From positions 1 to 62,612 of the forward strand of contig JACMKO010000015.1 in assembly GCA_014380065.1 (NCBI GenBank): a DNA stretch of 62,612 nucleotides, given 5' to 3'. Below, piece by piece: positions 1-62,612 of this stretch (position 1 is its first letter; each line of letters begins with the position of its first letter). The DNA is from Leptolyngbya sp. ES-bin-22. GTDB taxonomy: Bacteria > Cyanobacteriota > Cyanobacteriia > Leptolyngbyales > Leptolyngbyaceae. Both the position numbers and the translations under genes were made by a program. The notes below the pieces were generated by a model. That model was not told the origin of the DNA. It worked only from the letters and a program-made list of their open reading frames with translations, and ran no database searches.

Positions 1-288
1 TGCAGTCACGATAATGCCAGTAAGGACTATACCAATCAACCGATCGCGCTCCAAACTATTGCTGACCAAATAGCGGCTGGCTCTCATCATCTCATGGGAG
101 TCATGATTGAAAGTCATTTGAAGGCAGGCAATCAGAAACTTCCCAAGCACTTAGGCGACCTGGTTTACGGTCAAAGCATCACCGATGCCTGTGTGGATTT
201 TGCCACCACTGAGACGATGCTGCGATCGTTAGCAGGCGGTCTTGCCAAAGCAAACGGTCAAGAGAAATGTGTCGTTGCAGTTGACTAG
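1..288 (+). CDS. 3' end of 3-deoxy-7-phosphoheptulonate (DAHP) synthase, type I-alpha (AroF/G/H-like); truncated by window edge
   Basis: Frame 1 is open from base 1: CSHDNASKDY...LMGVMIESHLKAGNQK...YGQSITDACVDF, matching the AroG C-terminal motifs (SHxN, GVMxESHL, YGxSITDAC). Confidence 0.88.
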   Translation, partial: CSHDNASKDYTNQPIALQTIADQIAAGSHHLMGVMIESHLKAGNQKLPKHLGDLVYGQSITDACVDFATTETMLRSLAGGLAKANGQEKCVVAVD

Positions 289-333
289 GGCAAGCTGAGG
301 GCGATCGTTGGTGTCAGCGATCGCGCAGACCGT

Positions 334-2850
334 CTAAGGGTTGCGAATGGCATCCAGCAGAAGCTGTTGCTCTGCCCGCGCGATCGCCCAGTAAGTTGCT
401 TCTACGGCACCTGGATCAACTGAGATAGACGTAATGCCCCAACGCACTAACGCCTCGACCAGTCCAGGATCATGGGAGGGGGCTTGCCCGCAGATCGAAC
501 AGGGAATTCCTAACTGTCTGGCTTGCTGAATCAGTTGGGCGATCGCGGCTCTGACAGCCGGATGTCGAGCATCAAACGCTGATGCCATTGTGCCATGATC
601 GCGGTCTACCCCCAGAAGCAACTGCGTGAGGTCATTAGTGCCAATGGCAATCCCCTGAACGCCAGCGCGAACGTAGTCTGGTAGCAAAAACAAAACCGAA
701 GGCACCTCAGCCATAATCCACAGTTGGAACTGTGCATTGTGCATGAGTCCAGCTTGCTGCACCCGCTCACGACAAAAGGTAAACTCCTCTACCGTGCGTA
801 CAAATGGCAGCAGTAAATGAATGTTTGAGTGTTTAATTTGCACCTGCGCCAGTGCTGCCAGCTCCAGATCAAAGAGGGTTGAGTCGAGGCAGTAGCTAAA
901 GGTGCCATGTAGACCCAGCGTGGGGTTGACCTCTAGAGGAACGGCTTCACCACCTGGCAGTACCCTCGACTCGTGCGATCGTAAATCAAGCGAGCGATAG
1001 AACACGGGGCGGGGTGCCAGAGCCGCTGCAAACTGAGCAATCCGAACAGCCAACCGCTCAACGAGTGCAGCACTGCGCCCACTTTGTAGCCACTGAAGAG
1101 GATGTTGATGATCCAGAACTGAAAGCGCCAGTAATTCGCCGCGCAGCAAACCAATGCCATCGATCGGCAACGCAGCGATCGCGTCAAGATGATCAGGCTG
1201 ACTGAGGTTCACCATCAGCCGTGTGCTCAGCGGCGGACGATCGCCTGAGTTCACGCTCTCGCTTGCTGGAGCGGCGGTCATTTCAGGCAACGGCTTGAGC
1301 ATGTCCGCCACACGGTACACGTTGCCGCGATCGCCATCAATCAAGATGAGTTCACCCGTTTGGATTTTTTGAGTGGCATTGGCGGCTGCAATGACGGCTG
1401 GAACGCCCACCTCTCTCGCAATAATGGCGCTGTGTGAGGTCATGCTACCCTGCTCCAGAACAATTCCCGCCGCCTGCTGAATCAACAGCAACCAATGGGG
1501 GGGTAACATCTCAGCCACCAAGATTGTCCCTGACGGCATCGGTTCGATCGCGTCGCTCAGGCTGGAAATGACGTTGGCTTTGCCGATCGCGCATCCCTGT
1601 GCTGCCGCCAACCCAGTGACCAGCAACGCTTGCGGCTCCGATGTCACGCTTTGTCCGGTATGAACCAGTGCTGACGTAATCGGCTCTGTCTCTGCATGAA
1701 AGGGGCGATCGAGGGGTGCTGTTAGGGGTTTAGGCAGCGGCAAGGGCACCTCATGGCGCTTGTGCAGACGCGCCTCCGATGAAAGCGTGACAACTTGGGT
1801 GATAGAAAGCCGTTGCTGAACCTCATGCTCTGGATAAAGCGTCCACTCTAAAGCCGCGACATGACCCATCTCTACGACAACGCGTTGCACAAGCTGCATC
1901 AAGGCACTCATTTGCACATCGGTTAGAGAAAAGTGCGCTTGCTGACTTTCATCCGGCAAGTAGGTTTGTAGCAGGGGCAGCGCCGGGGACTGGGATGACC
2001 AACTGCCAAACTGGGTGTGAGTGCAATTGGGCGCATCCGCATCGTCTGGCTTCTGTTTCGCAGCCATACTTTCTACCACCTGGTAGGCGATCGCTCGGTT
2101 GCCCAACTGCTTCGTATGCACAACGCCACTAGCTGCATGAGCCTGGTACACATCGGGCAAAACTTCTCCCCAGGCGATTGCCATGCCCAACCCAGGGGTG
2201 GACTGCACCAGTACCGTGTCATCCAAAATTTGCACTGTACCAGACGCGATCGCCGATCGAAGCGGTTGCACCAGCACTGCCAGCTTGACCTGCTGTAAAG
2301 GAATGCCCAAGCGCTGCCAGTAAAACAAGCTCTTTGCTCGAAAAAGCTGTGCCCATAGACGCTTTAGCCCTTGAGCGACATCAGTTGTCGTTGCCTGACA
2401 AACCTGAAGATCGAACAATGCCGAACTTCTGCCGTCTGCGATCGCGCTGAGTTTAGACGCTTTACTGGCTGGTGCTTCCACAAATAAAGAGGGACGCAAC
2501 ACCAGCACTGGCGCATGTAGCTGCTGCATCGCATCGTCCAGTTCTGCCAGCCAAGCCGCTGGTAGGGGTGGCACCTCAATTGACTGCCGAAGCTGTTGCG
2601 CGATCGCTTGCAATTGCCGTGGATTGTCTATATCCAACCGGAGTGACGAGTAAGGTAGATCGGCAAAGAGAGGCTCTGACCAGTCGATCGATTCCAAAAA
2701 CTGACTCAACATACCAGCAGACGCAACAAACCCTGGCACAACAGGGAAATCCTTTTGCCGCAACTGACTCAGGTAAAACGCTTTGTTGCCAACTAAAACC
2801 TGATGGTGCAATTGAATCTGATCAAGCCAGTAGAGATTAGCCACGGTCAC
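334..2850 (-). CDS. PEP-utilising enzyme (PpsA/PEP synthase-like) with degenerate N-terminal nucleotide-binding domain
   Basis: 838 aa. Phospho-His motif GSMTSHSAIIAREVG; C-terminal PEP-binding motifs GIGLLRGE, IMAEVPS, IGTNDLTQ, ICGQ. N-terminus only weakly PPDK_N-like (VGNKA, VVPGF, LRPS). Confidence 0.85.
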   Translation of the reverse strand: MTVANLYWLDQIQLHHQVLVGNKAFYLSQLRQKDFPVVPGFVASAGMLSQFLESIDWSEPLFADLPYSSLRLDIDNPRQLQAIAQQLRQSIEVPPLPAAWLAELDDAMQQLHAPVLVLRPSLFVEAPASKASKLSAIADGRSSALFDLQVCQATTTDVAQGLKRLWAQLFRAKSLFYWQRLGIPLQQVKLAVLVQPLRSAIASGTVQILDDTVLVQSTPGLGMAIAWGEVLPDVYQAHAASGVVHTKQLGNRAIAYQVVESMAAKQKPDDADAPNCTHTQFGSWSSQSPALPLLQTYLPDESQQAHFSLTDVQMSALMQLVQRVVVEMGHVAALEWTLYPEHEVQQRLSITQVVTLSSEARLHKRHEVPLPLPKPLTAPLDRPFHAETEPITSALVHTGQSVTSEPQALLVTGLAAAQGCAIGKANVISSLSDAIEPMPSGTILVAEMLPPHWLLLIQQAAGIVLEQGSMTSHSAIIAREVGVPAVIAAANATQKIQTGELILIDGDRGNVYRVADMLKPLPEMTAAPASESVNSGDRPPLSTRLMVNLSQPDHLDAIAALPIDGIGLLRGELLALSVLDHQHPLQWLQSGRSAALVERLAVRIAQFAAALAPRPVFYRSLDLRSHESRVLPGGEAVPLEVNPTLGLHGTFSYCLDSTLFDLELAALAQVQIKHSNIHLLLPFVRTVEEFTFCRERVQQAGLMHNAQFQLWIMAEVPSVLFLLPDYVRAGVQGIAIGTNDLTQLLLGVDRDHGTMASAFDARHPAVRAAIAQLIQQARQLGIPCSICGQAPSHDPGLVEALVRWGITSISVDPGAVEATYWAIARAEQQLLLDAIRNP

Positions 2851-3091
2851 AACTCATAGCAATGAATCAGTGCAAATATGAGTCAATTTTAGAGGATGTT
2901 TGAAACGTGTCTGGCGGTTGAACTGACTGAAACGAAGTCCACCGTCGTGGGCCGACTCAACAACTGATTGACTGCTAAAACTTTTTGCTTGGCGATTGAA
3001 CTCGCCAGCTTTAACAACGATACATAGGAATTCAGGATTTCTGTTAACCGATCAGCAGGTATCCTCTAATAACCAACCACTAACCACTCAT

Positions 3092-5005
3092 TTATGGTCG
3101 GTTGAATTCAGAGGGCGATCGAAAGTTTTCGACTGGAACCCCTTGTAGTGCTTGCTGCATGAAATCGCGCCAAACCGGAGCCACGTAGCCACCACCTGTT
3201 GCGCCCCTGCCGATCGGGCGGTAATCGTCGTTGCCCACCCAGACAGCAGTGGCAAGCTGAGGCACATAGCCCACAAACCAAATATCGCGTTCAGACGATG
3301 TAGTACCTGTTTTGCCTGCCACTGGACGATCGAGCCTTGCGCCTACGCCTGTCCCGCGATTAACGGCTCCTTGCAGCACATCGTTGAGCGATGCCACTGC
3401 CCACGGATCGAGCACAAGCTGCGGCTTCGGTGTGTTGTCCAGCAACACATTGCCTGTGCTGTCAGTGACCTGCACAATCAATGTCGTTTCGGAATACCAC
3501 CCGTTACTGGCAAACGTGGCGTAAGCGCCAGCCATTTCTAAGGGTGTGAGATCAACCGCGCCTAACGGCAAGGAAACAACGGGTTCGATCGGGCTACGAA
3601 TGCCGATCGTGCGGACAACATCAATCACCTTGTTTAGTCCCACTTCTTGCCCCAGGCGCACCGCTGGAACGTTGCGCGATTGCTCCAGGGCTGTCCGGAT
3701 GGGCATGGCACCCCGGAACGAGTTGTCATAGTTTTGCGGCGAGTAGTACTCGTAGCCATCGGGATAACTGACAGGCGTATCTGAAATCGTTGAATCAGGG
3801 CTGTAGCGACCAGAGGCAAACGCCGTGTAGTAAACAAACGGCTTAAACGCAGAACCGGGCTGCCGCAGTGACTGCATGGCACGGTTGTACTGGCTCTTAC
3901 GGTAATCAACCCCGCCCACCATTGCCTTCACAAAATGGGTACGCGGATCAACCGCCACCAATGCCATTTGATCGGCATAAATGCCCTGATTCACCAGATT
4001 TGCGTGCCCTCGCGTCACCACGTCTTCAGCAAGGCGCTGGAGCTTTGTATCGACCGTGGTTTGCACCCGCATACCGCCTTTGAGTACGGCATCCTTCCCA
4101 AAGCGCTTTGTCAACTCTTGCACAGCGGCTTCGGTGACGTAGGGAATCGTGCTGCCTTGAAAGGAGGTAATCTTGCCCAGTTTGATGGTTTGCTTCCGGG
4201 CAGCGGCTTCTTCTTGAGGGGTAATCCAGTTCAGTTCTTTCATGCGACGAAGCACGGTTGCCTGTCGCCGCTTAGCGGCTTTGTAATCGAGAAAGGGGCT
4301 AAGGCTTTCAGGCGCTTGAATGAGTCCTGCCATCATGGCAGACTCTGCCAGGGTAAGGTTAGCGGAAGATTTGCCAAAGTAGCTCTCAGCAGCAGTCTCG
4401 GCTCCGTAAGTGTTGTGTCCCCAATACACCTGGTTCATGTACATCTCAAAAACCTGGCTTTTGGAGAAAATCTGCTCCAGCCGTAGCGCCAGCACCGATT
4501 CTGCCACCTTGCGGCTAAAGGCGCGCTTGGGCGTGAGGAACAGGTTTTTGACCAATTGCATAGTTAAGGTGGAGCCACCTTCAACCGTTTCGCCCTTATG
4601 CCAGTTTGCTAAGAAGGCGCGGAGGACGGCACCTGGATTCACCCCATGGTGGGAGTAGAAATAGCTGTCTTCGATCGCCAGCACTGCCCGCTTTAAATCT
4701 GGCGAGATCCGATCCAACGGCACTACTTCTCGGTTTGCCTCACCGTGGATGCTGGTCAGCAGCTTGCCTTTCACATCGTAAATATGAGTTGTTTCGCTGG
4801 GTACATAGCTGCGGAGAATGCGAACATCGGGCAAGTTGCGAAAGCTGATGGCTAGACCTACCAGTCCGCCTGCAACCATAGAGCTTGTCAGCATCGTCAT
4901 GCCCAGCACCATGCCTCCCGTTACCTTGCCAACTGTTTTGATGACCTGGTAAATCGTATCTGGTGCGCCAGGTTGCTTACGTTGTTGAAGAGTATTGGAT
5001 GCCAC
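3092..5005 (-). CDS. Class A penicillin-binding protein (PBP1A family, transglycosylase + transpeptidase)
   Basis: N-terminal TM; AIEDSYFYSHHG and GGSTLTMQLVKN (GT51); RQPGSAFKP (SxxK), SRN, GKTGT. Confidence 0.95.
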   Translation of the reverse strand: MASNTLQQRKQPGAPDTIYQVIKTVGKVTGGMVLGMTMLTSSMVAGGLVGLAISFRNLPDVRILRSYVPSETTHIYDVKGKLLTSIHGEANREVVPLDRISPDLKRAVLAIEDSYFYSHHGVNPGAVLRAFLANWHKGETVEGGSTLTMQLVKNLFLTPKRAFSRKVAESVLALRLEQIFSKSQVFEMYMNQVYWGHNTYGAETAAESYFGKSSANLTLAESAMMAGLIQAPESLSPFLDYKAAKRRQATVLRRMKELNWITPQEEAAARKQTIKLGKITSFQGSTIPYVTEAAVQELTKRFGKDAVLKGGMRVQTTVDTKLQRLAEDVVTRGHANLVNQGIYADQMALVAVDPRTHFVKAMVGGVDYRKSQYNRAMQSLRQPGSAFKPFVYYTAFASGRYSPDSTISDTPVSYPDGYEYYSPQNYDNSFRGAMPIRTALEQSRNVPAVRLGQEVGLNKVIDVVRTIGIRSPIEPVVSLPLGAVDLTPLEMAGAYATFASNGWYSETTLIVQVTDSTGNVLLDNTPKPQLVLDPWAVASLNDVLQGAVNRGTGVGARLDRPVAGKTGTTSSERDIWFVGYVPQLATAVWVGNDDYRPIGRGATGGGYVAPVWRDFMQQALQGVPVENFRSPSEFNRP

Positions 5006-5336
5006 GACGACTTTAGATCCTTACCAACGATTGAACAGGGCGGGGCTTGAGCCGATCGACATTGCTGAGGGGCACGATCGCATTACAGAGACTCAATCAT
5101 ACTATTCATGCCTGAAACGGACGTATCCGCACGGCTTTAGCAGCAAGGTTAACATCATAACTAAGGGATGGATGACAAACCACGTTAAATTAATGGCAGA
5201 CAGCTTTTTGCCAGCTTCACGAAGCAACCATTGCGGTTCTATTGGTTTGTTTAGAGAGCGAATCAGCGCCGTAAGGCGACCGATGGAAATGAGCAAGCTG
5301 TCTGTCCTCTGTTACCTTGTGGTTATTTTCTGAACA

Positions 5337-6539
5337 ATGTCCAATCTTTGGCTGCGGCGCGGCATCAGCGAAATTTTTCCCGATCAGGTAGAGTCTGCCA
5401 GTGCTGACGAAAACTTGATGCAGCGGTTGGCACCGAGCGATCGCCCCCTCCGCGTTAAGTTGGGCATTGATCCGACGGGAACGGATATCCATTTGGGGCA
5501 CAGCATTCCCATGCGGAAGCTGCGATCGTTTCAGGATGCCGGACATACTGCTGTGCTCATTATTGGTGACTTCACTGCTCGCATTGGCGACCCCACAGGA
5601 AAATCTGACGTGCGCCGCCAGTTGACTGAGGATGAGGTGCGCGCAAATGCCCAGACCTATTTGAACCAGGCGCGTCCGATTCTAGACTTCGACACCCCTG
5701 GACGCTTGGAAATTCGCTATAACTCCGAATGGTTGTCCAGTCTGGATCTCAGCAAAATTTTGGCGCTACTGGCAACGATGACTGTGGGACAAATGTTGGC
5801 AAAAGAGGGCTTTGCCGATCGCTACGACAAAGGCAACCCCATTTATCTGCATGAATTCCTGTATCCGCTCATGCAGGGCTACGACTCCGTTGCGGTAGAA
5901 GCGGATGTTGAGTTAGGCGGCACCGATCAAAAGTTCAACATCGCAGTTGGTCGAGATTTGCAGCGTCACTTTGGGTTACGTCCGCAGTTTGGGCTACTCG
6001 TGCCGATTCTGCTAGGCACCGATGGCATTCAGAAAATGTCGAAATCCCTGGGTAACTACGTGGCGCTCTCGGAAGATCCGCTCACGATGTACTCCAAGCT
6101 AGAGAAAACGCCCGATTCGCTGCTCAAGTCCTACTTTGAACTACTCACCGACTTGCCAATCGACCAGATACCTGAAAATCCCCGTGACGCTCAAAAACTT
6201 CTAGCGTTGACGATCGTCACGCAATACCACGATGAAGCAGCCGCAAAACAGGTACAGCAAGACGCGATCGCCCTTGTGCAAGGTAACACGACCCAGGCGG
6301 ATACCGTTCCAGAATTCTCCCTATCCTCGGTGCAGTTTCCCGCCAAGCTATTTTTTCTAGTCAGCACCAGTGGCTTATGTAAAGGCAGTTCCGAAGCGCG
6401 ACGACAAATTCAGGGCGGTGCCGTACGGCTAGATGGGGAGAGGGTTGATGAAGTCGATCGGGTGTTCGACTCCCCCAATGACCTCACGGGCAAGGTACTT
6501 CAACTCGGCAAAAACAAATTCGTCCGGTTTGTCATCTAG
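5337..6539 (+). CDS. tyrS: Tyrosine--tRNA ligase
   Basis: [13 protein letters not shown] (HIGH), [21 protein letters not shown]; C-terminal S4-like domain. Confidence 0.97.
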
Positions 6540-6637
6540 AACCAAAGAAACCTCTCTGCACTCTCCGCGTCTCTGCGGTTCATTTCCATTGTCCTGCTTC
6601 AATCGCGCGCTGTTAACATTCCCAAAACCCCTTCGCA

Positions 6638-7564
6638 ATGGTCGATTTCTTCTCTACCTATGGCTTCCTCATCGTTTCCATGCTGTTGGGAGCCATGCTG
6701 GGACTGTCGCTTTACCTACCGTTAATGGCAGGGCAGCTATCGTTGGCGAGTCCTGGCTTTTATGCATTGGGAGGCTACATCGCGGCGATTCTGTCTACGC
6801 AAGTGTTTAAAACTGAGGGAAACTTCCCCATTTCGCTACTTTTGCTAGAGATGCTGCTGGCTGGGGTGGTTTGTGGACTGCTGGGAATTGTCGTCGGCAT
6901 TCCAGCGTTGCGGCTGCGAGGAATCTATTTAGCGATCGCCACCATTGCCTTCGTCGAGATTCTCCGCATCCTCGCCCTGAATCTGGAAATCACAGGTGGT
7001 GCAGTCGGCATTTTTGGCATCCCGCAACCCTTTCAGACGGCGATCGACTACCTGTGGATCGTCCTACCCTTACTGGCAATCAGCATCGCCTTTGTCTATC
7101 GATTGGAAAATATTCGCGTCGGTCGCGCCTTCATCGCCATTCGCGAAGATGAACTAGCCGCCGATGCAATGGGCATCAACCCGACCTATTACAAAGTCCT
7201 GGCATTCGCGCTGGGTGCTGTGCTAGCAGGCGTTGTTGGTGCCATCAGCGCTCACTTCCTCAACACCTGGAATGCGCGTCAGGGCACGTTCGATGCCAGC
7301 ATTATTTATCTCACCTTCGTGCTGATTGGCGGCTCCAGAACGGTCGTTGGTCCCGTTGTAGGCGGCATGGTCTTTACCGCTTTGCCAGAGATTCTCCGCG
7401 CTGCTGCTGACACACCGGGACTTCCCCTCTGGCTGGCGCAATTTCTCCGCGATGGTCGTCTGATTCTCTTTGGCTTGCTGATTGTGCTTGGAACTATTTT
7501 CTTTCCACAAGGGCTAGTTACTCCTAATCTGTTCAAACCACGCAAGCCGCGACAGAAAGCTTAA
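6638..7564 (+). CDS. livM: Branched-chain/neutral amino acid ABC transporter permease (LivM-like)
   Basis: Hydrophobic 308 aa; GQLSLA, LRLRGIYLAIATIAF, GRAFIAIREDELAADAMGIN motifs. Confidence 0.9.
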   Translation: MVDFFSTYGFLIVSMLLGAMLGLSLYLPLMAGQLSLASPGFYALGGYIAAILSTQVFKTEGNFPISLLLLEMLLAGVVCGLLGIVVGIPALRLRGIYLAIATIAFVEILRILALNLEITGGAVGIFGIPQPFQTAIDYLWIVLPLLAISIAFVYRLENIRVGRAFIAIREDELAADAMGINPTYYKVLAFALGAVLAGVVGAISAHFLNTWNARQGTFDASIIYLTFVLIGGSRTVVGPVVGGMVFTALPEILRAAADTPGLPLWLAQFLRDGRLILFGLLIVLGTIFFPQGLVTPNLFKPRKPRQKA

Positions 7565-7987
7565 ATGAGCCATATTGCCCTGGCAGCATCAGACGCGGAA
7601 ATCGATCGCTGCTTTCCCGTCATGCTCGAACTCCGTTCCCACCTTGTCCAAACAGAATTTGTCCAGCAAGTACAACGACAGCAGCAGCACGGCTATCAAC
7701 TCGTGTACTTAGAGTCAGATGATCGTGTCAAAGCTGTAGCAGGATTCAGGCTATCGGAATGCCTTGCCGCTGGGAATTTTTTGTATGTCGATGATTTGGT
7801 TGTCCGATCAAGAGATCGTTCTCACGGCTATGGTGAAGCACTCTTTCAGTGGCTCATCGACCACGCCAAAGCGCATCATTGTGAACAGCTAAGCCTCGAT
7901 TCTGGTGTACAGCGCGTTGCCGCTCATCGCTTCTACCTGCGGCAACGCATGGAAATTACCAGCCATCATTTTGCGCTTAAGCTTTAG
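7565..7987 (+). CDS. GNAT family N-acetyltransferase
   Basis: YVDDLVV...RSHGYGEAL acetyl-CoA motif; LDSGVQRVAAHRFY. Start abuts the livM stop (TAAATG). Confidence 0.9.
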   Translation: MSHIALAASDAEIDRCFPVMLELRSHLVQTEFVQQVQRQQQHGYQLVYLESDDRVKAVAGFRLSECLAAGNFLYVDDLVVRSRDRSHGYGEALFQWLIDHAKAHHCEQLSLDSGVQRVAAHRFYLRQRMEITSHHFALKL

Positions 7988-8005
7988 TTTGGCGATCGAT
8001 CATGT

Positions 8006-9226
8006 CTACTTTTTAATGGGAGGGCGCTCCGTCTGAATGGGGCTGGCTTCCACTCCATGCGATGCTAACTTCAGCCGCAAAAAAGGATATTCAACATACC
8101 GATAGGTAACGCCTGCCAGACTAATCACAAGCAACCCACAAATACCTATGAGTAGCCAGAAGGAGAACGGATTCATTCCTTTAATGGGATAAACGCGATC
8201 GACAAGCCGTAAAACGCAAAAGAGCACAATGCCGTGCAGAAGATACACGCTATAGCTAATCGTGCCAAGATATCTCGATGCCGAGGCAGTGAGTAAGCTA
8301 AAGAGATCATTACCGCTGGCAATGAGTACAAAAGCGACAAAAATAAGCACGATCGCCCACTCATTAGAAATATAAGGTTGTGATCTAAAAAGGGGAATCG
8401 CAGCTAAGAGCAAAATAATTCCTAGCGAAACTCGCCTGTCCAAAAGCCATTTTTTCGCTTCAAGCTGTTTCACTAGATAAGCCGCCGCCATGCCAAATAG
8501 AAAGTTCATCAACATTATTAGCGGATAATAGCGTGTCAGCAGAATGCACACCAGCAATCCGAAGAACAACCCTATAAATCTTAAAGGCTTCACGAACCAG
8601 GCAAGCAGCGGCAGCAACAGATAAAACTGTAACTCGTATCTCAATGTCCACTGCACTGAGGCATTAATCAAGCCAACCGAACTATAGTTAATATCAGGGA
8701 ACAGTTGCTTATCGGCATCAGAAAAACCGTAAATGCCACAGATAATCCAACTGCCAACCTGTATCAAGAATCTTGGCAAGCTAACTTTGAGTGAAAAGTT
8801 GGACAGAATCAGAACGATAAGAATCATGACAGCAAGTGAAAACCAGTAAGCTGGCAACACTCTTAACGCTCGCTTGATGTAAAAACGCTTGACATCAAAT
8901 TTAGGTTCAACCATTATCTTTGACCAGAACAAGAAGCCGGTAATCATAAAGAAGAAGATAACCGCTCCCTGTCCCAAGAAGGCGTAAACGTTTGATGGCG
9001 CTGTTTGCCAAACGCCAAGCTGAAAATATTGATAGCTCACAACAGCATGGTGGAAAAACACACCCAGCGCTAAGAAACCCCTTAAACCATCTAACGCTTT
9101 ATACCTTGCTTTACTAGCAGTTTGAATTGCTGCTTGGTAAAAAGTTGAGCGACTGACGATGAATTTGGCAACCCCAAAAAGCAGGATGCTAAGGACGATC
9201 GCAGGAAAGATGCTGGTAACTGTCAT
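8006..9226 (-). CDS. Acyltransferase family 3 (OafA/OatA-like membrane O-acyltransferase)
   Basis: LDGLRGFLALGVFFHH, VIFFFMITGFL, KRALRVLPAY, WTLRYELQFY, LGTISYSVYLLHG, YRYVEYP; multiple TMs. Confidence 0.92.
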   Translation of the reverse strand: MTVTSIFPAIVLSILLFGVAKFIVSRSTFYQAAIQTASKARYKALDGLRGFLALGVFFHHAVVSYQYFQLGVWQTAPSNVYAFLGQGAVIFFFMITGFLFWSKIMVEPKFDVKRFYIKRALRVLPAYWFSLAVMILIVLILSNFSLKVSLPRFLIQVGSWIICGIYGFSDADKQLFPDINYSSVGLINASVQWTLRYELQFYLLLPLLAWFVKPLRFIGLFFGLLVCILLTRYYPLIMLMNFLFGMAAAYLVKQLEAKKWLLDRRVSLGIILLLAAIPLFRSQPYISNEWAIVLIFVAFVLIASGNDLFSLLTASASRYLGTISYSVYLLHGIVLFCVLRLVDRVYPIKGMNPFSFWLLIGICGLLVISLAGVTYRYVEYPFLRLKLASHGVEASPIQTERPPIKK

Positions 9227-9278
9227 AACGAAAAGCTGTTAGCTAGTTTCACAAAGCAGAATAGAAACCGAGTACCTC

Positions 9279-9308
9279 AATCTGGCTATCGAAAATCTGG
9301 CTATCGAA
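9279..9308. repeat. Perfect 15-bp tandem duplication (AATCTGGCTATCGAA x2)
   Basis: Read directly at 9279-9293 and 9294-9308. Confidence 0.9.
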
Positions 9309-9369
9309 AGTTGGGCACGATCGGAGACAATAAAGGCATCAACCGTTCACCTCCTCTGCCCATTACTCC

Positions 9370-10176
9370 ATGTCCCCAGCGGAACTTGTTAATGCTAGCC
9401 CAGAATACTCTGCTGGTTCGACGCTAGAGGCAAAAGGATTAACTCGCCGCTTTGGTGGGCTAATCGCAGTCAATAACGTTTCTTTCACCGTCAAAAAAGG
9501 TGAAATTTTTGGGCTAATTGGTCCCAACGGGGCAGGAAAGACCACTCTATTCAACCTCGTAACAGGGTTAATTTCACCGTCTAGTGGGCAAATGCTCTAT
9601 CGAGGCACTGAAGTTTCTCGCTTGCGTCCGCATCAGGTAGCCGCTAAGGGCATTGCCCGCACCTTTCAAAACATTCGGCTGTTTGCCAACCTCTCCGCGC
9701 TGGAGAATGTCATGATCGCTCAGCACCTACACAGTTGTAGCGGTGTCTTCAAAGGTGTGTTGGGGTTGCCGCCTGCGCCTCAAGAAGAACGACAGATTCG
9801 GCAACGGTCAATGGAACTACTGGCTTTGGTTGGGCTGAGCGATCGCGCCGACGAACAAGCTCAAAACTTTGCTTATGGCAACCAGCGCCGCTTAGAAATT
9901 GCCCGTGCCCTCGCGCTGCAACCACAAGTGCTGCTACTCGATGAACCCGCAGCAGGCATGAACCCAAAGGAGAAGCATCAGCTTAGCGACTTCATTCGGC
10001 AACTTCGCGACCAGTTCAACCTCACTGTGCTGCTCATCGAACATCACGTGCCACTGGTCATGGGCTTGTGCGATCGCATCGCCGTTCTCGACTTCGGGCA
10101 GCTTATTGCACTAGGCGAACCAGCCCAAGTCAAAACCGATCCAGCCGTTATTGAAGCCTACTTGGGAGCCGAATAA
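9370..10176 (+). CDS. livG: Branched-chain amino acid ABC transporter ATP-binding protein (LivG-like)
   Basis: GPNGAGKTT, RTFQNIRLF, YGNQRRLEIARALA, LLLDEPAAG, VIEAYLG. Confidence 0.93.
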   Translation: MSPAELVNASPEYSAGSTLEAKGLTRRFGGLIAVNNVSFTVKKGEIFGLIGPNGAGKTTLFNLVTGLISPSSGQMLYRGTEVSRLRPHQVAAKGIARTFQNIRLFANLSALENVMIAQHLHSCSGVFKGVLGLPPAPQEERQIRQRSMELLALVGLSDRADEQAQNFAYGNQRRLEIARALALQPQVLLLDEPAAGMNPKEKHQLSDFIRQLRDQFNLTVLLIEHHVPLVMGLCDRIAVLDFGQLIALGEPAQVKTDPAVIEAYLGAE

Positions 10177-10225
10177 CTCACCGTGTTCCCCACTCCCTAT
10201 GCCCCCCAATCCCCACTCCCCCTCC

Positions 10226-10939
10226 ATGTCCTCCCCATTGCTCAAAATTCAACAGCTCAGCGTGAACTATGGCGGCATTCAGGCGTTACAGGCGATCGAT
10301 CTAGAAATTAACGCTGGCGAAATCGTCACCTTGATTGGCGCTAATGGAGCGGGTAAAACTACGACATTAAAAGCAATTTCTCGCATCATCGGCATTCACG
10401 AAGGTCATATTCTTTACAACGGACAAAATATTACTCGCCAACCTGCCCATACAGTTATGAAGGTAGGCATCGCCCATAGCCCTGAAGGGCGAAAAATCTT
10501 AGCGCGACAAACCGTACTCGACAACTTGGAGTTGGGCGCTTATGTCCGCTCCGACCGCCTGGGTATCAAAGCGGATATCGAACAACAGTTTCTTACCTTT
10601 ACTCGATTGGCAGAACGTCGCCATCAATTAGCAGGCACCCTTAGCGGTGGCGAACAGCAAATGTTGGCGATCGCCCGCGCCCTCATGAGCCGCCCCAAAC
10701 TACTGCTGCTGGACGAACCAAGCTTAGGATTGGCACCCACGATCGTGCGCGAAATTTTTACGATCATTCAGACGCTTCATACCGCAGGCGTGACGATCCT
10801 GTTAGTAGAGCAAAATGCCACGCTTGCTTTACAGTACGCCGATCGGGGCTACGTCTTAGAAGCTGGACACATTACGCTGGCTGGAGCCGCCAACCAACTG
10901 TTGAACGACGAGCGTGTTAGAAAGGCTTATTTAGGTTAG
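10226..10939 (+). CDS. livF: Branched-chain amino acid ABC transporter ATP-binding protein (LivF-like); start likely ATG 10226
   Basis: GANGAGKTT, SPEGRKI, LSGGEQQMLAIARAL, DEPSLGLAP, VRKAYLG. Confidence 0.93.
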   Translation: MSSPLLKIQQLSVNYGGIQALQAIDLEINAGEIVTLIGANGAGKTTTLKAISRIIGIHEGHILYNGQNITRQPAHTVMKVGIAHSPEGRKILARQTVLDNLELGAYVRSDRLGIKADIEQQFLTFTRLAERRHQLAGTLSGGEQQMLAIARALMSRPKLLLLDEPSLGLAPTIVREIFTIIQTLHTAGVTILLVEQNATLALQYADRGYVLEAGHITLAGAANQLLNDERVRKAYLG

Positions 10940-11116
10940 AACCTGTCCTCTCTCTTTACACAAACTCTTTAGAGTTTTTTGCAGCTTTGTCAGCACGATA
11001 CTTTAACCACATGCACAAAGGCCACAGTAAGCCTTTATCGTTATTGAGCGCTGCGTCATTTTCTAATCCATCAACAACGCTCATTCAGGAGAAAAAATGT
11101 TCTGCTTTGCGCCTTG

Positions 11117-11146
11117 TTCTTACAGCTAACTTTCTTACAGCTAACT
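11117..11146. repeat. Perfect 15-bp tandem duplication (TTCTTACAGCTAACT x2)
   Basis: Read directly at 11117-11131 and 11132-11146. Confidence 0.9.
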
Positions 11147-11886
11147 TTATCCTGTGCTTAGAAATCCCTAGCTTTCTTCAAAGACTCCATAAAGGAACTG
11201 TCAACCCTTCTGACAGCCTCTATGATTTATGTGTGAGTACAAATTATACGTGAGCACAAACAGGCGTGAATCTGCAACGACAGCAGTGCAAGTCCCTGCA
11301 AGAACGATCGATAGCAACGAAGCAAGCAGGGTGCCCCCACCCGGCGAGCGACAACAAGTTTGACTATCTTTCCCCGCAACTGTCTAAGCTATAACGCTAG
11401 CGTTCGTCGCTGACCTGAAAAGCAGTTGTCAATCTCAAAGCTGCCTTATACAAATGCGTTTGCAGCATCCTAGCATCACGGCATGATGGCATTGCCTGAG
11501 TACTCGCCCAAGCAAAATAGCTGGCAGCAAGAAGTTAGCAGCTAGATTTTACTTCTGATGGCGTTTAGCTTCAAGTTCTTGCAGCTAAACGCCAGCAACA
11601 TATCCGTATTCCTAAACCTTCGCAGCCGCTTGAAGACAGTTCTGTAGCGCCACCCCCTGCATGTTGGACTGTTTAGTTGCAATAAGAACTGTCTTTAAAA
11701 TCCCCGCACTCAGTTGGGACACCTTTTTGATTCAGTTTTTCCTCTGCATTCTTCCCCAAATTCAGTCTTCCACAGGTTGATCGCCCATTGCCCTCTCACC
11801 TCTTCTATCTTTTTTAAAGCGGCTTGCTTTGGGAAATAACTCTACTGGCACGCTATGCATCTAACATTTACGGTAGCTTTTGAGCC

Positions 11887-12768
11887 ATGCACATACTTAA
11901 TGACGCTACCTTAATTCAGCAGTTTATTAGCGGCGAAGCAACGTTAGCAGCCAACCAAAACCTAAGGATTGAATCTGCCTTCGACAGCGTTCAATTGCTG
12001 TCGAAACGGGGAGGGTTGCTTGCTTCCATTAAGCGCATTGCCAGTCGTCAAACCGTTTTGATGCGACAAAAATCTGACTACAGCACATTGATGCATCAAG
12101 TCCTGCTTGCGCATCATTTCATCCCAACTCCCGGTAGAGGCGACCAACCTGGCTTTGAGCAATACCGGGCAGACGAAATTCCAGCAGGCTACGAAGTAAC
12201 ATATGCAACAGCCAAAGAGTTGTGGAAAGAATGGTGGAGAAAGGCTCGTCAAGCAAGCATCCACAGCATCCACACAGATCTGCTGATTTTTGCCCGTGAC
12301 ACCTGGTATCCCATTCGTAACATTATCTGTAGTGAAGGCGTTCTATTTATTACAACTCTAGTAAGTGAAGCTTCCTTTGAGAGTGATGCACAGCTTACTT
12401 GGCTACGGCGCTTGCCTGCGCCGCGTTCTGCCGCCATACCGCCGACATCTCCTATACTTGCCCAATCACTTCATCCGCTAAGCAAAGCAGCACAAGCGAC
12501 CACCAATCAAAAAGAACACCCGATCGTTTCTGCATCAGCTAGCTTTCTGAGCAAACCCGCTGTTTCGGCTAGTGATCCCTCTGCTCCTGATTTGAGAGCA
12601 GTGCTGCGGTTCCGACAGGGCAAGCTTTACGTTACAACAGCGCTGGGTGACGTTGTGGTAGAAGGCAACCATCTCAAATATCGGTTGGATGAAGGAATGC
12701 GAGGAACCAAGCCTCAGGAACCGCTCAATTTACGTGGCTACCGCGAAAGCCGAGTGGTTAATCAGTGA
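11887..12768 (+). CDS. Hypothetical protein
   Basis: 293-aa ATG ORF with a globular N-terminal part, a Pro/Ala/Ser linker and a small C-terminal domain; no family recognised. Confidence 0.75.
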   Translation: MHILNDATLIQQFISGEATLAANQNLRIESAFDSVQLLSKRGGLLASIKRIASRQTVLMRQKSDYSTLMHQVLLAHHFIPTPGRGDQPGFEQYRADEIPAGYEVTYATAKELWKEWWRKARQASIHSIHTDLLIFARDTWYPIRNIICSEGVLFITTLVSEASFESDAQLTWLRRLPAPRSAAIPPTSPILAQSLHPLSKAAQATTNQKEHPIVSASASFLSKPAVSASDPSAPDLRAVLRFRQGKLYVTTALGDVVVEGNHLKYRLDEGMRGTKPQEPLNLRGYRESRVVNQ

Positions 12769-13174
12769 GGTCGAGCAGTGACAAGAGAGGTAGGGAAAGG
12801 GGGCAGCGTTTCAGGAGGGCTTGTCACACAGCCACCTAGCAAAAAAGCACTCAATAGTTTTATTGACTGGATTCTCCTCGGTAGTAACCCTTAGGGGGTA
12901 GTGAACTCTCTAGCGAATTGTTAGAACAGTAAGCACTTAAGAAGCAATTGCAAGTAGGAATGATACGTGTCGCTAAGCGTTGGCTCTTAACCCTGTTGCG
13001 GTACGTGTCTTTTTAGTCACAGATCACACTTTTCTAGTTACAACGAGCCTGGCTAAGGCATGTACTGCCGTACCTCGCATCAGTGCTATATTAAGAAAAG
13101 TAACGAATTGAAAGTGTGAACAAACTGCGGTTGCTGCAAGCTGTCGTTTCTGTATTGAGTGAGGACTGAACTAC

Positions 13175-13708
13175 GTGACTTCTGTACTGAACCTAACGTC
13201 CACGGCTGAAGCGTCTCTCATCGCTGATTTTTTTCAGCAATCTGAAGGACGTTGGAAATCAGAGCGTCGCTACTACACGCTTCCAGACGGAGAAACAAAA
13301 GAAGTTGTTAGCTTGATTACCATTCGCTTTCTAGAGCGAAGCAGTGCTGAGTTAAGCCATTTAGCGGACTTGCATCACATTGATGGCACCTTGTTAAGCT
13401 GTGGTGCTGAAGTGCTTTGGGATAGCCACGATTCGGCGACAGGAAAGCCACAATCGGCAGGCTCTACACTGTTTGGTGCTTCTGGTGCGACGCTGTACCG
13501 CGATCGCGGATTTGCTACTACTAAGCCAGTTTCAGCAGCCTTTCACTTTTCCCATCCCACCACACTTTGCCTACGCACAGAATACAAAGGGTCTGTGTTT
13601 GAGGAGGAACTGAAGCTTGTGGGTCGCAGTTACCGCACTCGCCAAACGATTATCTCGCGTGCGGGAGAGCAGCAGATGATTGGTCAATACTTAGAAAAAC
13701 GGCTTTAA
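13175..13708 (+). CDS. CpcS/CpeS-family phycobiliprotein lyase (S/U/V-type)
   Basis: FFQQSEGRWKSERRYY, LYRDRGFAT, LRTEY...FEEELKL..YRTRQT, YLEKR; GTG start with upstream GAGG. Confidence 0.85.
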   Translation: MTSVLNLTSTAEASLIADFFQQSEGRWKSERRYYTLPDGETKEVVSLITIRFLERSSAELSHLADLHHIDGTLLSCGAEVLWDSHDSATGKPQSAGSTLFGASGATLYRDRGFATTKPVSAAFHFSHPTTLCLRTEYKGSVFEEELKLVGRSYRTRQTIISRAGEQQMIGQYLEKRL

Positions 13709-13756
13709 GTAAGGACAAGCGGTAAAGGTCAGGGTGCTTTCAGTCTTCTATCTGAA

Positions 13757-14251
13757 CTACCATCCCCAGGAGCCTAGCGTACCTTTGAACGGTCCCACAA
13801 TGTCGCTGGTGACCCAACCGCCGTAAAAGTTGCCGGGTTGTGGTTCTACTTTTTCGCCGTCAACGTAGCAGGCATCCATCGGTGCAGGATAAAACGCGAC
13901 ATGGTTTGTGATCGCCACAAACGCGAGCGTTGGTTCAGGATAGTACCAGGCAACATCATCCAGTCGTTTGTCACCGATTACGAGGCTATAGTAAGCGCCG
14001 TGACCTTTCCATTCACAGTAGGTCGATCGGGCGCTTTTGACCAAATGTTCCTGCTTGATGTCCTCAAGTGGAATGTAGTAAACCGGCGGATGGCTAGTTT
14101 CCAGGACGCGCTTTGCCTGGTGCGTATCGGCGATTGTAATACCGTTAAAGATGATCTGAATGTGCTTGGCAGTCTCTTCTAGGCGAGGCGGACGAGGATA
14201 ATCCCAAACGGATTCCTGCCCAGGTTGCGGTTCAAGGCGTTGTTGGCTCAT
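13757..14251 (-). CDS. DUF427 domain protein
   Basis: ESVWDYPRPP, VLETSHPPVYYIP, TYCEWKG, AWYYPEP, FYGGWVT. Confidence 0.9.
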   Translation of the reverse strand: MSQQRLEPQPGQESVWDYPRPPRLEETAKHIQIIFNGITIADTHQAKRVLETSHPPVYYIPLEDIKQEHLVKSARSTYCEWKGHGAYYSLVIGDKRLDDVAWYYPEPTLAFVAITNHVAFYPAPMDACYVDGEKVEPQPGNFYGGWVTSDIVGPFKGTLGSWGW

Positions 14252-14353
14252 AGATCCATTTTAACGACTGTCACGATGAGTGGTGAAGCCGGAGGCATGG
14301 AACATGAAGCTGGGGAAGATACGTGAGGTTACGCAGTCAAGCAGCGGTTTGCG

Positions 14354-14983
14354 TTAATGTTCAAACAACCCTTGATATTGCAGCAAGTCTAATTGGGCGA
14401 TCGTTGGGATGCACTGAAAGCACTGCTGTGCTAGATCCCACCGTTCTTCACGCTTCAGCATGGCGATCAGCTTTTGACGGGCACTGAGTAAGTAGCGAAC
14501 ATCATTCGCTGCATAACGAAGCTGTTCTGGTGACAAATTGACTGCATTGCCCCAGTCCGAGCTTTGAGCGCTTTTGTCTAATTCGACGTGTTCAAGCTCT
14601 TGCACCAAATCTTTCAGACCATGTTTGGGTGTGTAGGTACGAGCGAGTTTGCTGGCAACTTTAGTGCAGAAAAGTGGCTTGACGTTGATACGCAGATGGT
14701 AGTGCAGTGTGGCAACATCAAAGCGCGCAAAATGGAAAACTTTGACGCTACTTTCCGCTTCTAGTAAACGTTTGAGATTCGGAGCGTCGATCTGTCCACG
14801 ATCTATGCGCACGACGGTAACGCGATCGAGCGGGTCACAGAGTTGCACTAAGCAGAGGCGATCGCGCTGAGGCAGCAAGCCCATTGTCTCGGTATCCACC
14901 GCGATCGCCTCTGCTTGAAGATACTCTGCAAGCTGTTCTTCAGACAAATCGCGATCGCAAAGCTGGAAATCTACCAATGCCAT
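14354..14983 (-). CDS. rnd: Ribonuclease D-like 3'-5' exonuclease (DEDDy)
   Basis: AVDTETMGL, RLCLVQL, KVFHFARFD, SSDWG, QLRYAANDV. Confidence 0.92.
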   Translation of the reverse strand: MALVDFQLCDRDLSEEQLAEYLQAEAIAVDTETMGLLPQRDRLCLVQLCDPLDRVTVVRIDRGQIDAPNLKRLLEAESSVKVFHFARFDVATLHYHLRINVKPLFCTKVASKLARTYTPKHGLKDLVQELEHVELDKSAQSSDWGNAVNLSPEQLRYAANDVRYLLSARQKLIAMLKREERWDLAQQCFQCIPTIAQLDLLQYQGLFEH

Positions 14984-15141
14984 CGTGAACCAAAGCGTAG
15001 GGTACAGAGACCAGAGTACAAGGTATCAGGACAGTCAGCACCACTTCACTCTTGAGCAAGTGCCTCGATTTTAGAAACACTTGACTTCAGAAACAAATGT
15101 ACACTCCGCTTTGGCGAGCCTGTCGTTTTGTGACTGTCTCA

Positions 15142-15687
15142 TCAGCGACGACGCATAAAAACTTGGGTGAAGTAGTATTCTCCCTTAGCATTTTGGGCGA
15201 TGCCAATCCCTGTCAGATCGAATGATCCTTCAATATTTTGACGATGACCAGTGCTTTTCAACCAGCCTTGCACAGCTTGAAGCACCGGGTCGCTGTATCC
15301 CTGATTGTACGCTACGTTTTCTGCCGCACGGCTGTATGGAAGTGTACGGGCGATCGCCTGTACGCGCTGCTGAAAACCGTTATGGCTAAAAGGTGTACGA
15401 CCCGCTGCCATTGCCTGACTGTGCGCCCGTGCTTGTTCGCTGATACGCGCATCCAACGTTAGCGGTGGCAGTTTACGGCTGGCACGATACTGATTGATTT
15501 GAGTGAACACTGCCTGCTCTAGCGCTGGTAGGGATGAAGCAGCCTGAGCCGTACGCTGCTGTAAACCTGTTACAGGTCGAGCCGAAGCAAAAAGGGCACC
15601 TACCGTTGCATCAGAAAAGACCAAACCGCTTGCGATCGCAAGCACACTTACTGCGCCAACTTTAAACGCTGTGGAAAGCATCAGCAT
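15142..15687 (-). CDS. CAP/SCP domain secreted protein
   Basis: Signal-like N-terminus; INQYR, ARAHSQAM, FSHNG, AENVA, WLKSTGHRQNI, TGIGI, YYFTQVF. Confidence 0.92.
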   Translation of the reverse strand: MLMLSTAFKVGAVSVLAIASGLVFSDATVGALFASARPVTGLQQRTAQAASSLPALEQAVFTQINQYRASRKLPPLTLDARISEQARAHSQAMAAGRTPFSHNGFQQRVQAIARTLPYSRAAENVAYNQGYSDPVLQAVQGWLKSTGHRQNIEGSFDLTGIGIAQNAKGEYYFTQVFMRRR

Positions 15688-16029
15688 AACCTCGCATCAA
15701 ATCTATTGATGTTATGGACCCACCCAGTATTCAGGAGTTCCGCATCAGTTTAGTAAGGCTTAGACTCTGGCAACACGTGCGGTCGGCGACAAGCAAAATT
15801 GGAAACAGATGAGGATTGTACGGTCGTGCTGAAAGCGTCTGTTCTTTAGACTGGAGATTACTACAGATGAATTGGGATTTGTGGCTTCAACGCTGTAAAC
15901 CTGTGCATGATGAGTGCCTCGTTACAGCTAGTGACCTTGAGCAGCACAGACTACCCCGTAGTGATGGTTGTCATGACTAGGCTCATAACGCCACAACGAC
16001 ACAAACCTTTATCCTTCACCCATTAACCC

Positions 16030-16371
16030 ATGACCGACTCCGATTTCATTGTCGGTGCAGCCGTTTTTGACTTAAACGGTTTGCCCAAGGAGTACTTTAC
16101 GACTCCTGAAGACGGCAATATGATCTGGGTACAGACGATTTTTCAGGCGTTGGGTCTGCGATCGCTCCTCATGTCGTCTTTGCAGCTTGAGGGCTTTCAT
16201 CATGCCACCATTCTTGGTACTGACCATTCGGCAGTGGTTGTTAAGCAAAAAGCTCACTACGTCGCGTTACTGATCCAGCCACAAGCTGCGATCGATGCTG
16301 CTTTTATCGAATGGGTACAAGCCATTGAACCCAGCGAACTTAAGAACAATCCTCGCTTTCATACGGCTTGA
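16030..16371 (+). CDS. Hypothetical protein, possible Roadblock/LC7-like fold
   Basis: 113 aa; begins IVGAAVFDLNGLP, resembling the Roadblock beta-hairpin-DG start. Confidence 0.7.
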   Translation: MTDSDFIVGAAVFDLNGLPKEYFTTPEDGNMIWVQTIFQALGLRSLLMSSLQLEGFHHATILGTDHSAVVVKQKAHYVALLIQPQAAIDAAFIEWVQAIEPSELKNNPRFHTA

Positions 16372-16440
16372 TTGCTCGACAACGTTTAACCGCACGGCTG
16401 AACAGTACCATAGGAGTGTAGCGCATCGGCTTTGGCAATC

Positions 16441-17175
16441 ATGACCACGCTTTTACCACAAGCACCTGCGATTGTTTATCCCAGTGCCGATGGTGAACCG
16501 TTGGCAGAAACCTCTGTACATATCGATGCGATTATCGATGCTGTTGTGGTGCTAAGACAGCATCTAGACGGTCAATCTGCGATCGTTCTTGCTGACCAGT
16601 TCCTTTATTACGCCCAAGGCTATCCTAAACTACGGGTTGCGCCCGATATTATGGTGGTCTTAAACGTCACTCCGGGTCCACGCGACAATTACAAACTTTG
16701 GGAAGAAGAGCAGGTTCCGGTTGTCATTTTTGAGATCACATCCGAGGGCACAAAAAATCAGGATCAGGGGTTCAAGAAAACGCTCTATGAGCAGCTTGAA
16801 GTCCAGGAATACTGGCAGTTTGACCCCAAAGGCGAATGGCTTGAGGATCAGTTAAAAGGCTATCGGCTGCACGGAGAACGATACGAACCGATTGTTGATA
16901 GTCGCATCGAACCGTTGCATCTTCGGATTGCCGTTGATGGTCAACAGATCGCCTTTTATCGGGAAGACACTGGCGAAAAACTGCTGGCATCTGGCGAATT
17001 AGCACAGGCACTCCGAAAAGAAGTGCGATCGCGCCAACAAGCAGAAGAACGAGCCGAACAAGAACACCAACGAGCTGAACAAGAGCGCCAACGAGCTGAA
17101 CAGGCGGAGACGCAAGTAGAACAGTTGAAGGAACGGCTGCGATCGCTCGGTGTTGATCCAGAGATAAAGCTGTAA
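16441..17175 (+). CDS. Uma2 (DUF820) family putative endonuclease with C-terminal coiled coil
   Basis: YPSADGEPLAE, VAPDIMVV, VIFEITS, EYWQFDP; RAEQE heptad repeats ending LRSLGVDP. Confidence 0.93.
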   Translation: MTTLLPQAPAIVYPSADGEPLAETSVHIDAIIDAVVVLRQHLDGQSAIVLADQFLYYAQGYPKLRVAPDIMVVLNVTPGPRDNYKLWEEEQVPVVIFEITSEGTKNQDQGFKKTLYEQLEVQEYWQFDPKGEWLEDQLKGYRLHGERYEPIVDSRIEPLHLRIAVDGQQIAFYREDTGEKLLASGELAQALRKEVRSRQQAEERAEQEHQRAEQERQRAEQAETQVEQLKERLRSLGVDPEIKL

Positions 17176-17240
17176 ATTCTGGAGCTTTAGAGTGCGATGC
17201 TCTTAAAACTGCGGCGTTGCTGCACAGCGGGAGAATCACT

Positions 17241-17357
17241 TACAGCCGCTTTCACATGGATAAGCCACAGATTGTAGAGTGGGCACTGCCCACAGAGCTT
17301 ACACCGAGGCTTTTTGAACAATTGTGGGCACTGCCCACCCTACTGAAAATTGCTGTA
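17241..17357. mobile_element. MITE-like element (~117 bp including TA ends) carrying an inverted REP-like pair
   Basis: Ends TACAGCCGCTTTCA / TGAAAATTGCTGTA (imperfect TIR, TA at both ends); internal GTAGAGTGGGCACTGCCCAC (17274-17293) and GTGGGCACTGCCCACCCTAC (17324-17343). Confidence 0.7.
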
Positions 17358-17520
17358 ATTGCCCTCTTCCAAGAAGAGGGGGAACAGAACTTTGCTCATG
17401 TTGGAGAATCTGTGGAGAGGCAGGAGTTCTGCACCACTTGTTGCGTTTCAACTGATTGCGCTAAAAAAAGTAGCGATCGCTGTTTTCAGGCGATCGCTAC
17501 TAATTCAGTAATTCAGCTAA

Positions 17521-17623
17521 GGGAAAGGCGCAGAAATAAGCTACCAATCAACGCGGGAATCCCAGCGTAGAGGCATTGCACTGCAATGCCTCTACGCTGG
17601 GATAGTATTTACCCGCAAGTTCC
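17521..17623. mobile_element. MITE-like element (103 bp) with TAA flanks and a 45-bp palindromic core
   Basis: TAA at 17518-17520 and 17624-17626; weak TIR GGGAAAGGCGCAGAAATA / TATTTACCCGCAAGTTCC; core ATCCCAGCGTAGAGGCATTGCA-C-TGCAATGCCTCTACGCTGGGAT (17559-17603). Confidence 0.6.
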
Positions 17624-17639
17624 TAATTTCTACCGATGC

Positions 17640-18275
17640 TTACTTGTTTGGCTGTGGGGTCATCCGTAGATATGGTTTGACTTCGGTCAGCCCTTTCGAG
17701 AACTTTTGCTTCGCTTCTTCGGTAGAAATTGACGGCACAACTACCACATCGTCGCCATCTTTCCAGTTTGCAGGTGTGGCTACACCATAGTTGTCAGTCA
17801 ATTGCAGCGAATCAATGACCCGCAAGACTTCATCAAAGTTGCGTCCTGTGCTGGGGGGATAGGTCAGGGTCAAGCGCAGCTTTTTCTGGGGATCAATCAC
17901 AAACACGGTTCGGACGGTCACCTTTGCATTAGCGCTGGGGTGAATCATGCCATAGAGGTCAGACACTTTGCGATCGGCATCAGCAAGCAGCGGATAGTTA
18001 ACCGTAGTGTTCTGAGTTTCGTTAATATCGGCGATCCACCCTTTATGGGAGTCGTTCGGATCGACGCTGAGTGCGAGCACTTTTACATTGCGCTTATCGA
18101 ACTCAGGCTTGAGTCTTGCCACTTCGCCAAGTTCAGTCGTGCAAACAGGAGTATAGTCAGCCGGATGGGAGAAGAGTACAACCCAGCTATCCCCTGCCCA
18201 AGCATAAAAATCGATGGGTCCCTCGCTGGACTCTTGAGTAAAGTTGGGGGCGGCATCGCCTAATTGAAGAGTCAT
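17640..18275 (-). CDS. 1-Cys peroxiredoxin (Prx6 type)
   Basis: FSHPADYTPVCTTELG, YPPSTGRNFDEVLRVIDSLQL, TPANW, PYLRMT. Confidence 0.95.
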   Translation of the reverse strand: MTLQLGDAAPNFTQESSEGPIDFYAWAGDSWVVLFSHPADYTPVCTTELGEVARLKPEFDKRNVKVLALSVDPNDSHKGWIADINETQNTTVNYPLLADADRKVSDLYGMIHPSANAKVTVRTVFVIDPQKKLRLTLTYPPSTGRNFDEVLRVIDSLQLTDNYGVATPANWKDGDDVVVVPSISTEEAKQKFSKGLTEVKPYLRMTPQPNK

Positions 18276-18331
18276 AAGCGTCTTTCCTGGTAGGTTACGT
18301 TAGCTGCATCTAGACAGCTTGTTATCATTTT

Positions 18332-18365
18332 ATCTAAACTCCGGTTATCCGCTCGGAGTTTAGAT
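18332..18365. promoter_or_regulatory. Perfect 12-bp inverted repeat upstream of the peroxiredoxin gene (candidate operator)
   Basis: ATCTAAACTCCG-N10-CGGAGTTTAGAT, about 55-90 bp upstream of the prx start on the minus strand. Confidence 0.45.
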
Positions 18366-19055
18366 CTATATACCATTTTAGCTTAGCTGTTTAAAGGTCG
18401 CGTAAAGGGAGAGGCAACAATTTAAATACTACTATGTGAGTGACATAAGCATCGGTCAGGAAAAGCTTTACAACTGGGCAAGTAGATTCACTGGGATTGT
18501 GTTGGTCGTTCTTAGCTTAGCTGCGTCGTTGGTTGAAGTGTCACTTGCAACCATTCTCAGTAGGATGGGCACCGCCCATTCATTGCCAGAATGCTTATGC
18601 CATCGTGTGTGTGAGTAAGGCTCATCCTACAATTTGTGGTTTATTCATCTGGAAACCGCTGTCACGTCGACTATTGAAGTCGTGCACTCTTTGAGGTCTT
18701 TCCAGCGATCGCCGACCTCTTTCCACTTCTTCTTTATCGGTTTGGCACCTGACAGGAGACTCTATCAGTATGGAGAGCGCTGCATGAGATGAGCGAGCTT
18801 GGGAAAATCTTTATGTTTAGTCCTCATCGTTTCTCTTACTAGTGGCTTTGAGCCTATTAGCGGCTTTGAACCAGTGGTGGTGTGCGATAGGCGGTGAATC
18901 ACGTCGCTTAGAGTAGTTCCACCCTAGAAAATTCACGGGGCGATCGCTGCAATACTAAATATCTTTTGTAAAAACTTACCCTAATGGTCGGTATTGCCAC
19001 TGTATATTTGGGCAAGATAATAACAGCCCTAGATCTTACAGACCTGTATTACTTC

Positions 19056-19832
19056 ATGGAAGCTAAAGTAGCGGACTCAAAAGCCTTGTTAGTTGTTGAT
19101 GAAAAGCCCCTCTCCTTAAGGCAGTGTCTGCGTTACTTGCAGGCAGCGGGTAAACTGCAAGCCTTTGTTGGCGATATTCTGCGGCAATATGTTCTAGAGC
19201 AAGAGCTAGAAACCAGGCAAGATATTGAAATTAGCTCTGCCACCGTTGAACAGTCAGTGATCGATTTTCGGTTGCAGCAGCAGCTTACAGATAGTAAGGT
19301 CTTTCAGGAGTGGCTCAACCGCAATGGCTTGACCTACGAGCAGTTTCACAGCCAAATCGTCGGCAGCTTCAAGCTCGAAAAGCTGAAAACTCAGGTAACG
19401 CACGATCGCCTGCAAGAGCATTTTATTGAGCGCAAGGTGTTTTTCGATCGCGTTGTGCTGTCTCGCATTGTGGTTGCCAGCCAAGAACTGGCAGAAGAAC
19501 TGCACAGCCAGATTACTGAAGGCGCAAATTTTGAGCAGTTGGCACGGGAGTACTCAACGGCTGATGAGCGGGTTGCCAATGGCATGATGGGTCCGGTGAG
19601 CCGAGGCACGTTGCCCGATGCCTTGAGAGCCGCGATCGATTCTGCCAGCCCAGGCGAAATGGTGGGACCGCTCGAATTTGAAAAGTTTTGGGCAATCTTT
19701 CGAGTAGAGCAGTTTTTACCTGCAACCTTAGAAGACAATCAGTTGCAGCAGGCGATGCAAAATGAGTTGTTTGAGCGTTGGCTAGCAGAAAAAATTCAGA
19801 CCATGACCGTTAAGCTACAGGTGAACGAATGA
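19056..19832 (+). CDS. PpiC/parvulin-type peptidylprolyl isomerase (SurA/PrsA-like); start 19056 or 18984
   Basis: VVLSRIVV..QELAEEL..QI.EGANFEQLAREYS, GMMGPVSRGTLP, GEMVGP; overlaps the next gene (ATGA). Confidence 0.9.
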   Translation: MEAKVADSKALLVVDEKPLSLRQCLRYLQAAGKLQAFVGDILRQYVLEQELETRQDIEISSATVEQSVIDFRLQQQLTDSKVFQEWLNRNGLTYEQFHSQIVGSFKLEKLKTQVTHDRLQEHFIERKVFFDRVVLSRIVVASQELAEELHSQITEGANFEQLAREYSTADERVANGMMGPVSRGTLPDALRAAIDSASPGEMVGPLEFEKFWAIFRVEQFLPATLEDNQLQQAMQNELFERWLAEKIQTMTVKLQVNE

Positions 19833-22441
19833 TTGCTAAAGAACTAGCTACCGATTTGCCTTGGGATGTACCGCCGCTCTCATTGCTTGCCCCCGACCAG
19901 CAGGTGCAGTTTAAACAAGCGGCGACCATTCGTCGCTTCAGCTTGGGCGATATGCTGTGGTCTACAGATGACCCTGGCAGCCAGATTCTGGTGGTGAGTG
20001 GCAAGGTGCGCCTGGTGCCCGAAGACGGGCAATCAATCATGCTGAAAAAAGGCGATTGGCTGGGCGATCGCTTGGATCTGCCTGGTTTTTGGAAAGCGAG
20101 AGCCGCTGACAAAGATGTGGTGATCGCACAGTGGGCGGTTGAGCAGTGGGATCAAATTTTCTCGGCGGAACTGGAACGCTTCTGGGCACTACAGCGCAAT
20201 CGCTATTTACCCAAAACCGCAGAAACCCCTCAGTCTGTCTCTGGGTTTCCGTTTGTGGCAGGGGTTAATACAGCCGCAGCCTGCTTAACGATGGCGGCAA
20301 GCCATCTCCAGATTCCAGCCCAACTGGAGTGGGTGCAGCGACAGTTGCGAGGGCAGCGATCGGCTGATGTCGTCGAAGCCGCCGAAAAGTTAGGGCTGCA
20401 ACTGCGACGGCTTGACACCGCTTGGAATAATCTGCGGCAGCTCGGCTTACCAGCGCTCATGCAATGGCAAGGTGATTATGGCGGTGGTACTGCGAATGGA
20501 GCGAATGCCGCAAATGGCTCAAGCCTGATTTTGCCTGACTCAGCACGCCCAGTGACTGCGACGACTCACTGGGTTATAGCGTATGCCGTCAAAGGCGATC
20601 GCTTAATTGTGGCAGATCCGCTCAATCCCAGTCATACCTGCGAAAGTGTGCCGCGTGCCTTGGTGGAAAGCGTTTGGGATGGGCAACTTTGGCAGATCGA
20701 GCAGATCCAGAAGCAAGAGAAATTTAGCCTCGCCTGGTTTTTGCCTGCCATTTGGAACTATCGCAAGTTGCTGGGTGAGGTGCTGCTGGCATCATTCACG
20801 CTGCAAATCTTAGGACTGGCGACACCTATCATTACTCAGGTGGTAATCGATCGCGTGATGGTGCAAGGTAGCCTTTCCACGCTCGATGTGATGGCGCTTG
20901 CCCTGTTTGCTGTGGCGTTTTTTGAGGCGGGGTTGGGCATCTTGCGCCTGTTCATTTTTACCCACACCGCACGCCGGCTTGACCTTAGCCTTTCTGCCCA
21001 ACTGTTTCGACATCTCATGCGCCTGCCGCTGTCTTACTTTGAGGCGCGTCGGGTGGGTGACACGGTTGCTCGGGTGCAAGAACTCGAAAATATTCGCCAA
21101 TTCCTTACTGGAACTGCTTTAACGGTTATTTTGGATGCCGTTTTTGCAGTAGTCTACCTGGTCATTATGTTTGCCTACAGCATCCCGTTGACCTTTGTGT
21201 CGCTGGGGATGGTGCCGTTCTTTGCGCTGCTGACGTTGACGGTCACCCCGGTTTTGCGACGGTGGCTGAATGAAACCTTCAACCGTAGTGCAGACAGTCA
21301 ATCCTTTCTAGTCGAAACAATTACTGGCATTCAGGCGGTAAAAGCGCATAGTGCCGAGCGAGTGGCGCGCGATCGTTGGGAAGGACTGTTTGCTCGCTTT
21401 ATCCGCACAGGCTTCAAAGCCTCAACGACATCGAACATCAGCAACAACATTGCCGATTTTCTCACCAACCTGTCGTTCCTACTCATTCTGTGGGTCGGTG
21501 CCAAGCTGGTGATTGAACAGAAGTTGACGATCGGTCAACTGGTCGCCTTTCAGATGCTCTCTGGCAGAATGACAGGACCGCTGCTGCGTCTGGTGCAGCT
21601 CTGGCAGAACCTTCAGCAAGTGTTACTCTCGGTTGATCGCATCGGCGATATTCTCAACACGGCTCCTGAAGCGGAAGCCGGTTCTGGCTTAGTGCTACCA
21701 CCCCTTCAAGGGCAGGTAACCTTTGATCAAGTCTTTTTCCGCTACTATCCCACGCAAGAACCCGTCCTGCGGGGCATTTCATTCAGCGTTCAACCAGGGA
21801 TGTTAGTAGGCGTTGTGGGACGCAGTGGTTCCGGCAAGAGTACGCTCTCCAAGCTGATTCAGCGCCTGTACTCAGTGGAATCTGGGCGCATTTTGATTGA
21901 TGGGTTTGATATTAAGAGCGCTGACCTCGCGTCGCTCCGTCAGCAGGTGGCGGTTGTCTTGCAAGAAGATTTTCTTTTCAATGGGTCAGTGCTGGAAAAT
22001 ATTAGTCTTGGCAATCCAGATATTGGTGCCGAACAGGTAATTGAAGCGGCTCGGCTGGCAGTTGCTCACGACTTTATCAGTGAATTGCAGCACGGCTACG
22101 AAACCAGCGTTGGTGAGCGAGGCACAGCGCTATCCGGTGGACAACGCCAGCGTATTGCTTTGGCGCGGCTATTCCTTTCCAATGCACCTCTTTTAGTACT
22201 GGATGAGGCGACGAGCGCTCTTGATGCAGAAACTGAGCAGCAGGTTCTACAGAATATCCAAAAAGTTTCGCAAAACCGCACGGTTTTCCTTATTGCACAC
22301 CGCTTTGCCCCCCTCAAACGAGCTGATTTAATTGTGGTTTTAGAGAAAGGGGTGCTGGTTGAAAAAGGCACTCATGATGATTTGCTCCGCAGTAAGGGAT
22401 TGTACTGGTCTCTCTACCAGCGACAGCAGGCATCAGTCTAA
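19829..22441 (+). CDS. Type I secretion ABC transporter (HlyB family) with N-terminal cNMP-like and C39-like domains
   Basis: cNMP-like region (ILVVSGKVRL, LKKGDWLG); C39-like NTAAACL...HWVIAY...IVADP; TMD with LPLSYFEARRVGD; GRSGSGKST, LSGGQRQR, LDEATSALD, IAHR. Confidence 0.93.
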   Translation: MIAKELATDLPWDVPPLSLLAPDQQVQFKQAATIRRFSLGDMLWSTDDPGSQILVVSGKVRLVPEDGQSIMLKKGDWLGDRLDLPGFWKARAADKDVVIAQWAVEQWDQIFSAELERFWALQRNRYLPKTAETPQSVSGFPFVAGVNTAAACLTMAASHLQIPAQLEWVQRQLRGQRSADVVEAAEKLGLQLRRLDTAWNNLRQLGLPALMQWQGDYGGGTANGANAANGSSLILPDSARPVTATTHWVIAYAVKGDRLIVADPLNPSHTCESVPRALVESVWDGQLWQIEQIQKQEKFSLAWFLPAIWNYRKLLGEVLLASFTLQILGLATPIITQVVIDRVMVQGSLSTLDVMALALFAVAFFEAGLGILRLFIFTHTARRLDLSLSAQLFRHLMRLPLSYFEARRVGDTVARVQELENIRQFLTGTALTVILDAVFAVVYLVIMFAYSIPLTFVSLGMVPFFALLTLTVTPVLRRWLNETFNRSADSQSFLVETITGIQAVKAHSAERVARDRWEGLFARFIRTGFKASTTSNISNNIADFLTNLSFLLILWVGAKLVIEQKLTIGQLVAFQMLSGRMTGPLLRLVQLWQNLQQVLLSVDRIGDILNTAPEAEAGSGLVLPPLQGQVTFDQVFFRYYPTQEPVLRGISFSVQPGMLVGVVGRSGSGKSTLSKLIQRLYSVESGRILIDGFDIKSADLASLRQQVAVVLQEDFLFNGSVLENISLGNPDIGAEQVIEAARLAVAHDFISELQHGYETSVGERGTALSGGQRQRIALARLFLSNAPLLVLDEATSALDAETEQQVLQNIQKVSQNRTVFLIAHRFAPLKRADLIVVLEKGVLVEKGTHDDLLRSKGLYWSLYQRQQASV

Positions 22442-22539
22442 GGATCGTGGATTAAATAAAACCGACAAATTGTTCGTAGGTAGGGGCGCACAGCCGTGCG
22501 CCCCTACGGAAAACGCCGAGGTTATTAAATTCTTGTTCC
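22442..22539. mobile_element. 98-bp MITE-like element, copy 1, inserted at the TAA stop codon of the ABC exporter
   Basis: TAA at 22439-22441 and 22540-22542; ends GGATCGTGGATTAAATA / TATTAAATTCTTGTTCC; central hairpin GTAGGGGCGCAC-AGCC-GTGCGCCCCTAC (22480-22507); near-identical inverted copy at 48857-48954. Confidence 0.85.
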
Positions 22540-23065
22540 TAAGTATGAGAAGCAGGGACGCTGACTGACAAAGCTTTCAGAGATCGCCTGCCCCGCCTGC
22601 ACTGAAAGTGCGGACTAACAGGAGCAAGTCCTCTGTAGGCTTTTGAATCACGGGCGGATAAGCAGCCTTTCAGTCGCTTTGCCAGTCAATCAGGTAGGGA
22701 CGTTACCCGTAGCATCCGTATGACAAAATAGATAACGTCCCTATGAAGCAAGAGCAACACAGTTAGAACAGCACCTTTTGTGCCTGTTTTGAACCAACGA
22801 TCGTGTGTCTTTCTTCGATGCAACACCAAGGCACCTTGCCTGTGAGACTGGAGCTTGCGGTGCTTGGACGATCGCGCTGTGGCGATCGTTGCTTTTTACC
22901 GTTTGATTGCAGTCAGCCTAGCTGTTTGAGTCTTCTACGTGAAAACCTCAGCTTTCGGGTGCATCAAATAAAATCTTCGTAAAGATATACGAAAATAATT
23001 GTTCATTTGTTATCAAACGCTGAAGGGTTGGGCAATATAGCAGAGCCATGTAGGTGTAGACAGCA

Positions 23066-26000
23066 ATGCCCGCAGATTCTATCGGTAATACTTTAGCGAC
23101 CGCTAAGCCAATCTTTCCAATCGTTAGTACACAGACGTTAACCGAGTTCATTGGGGTTGACTCTAGCACTCTCGATGCTAATGATTACTACAGCTTCAAA
23201 CTTGCCCGCACTAGCAGCTTTACACTCTCACTTACAGGATTGAGTGCCAACGCAGATGTCCAGGTGCTAGATAGTGCTGGGGCGATCGTAACAGGTACGG
23301 ATGGCTCTGCACTGAGTTCGAGCAACACAGGTACCTTGGCCGAGTCGATCAATAGCATTCTCAATCCAGGGACTTATTACATTCGCGTCCTGCCTGGACC
23401 TGCCACCGATCCGCTGAACCCGCTAACTACAACGCCCAGTACAAACTACAACCTGAACGTTGCGGCAAATAGCAATACCAAGACAGACATCCTCTGGCGA
23501 AACTATGGAACCGGAGAGAATGCCACCTGGGTTGTGGATGGCACTACTCTTGTTTCTAGCGTCTATCTTCAACCTACTACAGACTTAAATTGGAACATTC
23601 AGGCAACTGGAGACTTCAATGGCGACGGTAATACTGACATTGTTTGGCGCAACTACGCGACTGGGCAAAATGCGTTCTGGCTAATGAATGGAACGACGCT
23701 TGTATCACCTTCGTTCTTCCCCACAGTCAGCGATCTTAACTGGCAAATTCAAGGAGCTGGCGACTTCAACAGCGACGGCAGCACCGATCTCGTTTGGCGC
23801 AACTATGCCACTGGGGAGAATGCTGTCTGGTATATCAAAAACCTTACACTCTCCTCCAGCACGTACATAGAACCACTGCTGTCTCTCAATATTCGTATTC
23901 AAGGAGTCGCCGATTTTAATCTTGATGGTAATCCTGATATTCTTTGGCGCGATTATTCATCAACCACTAACAACAACTTCATTTGGTTGATGAATGGCAC
24001 CACAAGAGCTGGTGTAGCCGTCCTGCCGTCTGTTGCTGACTTAAACTGGCGGATACAGGGAACTGTTGACCTAAACGATGACGGTAACTCAGATTTGCTT
24101 TGGCGCAGCTTCGCTACAGGTGAAAATTATGTCTGGTATCTCAAGGGCACAACCTATAGCGCAGCTGCCGCATTACAGACTACAACCGATTTACGCTGGC
24201 GAGCCACTCCGCCCTTCAATCGCTTGCTGCCAGCCGTGCGTGCCGATGCGGCCGGGAATTTGACCACTACTGCCTTCTCGATCGGTCCAATCAACGGTAG
24301 CGGCACATACCGTGATGCAGTTGGCGGTACTGATACGAACGATTACTACCAGTTCTCGCTTGGTAGTGTCACCCAACTCGGTTTGGCGTTAACTGGCTCA
24401 GGGGGTGGTTCACTCAATGGCGATCTGGATTTACGGTTGTACGATGCGTTTGGCGGCGTGGTGGCAAGCTCTACCAACGGTGGCAACGCGATCGAAACGC
24501 TGACGGTTAGCGGCTTGGTTGCAGGAACCTATTACATCCAGGTCGTCGCCAGCTCTGGCAGCAGTGCTTATGAGCTGGGGATTAACGCAAACAATCTGCC
24601 TGTTCTAGTGAGTAATAATGCACTCACCGTGAGTGAAGGTGCTGCGTTAACGATTAGCAACACATTGCTGCGAGTCACAGACGAGAATAATCCGGCTGCT
24701 CAACTGGCATACACGCTGCTGATACCGCCAGATAGCTCTAGAGGAAATCTAAGCTTGAATGGGGCAGCGATCGCCCAGAACAGCATCTTTACCCAGGCTG
24801 ATATCGACGCTGGTAGGCTGAGCTACCGCCAGAACGGGAGTGAAACACTCACTGATAGCTTTGTCTTCAGCGTTTCTGACGGCGTGGGTGGCGCGATCAG
24901 CAATACCACCTTCACCATCAATACGATTCCCGTTAATGATCCACCCACCTTGTCTATCAACGCCGCGTTGACGCTAAGTGAGGGCACTGCCGTTAGCCTT
25001 TCAAGCCTCAATCTGCTGGTGACAGATGTAGAGCAAACGCCAGCGCAGTTGATCTATAGCCTGAACAGTGTGCCAACTAACGGCAGTCTCTTGTTAAATG
25101 GCACGGCGATCGCAGCAAGCAGCACGTTCACGCAAGCCGATATCAGCAGCGGCACCCGGCTGAGCTACAGCCACAACGGGACAGAAACCACAAGCGATAG
25201 CTTTACGTTCACCGTCACTGACGGGGCAGGCGGGACGGTGGCGTTGTCACCGCAAACGTTTAGCCTTGCCGTTACACCTGTCAATGATGCACCTGTACTG
25301 ATTGCCAATCGAGGGTTGACCGTCACAGAAGGGGCTGCCCCCATCATCACGTCGGCGCTGCTGCAAACTAGCGATGCTGAATTTACGGGAGCCGCGATCG
25401 CGCCACAGCTTCCAGACCGAATTATTTACACAGTAGGCACATTGCCCATCAATGGGACGCTCTTCGTTGGCACAAACGCGCTGGCTGCTAATGGAACGTT
25501 TACGCAAGCAGACCTGAACAACAATCGCATTCTCTACAATCACAACGGTAGCAAGACCAACAGCGATAGCTTCGTCTTCCGCACCTCTGACGGTAGTAAT
25601 GTCACCACCGACTCGACCTTCAACATCATTATTTCTCCAGTCAATTCGCCTCCAGTCCTGAGCTTAAATGCAGGTTTAGCGGTTAGCGAAGGTGCAACCG
25701 CGAATATTGGCAGCACGCTACTCCAAGTGACTGATCCAGACAACCCGCCGCCGCAGGTGGGATATACGCTGGGTCAGAGACCACTCAATGGCGACTTGAA
25801 GCTGAATGGTACTGTTCTGACTGCTGGGCAAACCTTTACGCAGCAGGATATCAACACGCTCAATCGCCTGACATATCAGCACAACGGGAGCGAAACCACC
25901 AGCGACAGCTTTAGCTTCACAGCCTCTGATCCCTTTGGGGCAGCCGTGCCAAGCACAACGTTTACGATCGCGGTTACGCCCGTCAACGATGCGCCAACGC

Positions 26001-29000
26001 TTTTGTCCAACGTTGGACTCACGCTTTCAGAGGGCACGGCTGGCAGCATCACCACAACGTTGCTCAACGCGACTGATGTAGACAACCTGGACTCGCAGCT
26101 TACCTACACTGTCTCGACACCCGCTCACGGCAGCTTGCTTTTAGGGACAGCAGCCGTCACCAGTTTCACGCAGGCCGATTTGGCAAGTGGGCAGCTTAAG
26201 TACGTGCATGACGGGAGCGAGTCGATTTCGGATAGTTTTAGCTTCACCCTCAGTGACGGTACTGCAACCATTGCAGCGAGAACCTTTAACGTCTCTGTCA
26301 TTCCGGTCAACGATTTACCTGGACTGTCTAATAATGCAGGGCTGACATTGGCCGAAGGGGCAACGAGCACGATCGCCAGCACGGCGCTCGCCATTACAGA
26401 CAACGATGGTCCGGGTCCTTTGACCTATACGATCGGTGCTGGCACAACTAGAGGCACGCTGAGACTGGGTGCGGCTACACTTGCAGCGGGGCAAACCTTC
26501 ACTCAGTCAGATATCACAGGCAACCGCCTCTCATATACCCATGACGGTTCCGAAACGCTGGCGGATAGCTTTACCTTTACAGCCTCCGATGGCTCTACGG
26601 GAACACTGGCTCTCACGACCTTTAACATCGCCGTTACGCCTGTCAATGACGCACCGATTCTGATTTCCAATGGCGGCATCACCCTGCTGGAAGGTGCTCT
26701 CACAACCATCAGTAGCAGTGTGCTGCAAGTCAGCGATGGCGATAGTCCGCCGTTGACAAGCCTGGTTTATAACGTGACCAGTGCTCCCGCGAACGGTGCT
26801 TTGTTGCTAGGTGGCAGTACCGTCACCAGCTTTACCCAGGCAAATCTGAACAGTGGGCAACTGGTCTATCAGCACAATGGCAATGAATCGCTGTCCGATA
26901 GCTTTACTTTTACGGTGACGGATGGTGTGGTGACAACACCCGTGGGTCCAAGCGTCTTCAATATTGCGGTGACACCCGTCAATGATGCGCCCGGACTTTC
27001 TAACAATGCTGGCTTGACGTTGGCGGAAGGGGCAACGAGCACGATCGCCAGTACCGCACTTGCAATCACCGATAACGATGGTCCCGGTCCTTTAACCTAC
27101 ACGGTGGGCGCTGGCACAACCAGAGGTAGCCTGAGACTCGGCACAGCAACCTTGTTGGCAGGGCAAACCTTTACCCAGGCAGACATTGCAGGCAATCGCC
27201 TTTCCTATACCCACGATGGGACGGAAACGACGGCAGATAGCTTTAGCTTTACTGCTTCCGACAACTCGACGGGCACGATCGCGCTGACCACTTTTAGCAT
27301 TAACGTCACCCCTGTCAATGATGCTCCGGTGCTGACCGTACCGGGCTTCCAGGCAGTGGATGAAGATCTGCCTTTGGCGTTTACAGGCACGAGGCTTGTT
27401 ACCGTCAGCGATGCGGATATCGGTGGAAATCCACTGGTGGTAACGCTTTCGGCATCTGGCGGTACGCTCAGCCTCAACCCTGGCAGCCTGACTGTCAATA
27501 ATAACGGCACCAGCCAGGTCACGCTCACCGGACAGCTAACCTCAGTCAACAATGCGCTGAGTAGCCTGGTCTACAGGGGACTATCGAATTTCAACGGTCC
27601 AGACACGATTAGCATTGGTGTGACTGATCAGGGCAGCACAGGGGCAGGCGGCGTGAGCACTGACACGAAGACGATCGACCTGATTGTCAACCCCATCAAT
27701 GACGCACCGACTTTGACCGTTCCTGGCGCACAAACCGTTCTAGAAGATACGGTGCTATCGCCGGCAACCCTGATTGACACCACCGATGTTGATGCGGGCA
27801 CCAACCCAGTGAGGGTGAACCTGACCGCTACGAATGGTGCGCTGACACTGGGTACAACGGGCGGACTAACCTTTACGGATACCACCACGAATGGCAGCGG
27901 CACGATCGCCCTGACAGGCACGATCGATAGCGTCCGGGCAGCGTTAGCAACCCTTAGCTACCAGGGCAATGCCAACTACTTCGGTGCTGATGCCATCACG
28001 ATTAGGGTGGATGATCAGGGTGCCGTTGGCGCTTCGGGCGCACTCAGCATCCAGAAAACTATTTCGGTGGGTGTCATTCCCGTTAACGATGTGCCGACCT
28101 TTACGGCTGGCACTGATCTCGTTGTGAATGAGGATGCCACACCACAGACCGTAAATTGGGCAACGGGCATTGCTACGGGTCCAGCGAATGAGTCGAGCCA
28201 AACGCTCAACTTCATTACGTCTAATAGCAACGCCAGCTTGTTCACCGCTGCACCCACGATCGACCCCAGCGGCAGACTGACCTATACCCTTGCTCCCAAC
28301 GCCAATGGTACGGCAACCGTAACGGTCAACCTCAGAGACAATGGCGGGACTGCCAATGGTGGTGTCGATACGTCACCCGCCAGCATCTTCACCATTACCG
28401 TGAACTCCGTCAACGATGTGCCGTCGTTTACAAGGGGTGCCAACCAGACCATCAATGAAGATGCAGGTGCACAAACGGTAACAGGCTGGGCAACCGCCAT
28501 TACAGCCGGTCCAGCCGATGAAGCGGCTCAAACCCTGAACTTCCTGGTCAATACCGATAATCCATCCTTGTTCTCAGCCGCGCCCACGATCGACCCTGCA
28601 ACAGGTACTTTGACCTACACAGCCGCGCCCAACGCCAACGGCACGGCGATTGTGACCGTACAGCTTAGAGATAATGGCGGGACTGATTTGGGTGGCGTTG
28701 ATCGCTCCGCACTTCAGACTTTCACCATTAACGTCACTGCGGTTAACGATGCACCCATCTTCACCCTGCCGAATCCGCCGAGCGTGAGTGAAGATACAAC
28801 GCTGGCGATCGCAGGCATTAGTCTTGCCGACGTTGATTCGGGCAGCAGTCCACTCGTGGTCGCGCTCTCTGTGGTTAGCGGCACCCTTCAACTGGGCAAC
28901 ACCGCTGGACTCACCATCACCGCTGGTTCCAACAACAGCAGCAGCGTTGCCTTCAGCGGCAATCTCAACGACATCAACGCGGCATTGTCTGGACTCAGCT

Positions 29001-31279
29001 ACCGTGGCAACCTGAACTTTAACGGGGCTGACACGCTGACACTCACTGCCAATGATCAGGGTGCAACAGGTGCTGGCGCGATCGGCATCGACAGCAGGGT
29101 ACTTGGCATCACGGTCGCGCCTGTCAACGATGCGCCTGTAATCACTATTCCTGGCAGCCAAACGGTAGACGAAGACACCAATCTGCTGCTTTCTGGCATC
29201 AGTGTCACGGATGCCGACTCGAATCCCAACCCGATCACGGTCATCGTGTCGTCAACCAACGGTACGCTAACCCTTGATCCATTGGTTGCAGGCAGCAGCA
29301 CTCTGACGCTGACCAATACGCTGGATGCCATCAATACCGCGATCGCCAACCTCACCTACCGAGGCAATCTCAACTACAACGGTGCCGATACGATCACGAT
29401 CAGGGCGAACGATCAGGGCAATACGGGCTTTGGTGGCTCTCTCACCGATCTCAAGACCATTAGTGTGACGGTCAACGCCGTCAACGATACGCCGACCCTG
29501 GCTGTACCCGGAGCGCAGACGATCAACGAAGACACTAACCTGGTTTTCAACGCAGGTAGAGCCATCATTCTGAGCGATGTAGACTCTGGCGCGAACCCCA
29601 TCCAGGTGAACTTCACCGTCAGCAATGGCACCTTGACGCTGGGTGCAGTTGGCAGCGGCGGCGCACTCACGGGTAATGGCACTGGTGCTGTCACCTACAT
29701 TGGCACATTAGCAGCCCTGACACCCGTCCTTAACACTCTGACCTATCGCGGCAGGCAGGACTATTTCGGTGCCGACACCCTTAATGTGACCGTCAACGAC
29801 CAGGGCAACACGGGTTCTGGTTCACAGGGCATTGTCACTGGCTCTGTCGCCATTACGGTTAGCTCCGTAAACGATGCACCCGTGCTGCTGACAAACCGGG
29901 CGCTGACGTTAAGCGAAGGCACCTCTAGCGTCATCACTAACTCCCAACTTCGCACGACAGACGTGGACAATACACCTGCTCTGCTCGTTTACACCCTGTT
30001 CAGTGCGCCGAATCCTCTCACCAGTGGCAGTCTAAGGCTTTCCAATGGTGGCGGCACAACGGCAACTCTGGCGGCGGGCGGCACCTTCACGCAGGCAGAT
30101 GTCAACAGCGGCTTCCTCTCGTATCTCCAGAACGGCAGTGAGACAACGAGCGATAGCTTTACTTTCAGGGTCTCTGACAACACGCCTGGTAGCATCACGA
30201 TTCCAGGCACGGGCAACGCGACGTTCAATATCGTAATCAACCCGGTGAATGATGCGCCCACGATCGTCAACAACAACAGACTGAACCTGAGCGAAGGGGC
30301 AACAAGCACGATTTCCAGCACCTTACTCAGTGTGAGTGATGCCGACAACACAACGGCTCAACTGAGATACACCCTGAGCAGCGCTCCCAACAGCGGAAAT
30401 GTGCGGTTAAATGGCAGTGCTCTCACCACGGGGCAAACCTTCACGCAAGCCGATATCGAAAGCAATCGCATCTCCTATCGCCACAACGGTAGCGAAACCA
30501 CCAGCGACAGCTTCATCTTTGCGGTGAATGATGGCGCAGGCGGCACCACGGGTAGCAGAACGTTCAATATTGGCATCACCAACACGAACGATGCACCGAC
30601 GATCGTCTCTTCGGGTCCTGCAACTGTAAACGAAGGCGCAACGCTTAACATCACTAACACTCTGCTAAGAACCTCCGATCCTGATAACCTCACCTCAGAG
30701 CTGGTTTACACCCTGCCAACCGTGCCCGTCTCAGGAACCCTCTTCCTGAACGGGACAGCTCTGGCTGCGGGTGCGACCGTGACGCAACAGCAGATCGACC
30801 AGGGCGCACTGACTTACAGACACAACGGCAGTGAGCCAAGTGGGAACGATATCTTCGTCTTACAGGTGTCGGATGGTACAACGACCTTAGGTAGCCGTGT
30901 CTTCAACATCAACGTCAATCCGGTCAACGACCCACCAGTGCTGGTGAGTAACACAGGGTTACTTCTAGCTGGCGATGCGCCCTCGCTGACGGTCATCGGC
31001 AGTGACCTGCTACAGGTCACGGATGTCGATAACACGACCGCTCAGTTGACGTACACCCTTACGTCAGTACCAAACCCAACCGTTGGCATTCTGCGGTTGA
31101 ATGGCACCCAGGTCAACGCTGGGCAATCCTTTACCCAGGCAGATATTGATTCGGGGAACCTCAGCTTCGACTACCTCGGCAACGGCAGCGGCGAAACCTT
31201 CCAGTTCACGGTGTCGGATGGTGGCGTAGGTGGCACGCTCTCCAATGCGTTCTTCTACATCAACTTCAGCTATTCGTAG
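23066..31279 (+). CDS. Giant repetitive surface protein/adhesin: PPC, FG-GAP repeats, second PPC, then ~19 cadherin-like/Ig-like repeats
   Basis: 2737 aa. PPC motifs (DYYSF..LSLTGL..DVQVLD..GTYYIRV); GDFNGDGNTDIVWRN repeats; repeats bounded by PVNDAP, with FTQADI..LSYxHNGSET.SDSF.F.VSDG (CSPG/Cadherin_3-like) and VPGAQTxNED..YRG..NFNG.DTL (cadherin-like). No signal peptide. Confidence 0.93.
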   Translation: MPADSIGNTLATAKPIFPIVSTQTLTEFIGVDSSTLDANDYYSFKLARTSSFTLSLTGLSANADVQVLDSAGAIVTGTDGSALSSSNTGTLAESINSILNPGTYYIRVLPGPATDPLNPLTTTPSTNYNLNVAANSNTKTDILWRNYGTGENATWVVDGTTLVSSVYLQPTTDLNWNIQATGDFNGDGNTDIVWRNYATGQNAFWLMNGTTLVSPSFFPTVSDLNWQIQGAGDFNSDGSTDLVWRNYATGENAVWYIKNLTLSSSTYIEPLLSLNIRIQGVADFNLDGNPDILWRDYSSTTNNNFIWLMNGTTRAGVAVLPSVADLNWRIQGTVDLNDDGNSDLLWRSFATGENYVWYLKGTTYSAAAALQTTTDLRWRATPPFNRLLPAVRADAAGNLTTTAFSIGPINGSGTYRDAVGGTDTNDYYQFSLGSVTQLGLALTGSGGGSLNGDLDLRLYDAFGGVVASSTNGGNAIETLTVSGLVAGTYYIQVVASSGSSAYELGINANNLPVLVSNNALTVSEGAALTISNTLLRVTDENNPAAQLAYTLLIPPDSSRGNLSLNGAAIAQNSIFTQADIDAGRLSYRQNGSETLTDSFVFSVSDGVGGAISNTTFTINTIPVNDPPTLSINAALTLSEGTAVSLSSLNLLVTDVEQTPAQLIYSLNSVPTNGSLLLNGTAIAASSTFTQADISSGTRLSYSHNGTETTSDSFTFTVTDGAGGTVALSPQTFSLAVTPVNDAPVLIANRGLTVTEGAAPIITSALLQTSDAEFTGAAIAPQLPDRIIYTVGTLPINGTLFVGTNALAANGTFTQADLNNNRILYNHNGSKTNSDSFVFRTSDGSNVTTDSTFNIIISPVNSPPVLSLNAGLAVSEGATANIGSTLLQVTDPDNPPPQVGYTLGQRPLNGDLKLNGTVLTAGQTFTQQDINTLNRLTYQHNGSETTSDSFSFTASDPFGAAVPSTTFTIAVTPVNDAPTLLSNVGLTLSEGTAGSITTTLLNATDVDNLDSQLTYTVSTPAHGSLLLGTAAVTSFTQADLASGQLKYVHDGSESISDSFSFTLSDGTATIAARTFNVSVIPVNDLPGLSNNAGLTLAEGATSTIASTALAITDNDGPGPLTYTIGAGTTRGTLRLGAATLAAGQTFTQSDITGNRLSYTHDGSETLADSFTFTASDGSTGTLALTTFNIAVTPVNDAPILISNGGITLLEGALTTISSSVLQVSDGDSPPLTSLVYNVTSAPANGALLLGGSTVTSFTQANLNSGQLVYQHNGNESLSDSFTFTVTDGVVTTPVGPSVFNIAVTPVNDAPGLSNNAGLTLAEGATSTIASTALAITDNDGPGPLTYTVGAGTTRGSLRLGTATLLAGQTFTQADIAGNRLSYTHDGTETTADSFSFTASDNSTGTIALTTFSINVTPVNDAPVLTVPGFQAVDEDLPLAFTGTRLVTVSDADIGGNPLVVTLSASGGTLSLNPGSLTVNNNGTSQVTLTGQLTSVNNALSSLVYRGLSNFNGPDTISIGVTDQGSTGAGGVSTDTKTIDLIVNPINDAPTLTVPGAQTVLEDTVLSPATLIDTTDVDAGTNPVRVNLTATNGALTLGTTGGLTFTDTTTNGSGTIALTGTIDSVRAALATLSYQGNANYFGADAITIRVDDQGAVGASGALSIQKTISVGVIPVNDVPTFTAGTDLVVNEDATPQTVNWATGIATGPANESSQTLNFITSNSNASLFTAAPTIDPSGRLTYTLAPNANGTATVTVNLRDNGGTANGGVDTSPASIFTITVNSVNDVPSFTRGANQTINEDAGAQTVTGWATAITAGPADEAAQTLNFLVNTDNPSLFSAAPTIDPATGTLTYTAAPNANGTAIVTVQLRDNGGTDLGGVDRSALQTFTINVTAVNDAPIFTLPNPPSVSEDTTLAIAGISLADVDSGSSPLVVALSVVSGTLQLGNTAGLTITAGSNNSSSVAFSGNLNDINAALSGLSYRGNLNFNGADTLTLTANDQGATGAGAIGIDSRVLGITVAPVNDAPVITIPGSQTVDEDTNLLLSGISVTDADSNPNPITVIVSSTNGTLTLDPLVAGSSTLTLTNTLDAINTAIANLTYRGNLNYNGADTITIRANDQGNTGFGGSLTDLKTISVTVNAVNDTPTLAVPGAQTINEDTNLVFNAGRAIILSDVDSGANPIQVNFTVSNGTLTLGAVGSGGALTGNGTGAVTYIGTLAALTPVLNTLTYRGRQDYFGADTLNVTVNDQGNTGSGSQGIVTGSVAITVSSVNDAPVLLTNRALTLSEGTSSVITNSQLRTTDVDNTPALLVYTLFSAPNPLTSGSLRLSNGGGTTATLAAGGTFTQADVNSGFLSYLQNGSETTSDSFTFRVSDNTPGSITIPGTGNATFNIVINPVNDAPTIVNNNRLNLSEGATSTISSTLLSVSDADNTTAQLRYTLSSAPNSGNVRLNGSALTTGQTFTQADIESNRISYRHNGSETTSDSFIFAVNDGAGGTTGSRTFNIGITNTNDAPTIVSSGPATVNEGATLNITNTLLRTSDPDNLTSELVYTLPTVPVSGTLFLNGTALAAGATVTQQQIDQGALTYRHNGSEPSGNDIFVLQVSDGTTTLGSRVFNINVNPVNDPPVLVSNTGLLLAGDAPSLTVIGSDLLQVTDVDNTTAQLTYTLTSVPNPTVGILRLNGTQVNAGQSFTQADIDSGNLSFDYLGNGSGETFQFTVSDGGVGGTLSNAFFYINFSYS

Positions 31280-31303
31280 ACTGAATCGACTTCGCTTAAA
31301 GGC

Positions 31304-31341
31304 AACGGATGCTATGCAATGATTGTGTAGCATCCGTTTTT
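31304..31341 (+). terminator. Intrinsic terminator after the giant gene
   Basis: AACGGATGCTATGCAAT-G-ATTGTGTAGCATCCGTT followed by a T-run. Confidence 0.75.
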
Positions 31342-31576
31342 GGATGAAACGGTCAATGGGATGCGTCTAACGGTTCTCAACCCTCCGTAAATTTTACTCA
31401 AGGCGGCAAGAGTCAACCTGATCGAACCCTCCGGCTTTTGCCTTCTGCCTTCTGGCTTACTACACCTCCGCTTTTGCTACGAGACAGGTGGCGATCGCTC
31501 TGCGCCTAAAAGGAGAGCATCAATCTAGCCGCGATACGCCAGAATCTTTATAGGGATTCACTAGGTAATTTTCAGC

Positions 31577-32554
31577 ATGGATATCAAGAATGGCTTTATT
31601 GATGCGATCGGCAACACCCCGTTGATTCGGCTGAATAGCTTCAGCGACGAAACAGGCTGTGAAATTTTGGGCAAGGCAGAATTTCTTAACCCCGGTGGCT
31701 CTGTCAAAGATCGAGCAGCGCTCTTCATCATTCAAGCGGCGGAGGCAAAAGGGCTGCTCAAGCCCGGAGGCACAGTTGTTGAAGGAACCGCAGGCAATAC
31801 AGGCATTGGACTGGCGCATATCTGCAACGCCAAAGGCTATAAGTGCCTGATCGTCATCCCCGAAACGCAGTCGCAGGAAAAGATTGATCTGTTGCGGACG
31901 CTAGGAGCCGAAGTCCGCACTGTGCCTGCCGTGCCCTATAAAGATCCGAATAACTATGTCAGACTTTCTGGCAGCATTGCCGCTGAACTGGATAACGCAA
32001 TTTGGGCAAACCAGTTCGACAATCTGGCAAACCGCCATGCCCATTACGCCACTACAGGTCCCGAAATTTGGGCGCAGACCGATGGCACGATCGATGCCTG
32101 GGTTGCAGCAACAGGTACAGGCGGCACCTATGCCGGAGTCTCCATGTTTTTGAAGGAAAAGAACCCACAGATCCGATGTGTTCTTGCAGACCCAATGGGC
32201 AGCGGACTTTATAGCTATGTCAAGACAGGTGAGCCGAAGATGCAGGGCAGTTCCATCACCGAGGGCATTGGCAACAGCCGCGTGACTGCCAACATGGAAG
32301 GTGCACCAGCCGATGATGCCATTCAAATTGACGATACCGAAGCGGTGCGAGTAGTGTACCAACTGCTGGAAAAAGACGGACTGTTTATGGGTGGTTCAGT
32401 CGGGATTAACGTGGGAGCGGCGATCGCCCTGGCAAAACAGATGGGAGCGGGACACACGATCGTCACGATCCTGTGTGATGGTGGCAGCCGCTATCAATCT
32501 AAGCTTTTCAATCGCGACTGGCTAGCAACAAAAGGTCTGTTGCCAGCGGCATGA
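31577..32554 (+). CDS. cysK: Cysteine synthase A (O-acetylserine thiol-lyase)
   Basis: IGNTPLIRL, KAEFLNPGGSVKDR (PLP Lys), EGTAGNTG, NQFDN, GTGGT, EGIG, ILCDGGSRY. Confidence 0.93.
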   Translation: MDIKNGFIDAIGNTPLIRLNSFSDETGCEILGKAEFLNPGGSVKDRAALFIIQAAEAKGLLKPGGTVVEGTAGNTGIGLAHICNAKGYKCLIVIPETQSQEKIDLLRTLGAEVRTVPAVPYKDPNNYVRLSGSIAAELDNAIWANQFDNLANRHAHYATTGPEIWAQTDGTIDAWVAATGTGGTYAGVSMFLKEKNPQIRCVLADPMGSGLYSYVKTGEPKMQGSSITEGIGNSRVTANMEGAPADDAIQIDDTEAVRVVYQLLEKDGLFMGGSVGINVGAAIALAKQMGAGHTIVTILCDGGSRYQSKLFNRDWLATKGLLPAA

Positions 32555-32661
32555 GACTGTAAATGTGAGCGATCGCCAACTGGCATGAGGAAGTAAGCCG
32601 ATCGGTAGATCTATGAAGCAAGAGCATAAAGTTTCAATAAAACACTGTTTTCGCTAATTTC

Positions 32662-32677
32662 TGTAGCTTATAATACA
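32662..32677 (+). promoter_or_regulatory. NtcA consensus site overlapping a -10 box
   Basis: TGTAGCTTATAATACA is TGTA-N8-TACA; it contains TATAAT (32669-32674), about 15 nt upstream of the riboswitch. Confidence 0.75.
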
Positions 32678-32688
32678 GATATAAATAA

Positions 32689-32754
32689 ATCGTTCATCTG
32701 GCCGATAGTCAATTCGGCAGACGGAAGTAGGGAGAAGTCCCGAAGGAACGCGCC
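32689..32754 (+). ncRNA. Glutamine riboswitch (glnA RNA motif)
   Basis: ATCGTTCATCT-GGCCGA..TCGGC-AGACGGAAGTAGGGA..TCCCGAAGGAACGCGCC matches the glnA-motif consensus (CGUUCA...GACGGAAGUAGG...GAAGGAACGC); lies in the leader of a DUF4278 gene. Confidence 0.9.
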
Positions 32755-32796
32755 TCAACCACCACAAACCACGCATTTAACCAAGAGGCGAAAACC

Positions 32797-33222
32797 ATGC
32801 AACTTACTTACCGTGGCGCTCATTACGAATATACTCCCCGCAGCGCCGAAGCCGTTCGAGAATCAAACGTTTTTCAAGCCATTCGACCCGCTTTCAACCT
32901 GCACTATCGCGGCTCTGTTTATACCGTTGACCCTAATGCAGAACCGAGTTTGCCAGTGCTACAGCCAGTTGCACAGCTAGTCTACAGAGGCTCTACCTAC
33001 GCCTTGAATGGTTGGACAGCATCCACCAATGTCCAAAGTGCGCTCAGTGTTATCTCAAACAACTCTCGCTCAAACAAGAAAACCTCTGGCAGCGCAGAGA
33101 TTGCAACGGTTCATCGCAGCAATCTCCACAATAACTTACAGCGCCGCCTTCAAGTGGCACGTGAGAGCGGCGATCAAAGCTTAATCACCTTGCTTGAGAG
33201 TGAGCTACAGCAAATCGCATAG
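32797..33222 (+). CDS. DUF4278 domain protein with PirA-like C-terminal segment
   Basis: Three LxYRGxxY motifs (MQLTYRGAHY, LHYRGSVY, LVYRGSTY); C-terminal HRSNLHNNLQRRLQVARESGDQSLITLLESE; SD-like AGAGG upstream. Confidence 0.85.
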   Translation: MQLTYRGAHYEYTPRSAEAVRESNVFQAIRPAFNLHYRGSVYTVDPNAEPSLPVLQPVAQLVYRGSTYALNGWTASTNVQSALSVISNNSRSNKKTSGSAEIATVHRSNLHNNLQRRLQVARESGDQSLITLLESELQQIA

Positions 33223-33258
33223 AGCCTCACAACTCTCACTAGGGTTCTCATGATTAGG

Positions 33259-33289
33259 AGACGGTACAGGACACCTGTACCGTCTTTTT
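33259..33289 (+). terminator. Intrinsic terminator after the DUF4278 gene
   Basis: AGACGGTACAGG-ACA-CCTGTACCGTCT-TTTT. Confidence 0.85.
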
Positions 33290-33354
33290 GTGCCAGCAAT
33301 GCATTCTGCGTATAACATGGCTGACATCAAATCATGCTGTAAGGGACTTGTACA

Positions 33355-34113
33355 ATGGCAACTGATCAGCCGTGTCGATGGGGAAAATCTGGGCAGGCTT
33401 TAGGTGGCATCAGGTTGCGATCGCTCGTCGCCTACTCATGCTACCGCGCGCTTCTTTGGTCGGGGCTTGCAGGCAGTTGGGCGATCGTTTCACTCACCAC
33501 AGCCACCGCAAGTCAGGCGCAACAGATTGTGCCACTGCCGCCACCGCCGACCGTTTCAGTACCAGGACTAGCTGCTCCTCTCACCAATTCAACGCCGTTA
33601 CCCGGTGGTGAAACCGTTTTTTTGGCACCCGTTAACCGTCAAGGGGCAACGATCGGTCAGTACACCGTTCACGTCAATGGCGACAGCCCTTACCTGTTAC
33701 AGCAAGTGCGATCGATCGAACCAACGGCATCTGTGCAGCGCTATCAAGGGCAAGCGGTCATTCAAGCTGGGACATTCGATAATGAAGCAAGCGCTCGACG
33801 GCAAATTGCTGCTCTTAACGCTCAAGGGATTATGGCTGAGCTAGCGACGACCAATGCAGCGGTCAACGCAACGCCACTGACAGCCACAACCAGTCGGTAC
33901 GTTGTTATTGTCCCAGGTAGTCAAAGCGAGCTTGCTAGACTGGCCGATCGGGCCGTTCGCATGGGCATTCGCCAGGAAGCCATTCAAGAGAAAAGCGCAC
34001 CGTTGGGTCCGCACCTGGAAATTGGCCCCTTCGCGCAACAAAGCGACGCTAAGAAGATTAGTCAGTTCCTGAACGGTGGTGGGCTTGATTCTCTGGTTTA
34101 CTACAGCCGCTAG
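33355..34113 (+). CDS. Exported protein with SPOR-like domains (start uncertain)
   Basis: Hydrophobic N-terminal segment and Pro-rich linker; IQAGTFDNEASARRQIAALNAQG and LEIGPFAQQSDAKK resemble SPOR repeats. Confidence 0.7.
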   Translation: MATDQPCRWGKSGQALGGIRLRSLVAYSCYRALLWSGLAGSWAIVSLTTATASQAQQIVPLPPPPTVSVPGLAAPLTNSTPLPGGETVFLAPVNRQGATIGQYTVHVNGDSPYLLQQVRSIEPTASVQRYQGQAVIQAGTFDNEASARRQIAALNAQGIMAELATTNAAVNATPLTATTSRYVVIVPGSQSELARLADRAVRMGIRQEAIQEKSAPLGPHLEIGPFAQQSDAKKISQFLNGGGLDSLVYYSR

Positions 34114-34239
34114 GTCATGCAAGTCAGCGATCGACACCTCTATCTTTAGGCGTTGCCACTTCATGAGAGTTAAGTTGTATAGTCTCGTTTAGCTGCACAC
34201 TCACCGTGCAAGAGTGCTGCATATGCGAGGATTACAGCT

Positions 34240-35808
34240 TTGGCAGCGTCAACAAGAACCCAAACTCTTCAGCAAATTGTGGTGACGGCTGCTCAAATGC
34301 GGCAGATTGAAGCGCGTCTCTTTGCCGCAGGTATGCCTGTTGAAGCGTTGATGGAGAAGGTCGCCGGGCTAATTGTTCGTCGAGTTGAGGCGCTCTATCC
34401 TAACCACCGCCAGCATTTTGGTGTATTGGTTGGACCTGGGCACAACGGTGGTGATGCGCTGGTTGTAGCCCGTGAACTACACCTTAAAGGCTATCCTGTT
34501 TCGCTTTACTGCCCGTTCTCCAAACTCAAAGATCTGCCTGCCCAGCACAGTCGCTACTGCCAAAGTCTAGGCATTCCCTTTTTGGAACAGGTAGAAGCAC
34601 TACAAAACTGTGACGTTTTGATTGATGGCTTGTTTGGGTTTGGGTTGGAGCGATCGCTCAGCGATGACATCACCACTACAGTTAACCAAATCAACCAGTG
34701 GTCTCAGCCTGTAGTCAGCATTGACCTTCCTTCAGGGCTGCATACCGATACCGGAGCAATTTTAGGAACGGCCGTACGCGCCACTCATACTCTTTGCCTC
34801 GGCTTGTGGAAGCAAGGACTCTTACAAGATCAGGCGCTTGATTATGCAGGCAGCGTTGAATTGATCGATTTTGGTGTGCCTTTAGCAGATGTGTGGGCAG
34901 TATTGGGCACTTCACCACCGATACGACGTGTAACGCCAGAGCAGGCGATCGCCCATTTGCCACTGGTGCGTTCTGCTGCGACCCATAAATACAAAATGGG
35001 ACACGTCTTGCTGATCTGCGGCTCGCGCCGCTACGCGGGCGGCGCGGCGCTTACTGCTCTCGGTGCCCGCGCCAGTGGCGTTGGAATGCTCTCGATCGCG
35101 GCACCCAAAGCCTTGAAAGCAATCCTTACGACACAGTTGCCAGAAGCGCTGGTGTGGGGCTGTACCGAATCAGAAACGGGCGCGATCGCTCAATTGCCTG
35201 ACGAACTTGATCTAAGTGCCTATGATGCGATCGCGTGTGGTCCTGGTTTAACGATGGATGCGAGTGCTGTGGTGCAGCAAGTCTTAAATCAAAAGCAGGC
35301 GATCGTCCTGGATGCTGACGGTTTGAACATTCTTGCCCAGATGGGTACATTTCACACCCTTCAGGCTCGACAAGCGCCAACGGTGCTTACACCACACCTG
35401 GGCGAATTTAAGCGCCTCTTTCCCGATCTGGCAGACCCTATGCCGTGTCGAATCACCGCTGCTCAAGCTGCCGCTGCAACCGCTGGTGCCATTGTGCTGT
35501 TAAAGGGCGCACGGGTTGCGATCGCCAATCCTGAAGGCAGCGTCTGGATCAATCCCGACAGTACCGCCGCTCTTGCCCGTGGCGGTAGTGGTGATGTCCT
35601 AACAGGGCTGCTCGGTGGGCTACTGGCACAAACGATCGCCACACCTTCTTCCACTCGCTCTATTTTTGAAAGCGTTCAGGCAGGGGTTTGGTGGCACGCA
35701 CAGGCAGCCATACTAGCCATGCAGGAGCGCACAATCTTGGGCGTTGATGCCTTTACGCTAGCGCAGTACCTAATTTCAGCGTTGCAGAAGGTGTCGCCTC
35801 AAAAATAA
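34240..35808 (+). CDS. nnr: Bifunctional NAD(P)H-hydrate epimerase/dehydratase
   Basis: LMEKVA, GPGHNGGDA, DGLFGFG, IDLPSG (YjeF_N); THKYKMG, GPGL, LDADGL, LTPHLGEF, LLKG, GGSGDVLTG. Confidence 0.95.
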   Translation: MAASTRTQTLQQIVVTAAQMRQIEARLFAAGMPVEALMEKVAGLIVRRVEALYPNHRQHFGVLVGPGHNGGDALVVARELHLKGYPVSLYCPFSKLKDLPAQHSRYCQSLGIPFLEQVEALQNCDVLIDGLFGFGLERSLSDDITTTVNQINQWSQPVVSIDLPSGLHTDTGAILGTAVRATHTLCLGLWKQGLLQDQALDYAGSVELIDFGVPLADVWAVLGTSPPIRRVTPEQAIAHLPLVRSAATHKYKMGHVLLICGSRRYAGGAALTALGARASGVGMLSIAAPKALKAILTTQLPEALVWGCTESETGAIAQLPDELDLSAYDAIACGPGLTMDASAVVQQVLNQKQAIVLDADGLNILAQMGTFHTLQARQAPTVLTPHLGEFKRLFPDLADPMPCRITAAQAAAATAGAIVLLKGARVAIANPEGSVWINPDSTAALARGGSGDVLTGLLGGLLAQTIATPSSTRSIFESVQAGVWWHAQAAILAMQERTILGVDAFTLAQYLISALQKVSPQK

Positions 35809-36260
35809 GGCGCGATCATGCTCCTTGCACAATTTATGTCAGTTAAATTGCAACCTGTAGTGCAGCGCATTCCTGGTTTCAAATGGTTGTGCTAAGGCAA
35901 CATCCATGACCATTGGTTGTGTTCCTTAAAGACGACAACCTTAAATGAGCTAGAACAGGAGGTGTCGGGTATATTAAGTGCAATTGATGGTCGCTATCAA
36001 TTAGTAGAGTGCTGTCGTAGGAATCTGTTAGGTTAGCTGCCTGTACTCCTAACAGAGCGCTTGCTTGCTTTATAGTTCTACAAAGATGCTTCATCACCAC
36101 TAATAAACTATCTCGCTGCGTTGCTCCGTCAACCACTCATCCCTCTTAAACCATTGCCAACCGCAATGCCAGAAAAGGGCTACAGGTAAGCGCATCTGTA
36201 CCGAGTCAAGTAAAACTGCTTCATTAATCGACCGATCTCTTTACCAGGCAAGCCCCTCCT

Positions 36261-37001
36261 ATGGAAAAACCCTCTAAAATTAGCTTCTCAAACGGTTTGG
36301 TTGCAGAGTTAACTCGGCTTGAAACACCAGCAGATTTGACTTCTGAGCTACATCGACTGGGCTTTGAGGGACGGCAGCCCGCACTTGTGGTCATTGGTGG
36401 TGCCAGCAAGCTGAGCGAAGCAGATTTTCATCGGTTGCAGAAGCTATTTGTCGAGGTGCTAGCGCCTCTAGCGCAAAAATGGCAAGCTGTAGTGATTGAT
36501 GGGGGCACCGACACTGGAGTGATGCGCCTTATGGGGCAGGCTCGGTCAGCCATTAGTGCAAACTTTCCGCTGATTGGGGTAGCGCCATGTGGTCTGGCGA
36601 CGTTGCCGACTGAGATTGCTACGATGCCGGATGCTGCACCGTTAGAGCCGCATCATACTCACTTTATTCTTGTGCCTGGTTCAAACTGGGGCGATGAATC
36701 CGGTTGGATTGCCAAAGTTGCCAGCGCTATTGCCGATTCTGCTTCCGTCACCGTATTAATCAATGGCGGTGAGATTACCTGGAAAGATGCGTCACAAAGT
36801 GTGAAGGCAGACCGCTCGATTATTGTGATTGCTGGTACTGGACGCACTGCCGATATCCTGGCGGCTGCGCTTCAGGGTGACTCTAAAGACGAGCGGGCAG
36901 CGGCGCTAGCTGCTTCTGGCTTGGTACGCGCGATCGATCTAGAAACTGGAGCCGACACCCTTGCCGCAATGATTGAGGACATTTTTGCTGCTAAAAGCTA
37001 A
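36261..37001 (+). CDS. Stand-alone SLOG domain protein of the TRPM-like type (LSDAT_prok)
   Basis: VVIGGA, IDGGTDTGVMRLMG, LIGVAP, LEPHHTHFILV, VLINGG, IVIAGTGRTADILA, collinear with TRPM MHR1/2 motifs. Confidence 0.88.
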   Translation: MEKPSKISFSNGLVAELTRLETPADLTSELHRLGFEGRQPALVVIGGASKLSEADFHRLQKLFVEVLAPLAQKWQAVVIDGGTDTGVMRLMGQARSAISANFPLIGVAPCGLATLPTEIATMPDAAPLEPHHTHFILVPGSNWGDESGWIAKVASAIADSASVTVLINGGEITWKDASQSVKADRSIIVIAGTGRTADILAAALQGDSKDERAAALAASGLVRAIDLETGADTLAAMIEDIFAAKS

Positions 37002-37040
37002 TATGCTTCAAGCCTCGCGATCGTCTTCAGGAATTCAGAC

Positions 37041-38378
37041 ATGCCGGATACTCCATCAAGCTCAGCGTCTTCCAGCCGCAACCAAATGCTCGAAGATGCC
37101 TGGTTTCGCTTTGCAAAGTACGACAAAAATGCGTCCATTGCCCAAAAGCGCTTCATTCGACAACGACGCTGGATTCTGATCTTAGGTGTTGCAGCCACAA
37201 CACTGGGCGTTGCTTATTCTGTCGTTGAGAAAAACTTGGAGTCTCGCCAGTGGGTGTTACCAGAAGGCGTAGCACAAGATAAATTTCTGAGCCTTCTGCA
37301 CGTCCCAGTTCTAGTCGTGCCCATTCTGCTGGGTGTGCTGGTGGCGATTTCAGTCAAATTTAATATGGGCATCAGTTGGGTCATGCTGCGGAGCAGTGCT
37401 GAAGCCATCAAAAAGGAGATCTATCGCTACCGGATGCAGGTTGGGGAGTATGGCCCCGAGAAAAGCACTCCAGCCGAATCACGCGATGTCCATCTGGCAA
37501 GAACTCTGAAGCTAGTCAGCAAGCGGCTGATGGGAACCGCAGTCAACCAAACAGACCTTCTAGCCTATGAAGGGAGTCTTCCACCCAAGTACGGTACGCC
37601 CGATGGTGACAATGGGTTTAGCGACCTGACTGCTGAAGAGTACCTAGTCTTGCGAGTTGAAGACCAGTTTAACTACTACCAGAAAAAAGCCGCTCGGCTG
37701 GGTAAGGATGTGCGTCGCTTCCAACTCATGATCTTTCTCCTTAGCGCGGTGGGAACCTTGTTCGCTGGTCTGGGCTTTGATGTTTGGATCGCAGTCAGTA
37801 GTGCCCTTGCAGCCTCGGTGACAGCCTACCTGGAGTTTAGGCGAGTTGAAATAAATGTCGTTTTGTGCAATATCTCAGCGGCTGATTTGTATGATATTCG
37901 AGTTTGGTGGCACACCCTCTCGCCCGAAGCGAGAACTGAGAAAGGAAGCATCGAAACCCTGGTCATCAGCACAGAAGCCGTTTTGCAAGTAGAAAATGAA
38001 GGCTGGCTGCAAGAAATGCGCGAGGCACTCGCTGAAATCTATGGCGACAAGAAGGACAGAAACGCTCATGACGGCTACAAGCTGTTGGAGGGCGTTGATC
38101 CTGCTCTACAGCCAAGTGCGATCGCGAACCTTCCTACTCAAGACGCTTCTGCCACGCCTCCGTCAAAGGCAACGCTGAAGCCAGAAGCCAAGACCACGCT
38201 TGTCGAACCAACTGCTACGTCAGAACCTGCATCTTCACAGGCGGTTGATAGCGCTGCCGTACACGCTGAACCGACACCCTCTAAATCGACTGCCAACTTT
38301 GTGTCTGACCCTACAAAAGTAGTGGAGCCAGACAGCGCTGGAAACGTTTCAGACCCTACCGCTGAAGCTGTACGCTAG
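37041..38378 (+). CDS. DUF4231/SLATT membrane protein with two tandem 2-TM SLATT units and a disordered C-terminal tail
   Basis: Unit 1: YDKNASIAQKR-TM-TM-WVMLRSSAEAIKKEIYRY. Unit 2: YLVLRVEDQFNYYQKKA-TM-TM-...EAVLQVENEGW. Pro/Thr/Ser/Ala-rich tail. Confidence 0.83.
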   Translation: MPDTPSSSASSSRNQMLEDAWFRFAKYDKNASIAQKRFIRQRRWILILGVAATTLGVAYSVVEKNLESRQWVLPEGVAQDKFLSLLHVPVLVVPILLGVLVAISVKFNMGISWVMLRSSAEAIKKEIYRYRMQVGEYGPEKSTPAESRDVHLARTLKLVSKRLMGTAVNQTDLLAYEGSLPPKYGTPDGDNGFSDLTAEEYLVLRVEDQFNYYQKKAARLGKDVRRFQLMIFLLSAVGTLFAGLGFDVWIAVSSALAASVTAYLEFRRVEINVVLCNISAADLYDIRVWWHTLSPEARTEKGSIETLVISTEAVLQVENEGWLQEMREALAEIYGDKKDRNAHDGYKLLEGVDPALQPSAIANLPTQDASATPPSKATLKPEAKTTLVEPTATSEPASSQAVDSAAVHAEPTPSKSTANFVSDPTKVVEPDSAGNVSDPTAEAVR

Positions 38379-38381
38379 CGG

Positions 38382-40964
38382 TTATGTCTGTAGTTCTAGC
38401 GCTCTAAGCTGGTTTTGAATGCGATCGCGGTCGCTCATTGCCGGTTGAAAATCGGGCTTGATGGCTAGCGCTCGTTCTAGCGACTGCACAGCATCAGCAT
38501 ACTGCCTCAACTCGTAAAGCGATCGACCCCGCCAGTACCAAGCAGTATGGCTATCGGGCTGAATCTGAATGGCTCGCTCAAAGCAAGTAATCGCGTCTTG
38601 GTATCGCTTCAACCCGACAAACGCTCCCCCCAAGCAGCAGCAGATGTCAACATCATCTGGTCTTAATTGAAATGCCTGTTGGTAGGACGAAATGGCTTCC
38701 TCGTGTCGCTCTAACCCATACAGAACATTGCCTCGCCAGCGCCAAAGGTTGGCATCATCCGATCGCAACAACCGTGCCCGGTCATAGACGCTTAACGCTT
38801 CTGCATGACGCTTCTGCTTTTCCAGAGTGCGCCCTTCCTGTAGTAAGCGATCGTAATCATCGCTACTGGACACAGCAGTTGCACCAAGCTCGACGTGTGG
38901 CACCATGATTATGGTCTCCTCATCACGTCTCTCTGTTTTTGGAGCACTGACGATCGTTGCTTCCGGTGTGTCGGTCAGAACAACAGCAGCCATTGCCGTC
39001 AATTTGGGTTTACTGATGACGGTTTCTTCTGGTTGTAGCGATGCTACAGCGGCGATCGGCTCTGGTTCCAGATGAAGGCGACGCTTGTAGTCTTCAAGCA
39101 CTCCTTGAAGATGGTGCGCTTTGAGGTCAATGGCGGAGACTTCAGACTCATCTCTAGACGCAATAGTCGCATCGTCGTCGCCCGACAGCCCTGAGTCACC
39201 AGACTTGAGCTGTTGCATCACTCGCCTGCGCCCCTCCGCCGCCTCTTGAAAATCGGGCTTCAACTGCATCGCTCGATCGTAAGAGGCGATCGCGGCTTCT
39301 TGCTGATGCAGGCTTTCTAGCAGTCGTCCCCGGTCATACCACGCCCAGTAGTTCTCTGGCTGAAGCTGGACGACCTTATAGTATGAAGCAACCGCTTCTT
39401 CATAGCGGCGTAACTTTTCCAGGATGTTGCCCCGCTTGAACCACACAACATGGTCATCGGGCTGAATTTCGACCACTCGGTCATAGGCGAACACGGCTTC
39501 TTCATGGCGGTGCAAATTGTCCAGCGCCATGCCACGCATGAACCACGCCAATACGTCATCAGGATGCAGTGCAATCGCGCGCTCACAGGCTGACAACGCC
39601 TCATCGTAATGCTGAAGGTGATAGAGGGTGTCAACCCGCCGCAATTGGCTCAAAAGCTGCTTTCGGCTTTCGAGCGCCAGTTGAAAGTCGGGCTTTAGCT
39701 GTACCGCTCGATCATAAGAGGCAATGGCTGCATCAGGCTGCTGTAAATGTTCGAGCACTTGCCCTCGATCGTGCCATGCCCAGTAATTTTCTGGCTGGAG
39801 TTGCACGACACGCTCAAAGGATGCAAATGCTTCCTGATACTGCTGTAGCTGCACAAAAACGGAGCCGTGTTTGTACCACGCCAAATAATCATCCGGGTGG
39901 AGCTGTACCACGCGTTCGTACGACGCAGCGGCATCCTCGAAACGCTTCAGATTTTCCAGCGCCAGCCCTCGCTTAAACCACGCTACGTCATCGTCAGGCT
40001 TTGCTTGAATCACTCGATCGTAGGCAACAACGGCTTCCTTGTAGCGCTGACGTTGGAATAAATCATCACCCCGCTCTAACCAGGCAAGATGCCCATCGAA
40101 ACTGATGATGGTCGGTTCGGCAAGTACAGAGGCAACGGTTGCAGTCCGTGTGAGCGATCGCAGTGCCTCAAGCGCTTCTGTCGCAGACTCATAGCGCTGG
40201 CGAAAGTCGTAGCGCACCATTGTGTCGAGAATGTTGGCAAAGTCTGGACTGACCTGCACCTGATCGCGCCAGATAATTTCGCTGGTCTTTGGATCTTCCC
40301 TCAGCTTTTTGGGATAAATACCTGTCAAGCACTGAATGCCCATCATGCCAACCGCGTAGACATCACTGCTAAAGCGCGGTTTGCCTGCCAACTGCTCATT
40401 TGGCATGTAGCCAGAAGAGCCGACCGCGATCGTGATACTGGCTTCATGCGGATCGAGTACCTGTGCCCCAATTTGTTTGACCGCTCCAAAATCGATCAAA
40501 AACAGACGTTGATCGCTCTTTTGCCGGATTAAGTTGGAAGGCTTAATGTCGCGATGCACCACCTGCTGCTGATGCACAAACTCCAGGACAGCCAAAAGAT
40601 CCTGTAGCAAGTGAATGACATCCATTTCACTGAATTGAGGTTGGAGCTTGAGTGCTTGGCTCAGCACCTGCCCTTCAATAAACTCCTGCACTAGGTAGAA
40701 GTCTTGCGCTTCCTCAAAGTGAGCGAACAGCCTAGGAATTTGCTCATGACTACCCAGCGCGTACAGCACTTCTGCTTCCGTATCAAATAGTCGCCCTGCC
40801 GCTTGCAGCGCTTCCGGGTCGCTCATTCTAGGCTTGAGCTGCTTGACAACGCATTGGGGCTTGCCAGGGAGATGTAAATCACTAGCCAAATACGTCTGTC
40901 CAAACCCGCCGCCACCTAAGTGACTGATAATCTGGTAACGTCCCCCAAGGATTCTGCCCAGCAT
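38382..40964 (-). CDS. Hanks-type Ser/Thr protein kinase with multiple TPR repeats
   Basis: LGGGGFGQTY, VVKQL, HRDIKPSN, DFGAVK, GYMPNEQ; many AW..RG..L..L.RYEEA.ASY.RA.Q..PD repeats in two blocks. Confidence 0.95.
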   Translation of the reverse strand: MLGRILGGRYQIISHLGGGGFGQTYLASDLHLPGKPQCVVKQLKPRMSDPEALQAAGRLFDTEAEVLYALGSHEQIPRLFAHFEEAQDFYLVQEFIEGQVLSQALKLQPQFSEMDVIHLLQDLLAVLEFVHQQQVVHRDIKPSNLIRQKSDQRLFLIDFGAVKQIGAQVLDPHEASITIAVGSSGYMPNEQLAGKPRFSSDVYAVGMMGIQCLTGIYPKKLREDPKTSEIIWRDQVQVSPDFANILDTMVRYDFRQRYESATEALEALRSLTRTATVASVLAEPTIISFDGHLAWLERGDDLFQRQRYKEAVVAYDRVIQAKPDDDVAWFKRGLALENLKRFEDAAASYERVVQLHPDDYLAWYKHGSVFVQLQQYQEAFASFERVVQLQPENYWAWHDRGQVLEHLQQPDAAIASYDRAVQLKPDFQLALESRKQLLSQLRRVDTLYHLQHYDEALSACERAIALHPDDVLAWFMRGMALDNLHRHEEAVFAYDRVVEIQPDDHVVWFKRGNILEKLRRYEEAVASYYKVVQLQPENYWAWYDRGRLLESLHQQEAAIASYDRAMQLKPDFQEAAEGRRRVMQQLKSGDSGLSGDDDATIASRDESEVSAIDLKAHHLQGVLEDYKRRLHLEPEPIAAVASLQPEETVISKPKLTAMAAVVLTDTPEATIVSAPKTERRDEETIIMVPHVELGATAVSSSDDYDRLLQEGRTLEKQKRHAEALSVYDRARLLRSDDANLWRWRGNVLYGLERHEEAISSYQQAFQLRPDDVDICCCLGGAFVGLKRYQDAITCFERAIQIQPDSHTAWYWRGRSLYELRQYADAVQSLERALAIKPDFQPAMSDRDRIQNQLRALELQT

Positions 40965-41468
40965 AGGTTATGAAAGCTTCAGAGTGTCAAAAACTGCCTG
41001 ATGATGACTCAGGGGGAGTCTTTCATCATTAGTAACAGTTTCAACGACTCATCATCATCCGTAGCCATTCCAGCTTGTTCTTAGATTTATAGTAAAGCTG
41101 CCTCGTGAGCTACGAAAATTCACCTAAACGGCTTTACACACCTTGAAATGGTAACCGCAGGCGGAATCGCCTACGCCAATCTCATCAGCTAAAGTTCGTG
41201 AGAGAAGTCGTGCGGTTCTGAAACAGCCATTGGCTGTAAGCTGATGAGTCACCCCATGCGAAGCGTCACCGAAGGGGCGTTTGAGTGAGATAGCCTCTGT
41301 TCTGCAACTGCTACCAGCACGTTTAGAGAGAGCTGTGCTTCAAATGTTTGGGCGGCACGCGGTGGGGACATCACATGTAACGTCCCTGCAAAAAATATCC
41401 CTACAAGAGATGAACAGCATGTCTAGCAGTCACTCTAGAGAGCAACTGCTACTTTACGACAACAAGCC

Positions 41469-41879
41469 TTAACCAGGCACCTGAGTCATCAGCGACTCTA
41501 GCCAAGGCTGAAACTGGTCGCGGCGGAAGACTTGTGCTCGGCGGCGGTAGTCGAACCGAAGTAAGCTAGGGATGCCATGCTTGCGAACGCATTCCTTCAA
41601 CCAGGATGCAACGCCTTGACCTTCCTCAGGTACCATCTCGGCTTGAAAGGGACCGTACATTAAAACCAACATGCTATGCGCTTGCAGAGGGGCATCGCGT
41701 TCAATTAAGCTGGTCAAACTTGGGTGCGCTGAACGGGATTGACTTGCCATCTTCACTTCAGTGTCTTCTCGGCTAACGCGCTCTCGTAGCGTTCTTGTCA
41801 TCTCGCGCTGTGCTGTGGATGCACTGTATGCCTGATCTAAGTCAGTGTTAGGCTGGCGACGAACTCGTCTCTGGGTCAT
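41469..41879 (-). CDS. Hypothetical protein
   Basis: 136-aa ATG ORF with AGGAG SD (aaactcct at 41881-41888 on + strand); no family recognised. Confidence 0.65.
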   Translation of the reverse strand: MTQRRVRRQPNTDLDQAYSASTAQREMTRTLRERVSREDTEVKMASQSRSAHPSLTSLIERDAPLQAHSMLVLMYGPFQAEMVPEEGQGVASWLKECVRKHGIPSLLRFDYRRRAQVFRRDQFQPWLESLMTQVPG

Positions 41880-42325
41880 AAAACTCCTAATTTTGAATGG
41901 ATTAAAGCAACCGAGCTTTTCCTCCCTTTCAATTTGCAGAGTGTATGAGGAGGATTAACTGGTTGACAAAGCTTAACGAAGCTATTCGCTCTATGAGCAA
42001 TCTGCTTACCTAGATAGTAACTATTTTTTACTTAGGCGGCAATTTCCTGAGCCAACGACGCTTAATTTGTGGTATCAACAGCAAGTGGTTGCAAAGTTAA
42101 CGTCCCCAATGTCGCTCTTGCAAGTCAGTTGTACTCACCGCTTGACTAGCCATGACGCATGAACACCTAAACTTTGTTAATTATTGTAAGCAAAACTCTG
42201 TGGGGTACACACTTGGCATTTCCCTCAAGGCGGCTCAGCCTTGAGTCAGCTTAGAAGGATACAGTTTTTTGGTTTCTGATCAGTTAGGTTGAGTAATCCC
42301 ATTTTTGTAAGTGAACGGTAGCACT

Positions 42326-43462
42326 ATGACTGTCTGCGAATATAGGGCAGGTCTAGAAGGTATTCCCGCAACTCAGTCCAGCATCAGTTTTGTTGATGGA
42401 CAGCGAGGAGTTTTAGAGTATCGCGGCATTGCCATTGAAGAATTAGCTGCTAAGGGAAATTTTCTGGAGACGGCATACCTTCTTATCTGGGGCGATTTGC
42501 CAACAGAAGAAGAGCTGGAGTTGTTTGAGCACGAAATTACCTATCATCGGCGACTCAAATACCGGATTCGCGACATGATGAAGTGCTTTCCTGAAAGCGG
42601 TCATCCGATGGATGCCCTGCAAGCTTGTGCAGCTGCGTTAGGGTTGTTTTACTCTCGTCGTGCGCTTGATGATCCAACGTATATTCGGGCGGCTGTGGTC
42701 AGGCTTTTAGCAAAGATTCCAACGATGGTGGCTGCGTTTCAACTGATGCGCAAGGGGAATGACCCGGTGCAGCCCCGGGATGATTTGGGCTACGCGGCAA
42801 ATTTCCTCTACATGCTGAATGAACGAGAGCCAGACCCCTTTCCGGCACGCATTTTTGACGTGTGCTTGATGCTGCACGCAGAGCATACGATTAATGCGTC
42901 TACCTTTTCAGCATTGGTGACGGCTTCTACATTGACCGATCCTTATGCAGTAGTGGCTTCTGCTGTTGGCACCCTGGCTGGTCCGCTACATGGTGGAGCC
43001 AATGAGGAAGTGATTTTGATGCTGGAGGAGATTGGCACCGTTGAGAATGTGCGCCCCTGGCTGGAGAAGCAGCTCGCCCAAAAAGGTAAAATCATGGGCT
43101 TTGGTCATCGTGTCTATAAGGTAAAAGATCCGCGTGCGACAATCTTGCAGCAGCTTGCAGAGCAACTGTTTGAGAAGTACGGGCGCGATGAGTACTACGA
43201 TGTGGCGGTTGAGCTTGAGCAAGCAGTGGAGGAGAATCTGGGGCACAAGGGTATTTATCCCAATGTGGATTTCTATTCTGGTCTGGTTTATCGCAAGTTA
43301 GGGATTCCGGCTGACTTGTTCACGCCTGTTTTTGCCATTTCCCGTACGGCTGGTTGGCTGGCACACTGGAAAGAGCAGCTCAATGAGAACCGAATTTTTC
43401 GCCCAACCCAAATTTATACTGGGCTGCATGAAGCGGCGTATGTACCGATCGCAAAGCGTTAG
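42326..43462 (+). CDS. gltA: Citrate synthase
   Basis: GLEGI, LEYRG, HPMD, LHAEHTINASTF, GPLHGGAN, MGFGHRVYK..DPR, PNVDFYSG, IFRP. Confidence 0.97.
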   Translation: MTVCEYRAGLEGIPATQSSISFVDGQRGVLEYRGIAIEELAAKGNFLETAYLLIWGDLPTEEELELFEHEITYHRRLKYRIRDMMKCFPESGHPMDALQACAAALGLFYSRRALDDPTYIRAAVVRLLAKIPTMVAAFQLMRKGNDPVQPRDDLGYAANFLYMLNEREPDPFPARIFDVCLMLHAEHTINASTFSALVTASTLTDPYAVVASAVGTLAGPLHGGANEEVILMLEEIGTVENVRPWLEKQLAQKGKIMGFGHRVYKVKDPRATILQQLAEQLFEKYGRDEYYDVAVELEQAVEENLGHKGIYPNVDFYSGLVYRKLGIPADLFTPVFAISRTAGWLAHWKEQLNENRIFRPTQIYTGLHEAAYVPIAKR

Positions 43463-43587
43463 AGGGACGATCGCGCTTCTTTGTAGGTAAAGCATATTTT
43501 TGTGCGTGTGCGTGATGGGCGGCACCCCTCTTGCCTTCTAGCGAGACTCTTGTCAACATGATGCAAGTGACGATTTTCAGGAACTCC

Positions 43588-43620
43588 AGCCCTCAAGACC
43601 TTGGTTTTGAGGGCTTCTTT
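43588..43620 (+). terminator. Probable terminator hairpin downstream of gltA
   Basis: AGCCCTCAAGACC-TT-GGTTTTGAGGGCT-TCTTT. Confidence 0.55.
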
Positions 43621-43939
43621 ATTGGTCAAGCGAGATCAGGTAAGGCGCATGGGGCAATTCGAGGTGGCTTCAGTGCTAGCCAAGCACATGTATAGCTGTT
43701 AGCTAACTGGTTTCCTTATGCTCTAATACCGTATTTATCTATAGCTTTTTTCGATCGTGCGGCAGCAATCCAGAGATATACTAAGGACGCACAGCAATGT
43801 AACAACCCTGTTACTAAGAGACAGGCTGACGTGATGTTTCAAGTTGGCGCGATCGCTCTAGCTTCATCGGAAGCCGCTTGTAACGTTGGGTTGACTGTCA
43901 ACAACAATTTACTGAGTGACGACTCAAATCAGGTAAGCG

Positions 43940-45058
43940 ATGAACTCAGGCATAGACTTACAGGACGTTTTTATCCAGTCCCTGACCGATCTGGGACTCC
44001 CTACAGGCGCTGCGAAAGCGATCTGGATGCCCCTACCGATGCTGCTGATGCTAGTGAGTGCCACAGTGGGCGTACTGGTGGTTGTGTGGTTAGAGCGGAA
44101 GATTTCGGCGGCTGCACAGCAACGGATTGGTCCTGAATACATTGGACCACTGGGCGTACTGGCACCCGTGGCAGATGGCTTGAAGCTGGTTTTCAAAGAA
44201 GACGTGGTGCCAGCGAACTCGGATGCGTTGCTGTTTACGCTGGGACCCGTCATTGTGGTCATTCCCGTTTTTCTGTCGTACCTGATTGTGCCGTTTGGTC
44301 AAAATCTGGTGGTGACGGATGTGGGGATGGGCGTGTTCTTGTGGATTGCGTTGTCAAGCGTGGCTCCGATCGGTCTGTTGATGTCGGGCTATGCCTCAAA
44401 CAACAAGTATTCCTTGCTGGGCGGTCTGCGGGCAGCGGCTCAATCAATTAGCTACGAAATACCGCTGGCGCTTTCGGTGCTGGCGATCGCGATGATGTCG
44501 AATTCGCTTAGTACGATCGATATTGTGCAGCAGCAGTCTGGCTACGGCATTTTGGGCTGGAACATTTGGCGGCAGCCAGTCGGGTTTGTCATTTTTTGGA
44601 TTGCGGTCTTGGCGGAATGTGAGCGGATGCCGTTTGACTTGCCAGAAGCTGAGGAGGAGCTAGTAGCAGGCTATCAAACAGAATATTCTGGGATGAAGTT
44701 TGCACTTTTTTACTTAGGCTCTTACGTCAACCTGGTGCTGTCTGCGCTGCTGGTGGCTGTGCTTTATCTGGGCGGCTGGGATTTTCCGATCCCATTGACG
44801 CTGGTTGCAGATGTGCTGGGCATTGATGAGTTCAATCCGGTTTTTCAGATTATTACGGCTTCGCTGGGCATTACGATGACCGTGCTCAAGGCTTACTTGC
44901 TTGTTTTTCTGGCGATTTTGCTGCGCTGGACAGTGCCCCGTGTTCGTATTGACCAGTTGCTCGATTTGGGCTGGAAATTTCTGTTGCCCATCTCGTTGGT
45001 TAACCTACTGTTGACGGCGGCGCTCAAACTTGCATTCCCGTTCGCTTTTGGTGGCTGA
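43940..45058 (+). CDS. ndhA: NAD(P)H-quinone oxidoreductase subunit 1
   Basis: [66 protein letters not shown]. Confidence 0.98.
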
Positions 45059-45154
45059 GTCCAAAAGGATTAAGGATTAAGGCTCAAGGCTAAAACATGA
45101 GTCGTGCCCTTCATTCTTTACCGTTCATCCTTTATCCTTTCAAGAAGAGTTCTT

Positions 45155-45736
45155 ATGCTGAAGTTCCTCAAGCAAGTCAGTGACTATACCAAAGAAACGG
45201 TTCAGGCTGCAAAGTACATTGGTCAGGGGCTAGCAGTCACTTTTGATCACATGCAGCGCCGCCCGGTAACGGTGCAGTATCCTTACGAAAAGCTGATTCC
45301 TTCAGAACGCTTTCGGGGACGCATTCACTTTGAATTTGACAAGTGCATTTCGTGTGAGGTCTGCGTTCGGGTTTGCCCGATTAACCTGCCCGTTGTGGAC
45401 TGGGAGTTCAATCCTGAGACGAAGAAGAAGAAGCTCAACCACTACAGTATTGATTTTGGCGTGTGCATTTTCTGCGGCAACTGCGTGGAATATTGCCCCA
45501 CTAACTGTTTGTCGATGACTGAAGAATACGAGCTTGCAGCGTACGATCGCCACGAACTCAACTACGACAGCGTAGCGCTCGGTCGCTTGCCCTACAAAGT
45601 CACGGAAGATCCAATGGTGACACCATTACGAGAGTTTGCTTACTTGCCAAAGGGCGTAATTGAACCACATGGTTTGCCAGGGGGTGCGAAGCGGTCAGGT
45701 TCGCGCCCCGAAGACATTGTAGAGACGGAGAAATAG
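45155..45736 (+). CDS. ndhI: NAD(P)H-quinone oxidoreductase subunit I
   Basis: Start MLKFLKQV; [32 protein letters not shown]. Confidence 0.98.
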
Positions 45737-45835
45737 CGGTCAGCCGTCAGCCATCAGCGCTTAGTTGGGGGGCAATCCTTGCCTAAGCACTGAACGCTGG
45801 ATGCTGATCGTTCCTACTTAAGGAGACTAATCACT

Positions 45836-46480
45836 GTGAATTTAGCCGAAGGCGTTCAGCTCGTTTCGTTTGGTCTATTGTCTCTGATGGCGATCGGGGC
45901 GGCACTAGGCGTTGTCTTGCTGCCAAATATTGTGTATTCAGCGTTTTTGCTGGGCGGTGTGTTTATTAGCATTGCCGGACTGTACCTGTTGCTGAATGCT
46001 GATTTTGTGGCAACGGCTCAGGTCTTGATTTACGTGGGCGCAGTCAACGTGCTCATTCTATTTGCCATCATGCTGGTAAACAAGCGGCAAGACTTTGCGG
46101 CCATTCCACGAACCTGGATTCGGCGCGGTGCAACCGCTTTGGTCTGTTCGGGACTGTTTGCGCTGTTGAGTATCATGGTCGTGTCTACACCCTGGTCGTT
46201 TTCAACCGGGATTGCAGCGGGTAATAGCTCGATCGTCACCATTGGCAAACATTTCTTTACTGATTTTCTGCTGCCGTTTGAGCTGGCATCGGTGCTACTG
46301 CTAATGGCGCTGATTGGAGCCATCATTCTGGCGCGACGTGAACTCCTGCCAGACGACTCAGTGGCAGAACTCCAGCAGCCTGCGCTGACATTGCCGGAGC
46401 GCCCACGCGAGTTGATTTCGGTTGGGGCAGGTGCTCCAGAACGAACGATCGCGCAATCGCTTTCTGATCAGAACAACTAG
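45836..46480 (+). CDS. ndhG: NAD(P)H-quinone oxidoreductase subunit 6
   Basis: MNLAEGVQ, NIVYSAFLL, QVLIYVGAVNVLILFAIMLV, LLPFELASVLLL. Confidence 0.97.
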   Translation: MNLAEGVQLVSFGLLSLMAIGAALGVVLLPNIVYSAFLLGGVFISIAGLYLLLNADFVATAQVLIYVGAVNVLILFAIMLVNKRQDFAAIPRTWIRRGATALVCSGLFALLSIMVVSTPWSFSTGIAAGNSSIVTIGKHFFTDFLLPFELASVLLLMALIGAIILARRELLPDDSVAELQQPALTLPERPRELISVGAGAPERTIAQSLSDQNN

Positions 46481-46507
46481 GTAGCCAGAATTACTAGATA
46501 GGTAGCC

Positions 46508-46813
46508 ATGCAACTTCAATACTTTCTGATCTTGGCAGCAGCACTATTTTGCATCGGTATTTTTGGTTTAATCACCAGTCGTAATGCGGTACGTGTGCTG
46601 ATGTCAATCGAATTGATGCTGAATGCGGTTAATCTCAACCTGATGGCATTCTCAAACTATTTGGATGCTCAGGATATTAAAGGGCAGGTGTTTACAACGT
46701 TTGTGATTGCGATCGCTGCGGCTGAAGCTGCTGTTGGGTTGGCGATCGTGCTTGCCATTTACCGCAATCGCGACACGGTTGATATGGAACAATTCAATCT
46801 GCTGAAGTGGTAG
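46508..46813 (+). CDS. ndhE: NAD(P)H-quinone oxidoreductase subunit 4L
   Basis: [37 protein letters not shown]. Confidence 0.97.
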
Positions 46814-46890
46814 CTTTAGGTGGTTAGTCGTTAGTTGTGAAGCGACTGAACGGCTAACCACCACCAACTAACATCTAAAAACTGTTCAAC

Positions 46891-47811
46891 GTGCAACTGA
46901 AGCAGGTCATCATTGCTCACAAAGCTGGCGATTTAATGAGCCAGCGCTGGGCGGAAAAGTGTGCCAAGCAGTTAGAAAGCCTACACTGTCAGGTCTTGAT
47001 GGGACCAAGCGGACCGAAAGACAACCCTTATCCAGTCTTTCTTGCTTCTGTGGCGCACCCCATTGATCTGGCGATCGTGCTGGGTGGCGACGGTACAGCG
47101 CTAACGGCTGCCCGAAATTTAGCAGCCGACAACATTCCGATTTTGGCGGTGAATGTGGGTGGGCATCTGGGCTTTTTGACGGAGTCTTCAGATGACTTTG
47201 AACACTCTGAACAGGTGTGGGAGCGTCTGTTGGAGGATCGCTTTGCCGTACAGCAACGCATGATGCTGCAAGCGGGCATCTTTGAGGGCAGTCGTACGAA
47301 TCTAGAGCTTGTGAGCGATCGCTACCTGGCACTGAACGAGATGTGCATTAAGCCCGCGTCCGCCGATCGCATGATCACATCGATTTTGGAAATGGAAATC
47401 GATGGCGAAGTGGTTGATCAGTACCAGGGTGATGGCTTGATTGTGGCAACGCCGACGGGTTCGACCTGTTACACGGTAGCGGCAAATGGCCCTATTATTC
47501 ATCCAGGCATGGATGCGATCGCCGTCACGCCCATCTGTCCTCTGAGCCTATCGAGCCGCGCGATCGTGATACCACCTGGGTCAGTCGTCAGCATTTGGCC
47601 CCTGGCTGACCACGAGCTAAACACTAAACTCTGGATGGATGGCGTGCCGGCAACGTCGATTTGGCCCGGTCAACGCGTGGATATTCGTGCTGCGGACTGT
47701 CAGGCAAAATTTATTATTCTTCGGGAAGATTATTCTTACTACCAGACGCTACGGGAAAAGCTGCAATGGGCAGGTGCAAGAGTCCATTACAGCAACAACC
47801 ATCGGAACTAG
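46891..47811 (+). CDS. nadK: NAD(+) kinase
   Basis: LGGDGT, GGHLGFL, ALNE, GDGLIVATPTGSTCY..AANGP. Confidence 0.95.
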   Translation: MQLKQVIIAHKAGDLMSQRWAEKCAKQLESLHCQVLMGPSGPKDNPYPVFLASVAHPIDLAIVLGGDGTALTAARNLAADNIPILAVNVGGHLGFLTESSDDFEHSEQVWERLLEDRFAVQQRMMLQAGIFEGSRTNLELVSDRYLALNEMCIKPASADRMITSILEMEIDGEVVDQYQGDGLIVATPTGSTCYTVAANGPIIHPGMDAIAVTPICPLSLSSRAIVIPPGSVVSIWPLADHELNTKLWMDGVPATSIWPGQRVDIRAADCQAKFIILREDYSYYQTLREKLQWAGARVHYSNNHRN

Positions 47812-48761
47812 ACGCAGCCTACTAAGGTCTCATCGTTCCATTCCAGCGTGTCACCCACCTCTTCGCCGTTATGGTAAGCGGCAAGAAGGACTTCGCTGGT
47901 TTTGCCCCAGGCGATCGACCCAGTGGCATCCAGCCCGATCGCGCCCAGATCGCGTTGATGCTGGTGTGACTCTCGGAACGAGCGTTCAAAGGCGGCAACA
48001 AGCGGCTGCCCGTCGTCCACCCGCACCACAATGCGAGCCGCCAAGCACTCGTCAATGATGTCTTCGCCAATGCCGGTACAGCTTACGGCAGCATGAGCAG
48101 TGGCATAGTTGCCAGCAGGCATAGCAGAGTCACTGACACGACCGATGCGTTCAAACCCCTTGCCACCCGTGGAGGTGCCAACTGCAATGCGTCCTTGACC
48201 GTCTAGAACAACCACCCCGATCGTGCCGCGTCCAGCCGGATCGTCAACCAATTCTCGCTCGGCAACCACGCCTGCCATCTCCCTAGAAAAATTCCCCTGA
48301 CGTTCTTGTATCCACTCCTGTAAGCGGATCTCTGTGAGAGGATCGTAGGCGGGTAGCTCCAGTTCGCGCAGCAGTTCAGCGGCTCCAATATCCGAGAGGA
48401 CGCGATCGTGCGAAGCCTGCAACGCTCTGGCTAAGTTGATGGGGTTCTGCACCCGCGAAACGTTGATCACACCGCTAAAGCGCTGACTGGCTCCATCCAT
48501 GAGAGCAGCACTCATGCGAATCTGCCCATCCGACTGCAAAACAGAGCCAGTGCCAGCATTAAAGCGGGGATCATCCTCCAGCATTTGACAGCCATGAATC
48601 ACGGCGACTTGAGCCTCTGCCCCCGCCAGTAGTAACGCATAGACTTCATCGATAACGCGGTAGAGAGACTTGCGCACAGACTCAACGCCGCCCTTTCCTT
48701 TCAAGGAGCTTCCGGCTCCACCGTGAATAATTAGTTTGGGCTGCACCCGTTCTGCTGGCAT
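47808..48761 (-). CDS. iaaA: Isoaspartyl peptidase/L-asparaginase (Ntn hydrolase)
   Basis: IIHGGAG, LEDDPRFNAGTGS, GTIGVV (nucleophile Thr), TSTGG, GRVSDS, SCTGIGE. Confidence 0.92.
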   Translation of the reverse strand: MPAERVQPKLIIHGGAGSSLKGKGGVESVRKSLYRVIDEVYALLLAGAEAQVAVIHGCQMLEDDPRFNAGTGSVLQSDGQIRMSAALMDGASQRFSGVINVSRVQNPINLARALQASHDRVLSDIGAAELLRELELPAYDPLTEIRLQEWIQERQGNFSREMAGVVAERELVDDPAGRGTIGVVVLDGQGRIAVGTSTGGKGFERIGRVSDSAMPAGNYATAHAAVSCTGIGEDIIDECLAARIVVRVDDGQPLVAAFERSFRESHQHQRDLGAIGLDATGSIAWGKTSEVLLAAYHNGEEVGDTLEWNDETLVGCV

Positions 48762-48856
48762 GACTGAAACCTCTGTGCTCTAAATGTTGTTAGTCGTTGG
48801 TTGTTAGTTGTTGGAGGCAGAGAGGTTGTACAACTAAGAGACCTTAGCCTCCCTAA

Positions 48857-48954
48857 GGAACAAGAATTTAATCACCTCGGCGTTTTCCGTAGGGGCGCAC
48901 AGCCGTGCGCCCCTACCTACGAACAATTTGTTGGTTTTATTTAATCCACGATCC
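48857..48954. mobile_element. 98-bp MITE-like element, copy 2 (inverted relative to copy 1)
   Basis: TAA at 48854-48856 and 48955-48957. The reverse complement differs from 22442-22539 at only 4 positions, 2 of them in the hairpin loop. Hairpin at 48889-48916. Confidence 0.85.
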
Positions 48955-49139
48955 TAAGCCAAAACGCTTGAGGAAACAAACTTAGCATTCCCTGTAGCTA
49001 AAGATGAAAAGGCTCCATGATGACAGCCTGCTCAAACCCTTCTCCAGCCCACTCCTTAAGCACTCTTCAAACACTATTAAGCAACAGTGAGAAGACATAA
49101 ACTGCTAATGGTTAACCACTAAAGACTTAAAACTAACCA

Positions 49140-49292
49140 CTAGCTACTCTGAGAACGGCGACGGCGGCAGCGTTCGGAGCAATATTTCACCTCATCCCAG
49201 CAATCTTCCCATTTTTTGCGCCAGGTGAAAGGTCGATCGCACACGGGACAGATCTTGGTCGGCAAATCAGCTTTGGAGCGAGCGCGTCCCAT
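49140..49292 (-). CDS. DUF2256 family small Cys-rich protein (50 aa; absent from the ORF track)
   Basis: Manual translation: MGRARSKADLPTKICPVCDRPFTWRKKWEDCWDEVKYCSERCRRRRSQSS*. Confidence 0.92.
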   Translation of the reverse strand: MGRARSKADLPTKICPVCDRPFTWRKKWEDCWDEVKYCSERCRRRRSQSS

Positions 49293-49447
49293 ATTGGTGA
49301 GGGGTGAGGAGTGAGGAGTGAGGGGTGTAGCTTGCTTCCGCTTCGCGGCGGGGTGAGGAAAGCAAACATTGGCGACTAGAGTTGTAAATTGGAGGTTGAG
49401 CTTTCTGCGTTTCTGTGTCGCTCACCTTCTTTCTACCTTCTAACATT

Positions 49448-50326
49448 ATGGCTGAGTCGGGATTGGCGAAGATCCGCATCGTTTTAGTTGAGCCTGCTGG
49501 GGCGCTGAATGTAGGCGCGATCGCTCGTGTGATGAAAAACATGGGCTTGCATCATCTAGTACTGGTAAACCCGAAGTGCGATCCCGTCGGGGAAGAGGCA
49601 CGGCTCATGGCGGTTCATGCGGCTGATGTGCTAGAGGCGGCTACAGTGGTTCCGACGCTTCCGGCGGCGCTGCGGGGCTGTCAGCGGGCGATCGCCACAA
49701 CTGCCCGACCCAGAGTTGCTACAGTGCTGGAGCCTCCTAGAACTGCCTTGCCGTGGTTACTCGCATCACCATCACAGGAAAACGGGGCGATCGTCTTTGG
49801 TCCTGAAGAGCGGGGGTTAAGTAATGAAGAACTCAACTATGCTCAAAGGTTTGTAGCGATTCCGTCTAACCCAGCTTATGCGTCCCTAAACCTGGCACAA
49901 GCGGTCGGCATTTGCTGCTACGAACTCTACCAATGGGAAAGGGAGCAGGAAGCAGACGGCAGGCGGCAGGCGGCGGAGGGGAAGCAGACAACAGACCCAT
50001 TAGCAGTTACCTCTCAACACTCAAATCGTTCTCCTACCACCGCTTCTCCTCTCCCCTCTCCCCTCTCCCCTCCCGCTTCCCTAGATGTTCTGGAAGGCTA
50101 TTACCAGCATTTAGAGGCAGTGTTGTTGGCGATCGGCTATCTTCATCCACACACTGCCGCTAGCCGAATGCAAAAGTTTCGGCGTTTGTTTAATCGGGCA
50201 CTACCATCCAGCGAAGACGTGACTATGCTTCGCGGTATTCTGAGCCAGGTTGAATGGGCAACTCAAACGTCCAGCGCCAGAACGACTGTCGTTAAAAAGG
50301 CGCAGGATCCAGCGAACGGTAGCTGA
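49448..50326 (+). CDS. trmJ: TrmJ/LasT family SPOUT RNA methyltransferase
   Basis: IRIVLVEP..ALNVGAIARVMKNMG, IATTAR, VFGPEERGLSNEEL, YASLNLAQAV; low-complexity insertion before the C-terminal helices. Confidence 0.9.
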   Translation: MAESGLAKIRIVLVEPAGALNVGAIARVMKNMGLHHLVLVNPKCDPVGEEARLMAVHAADVLEAATVVPTLPAALRGCQRAIATTARPRVATVLEPPRTALPWLLASPSQENGAIVFGPEERGLSNEELNYAQRFVAIPSNPAYASLNLAQAVGICCYELYQWEREQEADGRRQAAEGKQTTDPLAVTSQHSNRSPTTASPLPSPLSPPASLDVLEGYYQHLEAVLLAIGYLHPHTAASRMQKFRRLFNRALPSSEDVTMLRGILSQVEWATQTSSARTTVVKKAQDPANGS

Positions 50327-50548
50327 AAGAGAACGGCACGCTTGTTTAGAGATTTATACTGACAGCTAAAAAAACCTCAGTTTTTTGGGAATGCTTAGTC
50401 TACAATTCTGATAGCTTTAAGGCTTGCGTAAGCAATTGGTCGCCGTTTGCTGTGAGCTTAGTTTACGCCCAATGCCAGAGCGTGTATAAATTGTGAGTGC
50501 GGCTACGTAGGTGTTGCTTTTCTACCTCAGCTTTCGTTGGAGTGTACT

Positions 50549-52492
50549 ATGTCAGAACCAGGCGGTCTGCCACGCAGGTCACGCAGTCACAACTCATCAA
50601 CCTCCACTCGGATTCCTGGTTCGGGTCGGGTGCTGCGTGGCTACTCAAGCCCTGATCGGCAGCCGCCCTCGGCTCAACACTGGTTAGGATCTGCCCAGCA
50701 GTCTGGCATGAGAGACGCAGCTCTAGCACCTGGCGGCGATTCTAGTGAGACGGCAAAGCGGCAGCGCATTACGCTCTGGCAAATTTTATTTGGCAAGGGA
50801 AATAAGCGCACGGCTCGACGATCGGCGCTACAGCAGGCGAAGCAAAAGGACTTTAAAGCAGCGAATGGTGCTCCGCCGCGTCACTTTTTGCAGCGGCTAA
50901 CGGGCAGTCCTAAGCAAGCATCAAGCGATCAAACTGCCTCAAAACTGGCTGAGAATCAGGTGCGTCAGGCAGTTTACGGGCGGTCGCGTCAATTGAACGG
51001 GCGCTCACCTGCTGCCAATGCCAGCGCTGCCCATCCGAAGGGACTGTCAACCCGACAGAAGCAGATTTCTCGTGACGGAACGCACCCCTCTCTACCGAAA
51101 GACTCTGCTTCACGTGCCATTCCGGCGTTTCAGTCTTTAGCTCAGGCTGACGGGCGGGAGCGGGCGAAGGCACTGACATTGAAGCGAGAAGCGCGGGAGC
51201 GATCGCACCGGGGTGCCTCGATGAGCCGAAACCACGGTTTAGACGCTTCTGAGCGGACACAAGCAGTTGAGCGACTAAAGGCACGCCCCAACGCCTCAAC
51301 GTCCAGGCAGCAAACATCCCAGCCGCGATCGCGCAGTCTTTCAGCGGGAATTTATGCTGCTCGGATGTTAATCCTGAGCGTTGGCATCGGCGTTTTAGTC
51401 GGCACGATGCTGTCAATGCTAGATCCTGCGGCTCGATCGTCCGCAGGAGCATCACAACAGGCGACGAAGAAGGCTGATGCGACTGAAAGCACAAAGGCAA
51501 CCCAGGCAACCGCCATTTCGCAGAGCGGTCTCCCTATAGAAAGTGCTTCAGCCGTACAAATGCCCACAATGGGGCAGGAGTTAACGTCACTCAAGGCAGC
51601 CCTTCAAACCCTTGCCTTGCAGAATCCTCAGCTTACGCCAGGAATTTTTCTGTTTGACCTTGATACCAGTTCTTATCTAGACCTCAACGGTGGTGCTTCT
51701 TTTGCTGCTGCCAGTACGATTAAAGTACCGATTTTGATCGCCTTTTTTCAGGATGTTGATGCGGGCAAAATTCGCCTGGACGAACCGCTAACCATCCAGA
51801 AAGAGTTGGTGGGAGGTGGATCGGGCGAAATGCAGGGTTTCCCCATTGGTACGCAGTTCACGGCGCTGGAAACGGTAACCAAAATGATTACCATTAGCGA
51901 CAACACCGCGACCAATATGGTGATTGCTCGACTGGGCGGCATGGCAGCTCTAGACCAACGGTTTCGCTCCTGGGGATTGGTTGCGACAGCCGTTAATAAT
52001 CTGCTGCCTGACTTGAGTGGAACGAATACGACCAGCCCCAAAGATATGGCTCTTCTGATGACGCGTATTAGTCAGGGAGAGCTTGTCTCCATGCGATCGC
52101 GCGATCGCGTGTTAGACATCATGCAGCGTACGGTAAACCGGAGCCAACTGCCTCAAGGCCTGGGCAAGGGGGCAACCATTGCTCACAAGACAGGCGACAT
52201 TGGTGGACTGATTGGGGATGTCGGCTTGATCGATATGCCCAGTGGCAAACGCTATGCTCTTACCGTGCTGGTCAAGCGATCGTTCAACGACGATGAGGCG
52301 TACGATTTAGTGCAAAAAGTGTCCCGCACTGTTTATCAATACCTCAACCGCGTTCCAACCGCACAAAGTTACCCAGGTTCAAGCCCTGCAACACCTGCTG
52401 AGCAGTCACGACCTAGAGCTGGCAACGATGTTTCTGCTAATGCTGGCTCCATTAGTATGCCAACGGCGACAGCCATCACTCAAGCTCCATAG
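50549..52492 (+). CDS. Class A beta-lactamase-like serine hydrolase (cyanobacterial PBP-A type) with long basic N-terminal extension and one TM
   Basis: FAAASTIK (SxxK), MITISDN, AHKTG; omega-loop region NNLLPDLSG lacks the Glu166 motif; TM MLILSVGIGVLVGTML. Confidence 0.9.
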   Translation: MSEPGGLPRRSRSHNSSTSTRIPGSGRVLRGYSSPDRQPPSAQHWLGSAQQSGMRDAALAPGGDSSETAKRQRITLWQILFGKGNKRTARRSALQQAKQKDFKAANGAPPRHFLQRLTGSPKQASSDQTASKLAENQVRQAVYGRSRQLNGRSPAANASAAHPKGLSTRQKQISRDGTHPSLPKDSASRAIPAFQSLAQADGRERAKALTLKREARERSHRGASMSRNHGLDASERTQAVERLKARPNASTSRQQTSQPRSRSLSAGIYAARMLILSVGIGVLVGTMLSMLDPAARSSAGASQQATKKADATESTKATQATAISQSGLPIESASAVQMPTMGQELTSLKAALQTLALQNPQLTPGIFLFDLDTSSYLDLNGGASFAAASTIKVPILIAFFQDVDAGKIRLDEPLTIQKELVGGGSGEMQGFPIGTQFTALETVTKMITISDNTATNMVIARLGGMAALDQRFRSWGLVATAVNNLLPDLSGTNTTSPKDMALLMTRISQGELVSMRSRDRVLDIMQRTVNRSQLPQGLGKGATIAHKTGDIGGLIGDVGLIDMPSGKRYALTVLVKRSFNDDEAYDLVQKVSRTVYQYLNRVPTAQSYPGSSPATPAEQSRPRAGNDVSANAGSISMPTATAITQAP

Positions 52493-52651
52493 CTTGCTGC
52501 GGCTGAGCGGTAAGGGGAAAACAACCAAAGCGTTGATTACACCACTCACGATCGATTGCTGCTCTGCACCTTGCTTCAAGACTGTGTCCGAAGGTGCCGG
52601 CAATACGGTTGCTAAGATTGAGTCGGGAATTAACAACAGAGAGCAACTCGC

Positions 52652-53014
52652 TTGTCCAAAACCACGCTTACCGATACCTGCCAAGTTCGCTGTTTTAACG
52701 CAAACCTCGTGTCTCAAGTGCGTGACGCGCTTCCTGATGACGAGGTGCTTGAAAGCGCTGAGATCCTTTTTGCTGCCCTCGCAGACAAATCCAGGCTGAA
52801 GATTCTTCACGCCCTTAAAGAGACGCACGAACTCTGCGTATGTGATGTCGCGGCTGTCTTGGGTGTGCAAACAGCAGCAGCCTCTCATCATCTGCGGAAG
52901 CTGCGCGATCTGAAACTCCTGAAATACAGGAATGACGGCAAGTTAGTCTACTATTCCCTGCGAGACCAGTCGGTCAGTCAAGTCTTGAACCATGTGTTTG
53001 CGACAGATGGTTAG
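52652..53014 (+). CDS. ArsR/SmtB metalloregulator, CadC type
   Basis: N-terminal TCQVRCF, LFAALAD.SRLKIL, ELCVCDVA, ASHHLRKL, GKLVYYSL. Confidence 0.92.
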   Translation: MSKTTLTDTCQVRCFNANLVSQVRDALPDDEVLESAEILFAALADKSRLKILHALKETHELCVCDVAAVLGVQTAAASHHLRKLRDLKLLKYRNDGKLVYYSLRDQSVSQVLNHVFATDG

Positions 53015-53041
53015 GCTAAGAATCTGATTTTTTGCTTTCTC

Positions 53042-53066
53042 ATTCAAACACTCATTTGAATATAAT
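53042..53066 (+). promoter_or_regulatory. SmtB/CadC-type operator abutting a -10 box
   Basis: ATTCAAA-CACTCA-TTTGAAT inverted repeat (53042-53061) running into TATAAT (53061-53066), upstream of the CDF gene. Confidence 0.75.
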
Positions 53067-53098
53067 AATGATTAAGTATTTTTTGGGGAGGCAGGCTG

Positions 53099-53716
53099 AT
53101 GTCTGACCACTGCTGTCAAAAGAAATCACAGGCACTAGAAACGCTAAGTAAGCGGCAAAGTAAAGTTTTGTGGACTGTGCTTGGCATCAATGCTGTGATG
53201 TTTGCTGTCGAATTGACTTCAGGGCTTTGGTCACACTCACTTGCACTCACGGGTGACTCGCTTGACATGTTGGGTGATGCGATCGCCTACGCTAGCAGCC
53301 TCTATGTCATCAACATGGGGAGCAAAGCTCATGCCCAATCTGCCTTGCTCAAAGGGGGCATTATGTTTTTGTCCGCGATTGCTGTCTTTGCCAGGGCGGT
53401 CTATCAAATCACCCTCAGCACACCACCAGCACTCAACGTGATGAGTAGCGTTGGTTTTGCTGCTCTCTGCGCCAATTTGCTCTGCCTGTATCTCCTCACA
53501 CGACACCGCAAAGACAACATCAATATGTCTTCTGTATGGCTCTGCTCTCGCAACGACATCATTGCCAATACGTCTGTTTTGGGTGCAGCCGGTCTGGTTT
53601 ATCTCACAGGTTCGCCACTGCCCGACCTTCTGGTTGGCATTCTGCTTGCCTTTGTGTTTGCGCAATCGGCAGGCTCAGTGCTCTCTCAAGCATGGCGACA
53701 GTTGAAGCAGGCATAA
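53099..53716 (+). CDS. Cation diffusion facilitator lacking the C-terminal cytoplasmic domain
   Basis: 205 aa; MSDHCC, SLALTGDSLDMLGD, INMSSVWLCSRNDIIAN, PDLLVG; ends after the last TM. Confidence 0.9.
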   Translation: MSDHCCQKKSQALETLSKRQSKVLWTVLGINAVMFAVELTSGLWSHSLALTGDSLDMLGDAIAYASSLYVINMGSKAHAQSALLKGGIMFLSAIAVFARAVYQITLSTPPALNVMSSVGFAALCANLLCLYLLTRHRKDNINMSSVWLCSRNDIIANTSVLGAAGLVYLTGSPLPDLLVGILLAFVFAQSAGSVLSQAWRQLKQA

Positions 53717-53777
53717 GTGACCGATGGGTGATCGAAGTTCCGCTCTGCCTAGAAGCTTAAAAGAGGCAATGCTGTAT

Positions 53778-54887
53778 CTAACCAACCGTAAGGCTGATGT
53801 CGATCGGCTCCATCTGCAATGTCTCCATCTGCAATGCGTCTGCCTGTAATGTCTCTGCCTGCAATGCGTCTGCCTGCAATGCGTCTGCCTGTAAGGCATC
53901 AAGCGACTGCCAGACTTGGTTTAGCAGTGGTTCTAACCCTGTACGAGCAACGGCTGAGATCTGAAAAACGGGCACCTGAGTGAGTTCATGCAGTTGAGCA
54001 GCAAGCTCGTTCACGGCTTCAAGGTCTTGACTCATCGCATCAAGTTTGCTGAGCGCTAGAAACTGAGGACGATCGGTTAAGCCGCGCCCATAGGCGTGCA
54101 GTTCCTGTTGAATCGTGTGATAGTCGGCGATCGGATCAGGACTCGTCACATCAATGAGATGCAGGAGAAGACGGGTGCGCTCAACGTGGCGCAAAAAGTC
54201 ATGCCCTAGCCCTGTGCCCATGTGTGCGCCTTCAATCAGTCCTGGAATATCAGCAAAGACGGTGCCATCGCCCGTTGGCTTACGCACCACACCTAAATTG
54301 GGTACCAGGGTCGTGAAGGGATAGTCGGCAATCTTCGGTCTTGCAGACGAAAGCGCCGCAATCAACGTTGATTTGCCCGCGTTCGGCAGACCAATGATGC
54401 CAACTTCTGCCAAAAGCTTGAGTTCCATCCGCAGGGAACGGGTTTCTCCGGGCATTCCAGGTAAGGCTCGTTCAGGCGCACGGTTGCGGTTGCTGAGGAA
54501 GTGCTGGTTGCCTAACCCACCTTTGCCACCTTTAGCCACGCAAAACGTTTGATTCGGGTCTACAAGATCGCTGAGCAACTCACCCGTTTCAGCATCGTAA
54601 ACCATCGTGCCACAAGGAACGTCAATGGTGCGATCGTGCCCTGATGCACCTGAGCGGTTGTTTGGTCCGCCTCGCTGCCCATCGTCTGCTTTGAACAGAT
54701 GGTTGTAGCGGAAATCCAGCAGCGTTTGCAAGTTCTCTACCGCACGGAAAAGCACCGAGCCACCCCGTCCCCCATTACCACCAGAGGGACCACCAGCCGG
54801 TACGTACTTCTCCCGCCGAAAGGCAACTAGCCCATCGCCCCCGTTACCCGCCTGTACATGAACGTCCGCCTGATCGATAAATTGCAT
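53778..54887 (-). CDS. obgE: GTPase ObgE/CgtA with C-terminal pentapeptide repeat tail
   Basis: [46 protein letters not shown]; tail [31 protein letters not shown]. Confidence 0.97.
53806..53900. repeat. About 6 degenerate 15-bp tandem repeats in the obgE 3' end
   Basis: Units such as GTCTGCCTGCAATGC, GTCTGCCTGTAATGT and CTCCATCTGCAATGT on the + strand. Confidence 0.85.
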
Positions 54888-55110
54888 GGCACGAAATTAA
54901 CGCCTTCACTCTTCATCATAGGCAATTGCGGGGAATGCTATCGGTAATACTTCGTTTACCTTCTACGCTCTTGCTTCACACTCCCCAGGCTCGCCGCGAT
55001 CGTGAGGTTCTTGTAAAGCATCCGCAATGCTGGGAAACAATTTGTAGATCACGTTGCGCCTCCATCGATCGACTCCGCCTCAACCTACACTGCCTGCAGG
55101 AGATTCACCA

Positions 55111-55788
55111 ATGAACTACTTTTCTACCGTTATTTCGCTACTGCGCGATCGCAAAGATTTTTTGACGGAAATCTACGACGGCATCGGACTGAAAAGTAAA
55201 ATGACGGCGCTGCTCATTTCTAGCTCATGTTTCTTTGCAGTCTATGGAGCCATTATTGGTGCTTTTCATAGTTTGCCTCAAGTCGCGTCTTCAGCCATCA
55301 AATTACCCGCTTTATACCTGTTAACACTCATCATTTGCTTGCCAACGCTTTATATCTTTAATGCACTCTTTGGGTCTAAGCAAACGATCGGACAGCATTT
55401 CACCTATTTACTCACCGCCGTTTCAGTTATTGCCATTTTGTTGTGTGGCTTTGCTCCAGTGACGCTCTTTTTCTTGATTACTGTTAACGACTACGCCTTC
55501 TTTTTGCTGCTCAACGTGGCTATTTTTGCGCTAACAGGCGTACTGGGTGTCTCGTTTCTCTATCAGGTCATGAAGCCGATCGATGAAGATGGTAGTGTGA
55601 GTCAAAGCGTTAAAGTACGTAAAAATATTTTACGGTTTTGGTTAATACTCTATGGCTTTGTGGGCAGTCAGCTTGGGTGGACGCTACGTCCTTTCTTCGG
55701 TTCTCCAGGACAGTTTGAGCTTTTTCGCGCTAGAGAGGGAAGCTTCTTTTCAGGTGTTTGGAACGCTTTGATGAGCCTTTTGAATTGA
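55111..55788 (+). CDS. Conserved hypothetical membrane protein
   Basis: ATG 55111 with AGGAG SD; about 5 TMs; SAIKLPALYL, ICLPTLY, YGFVGSQLGWTLRPFFG motifs. Confidence 0.8.
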   Translation: MNYFSTVISLLRDRKDFLTEIYDGIGLKSKMTALLISSSCFFAVYGAIIGAFHSLPQVASSAIKLPALYLLTLIICLPTLYIFNALFGSKQTIGQHFTYLLTAVSVIAILLCGFAPVTLFFLITVNDYAFFLLLNVAIFALTGVLGVSFLYQVMKPIDEDGSVSQSVKVRKNILRFWLILYGFVGSQLGWTLRPFFGSPGQFELFRAREGSFFSGVWNALMSLLN

Positions 55789-55908
55789 TCTTACTAGCGT
55801 TGACTTCAGTTGTTGATTGAATCTAATCGGTCAGTTTCCAGTAGTTAGAGAATGTCGTCTTTTAGCCTTCAATCTACGTTTAGTATCGCCGGAATGTTTG
55901 CAAGCTAA

Positions 55909-56051
55909 TACCAATTCTTTTTGAAGATGCATAGAATCATAAATTGTAGGTTGGGTTGAACAGCGTGAAACCCAACGCCAGCATCAGCTCTGTTGGGTTT
56001 CGATAGACTCAAACCAACCTACAGTTCTTGCAGATTCATACGAAATTGGTA
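55909..56051. mobile_element. 143-bp MITE-like element with TAA flanks enclosing a REPIN-like inverted pair
   Basis: TAA at 55906-55908 and 56052-56054; TIR TACCAATTCTTTTTGAAGATGCA / TGCAGATTCATACGAAATTGGTA; internal GTAGGTTGGGTTGA..GAAACCCAAC ... GTTGGGTTTC..TCAAACCAACCTAC. Confidence 0.8.
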
Positions 56052-56097
56052 TAACTTCTAGAACTGCTCGTTGAATGCATACCTAATACCTAACAAG

Positions 56098-56811
56098 ATG
56101 AATCCTGAATTGAAGGACTTAACCATCGCAGCAAAAGAGCTAGAACAACTCACTGGCTTTGAGGTGAATGAGCTTTTCATTGGTGGTCTTTTAGGGGGTG
56201 CTTATCGACCGGGTCTTTTCAAAAACTCGAAGCGCTTATTTTCGTTTTGCCTCACGCAACTGTTTGTGTCGGCATTGACCATCATCTTTACGCTGCCGCT
56301 TGGTTTGGTGATGATTCGGAGTGATGCTAAGTCCATTAACGATGTGTCAACAATTTCACGGTTTTTACAGACTACGCTGGGTGTTTCGTTCATTATTGTG
56401 GTTGGCTGGAATCTTTCCGCAGGGCTAAAAAGTAAGACACTCAAACCGCTAGCGCGTCTCTTAGATGAAGTTGATAAATATAATGAGGTCGTGCAAGCTG
56501 TCAATGTGGTCGATCGCTTAGAAGCCATTGGCATACCGCCACAAACCATGAAGCAGCAGCAGGCGATCGAAGCGTTGTCGATCGCTCGAAATAGCCTTGT
56601 CTGTGGCTTAATGACTGAGAAAATATTGCGCCAGAATCGCAGCCTTTTGGCTCGACGTGCCGACCTTCTTTACAACATTGAAGCTAATCTTGTCAGCTTA
56701 AGAACACTAGAGGTAAACAATCAGGCAAGCGACTATATTGAGCTACTCAATGAAGCCTTAAACATTGGCATGAGCGTTCAGCAGGAAGTGCAGCAACTTT
56801 CTCGTCATTGA
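56098..56811 (+). CDS. Hypothetical two-TM protein with C-terminal coiled coil
   Basis: ATG 56098; two hydrophobic segments, then helical LLDEVDKYNEV...ERIL-like ALMTEKILR...ELLNEALNIG. Confidence 0.75.
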   Translation: MNPELKDLTIAAKELEQLTGFEVNELFIGGLLGGAYRPGLFKNSKRLFSFCLTQLFVSALTIIFTLPLGLVMIRSDAKSINDVSTISRFLQTTLGVSFIIVVGWNLSAGLKSKTLKPLARLLDEVDKYNEVVQAVNVVDRLEAIGIPPQTMKQQQAIEALSIARNSLVCGLMTEKILRQNRSLLARRADLLYNIEANLVSLRTLEVNNQASDYIELLNEALNIGMSVQQEVQQLSRH

Positions 56812-56842
56812 AGAAATGTTTAAACCGTTTGGATGTCTTGTA

Positions 56843-57703
56843 TCAGAGCCTAAACACAGCATCGGCAACGCAGCAAACGTCTTTTAGCTCGCGGACATCG
56901 TGCACTCGAAGTAAATCGGCACCGCCGACGATCGCGGCACAACAAGCAGCAGCCGTACCCCAAACCCGCTCTTTAGGGTCAGGTTGGTTCAAAAGATGTC
57001 CAATAAAACTTTTGCGGGATGCTCCCACTAGAAGGGGATAGCCAAGTGTGCGCAAGGCGGGCAGGCGACGCAGAATTTCTAAATTTTGGGCATACGTTTT
57101 AGCAAACCCAATGCCGGGATCGATCGCAAGGCGAGAACGATCAATGCCGCAGGCGATCGCAGCGTCAAGGCGTGTCTGCAAAAACGTGCCGATGTCGCTG
57201 ATCACATCGTCATAATCCGTAAGCTGTTGCATCGTTTGGGGCGTGCCACGCAGGTGCATTAAGATCAGCGGCACTGCCAATGCCGCAACTGTTGGCAGCA
57301 TCTTTGCATCATACGTTGCGCCAGAAATATCATTCACGATGTCCGCTCCAGCGGCGATCGCAGCATGGGCAACGGCGGCTCGCGTGGTGTCGATCGAAAT
57401 CGGTATATCGGTTTCTTGCCGCACCGCTTGAATAATGGGCAACACGCGCTCAAGTTCCTCTTCTAGCGAGATTTCAACCGCATGAGGACGAGTAGATTGT
57501 CCACCAATATCAAGGATGTCTGCGCCAGCAGCCACAAGATGACGAGCGTGGACGATCGCGGCTTCCAAATTGTTAAATAAGCCACCATCACTGAAGCTAT
57601 CGGGAGTGACGTTGAGCACGCCCATCAGGTATGTGCGCCCACCCCAATTGAAGTGATGGGTTCTAATCTTCCAGGCTGGAAGCGGCGAAATTGTCGTGGA
57701 CAT
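56843..57703 (-). CDS. folP: Dihydropteroate synthase
   Basis: MGVLNVTPDSFSDGG, DIGGQSTRP, SIDT, NDISG, DPGIGFAK, GASRKSF, RVHDV. Confidence 0.97.
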   Translation of the reverse strand: MSTTISPLPAWKIRTHHFNWGGRTYLMGVLNVTPDSFSDGGLFNNLEAAIVHARHLVAAGADILDIGGQSTRPHAVEISLEEELERVLPIIQAVRQETDIPISIDTTRAAVAHAAIAAGADIVNDISGATYDAKMLPTVAALAVPLILMHLRGTPQTMQQLTDYDDVISDIGTFLQTRLDAAIACGIDRSRLAIDPGIGFAKTYAQNLEILRRLPALRTLGYPLLVGASRKSFIGHLLNQPDPKERVWGTAAACCAAIVGGADLLRVHDVRELKDVCCVADAVFRL

Positions 57704-57979
57704 AGGAATAGAAGGTAAACGCACAAAATAAAAGCCTTCCTATGAGGAGGCTTTTGTAGTCATGGTTTGACTTTAAGACATGACTAAAGCGACCTTGAGG
57801 GCGAGCCAAAAAACTCAAACAGTTTTTTTGGTAAAGGGCAAAACTCAATCAGTACCAGCGCTTGAAAGCTTATGCGATTCCGACTGCTTTTTGCTTGAGA
57901 CCAGCTCATGCTCTCGAACTCAACTCAAATTGCTGCCAAGGAGGTAAATAGCTAATGATAGTAGCAATGCGTTTTAAAA

Positions 57980-58046
57980 TCAGAAAGGGCACCGACGACT
58001 GACCGTGTTTCGTCTCGGTGCCCTTGCTGGTTCACTCCTCACACAC
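57980..58046 (-). ncRNA. yfr2: Yfr2-family (Cyano-1) small RNA
   Basis: Minus strand reads GTGTGTGAGGAGTGAACCAGC-AAGGGCACCGA-GACGAAACACGGTCAGTCG-TCGGTGCCCTTT: a 5' GUGAGGAGUGAA tract plus a stem-loop with a GAAACACGG loop. A TATAGT -10 box (58052-58057) lies just upstream. Confidence 0.8.
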
Positions 58047-58157
58047 TCAAGACTATAGCTGAAGGTAAAAGGTTTGTCCATTACTGTTCTGATCAGAAAA
58101 ACCTATAGCAGCACTGCTGGAGATGGAAGATTTTTGATGTGCAAGCTGGTGAGACTT

Positions 58158-59075
58158 CTAGAGATCTACCGCAGGATAGAGCCCAAGTCCATCCCATAGG
58201 AGAGTGTACAGAACTCGCTGGGTTGACATTAGTAATCCTAATCGAACAAGGGTGAATACAGGCTCTTCGCTAGTCGTGCCCCGCAAGGGGTGCTCACGAT
58301 GGAAGACTTGAAAGGCTTGTGCCACTACTTGTGCCGATCGCAGCAATGATCCTTGAGTGCGGCGAGATGCATCAGATAGGTGATCACAGGCATCCAACAA
58401 CTGACTCAGCAGGCATCGATCGGCGCAATGATTGCAGCAAAGCTGATCTGCCGATGTCAGCCAAGGCATAGAGGCTGGGCTGCTAAAATACCAGTACAGG
58501 GGCGCTTCCTCAAGCCTCTCTAAGCTGATGAGCGCCTCGCGGTGGGCAAGCTGTAAAAGTGAACAACAGCGAGCATGAGCATGTTGCACCTCAAAAATTG
58601 CTGATGAGTGCAGCATGAGTTGCCGTTCTGGTTCACCCGCAGAGCTGACAGGTGTAAGCGGCAACGATTGTTTTGGCATGTTGGTAAGCAGCGAATCAAG
58701 CCATACGGCGATCGCGCGATCACCGACCTCAAAATGAATGAGACCCGCTGCGGTTGCGTGAACTGTAACCTCTTGTAGCAGCGGCTTCAGATGGCTAGGT
58801 AGATCCCGCTGTAGGATACTTACTAATTGGGCAGCGATGATGGCGGCATGATGAGGTTTTGCTGCCAGTCGATGCGCGATTGCACAGGCATACGTGAGCG
58901 ATGTCACTGTACCGACCCGCTTGATCGGTATTGCTTGAGCCGTTAAACCGAGGTTTTCTCGGTTGCTCCAACCGCTGAGAGGCTGTTTTGGCTCATTTCC
59001 CGCCTCCGACGCGCTCCAGATGTCGATCGCTTGATGCAGTCTCATTCGTACCAGTGATAGCATTGCGGCAGCCAA
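58158..59075 (-). CDS. Stand-alone DALR anticodon-binding domain protein (truncated ArgRS paralogue); start uncertain
   Basis: FEVQHAHARCCSLL (QYAHAR motif), AFQVFH, RLGLL..TQRVL..LL..GLG; N-terminal Add1-like GLIHF; no HIGH/KMSK catalytic core. Confidence 0.8.
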   Translation of the reverse strand: MAAAMLSLVRMRLHQAIDIWSASEAGNEPKQPLSGWSNRENLGLTAQAIPIKRVGTVTSLTYACAIAHRLAAKPHHAAIIAAQLVSILQRDLPSHLKPLLQEVTVHATAAGLIHFEVGDRAIAVWLDSLLTNMPKQSLPLTPVSSAGEPERQLMLHSSAIFEVQHAHARCCSLLQLAHREALISLERLEEAPLYWYFSSPASMPWLTSADQLCCNHCADRCLLSQLLDACDHLSDASRRTQGSLLRSAQVVAQAFQVFHREHPLRGTTSEEPVFTLVRLGLLMSTQRVLYTLLWDGLGLYPAVDL

Positions 59076-59355
59076 CTCAATTTATGCTAGCCTTCATCCA
59101 ACGTTGTGCCTTACGTTCAGGTATGGTTCACGCGTCTGTCATTCAAATTGGATGCCGTCCGATGTGTCATTTTGTGAAGAAGTTCCGATCGTCACGGACG
59201 ATCGCCTTGCTGCTTCAGAACTGAAGGTGGTGTTATCAGTTTAATTAATGTATTTAATGTACTTGCGAAGATCATGAAAGAGATGTGAAGGTAAACTGAT
59301 AATACTTTCGTTTCGCAGTGCCCTGACCTCGGCTTAAGGATTAGAGTCTGACGTT

Positions 59356-59385
59356 CTAGTCGCAGTGAGTCTAGTCGCAGTGAGT
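59356..59385. repeat. Perfect 15-bp tandem duplication (CTAGTCGCAGTGAGT x2)
   Basis: Read directly at 59356-59370 and 59371-59385, upstream of devH. Confidence 0.9.
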
Positions 59386-59435
59386 GCTCTTATGTTTTCC
59401 CTCCTGTCCCTAGCAAATCTTATAGCCTCAAGCCT

Positions 59436-60131
59436 ATGTACTCAGTAACATCTAATTCAGAGGCATCTCGTCCCTTTCTTACCTGGCAACGGATCATTGA
59501 TTGGTCTCAAGAACACTACCGTGTTCGCACCTTTGCTAAGGATGAAAAGTTGCCGACTAGACCAGGATTGGTCTATCTCGTTCAACGCGGTGCTGTTCGC
59601 TTAGTCGGTAGCGCTCAAGTGAACGCAACTGGCACCAGTAGCTCATCTCGCCTTCCTCGCATCAGTCCAGAAGAGGCCTTTTTAGGTTTCGTTGGGGCAG
59701 GGCAGCCCTTTGAAATTGTGGCTCAATCACCCTTTACGCTGCAAGGCTACGCACATGTTGACCAAACATCTGTTCTCTGGATGTATTGGCATGATTTAGA
59801 CAACTGGCCCCACTTCCGTCGGGAGGTGTTGGACGCGTTTCGCTATCAGCACCAGCGCAAGCTGCTTTGGCTCAGTACACTGGGACAGCGGCGGACAATC
59901 GATCGCCTGCTTGGCTTCCTGACCCTGCTGATTGAAGAATATGGCGAACCGACGGAACAAGGCTACTGTCTACCTTTTCCATTGACCCATGCTCAAATTG
60001 GTAGCGCGATCGGGTCAACCCGCGTGACGGTCACTCGGCTGATGGGCAAGCTGCGTCAACGGGGCATGATTCGCACTCAGGGAGATAACTTGCTCTGTAT
60101 TCCTACAGATTCTACGCTCACCCGGACTTAA
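59436..60131 (+). CDS. devH: CRP/FNR family transcriptional regulator, DevH orthologue
   Basis: SEASRPFLTWQRI.DW.QEHYR, EEAFLGFVGAGQPFEIVAQSPF, YQHQRKLLWLS, LTHAQIGSAIGSTRVTVTRLMGKLRQRG. Confidence 0.85.
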   Translation: MYSVTSNSEASRPFLTWQRIIDWSQEHYRVRTFAKDEKLPTRPGLVYLVQRGAVRLVGSAQVNATGTSSSSRLPRISPEEAFLGFVGAGQPFEIVAQSPFTLQGYAHVDQTSVLWMYWHDLDNWPHFRREVLDAFRYQHQRKLLWLSTLGQRRTIDRLLGFLTLLIEEYGEPTEQGYCLPFPLTHAQIGSAIGSTRVTVTRLMGKLRQRGMIRTQGDNLLCIPTDSTLTRT

Positions 60132-60143
60132 CGCGCTGGCGGT

Positions 60144-61016
60144 CTACGTTGCGCCTTCGGTGTTCATTGCGGCTAGAATCGCTTGCTGGCTGACTGACTG
60201 ATAGATGGTTTTAAGATACTCTGTCGCCGCCTGAGCCTCGGCTTGGGCGATCGCACTCTCTGAGTTGGTTTCGGCCTTAAGCGGTATAGCGCCAAGCACA
60301 TCCAGTACTGTCTCGCTGGTGGGCGGTGGTGCAATGACAACTAGCGATGACTCTAGTTGTTCTGTGTAGTGCCAGAAGCGATCGACGGCTAAAGGTGGTA
60401 AGACGACTTGCTGGCGCTCTGTAGCGTTTTGTAGAGCCGGAGTACCATCTTGAGCGTTCGTCGTGCTGCTATCCTCGTTGCCTGCGCTCCGAATTTGACG
60501 CAGAGCTTCGATAATTTGCTCTTTGGTACGACCGCGTAATTGAAACAGCACAAAGGGATCTTCGCTAAAGCGATCGCCCAATAAATAATACACAGCCCCA
60601 ATATGCTTGCAAGGATTTGCCGGATCGGGGCAGGAGCACTTACTGTGAATATCAAACTTGGTAAACGGAAAGAGGCTCAGCCCATTGGCAGTAAAGACTT
60701 CTTCGATGTTTTGTGGCATTTCTCCCGCTAAAAGTTTGGCAGAAAAAATTGCCTGCTGCGCCATCGACTCAATCACATAGCCCCACTGATCATCTCCAAA
60801 GGGATCGAGCGACAGCGAAACTTTGTAAGGCTCTGGCGCTGTTCCCTGCACTCTAGCGGCTACTTTCGATCCTTTAAAGTCAATGTTGAGCACGTTGCCT
60901 TCGCGGGCGTAGGTACGGGCACGCGCTAAGCGCCGCACCCAGCCGAAGGACTCTAACACATCAATCCAGCGCTGTGCCCACCATTCGCGGTTTGGTTGAG
61001 AGTAGGGATCGGACAT
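60144..61016 (-). CDS. SWIM zinc finger family protein (start ATG 61016)
   Basis: REWWAQRW, RLARARTYAREGNV, CSCPDPANPCKHIGAV, DPFVLFQLRGR; GGAG-free upstream extension in the ORF track overlaps the next gene and is unlikely. Confidence 0.92.
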   Translation of the reverse strand: MSDPYSQPNREWWAQRWIDVLESFGWVRRLARARTYAREGNVLNIDFKGSKVAARVQGTAPEPYKVSLSLDPFGDDQWGYVIESMAQQAIFSAKLLAGEMPQNIEEVFTANGLSLFPFTKFDIHSKCSCPDPANPCKHIGAVYYLLGDRFSEDPFVLFQLRGRTKEQIIEALRQIRSAGNEDSSTTNAQDGTPALQNATERQQVVLPPLAVDRFWHYTEQLESSLVVIAPPPTSETVLDVLGAIPLKAETNSESAIAQAEAQAATEYLKTIYQSVSQQAILAAMNTEGAT

Positions 61017-61090
61017 GGAGGTGAGGGGTAAGGGATAAAAGTTTTGAGTTTTGAGTGGCGACGCTGGAGTCTTTTGAGATGATTCAGCGG

Positions 61091-62410
61091 TCAAATGGTT
61101 GCTAAGACGGCGCGGATTGTGGCAAATAGCGGACGCAGAGAGGGCACAGGATTCATGCAGTCTTGCTGTAAACAAGCTAAGCGATCGCGGCGTTCTGTTT
61201 GAGCCTGAGGGTCGTCCAAGGCGCAGCGTTCTAACAAATCCTCCAGTAAACAGCCGAACGCTCTTACTTCCAGACATTCCAGCGATCGGGCAAGGGACGG
61301 CACACTGGATGGGTAAAAAGAGGCGGCTCCAAAATCCCCCAGCAAGCTTGCTCCCGTGTTGCTGACCAAAATATTGTGGGCATACAGATCCCCGTGCAAG
61401 ATGCCTCTAGCATGGAGGTGGGCAGCAGCAGCAGCAATGCCTTGAGCAACACGGACGACGATCGACAAGGAGAACGTGGTATCGGGGGGATAAGTATCTC
61501 TGGTGCAGGTCTCCAGGTTAGGAGGGTTGCCGAGGGTTTGGTAGGTGGGTGGCACAAAGGCGAACACAAGTCCCGCTTTTTGTTCTGGATGGTGACTCAC
61601 CCTGCCCAGCAATTTGACCAGGTGAGGATGGTTGCCAGCCGCCATGCACGATCGCATCTCATCCACCGGGAAACCATCACTGGTGACGTTCCCTTTAAAC
61701 ACTTTAATCGCAACGTCTACCGTTTGGGTCGGTTGGGTAGCCCAACGCCCTTTGTAGATCACGCCAGAGGCTCCTTCTCCTAAGACGTGCTGAATGGTTA
61801 GAGCCGCCCAATCAATCTCTGCCAGCGATGGGGACGTGGCTGACATTGACTCACACAATGGGTTGCCAGCGTATGCCAACCACGACAAACGCGGCAGCGT
61901 CAATAACCAGGGGGGTAAAGCTGTGAGTCGGTTTGCCGAGAGGCGAATCAGTTCTAAGCTCTGGCACGCCACCATTGATTCTGGGAGCGATCGCAACTGG
62001 TTTCCAGCCAACATCAGCTTTTGCAACTGGCTTAAACGCCCCAGAGAGGCAGGGACTTGCTCAAGCCGATTGTCGGTGAGGATGAGCCAGCGCACTGCGT
62101 CTGGTAGAGCATTTTCGGCGATCGTAGTCAGCTTGTTTGACTTAAAGCCAACCATAGAAAGATTTGGGCACTCTGCTAAGACGGCTGGCAAGGCTTCAAA
62201 GCTGTTGTGACTGAAGAACGCAATTCTGAGTTTCTGTAAGCAGCCAAACTCATCCGGCAAAGACGTGAGGTGGTTATGGGTGAGATCCAAAATTTCTAAC
62301 GAATCGGCAAGTGCCAAAACTTCTAAGGGAAATTGAGTCAATCCAGCCGCCAAAGCCAGCCTTTTGGCTCCCTGCAATTGTCCAGATTGTAAGGCATTGA
62401 GTGTTTCCAT
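61091..62410 (-). CDS. Leucine-rich repeat protein kinase
   Basis: LxxLDLxxNxLxxLP repeats; LGEGASG, VAIKVFKG, ILHGDLYAHN, LGDFGAA. Confidence 0.92.
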   Translation of the reverse strand: METLNALQSGQLQGAKRLALAAGLTQFPLEVLALADSLEILDLTHNHLTSLPDEFGCLQKLRIAFFSHNSFEALPAVLAECPNLSMVGFKSNKLTTIAENALPDAVRWLILTDNRLEQVPASLGRLSQLQKLMLAGNQLRSLPESMVACQSLELIRLSANRLTALPPWLLTLPRLSWLAYAGNPLCESMSATSPSLAEIDWAALTIQHVLGEGASGVIYKGRWATQPTQTVDVAIKVFKGNVTSDGFPVDEMRSCMAAGNHPHLVKLLGRVSHHPEQKAGLVFAFVPPTYQTLGNPPNLETCTRDTYPPDTTFSLSIVVRVAQGIAAAAAHLHARGILHGDLYAHNILVSNTGASLLGDFGAASFYPSSVPSLARSLECLEVRAFGCLLEDLLERCALDDPQAQTERRDRLACLQQDCMNPVPSLRPLFATIRAVLATI

Positions 62411-62612
62411 AAAGGCTAATGTAGTAGTGCCGCAGCGTCATGGTAGTGCTCTAAGCCATAGAAGCAGACTGCTAACCAGAATGTTGCGTGGCTCGTCCCA
62501 AGTGTCATGCAGCGCAGAGTATCAGTTCTGGACGCACTCCTTGTGGCAAGCAACGTGTCCGCTGTTAGGACTGTAAGCGAAGGCACAAGACTTTCAACGA
62601 GCCAATGAGCCA

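Follow-up and report, generated by a model that had tools for sequence, protein, structure and literature searches.

The locus and its flanking genes

The window, by which we mean the whole 62,612-nt stretch of the Leptolyngbya sp. ES-bin-22 contig analysed here, carries two neighbouring genes, A and B, in a slot between two core genes. The features that matter for what follows are:

34,240..35,808, + strand: nnrDE, NAD(P)H-hydrate repair enzyme, core gene upstream of the slot (profile matches, neighbourhood)
35,809..36,260, no strand: spacer of 452 bp, AT-richer (GC 0.45), with a sigma-70-like site inside
36,261..37,001, + strand: gene A, stand-alone LSDAT protein of 246 aa, predicted ADP-ribose-type nucleotide sensor
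37,041..38,378, + strand: gene B, double-SLATT protein of 445 aa, four predicted membrane helices and long cytoplasmic helices, predicted membrane effector
37,116..37,466, + strand: SLATT unit 1 of B, of DUF4231/SLATT_3-like type, residues 26-142, with hydrophobic segments at 44-62 and 85-103
37,641..38,006, + strand: SLATT unit 2 of B, of SLATT_1 type, residues 201-322, with a short hydrophobic hairpin at 230-262
38,043..38,375, + strand: C-terminal tail of B, variable and low-complexity (about residues 335-445), probably disordered
38,382..40,964, - strand: Ser/Thr kinase-TPR core gene, convergent, downstream flank, ending 3 bp past B

The sizes of the two reading frames, their shared strand and the gap of exactly 39 bp between them reproduce the coordinates of the original prediction. 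GC content is host-like (0.526 for A, 0.519 for B and 0.542 for nnrDE), and no convincing repeats were found around the pair as marks of mobility. The spacer contains a single forward-strand sigma-70-like site (36,049-36,076), which is not above chance; promoter counts (3 against 1.7 ± 1.4) and terminator counts (3 against 3.2 ± 1.7) were likewise at chance level.

The downstream kinase-TPR gene is retained in five of five congeners tested, whatever the cargo of the slot and including congeners without A and B. We considered it as a PD-T4-6 or MADS defense gene, but its matches are those of a generic kinase, and its retention in all five congeners indicates that it is not part of the system. 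The upstream nnrDE gene is kept where A and B are lost, and 15 of 92 other loci, spread over two families, also have it less than 500 bp upstream of an LSDAT gene. As the original prediction had stated, no TIR, CD-NTase or sirtuin is present among the 47 ORFs of at least 100 aa in the window (profile scan, with seven ORFs at E ≤ 0.01 and 40 at E ≤ 1e-10). The host genome has eight TIR_2 matches, none of them on the contig of A and B.

Domains and predicted folds of the two proteins

Gene A encodes a single domain of 246 aa, the chain ending after the SLOG domain. It matches Pfam LSDAT_prok (PF18171) with E = 1.1e-71 and 240.7 bits (cut-off 25.4) over model positions 2-193 of 195, and LSDAT_euk with E = 2.7e-14. 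The five motifs from which it had been likened to the MHR1/2 region of TRPM channels start at residues 79, 104, 128, 167 and 191, and this identity was upheld by both sequence and structure. TRPM2 is the best solved relative by sequence (E = 2.4e-10 with the single sequence, 1.1e-19 with a profile). The AF2 model of A (pLDDT 94) matches TRPM2 in Foldseek at E = 7e-16, and the 50 Foldseek matches listed comprise 49 TRPM chains and one ciliary-tip protein (TMq 0.66-0.80; E from 7e-16 to 6e-12). The structural comparison with TRPM2 and ThsA that had been proposed gave, by VIA, a Z of 18-23 for TRPM2 (23.1 for 8sr7_A, with rmsd 2.9 over 241 aligned residues; 22.8 for 7aov; 18.4 for human 6puo) and of 13.1 for the SLOG domain of BcThsA (7uxs; rmsd 3.1, 163 aligned). 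LOG enzymes are related in fold as well (Z 13.7, 12-18% identity). On its model, A is a TRPM MHR1/2-type SLOG fold.

When A is aligned to human TRPM2 (8e6t), M88, W143 and R195 take the positions of M215, Y295 and R358, and I150 that of R302, so that two of the four ADP-ribose residues are kept, plus one Tyr-to-Trp swap. Among 80 LSDAT sequences, M88 is conserved in 78 and W143 and R195 in all 80, and every one of the 80 has I, L or M at the R302-equivalent position. The expected ADP-ribose-type pocket is therefore borne out at the level of aligned residues, and A is predicted to be an ADP-ribose-type nucleotide sensor with a pocket partly kept relative to TRPM2. D176 is Asp in 77 and Glu in three of the same sequences; it may sit at the Glu of the LOG motif PGGxGTxxE.

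The tandem SLATT/DUF4231 units predicted in B are recovered by Pfam (DUF4231 at residues 26-142, E = 7e-11; SLATT_1 at residues 201-322, E = 1e-20) and by NCBIfam (SLATT_1 in two stretches, E = 2.5e-27), whereas SLATT_3, also named in the original prediction, stays below its cut-off. Hydropathy places two hydrophobic segments in each unit (44-62 and 85-103; 230-248 and 244-262), the second pair being short and weaker (KD19 1.9 and 1.5). These profile matches and paired hydrophobic helices, with the second hairpin short and weak, place B in the SLATT superfamily. The AF2 model of residues 1-345 is all helical, with a pLDDT of 83 that falls below 50 at residues 336-345; the tail beyond residue 345 lies outside the model, and from about residue 335 to 445 its length differs among relatives. 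Many Arg, Lys, Tyr and Trp residues of the cytoplasmic helices are invariant. No solved relative of B was found by profile (best E 0.14) or by Foldseek at E ≤ 0.001, and the top VIA matches (Z 10.3), generic helical hairpins such as ESCRT-III, are below the level that is meaningful for helical bundles. B has no Ion_trans match, and none of the profile or structure searches tried related it to the six-helix channel domain of TRP proteins, so the earlier "split TRPM" label overstates the resemblance. TRPM2 MHR1/2 is the closest solved fold to A, but beyond the R302 position the pair also differs from TRPM2 in having no TRP channel domain and no NUDT9-H domain.

Partner genes in cyanobacterial genomes

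The predicted link between sensor and membrane partner is found in other cyanobacteria: in 47 of 92 loci and 30 of 49 genera, LSDAT has a SLATT gene no more than 600 bp away (the spread over genera and families comes from a quick LSDAT tree, and the locus counts leave out L065, whose LSDAT was missed by the ORF caller). LSDAT-SLATT fusions make up 13 of the 16 longer homologues, none of which is fused to SIR2, five of 60 matches of B, and 58 of 79 metagenome loci, which were picked with a fused query. Such frequent in-frame fusion suits direct gating of SLATT by LSDAT. Of 301 genomes, 64 have DUF4231 and 59 of these 64 also have LSDAT (among candidate matches listed); SLATT was undetected in 14 of 82 LSDAT genomes, and 35 of the 92 loci have neither SLATT nor TIR nearby. 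Among congeners both ORFs are intact, A being 74-84% and the core of B 77-80% identical. Parts of both genes are covered by RNA-library contigs from close relatives in four of four runs from two studies, although these contigs may derive from DNA and show neither strand nor level; examined for co-transcription, none of the 32 pieces listed (of 47) bridges the gap between A and B.

A TIR gene lies within 6 kb of LSDAT in 31 of the 92 loci (20/49 genera, 9/15 families), against about 2% expected per 12.6-kb interval, given a TIR_2 density of about 1.5 per Mb across 20 hand-picked genomes. Both TIR and SLATT fall within 6 kb in 22 loci, and loci such as L108 and L135 carry more than one TIR gene near LSDAT. 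Of the 34 linked TIR proteins longer than 300 aa, 27 have a hydrophobic segment, and the linked proteins carry a WD40 or CHASE2 sensor domain beyond the hydrophobic helix. The TIR-helix-WD40 proteins are predicted to be single-pass and receptor-like, and their TIR domains retain the Glu of the catalytic site.

No TIR gene adjoins A and B in the window, nor the pair in genera g1 and g11. The host encodes one TIR-hydrophobic helix-WD40 protein on another contig, C427, at positions 7,342-10,104, its TIR domain taking up about residues 1-225. Among LSDAT neighbours the protein that matches it best (50.5% over 936 aa) is encoded 263 bp from LSDAT in G180, and in the metagenome locus L189 a fused LSDAT-double-SLATT gene is followed 286 bp on by a 922-aa TIR-WD40 gene of the same subfamily. 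Among the candidate matches listed, C427-type TIRs were present in 57 of 301 genomes, with LSDAT in 57 of the 57, and in none of the 219 genomes without LSDAT, kin being counted as if independent. A control TIR subfamily (63 genomes, 44 with LSDAT and 19 without) is itself enriched with LSDAT, so that part of the overlap is due to lifestyle or genome size. This strict co-occurrence lends support to the earlier suggestion that the ligand could be supplied in trans, and what is new here is that, judging from comparative sequence data, the TIR-WD40 subfamily likely provides a candidate signal-generating enzyme for the LSDAT-SLATT pair. Congeners have up to 11 matches of the subfamily beside a single LSDAT-double-SLATT pair.

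The slot itself turns over. B is present in 13 of 90 genomes of the family and six of 12 of the genus. Three congeners (G245, G350 and G354) lack A, B and the C427-type TIR and keep other TIRs; they form one clade, and we count them as one loss event. A further congener, G349, lacks A and B and keeps the C427-type TIR; its slot instead holds a two-helix membrane protein with a Macro domain and a Nudix gene, and the slot takes Nudix and Macro genes in G348 also.

LSDAT was not found in 50,697 phage records and was matched in four of 72,556 plasmid records, and none of 79 pattern matches in IMG/VR contigs was confirmed. A and B match no PADLOC model. At E ≤ 1e-30, ten of 277 proteins encoded within 6 kb of LSDAT match PADLOC, mostly housekeeping look-alikes and none of them a CD-NTase model; the 277 are drawn from 338 representatives and exclude the WD40/TPR, GAF/kinase and ABC clusters, and dispersed TIR loci lie outside this range. 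The defense-island association that the original prediction had put forward for checking thus came out negative. The core-gene context, the lack of defense islands and the lack of matches in phages count against a role in anti-phage defense.

Known systems and a possible dispersed circuit

The same domains in the same pairing form the predicted LSDAT-SLATT modules (Burroughs et al., 2015; PF18171, PF18181, PF18184, PF14015), and the accessible part of PMC13143021 credits LSDAT to that work. SLATT is described as a predicted nucleotide-regulated pore in the accessible parts of PMC9503650 and PMC7159879. The Pfam family names themselves state the SLOG-SLATT association, in agreement with the earlier remark that the pairing had been predicted before. 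Burroughs et al. reportedly describe LSDAT-SLATT fusions and operons in 2015. The pair is therefore a long-predicted module and not the uncharacterised system it was taken for, and the two-gene pairing alone is ordinary prediction-level knowledge. The literature searched, most subscription papers being outside its reach, yielded no experimental study of these TIR-WD40 proteins or of bacterial LSDAT, which among bacterial families is the nearest to the ADP-ribose sensor of TRPM2; the accessible part of a choanoflagellate preprint makes no statement on bacterial LSDAT, and the terms searched for do not occur in PMC6459960.

The closest parallel by circuit is type VII Thoeris, which, in the accessible part of its preprint (bioRxiv 10.64898/2025.12.03.692087), couples a ThsB TIR to a SLATT membrane effector, ThsH, through canonical cADPR, with Cyanobacteriota among its phyla. 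B may be a counterpart of ThsH. That system was found as two-gene TIR operons through defense-island enrichment, the signal is proposed to act on its SLATT protein directly, and the same part of the source names no SLOG gene; LSDAT, TRPM, WD40 and DUF4231 occur nowhere in the main text. Here, in contrast, there is a separate TRPM-type SLOG protein, the TIR domains belong to long WD40 proteins whose genes often lie at other places in the genome, the sites are not defense islands, and the contig of A and B has no TIR to make up such an operon, although 22 of the 92 related loci do have both genes within 6 kb.

Type I Thoeris (ThsA SIR2-SLOG, 3'cADPR) shares a SLOG-fold sensor of a TIR product, here a predicted one, and several TIRs can serve one effector according to the accessible part of bioRxiv 10.1101/2021.01.06.425286. 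A differs in lacking SIR2, in belonging to a different SLOG family (12% identity) and in having a membrane protein as its output. Type II Thoeris (membrane helices plus Macro) has a similar sensor-membrane layout, which recurs in the slot gene of G349, but uses Macro rather than SLOG. Type III Thoeris also combines multiple TIRs with a SLOG protein; unlike it, the window has no TIR in cis, whereas relatives such as L108 and L135 have more than one nearby. Unlike CBASS with a SLATT effector, the window ORFs include no CD-NTase/SMODS.

We put at about even the chance that A and B are the receiving end of a dispersed, Thoeris-like circuit running from TIR through an ADP-ribose-type signal and LSDAT to a SLATT pore. 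TIR-helix-WD40 proteins encoded elsewhere, whose architecture and co-occurrence are observed, would be activated by a trigger, and their TIR domains would then split NAD+, yielding ADP-ribose or one of its cyclic isomers. As the observed fold and residues suggest, this messenger would be bound in the U-shaped pocket of A, and liganded A would switch B to an oligomeric, ion-conducting state, leading to depolarisation, arrest or death; for this last step we draw on type VII Thoeris and the SLATT predictions, and the two proteins occur fused in many other bacteria. The trigger is the weakest step, the best guess being infection or envelope damage of one filament cell, though it may be a non-immune cue. 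Against this reading stand the TIR without LSDAT in G349, the unkept R302 position, and 19 of 82 LSDAT genomes with neither a C427-type TIR at E ≤ 1e-45 nor an adjacent TIR.

The TIR signal might instead bind the ThsH-like B directly, with A binding or modifying the nucleotide as a buffer, threshold-setter or converter and not gating B. Type VII Thoeris needs only TIR, SLATT and cADPR, and models of ThsH show positively charged pockets on the cytoplasmic side (bioRxiv 10.64898/2025.12.03.692087, accessible part), which can be set beside the invariant residues of B; nine loci have a TIR beside LSDAT and no SLATT, and the SLOG-fold LOG enzymes are hydrolases. We nevertheless find this wiring doubtful in view of the frequent fusions, of the pairing of LSDAT in L071 and L130 with a patatin phospholipase next to a TIR-WD40 gene, which is what one would expect of a swappable sensor, and of a closest fold that is the non-enzymatic TRPM sensor, well above LOG.

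The outcome could also be non-lethal, the receptor-like TIRs reporting an outside or envelope cue and A and B passing a graded, TRPM2-like ion flux that would shape filament behaviour or development. The core-genome site by nnrDE in two families, the lack of defense islands around LSDAT loci, the WD40 or CHASE2 domains beyond the helix and, weakly, the RNA-library contigs fit such a role, but patchy presence and swapping slot cargo are typical of conflict genes, SLATT systems in the literature (type VII Thoeris, DRT10) are defensive, and GH19 and C39 domains, likely wall-lytic, occur as fusion partners of some DUF4231 relatives; on balance this is unlikely.

We regard as quite improbable a TIR-independent role in which A detects ADP-ribose or damaged NAD(P)H of redox stress in step with NnrDE. 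It would suit the nnrDE linkage (with a TIR within 6 kb in only three of those 15 loci), the Nudix and Macro cargo of the slot and the LSDAT genomes without a linked TIR, but the linkage is limited to two of 15 families, mostly one clade, and may thus be one old insertion site, nnr outlasts A and B, and the 57/0 co-occurrence and cis TIR genes are left unexplained. That the pair is the decaying or idle remnant of a three-gene operon that lost its TIR, as nnr-LSDAT-double-SLATT loci with a TIR 1.3-4.5 kb away (L074, L102, L127) and broken copies (G162, L175, G323) might suggest, is very hard to believe given intact and conserved ORFs, invariant pocket residues and a matching TIR that the host (G000), G348 and G349 retain in syntenic position behind a galE-like gene.

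For the dispersed circuit, the candidate signal generator means that a three-gene reconstitution can test the LSDAT ligand and SLATT gating. If true, it would represent trans-acting, many-receptors-to-one-pore TIR signalling in bacteria, the TIR receptors being predicted to span the membrane. More tentatively, several mostly filamentous cyanobacterial lineages may possess a genome-wide second-messenger network with a layout in the style of Toll-like receptors, in which one to about ten single-pass receptors (WD40 or CHASE2 outside, a membrane helix and a cytoplasmic TIR NADase) would feed a diffusible ADP-ribose-type signal to usually one LSDAT-SLATT pore. With its parts dispersed among core genes, this would be a Thoeris type that defense-island mining has for that reason missed. 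It would also bear on the origin of TRPM gating, as a living bacterial model of how the TRPM ligand domain may first have gated a pore.

The LSDAT-SLATT pair and its proteins

As originally noted, two genes lie on one strand, 39 bp apart. They occupy a slot between nnrDE and a convergent kinase gene:

34240-35808, + strand: nnrDE, one flank of the pair
36261-37001, + strand: gene A, 246-aa LSDAT protein
37041-38378, + strand: gene B, 445-aa double-SLATT protein
38382-40964, - strand: kinase-TPR gene, convergent, the other flank

The window otherwise encodes housekeeping functions (cysteine synthase, citrate synthase, ndh genes, NAD kinase, tRNA synthetase); a search of its 47 ORFs for TIR, CD-NTase and sirtuin came up empty, in agreement with the first inspection. 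Consecutive genes at 18984-31279 encode a PPIase, an ABC exporter and a 2737-aa protein with FG-GAP/cadherin-like repeats, likely a type I-secreted giant adhesin. Among named records, those of Stenomitos, Leptolyngbya and Lyngbya contain the nearest relatives of A (74-84% identity), which makes a filamentous cyanobacterium the most likely host. This genome (94.5% complete) holds one LSDAT match and one SLATT_1 match.

Protein A matches the Pfam profile LSDAT_prok (E 1.1e-71), and the five motifs said to be collinear with TRPM channels start at its residues 79, 104, 128, 167 and 191. TRPM chains make up 49 of the 50 Foldseek matches listed for its AlphaFold2 model (pLDDT 94; best E 7e-16). In a wide structural search a Tetrahymena ciliary-tip protein ranked first (Z 24.1), above TRPM2 (Z 23.1, rmsd 2.9, 241 aligned residues); lower-ranked folds were TM1055 (Z 17.2), LOG enzymes (13.7) and the SLOG domain of ThsA (13.1), the second comparison that had been proposed. 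The top match (PDB 9nw3 chain 6A) is a central-pair protein of 346 aa, similar in size to A, and apparently a eukaryotic LSDAT without a channel domain.

In human TRPM2, according to two papers, Y295 clamps ADPR, R358 contacts its phosphates and R302 its adenosine ribose (PMC6759353), and M215A, Y295A and R358A weaken binding by the isolated domain (PMC13060097). Counted along a profile alignment to 8e6t rather than from a ligand superposition, M215, Y295, R302 and R358 would correspond to M88, W143, I150 and R195 in A. Of 80 homologues, 78 keep M88 and all keep W143 and R195, so that A likely has a nucleotide pocket; all 80 have I, L or M at position 150, and the pocket is perhaps not one for linear ADPR.

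Protein B carries the two tandem units expected, DUF4231 (residues 26-142) and SLATT_1 (201-322), with four hydrophobic segments, the last two short, long conserved helices and a variable tail. Profile and structural searches found no solved relative. None of these searches related B to the TRP pore, so the proposed "split TRPM" is valid only by analogy. This genome also has another DUF4231 gene, standing alone (G000:C46:6711-7694; L180:1112-2095, - strand), that is 66% identical to one 3 bp after an nnr-linked LSDAT (L084) and possibly encodes a second effector served in trans.

Linkage, slot and alternative partners

Of 301 genomes in the class, 82 have LSDAT above the cut-off. About 6 kb on each side of all 95 matches outside this genome were fetched as 93 loci, and counts use the 92 in which an LSDAT ORF was called. 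In 47 of these, SLATT is encoded within 600 bp of LSDAT, and in 48 anywhere in the locus; adjacent SLATT spans 30/49 genera. Among longer homologues of A, 13 of 16 are fusions of the two domains, as are 5/60 matches of B; 58/79 metagenome loci, a biased sample gathered with a fused query, also carry a fusion. DUF4231-positive genomes have LSDAT in 59 of 64 cases, and some SLATT is present in 68/82 LSDAT genomes. A and B belong together. Frameshifted or interrupted genes occur in G322 (fused LSDAT-double-SLATT, L175:5902-7726) and G162 (split LSDAT, L144:5884-6623). A protein of 1456 aa recorded under the green alga Cymbomonas tetramitiformis (P0195) contains two stretches each of LSDAT and SLATT_1 and possibly reflects transfer to a eukaryote or contamination.

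B was found in 13/90 genomes of the family and 6/12 of the genus. Three congeners (G245, G350, G354) have only ~170-280 bp between the nnr and kinase matches, and A, B and C427-type TIRs (the subfamily described below) were not found in them, though other TIRs were; they form one clade in the nnr tree and thus count as one loss. In G349 the slot (L168:4400-6074) holds, in place of A-B, a Nudix gene next to one for a protein that has two hydrophobic helices at its N-terminus and matches Macro weakly, a layout like that of type II Thoeris. The G348 slot holds A-B plus Nudix and a Macro-domain protein with a TIR/DrHyd-like N-terminus (L169:5864-7697). From these contents, the slot is a repeated site of ADP-ribose-related genes. 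Most nnr-linked LSDATs, which occur in two families, group in a single clade (SH-aLRT 83, quick tree) that includes loci with TIR in cis (L102, L127), suggesting that the locus is old and that this lineage lost the linkage to its TIR.

Other partners were also observed. At L071:5918-7826 and L130:5885-7866, which have no SLATT, LSDAT overlaps a patatin phospholipase gene adjoining a triple-TIR WD40 gene, patatin being an alternative effector there. DUF4231 is fused to or adjoins GH19, C39 peptidase or peptidoglycan-binding domains (L080:6318-7838, L137:1620-3935, L141:6866-8398, L178:5204-7733), which may give a holin-plus-lysin-like output in the neighbourhood of LSDAT and TIR-WD40 genes. In P0191 and at L061:6709-8730 LSDAT is fused to, or directly precedes, TPR-S proteins, one of them containing a cyclase domain; this ties it to another predicted nucleotide-signalling family. 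Second LSDAT copies in congeners G133, G205 and G213 (L100, L124, L138) form a separate clade, with no SLATT or TIR nearby, in a conserved cluster including a nitrilase-like gene.

TIR-WD40 proteins as a candidate signal source

The commonest non-SLATT neighbours of LSDAT are TIR_2 proteins, mostly WD40-bearing, some with two to four TIRs and one with CHASE2. Searched with a profile made locally from 21 of their TIR domains that Pfam confirms, 31/92 loci have TIR, 22 of them also with SLATT, spanning 20/49 genera and 9/15 families; the background in 20 hand-picked genomes was 189 TIR_2 matches, 1.5 per Mb or ~2% per locus-sized stretch. TIRs occur in 17 of the 79 metagenome loci, which are mostly short. 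Nearly all aligned domains keep a Glu that we take to be the catalytic residue. Of the linked proteins longer than 300 aa, 27/34 have a hydrophobic segment, mostly single and after the TIR region; this topology is a prediction from hydropathy alone.

This genome has eight TIR_2 matches, one of which defines the C427 type:

G000:C427:7342-10104: 920-aa TIR-WD40 protein (TIR 21-139, hydrophobic 226-244, WD40)

It shares 50.5% identity over 936 aa with a TIR-WD40 protein of G180 whose gene lies 263 bp from LSDAT. Queried with its first 209 conserved residues at E<=1e-45, the same 301 genomes gave 57 with this type, all 57 with LSDAT, and no match in the 219 LSDAT-negative genomes. Within the host's family, 14 genomes have both, 2 LSDAT only, none TIR only and 14 neither. 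A control subfamily, queried with the TIR of G000:C353:6156-10298, occurs in 63 genomes, 19 without LSDAT; the nominal Fisher p of 1e-6 is overstated because kin genomes are not independent. Inspection of translations shows the control TIR gene followed by MoxR-like ATPase and vWA-like genes, a set resembling ternary conflict systems of multicellular bacteria. Congeners with A-B have at least 6 to 11 C427-type matches (matches, not copy numbers). G349, which keeps two such TIRs, is the exception to strict co-occurrence. Outside the cyanobacterial sample, a 608-aa fused LSDAT-double-SLATT protein (L189), 40% identical to B, is followed by a 922-aa TIR-WD40 protein with a TIR region that gives a close alignment to C427.

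Proposed signalling and its alternatives

Our best reading, to which we give even chances, is that a TIR receptor, on some presumed trigger and through a predicted NADase activity, would make an ADPR-type signal taken by LSDAT (A), which would then contact and act on a putative SLATT (B) pore. The nearest tested system is type VII Thoeris (TIR plus SLATT, cADPR), as described in a preprint (bioRxiv 10.64898/2025.12.03.692087). The A-B locus would work like Thoeris but, on the features tested, falls outside types I, III and VII. That SLATT itself takes the signal and LSDAT buffers it is unlikely.

Non-lethal ion signalling is somewhat less likely still. Neither A nor B matched PADLOC models, no phage copy of LSDAT was found in phage and viral sequence searches, and the expected defence-island association was not borne out: at E<=1e-30, 10 of 277 neighbour representatives (of 338) matched. 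These matches (desaturase, two cysteine desulfurases, HerA, patatin, kinase, two TnpB/Cas12f pieces, RecQ-like helicase, PDC-S17) do not amount to defence islands. Even so, patchiness, cargo swaps and the patatin effector (L071, L130) look like those of conflict genes.

Metabolite sensing independent of TIR appears improbable, and that the pair is a remnant very improbable. Some counts speak against the TIR link: 25/82 LSDAT genomes lack a C427-type TIR at E<=1e-45, 19 of these also lacking an adjacent TIR, and 35/92 loci have neither SLATT nor TIR nearby.

No study of bacterial LSDAT appeared in the literature searched, which omits most subscription papers. According to later papers (PMC13143021, PMC9503650, PMC7159879, bioRxiv 10.1101/2023.05.26.542521), the LSDAT name and the SLATT prediction trace to Burroughs et al., 2015. 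The SLOG-TRPM2 homology had been pointed out for ThsA (bioRxiv 10.1101/2021.01.06.425286), and the supplements of the type VII preprint (bioRxiv 10.64898/2025.12.03.692087) cover 29 putative types and the ThsH sequences, among which there could be LSDAT configurations. The A-B pair is real and was correctly named. The pairing is a known prediction; the new and testable part is its dispersed TIR-WD40 partner.
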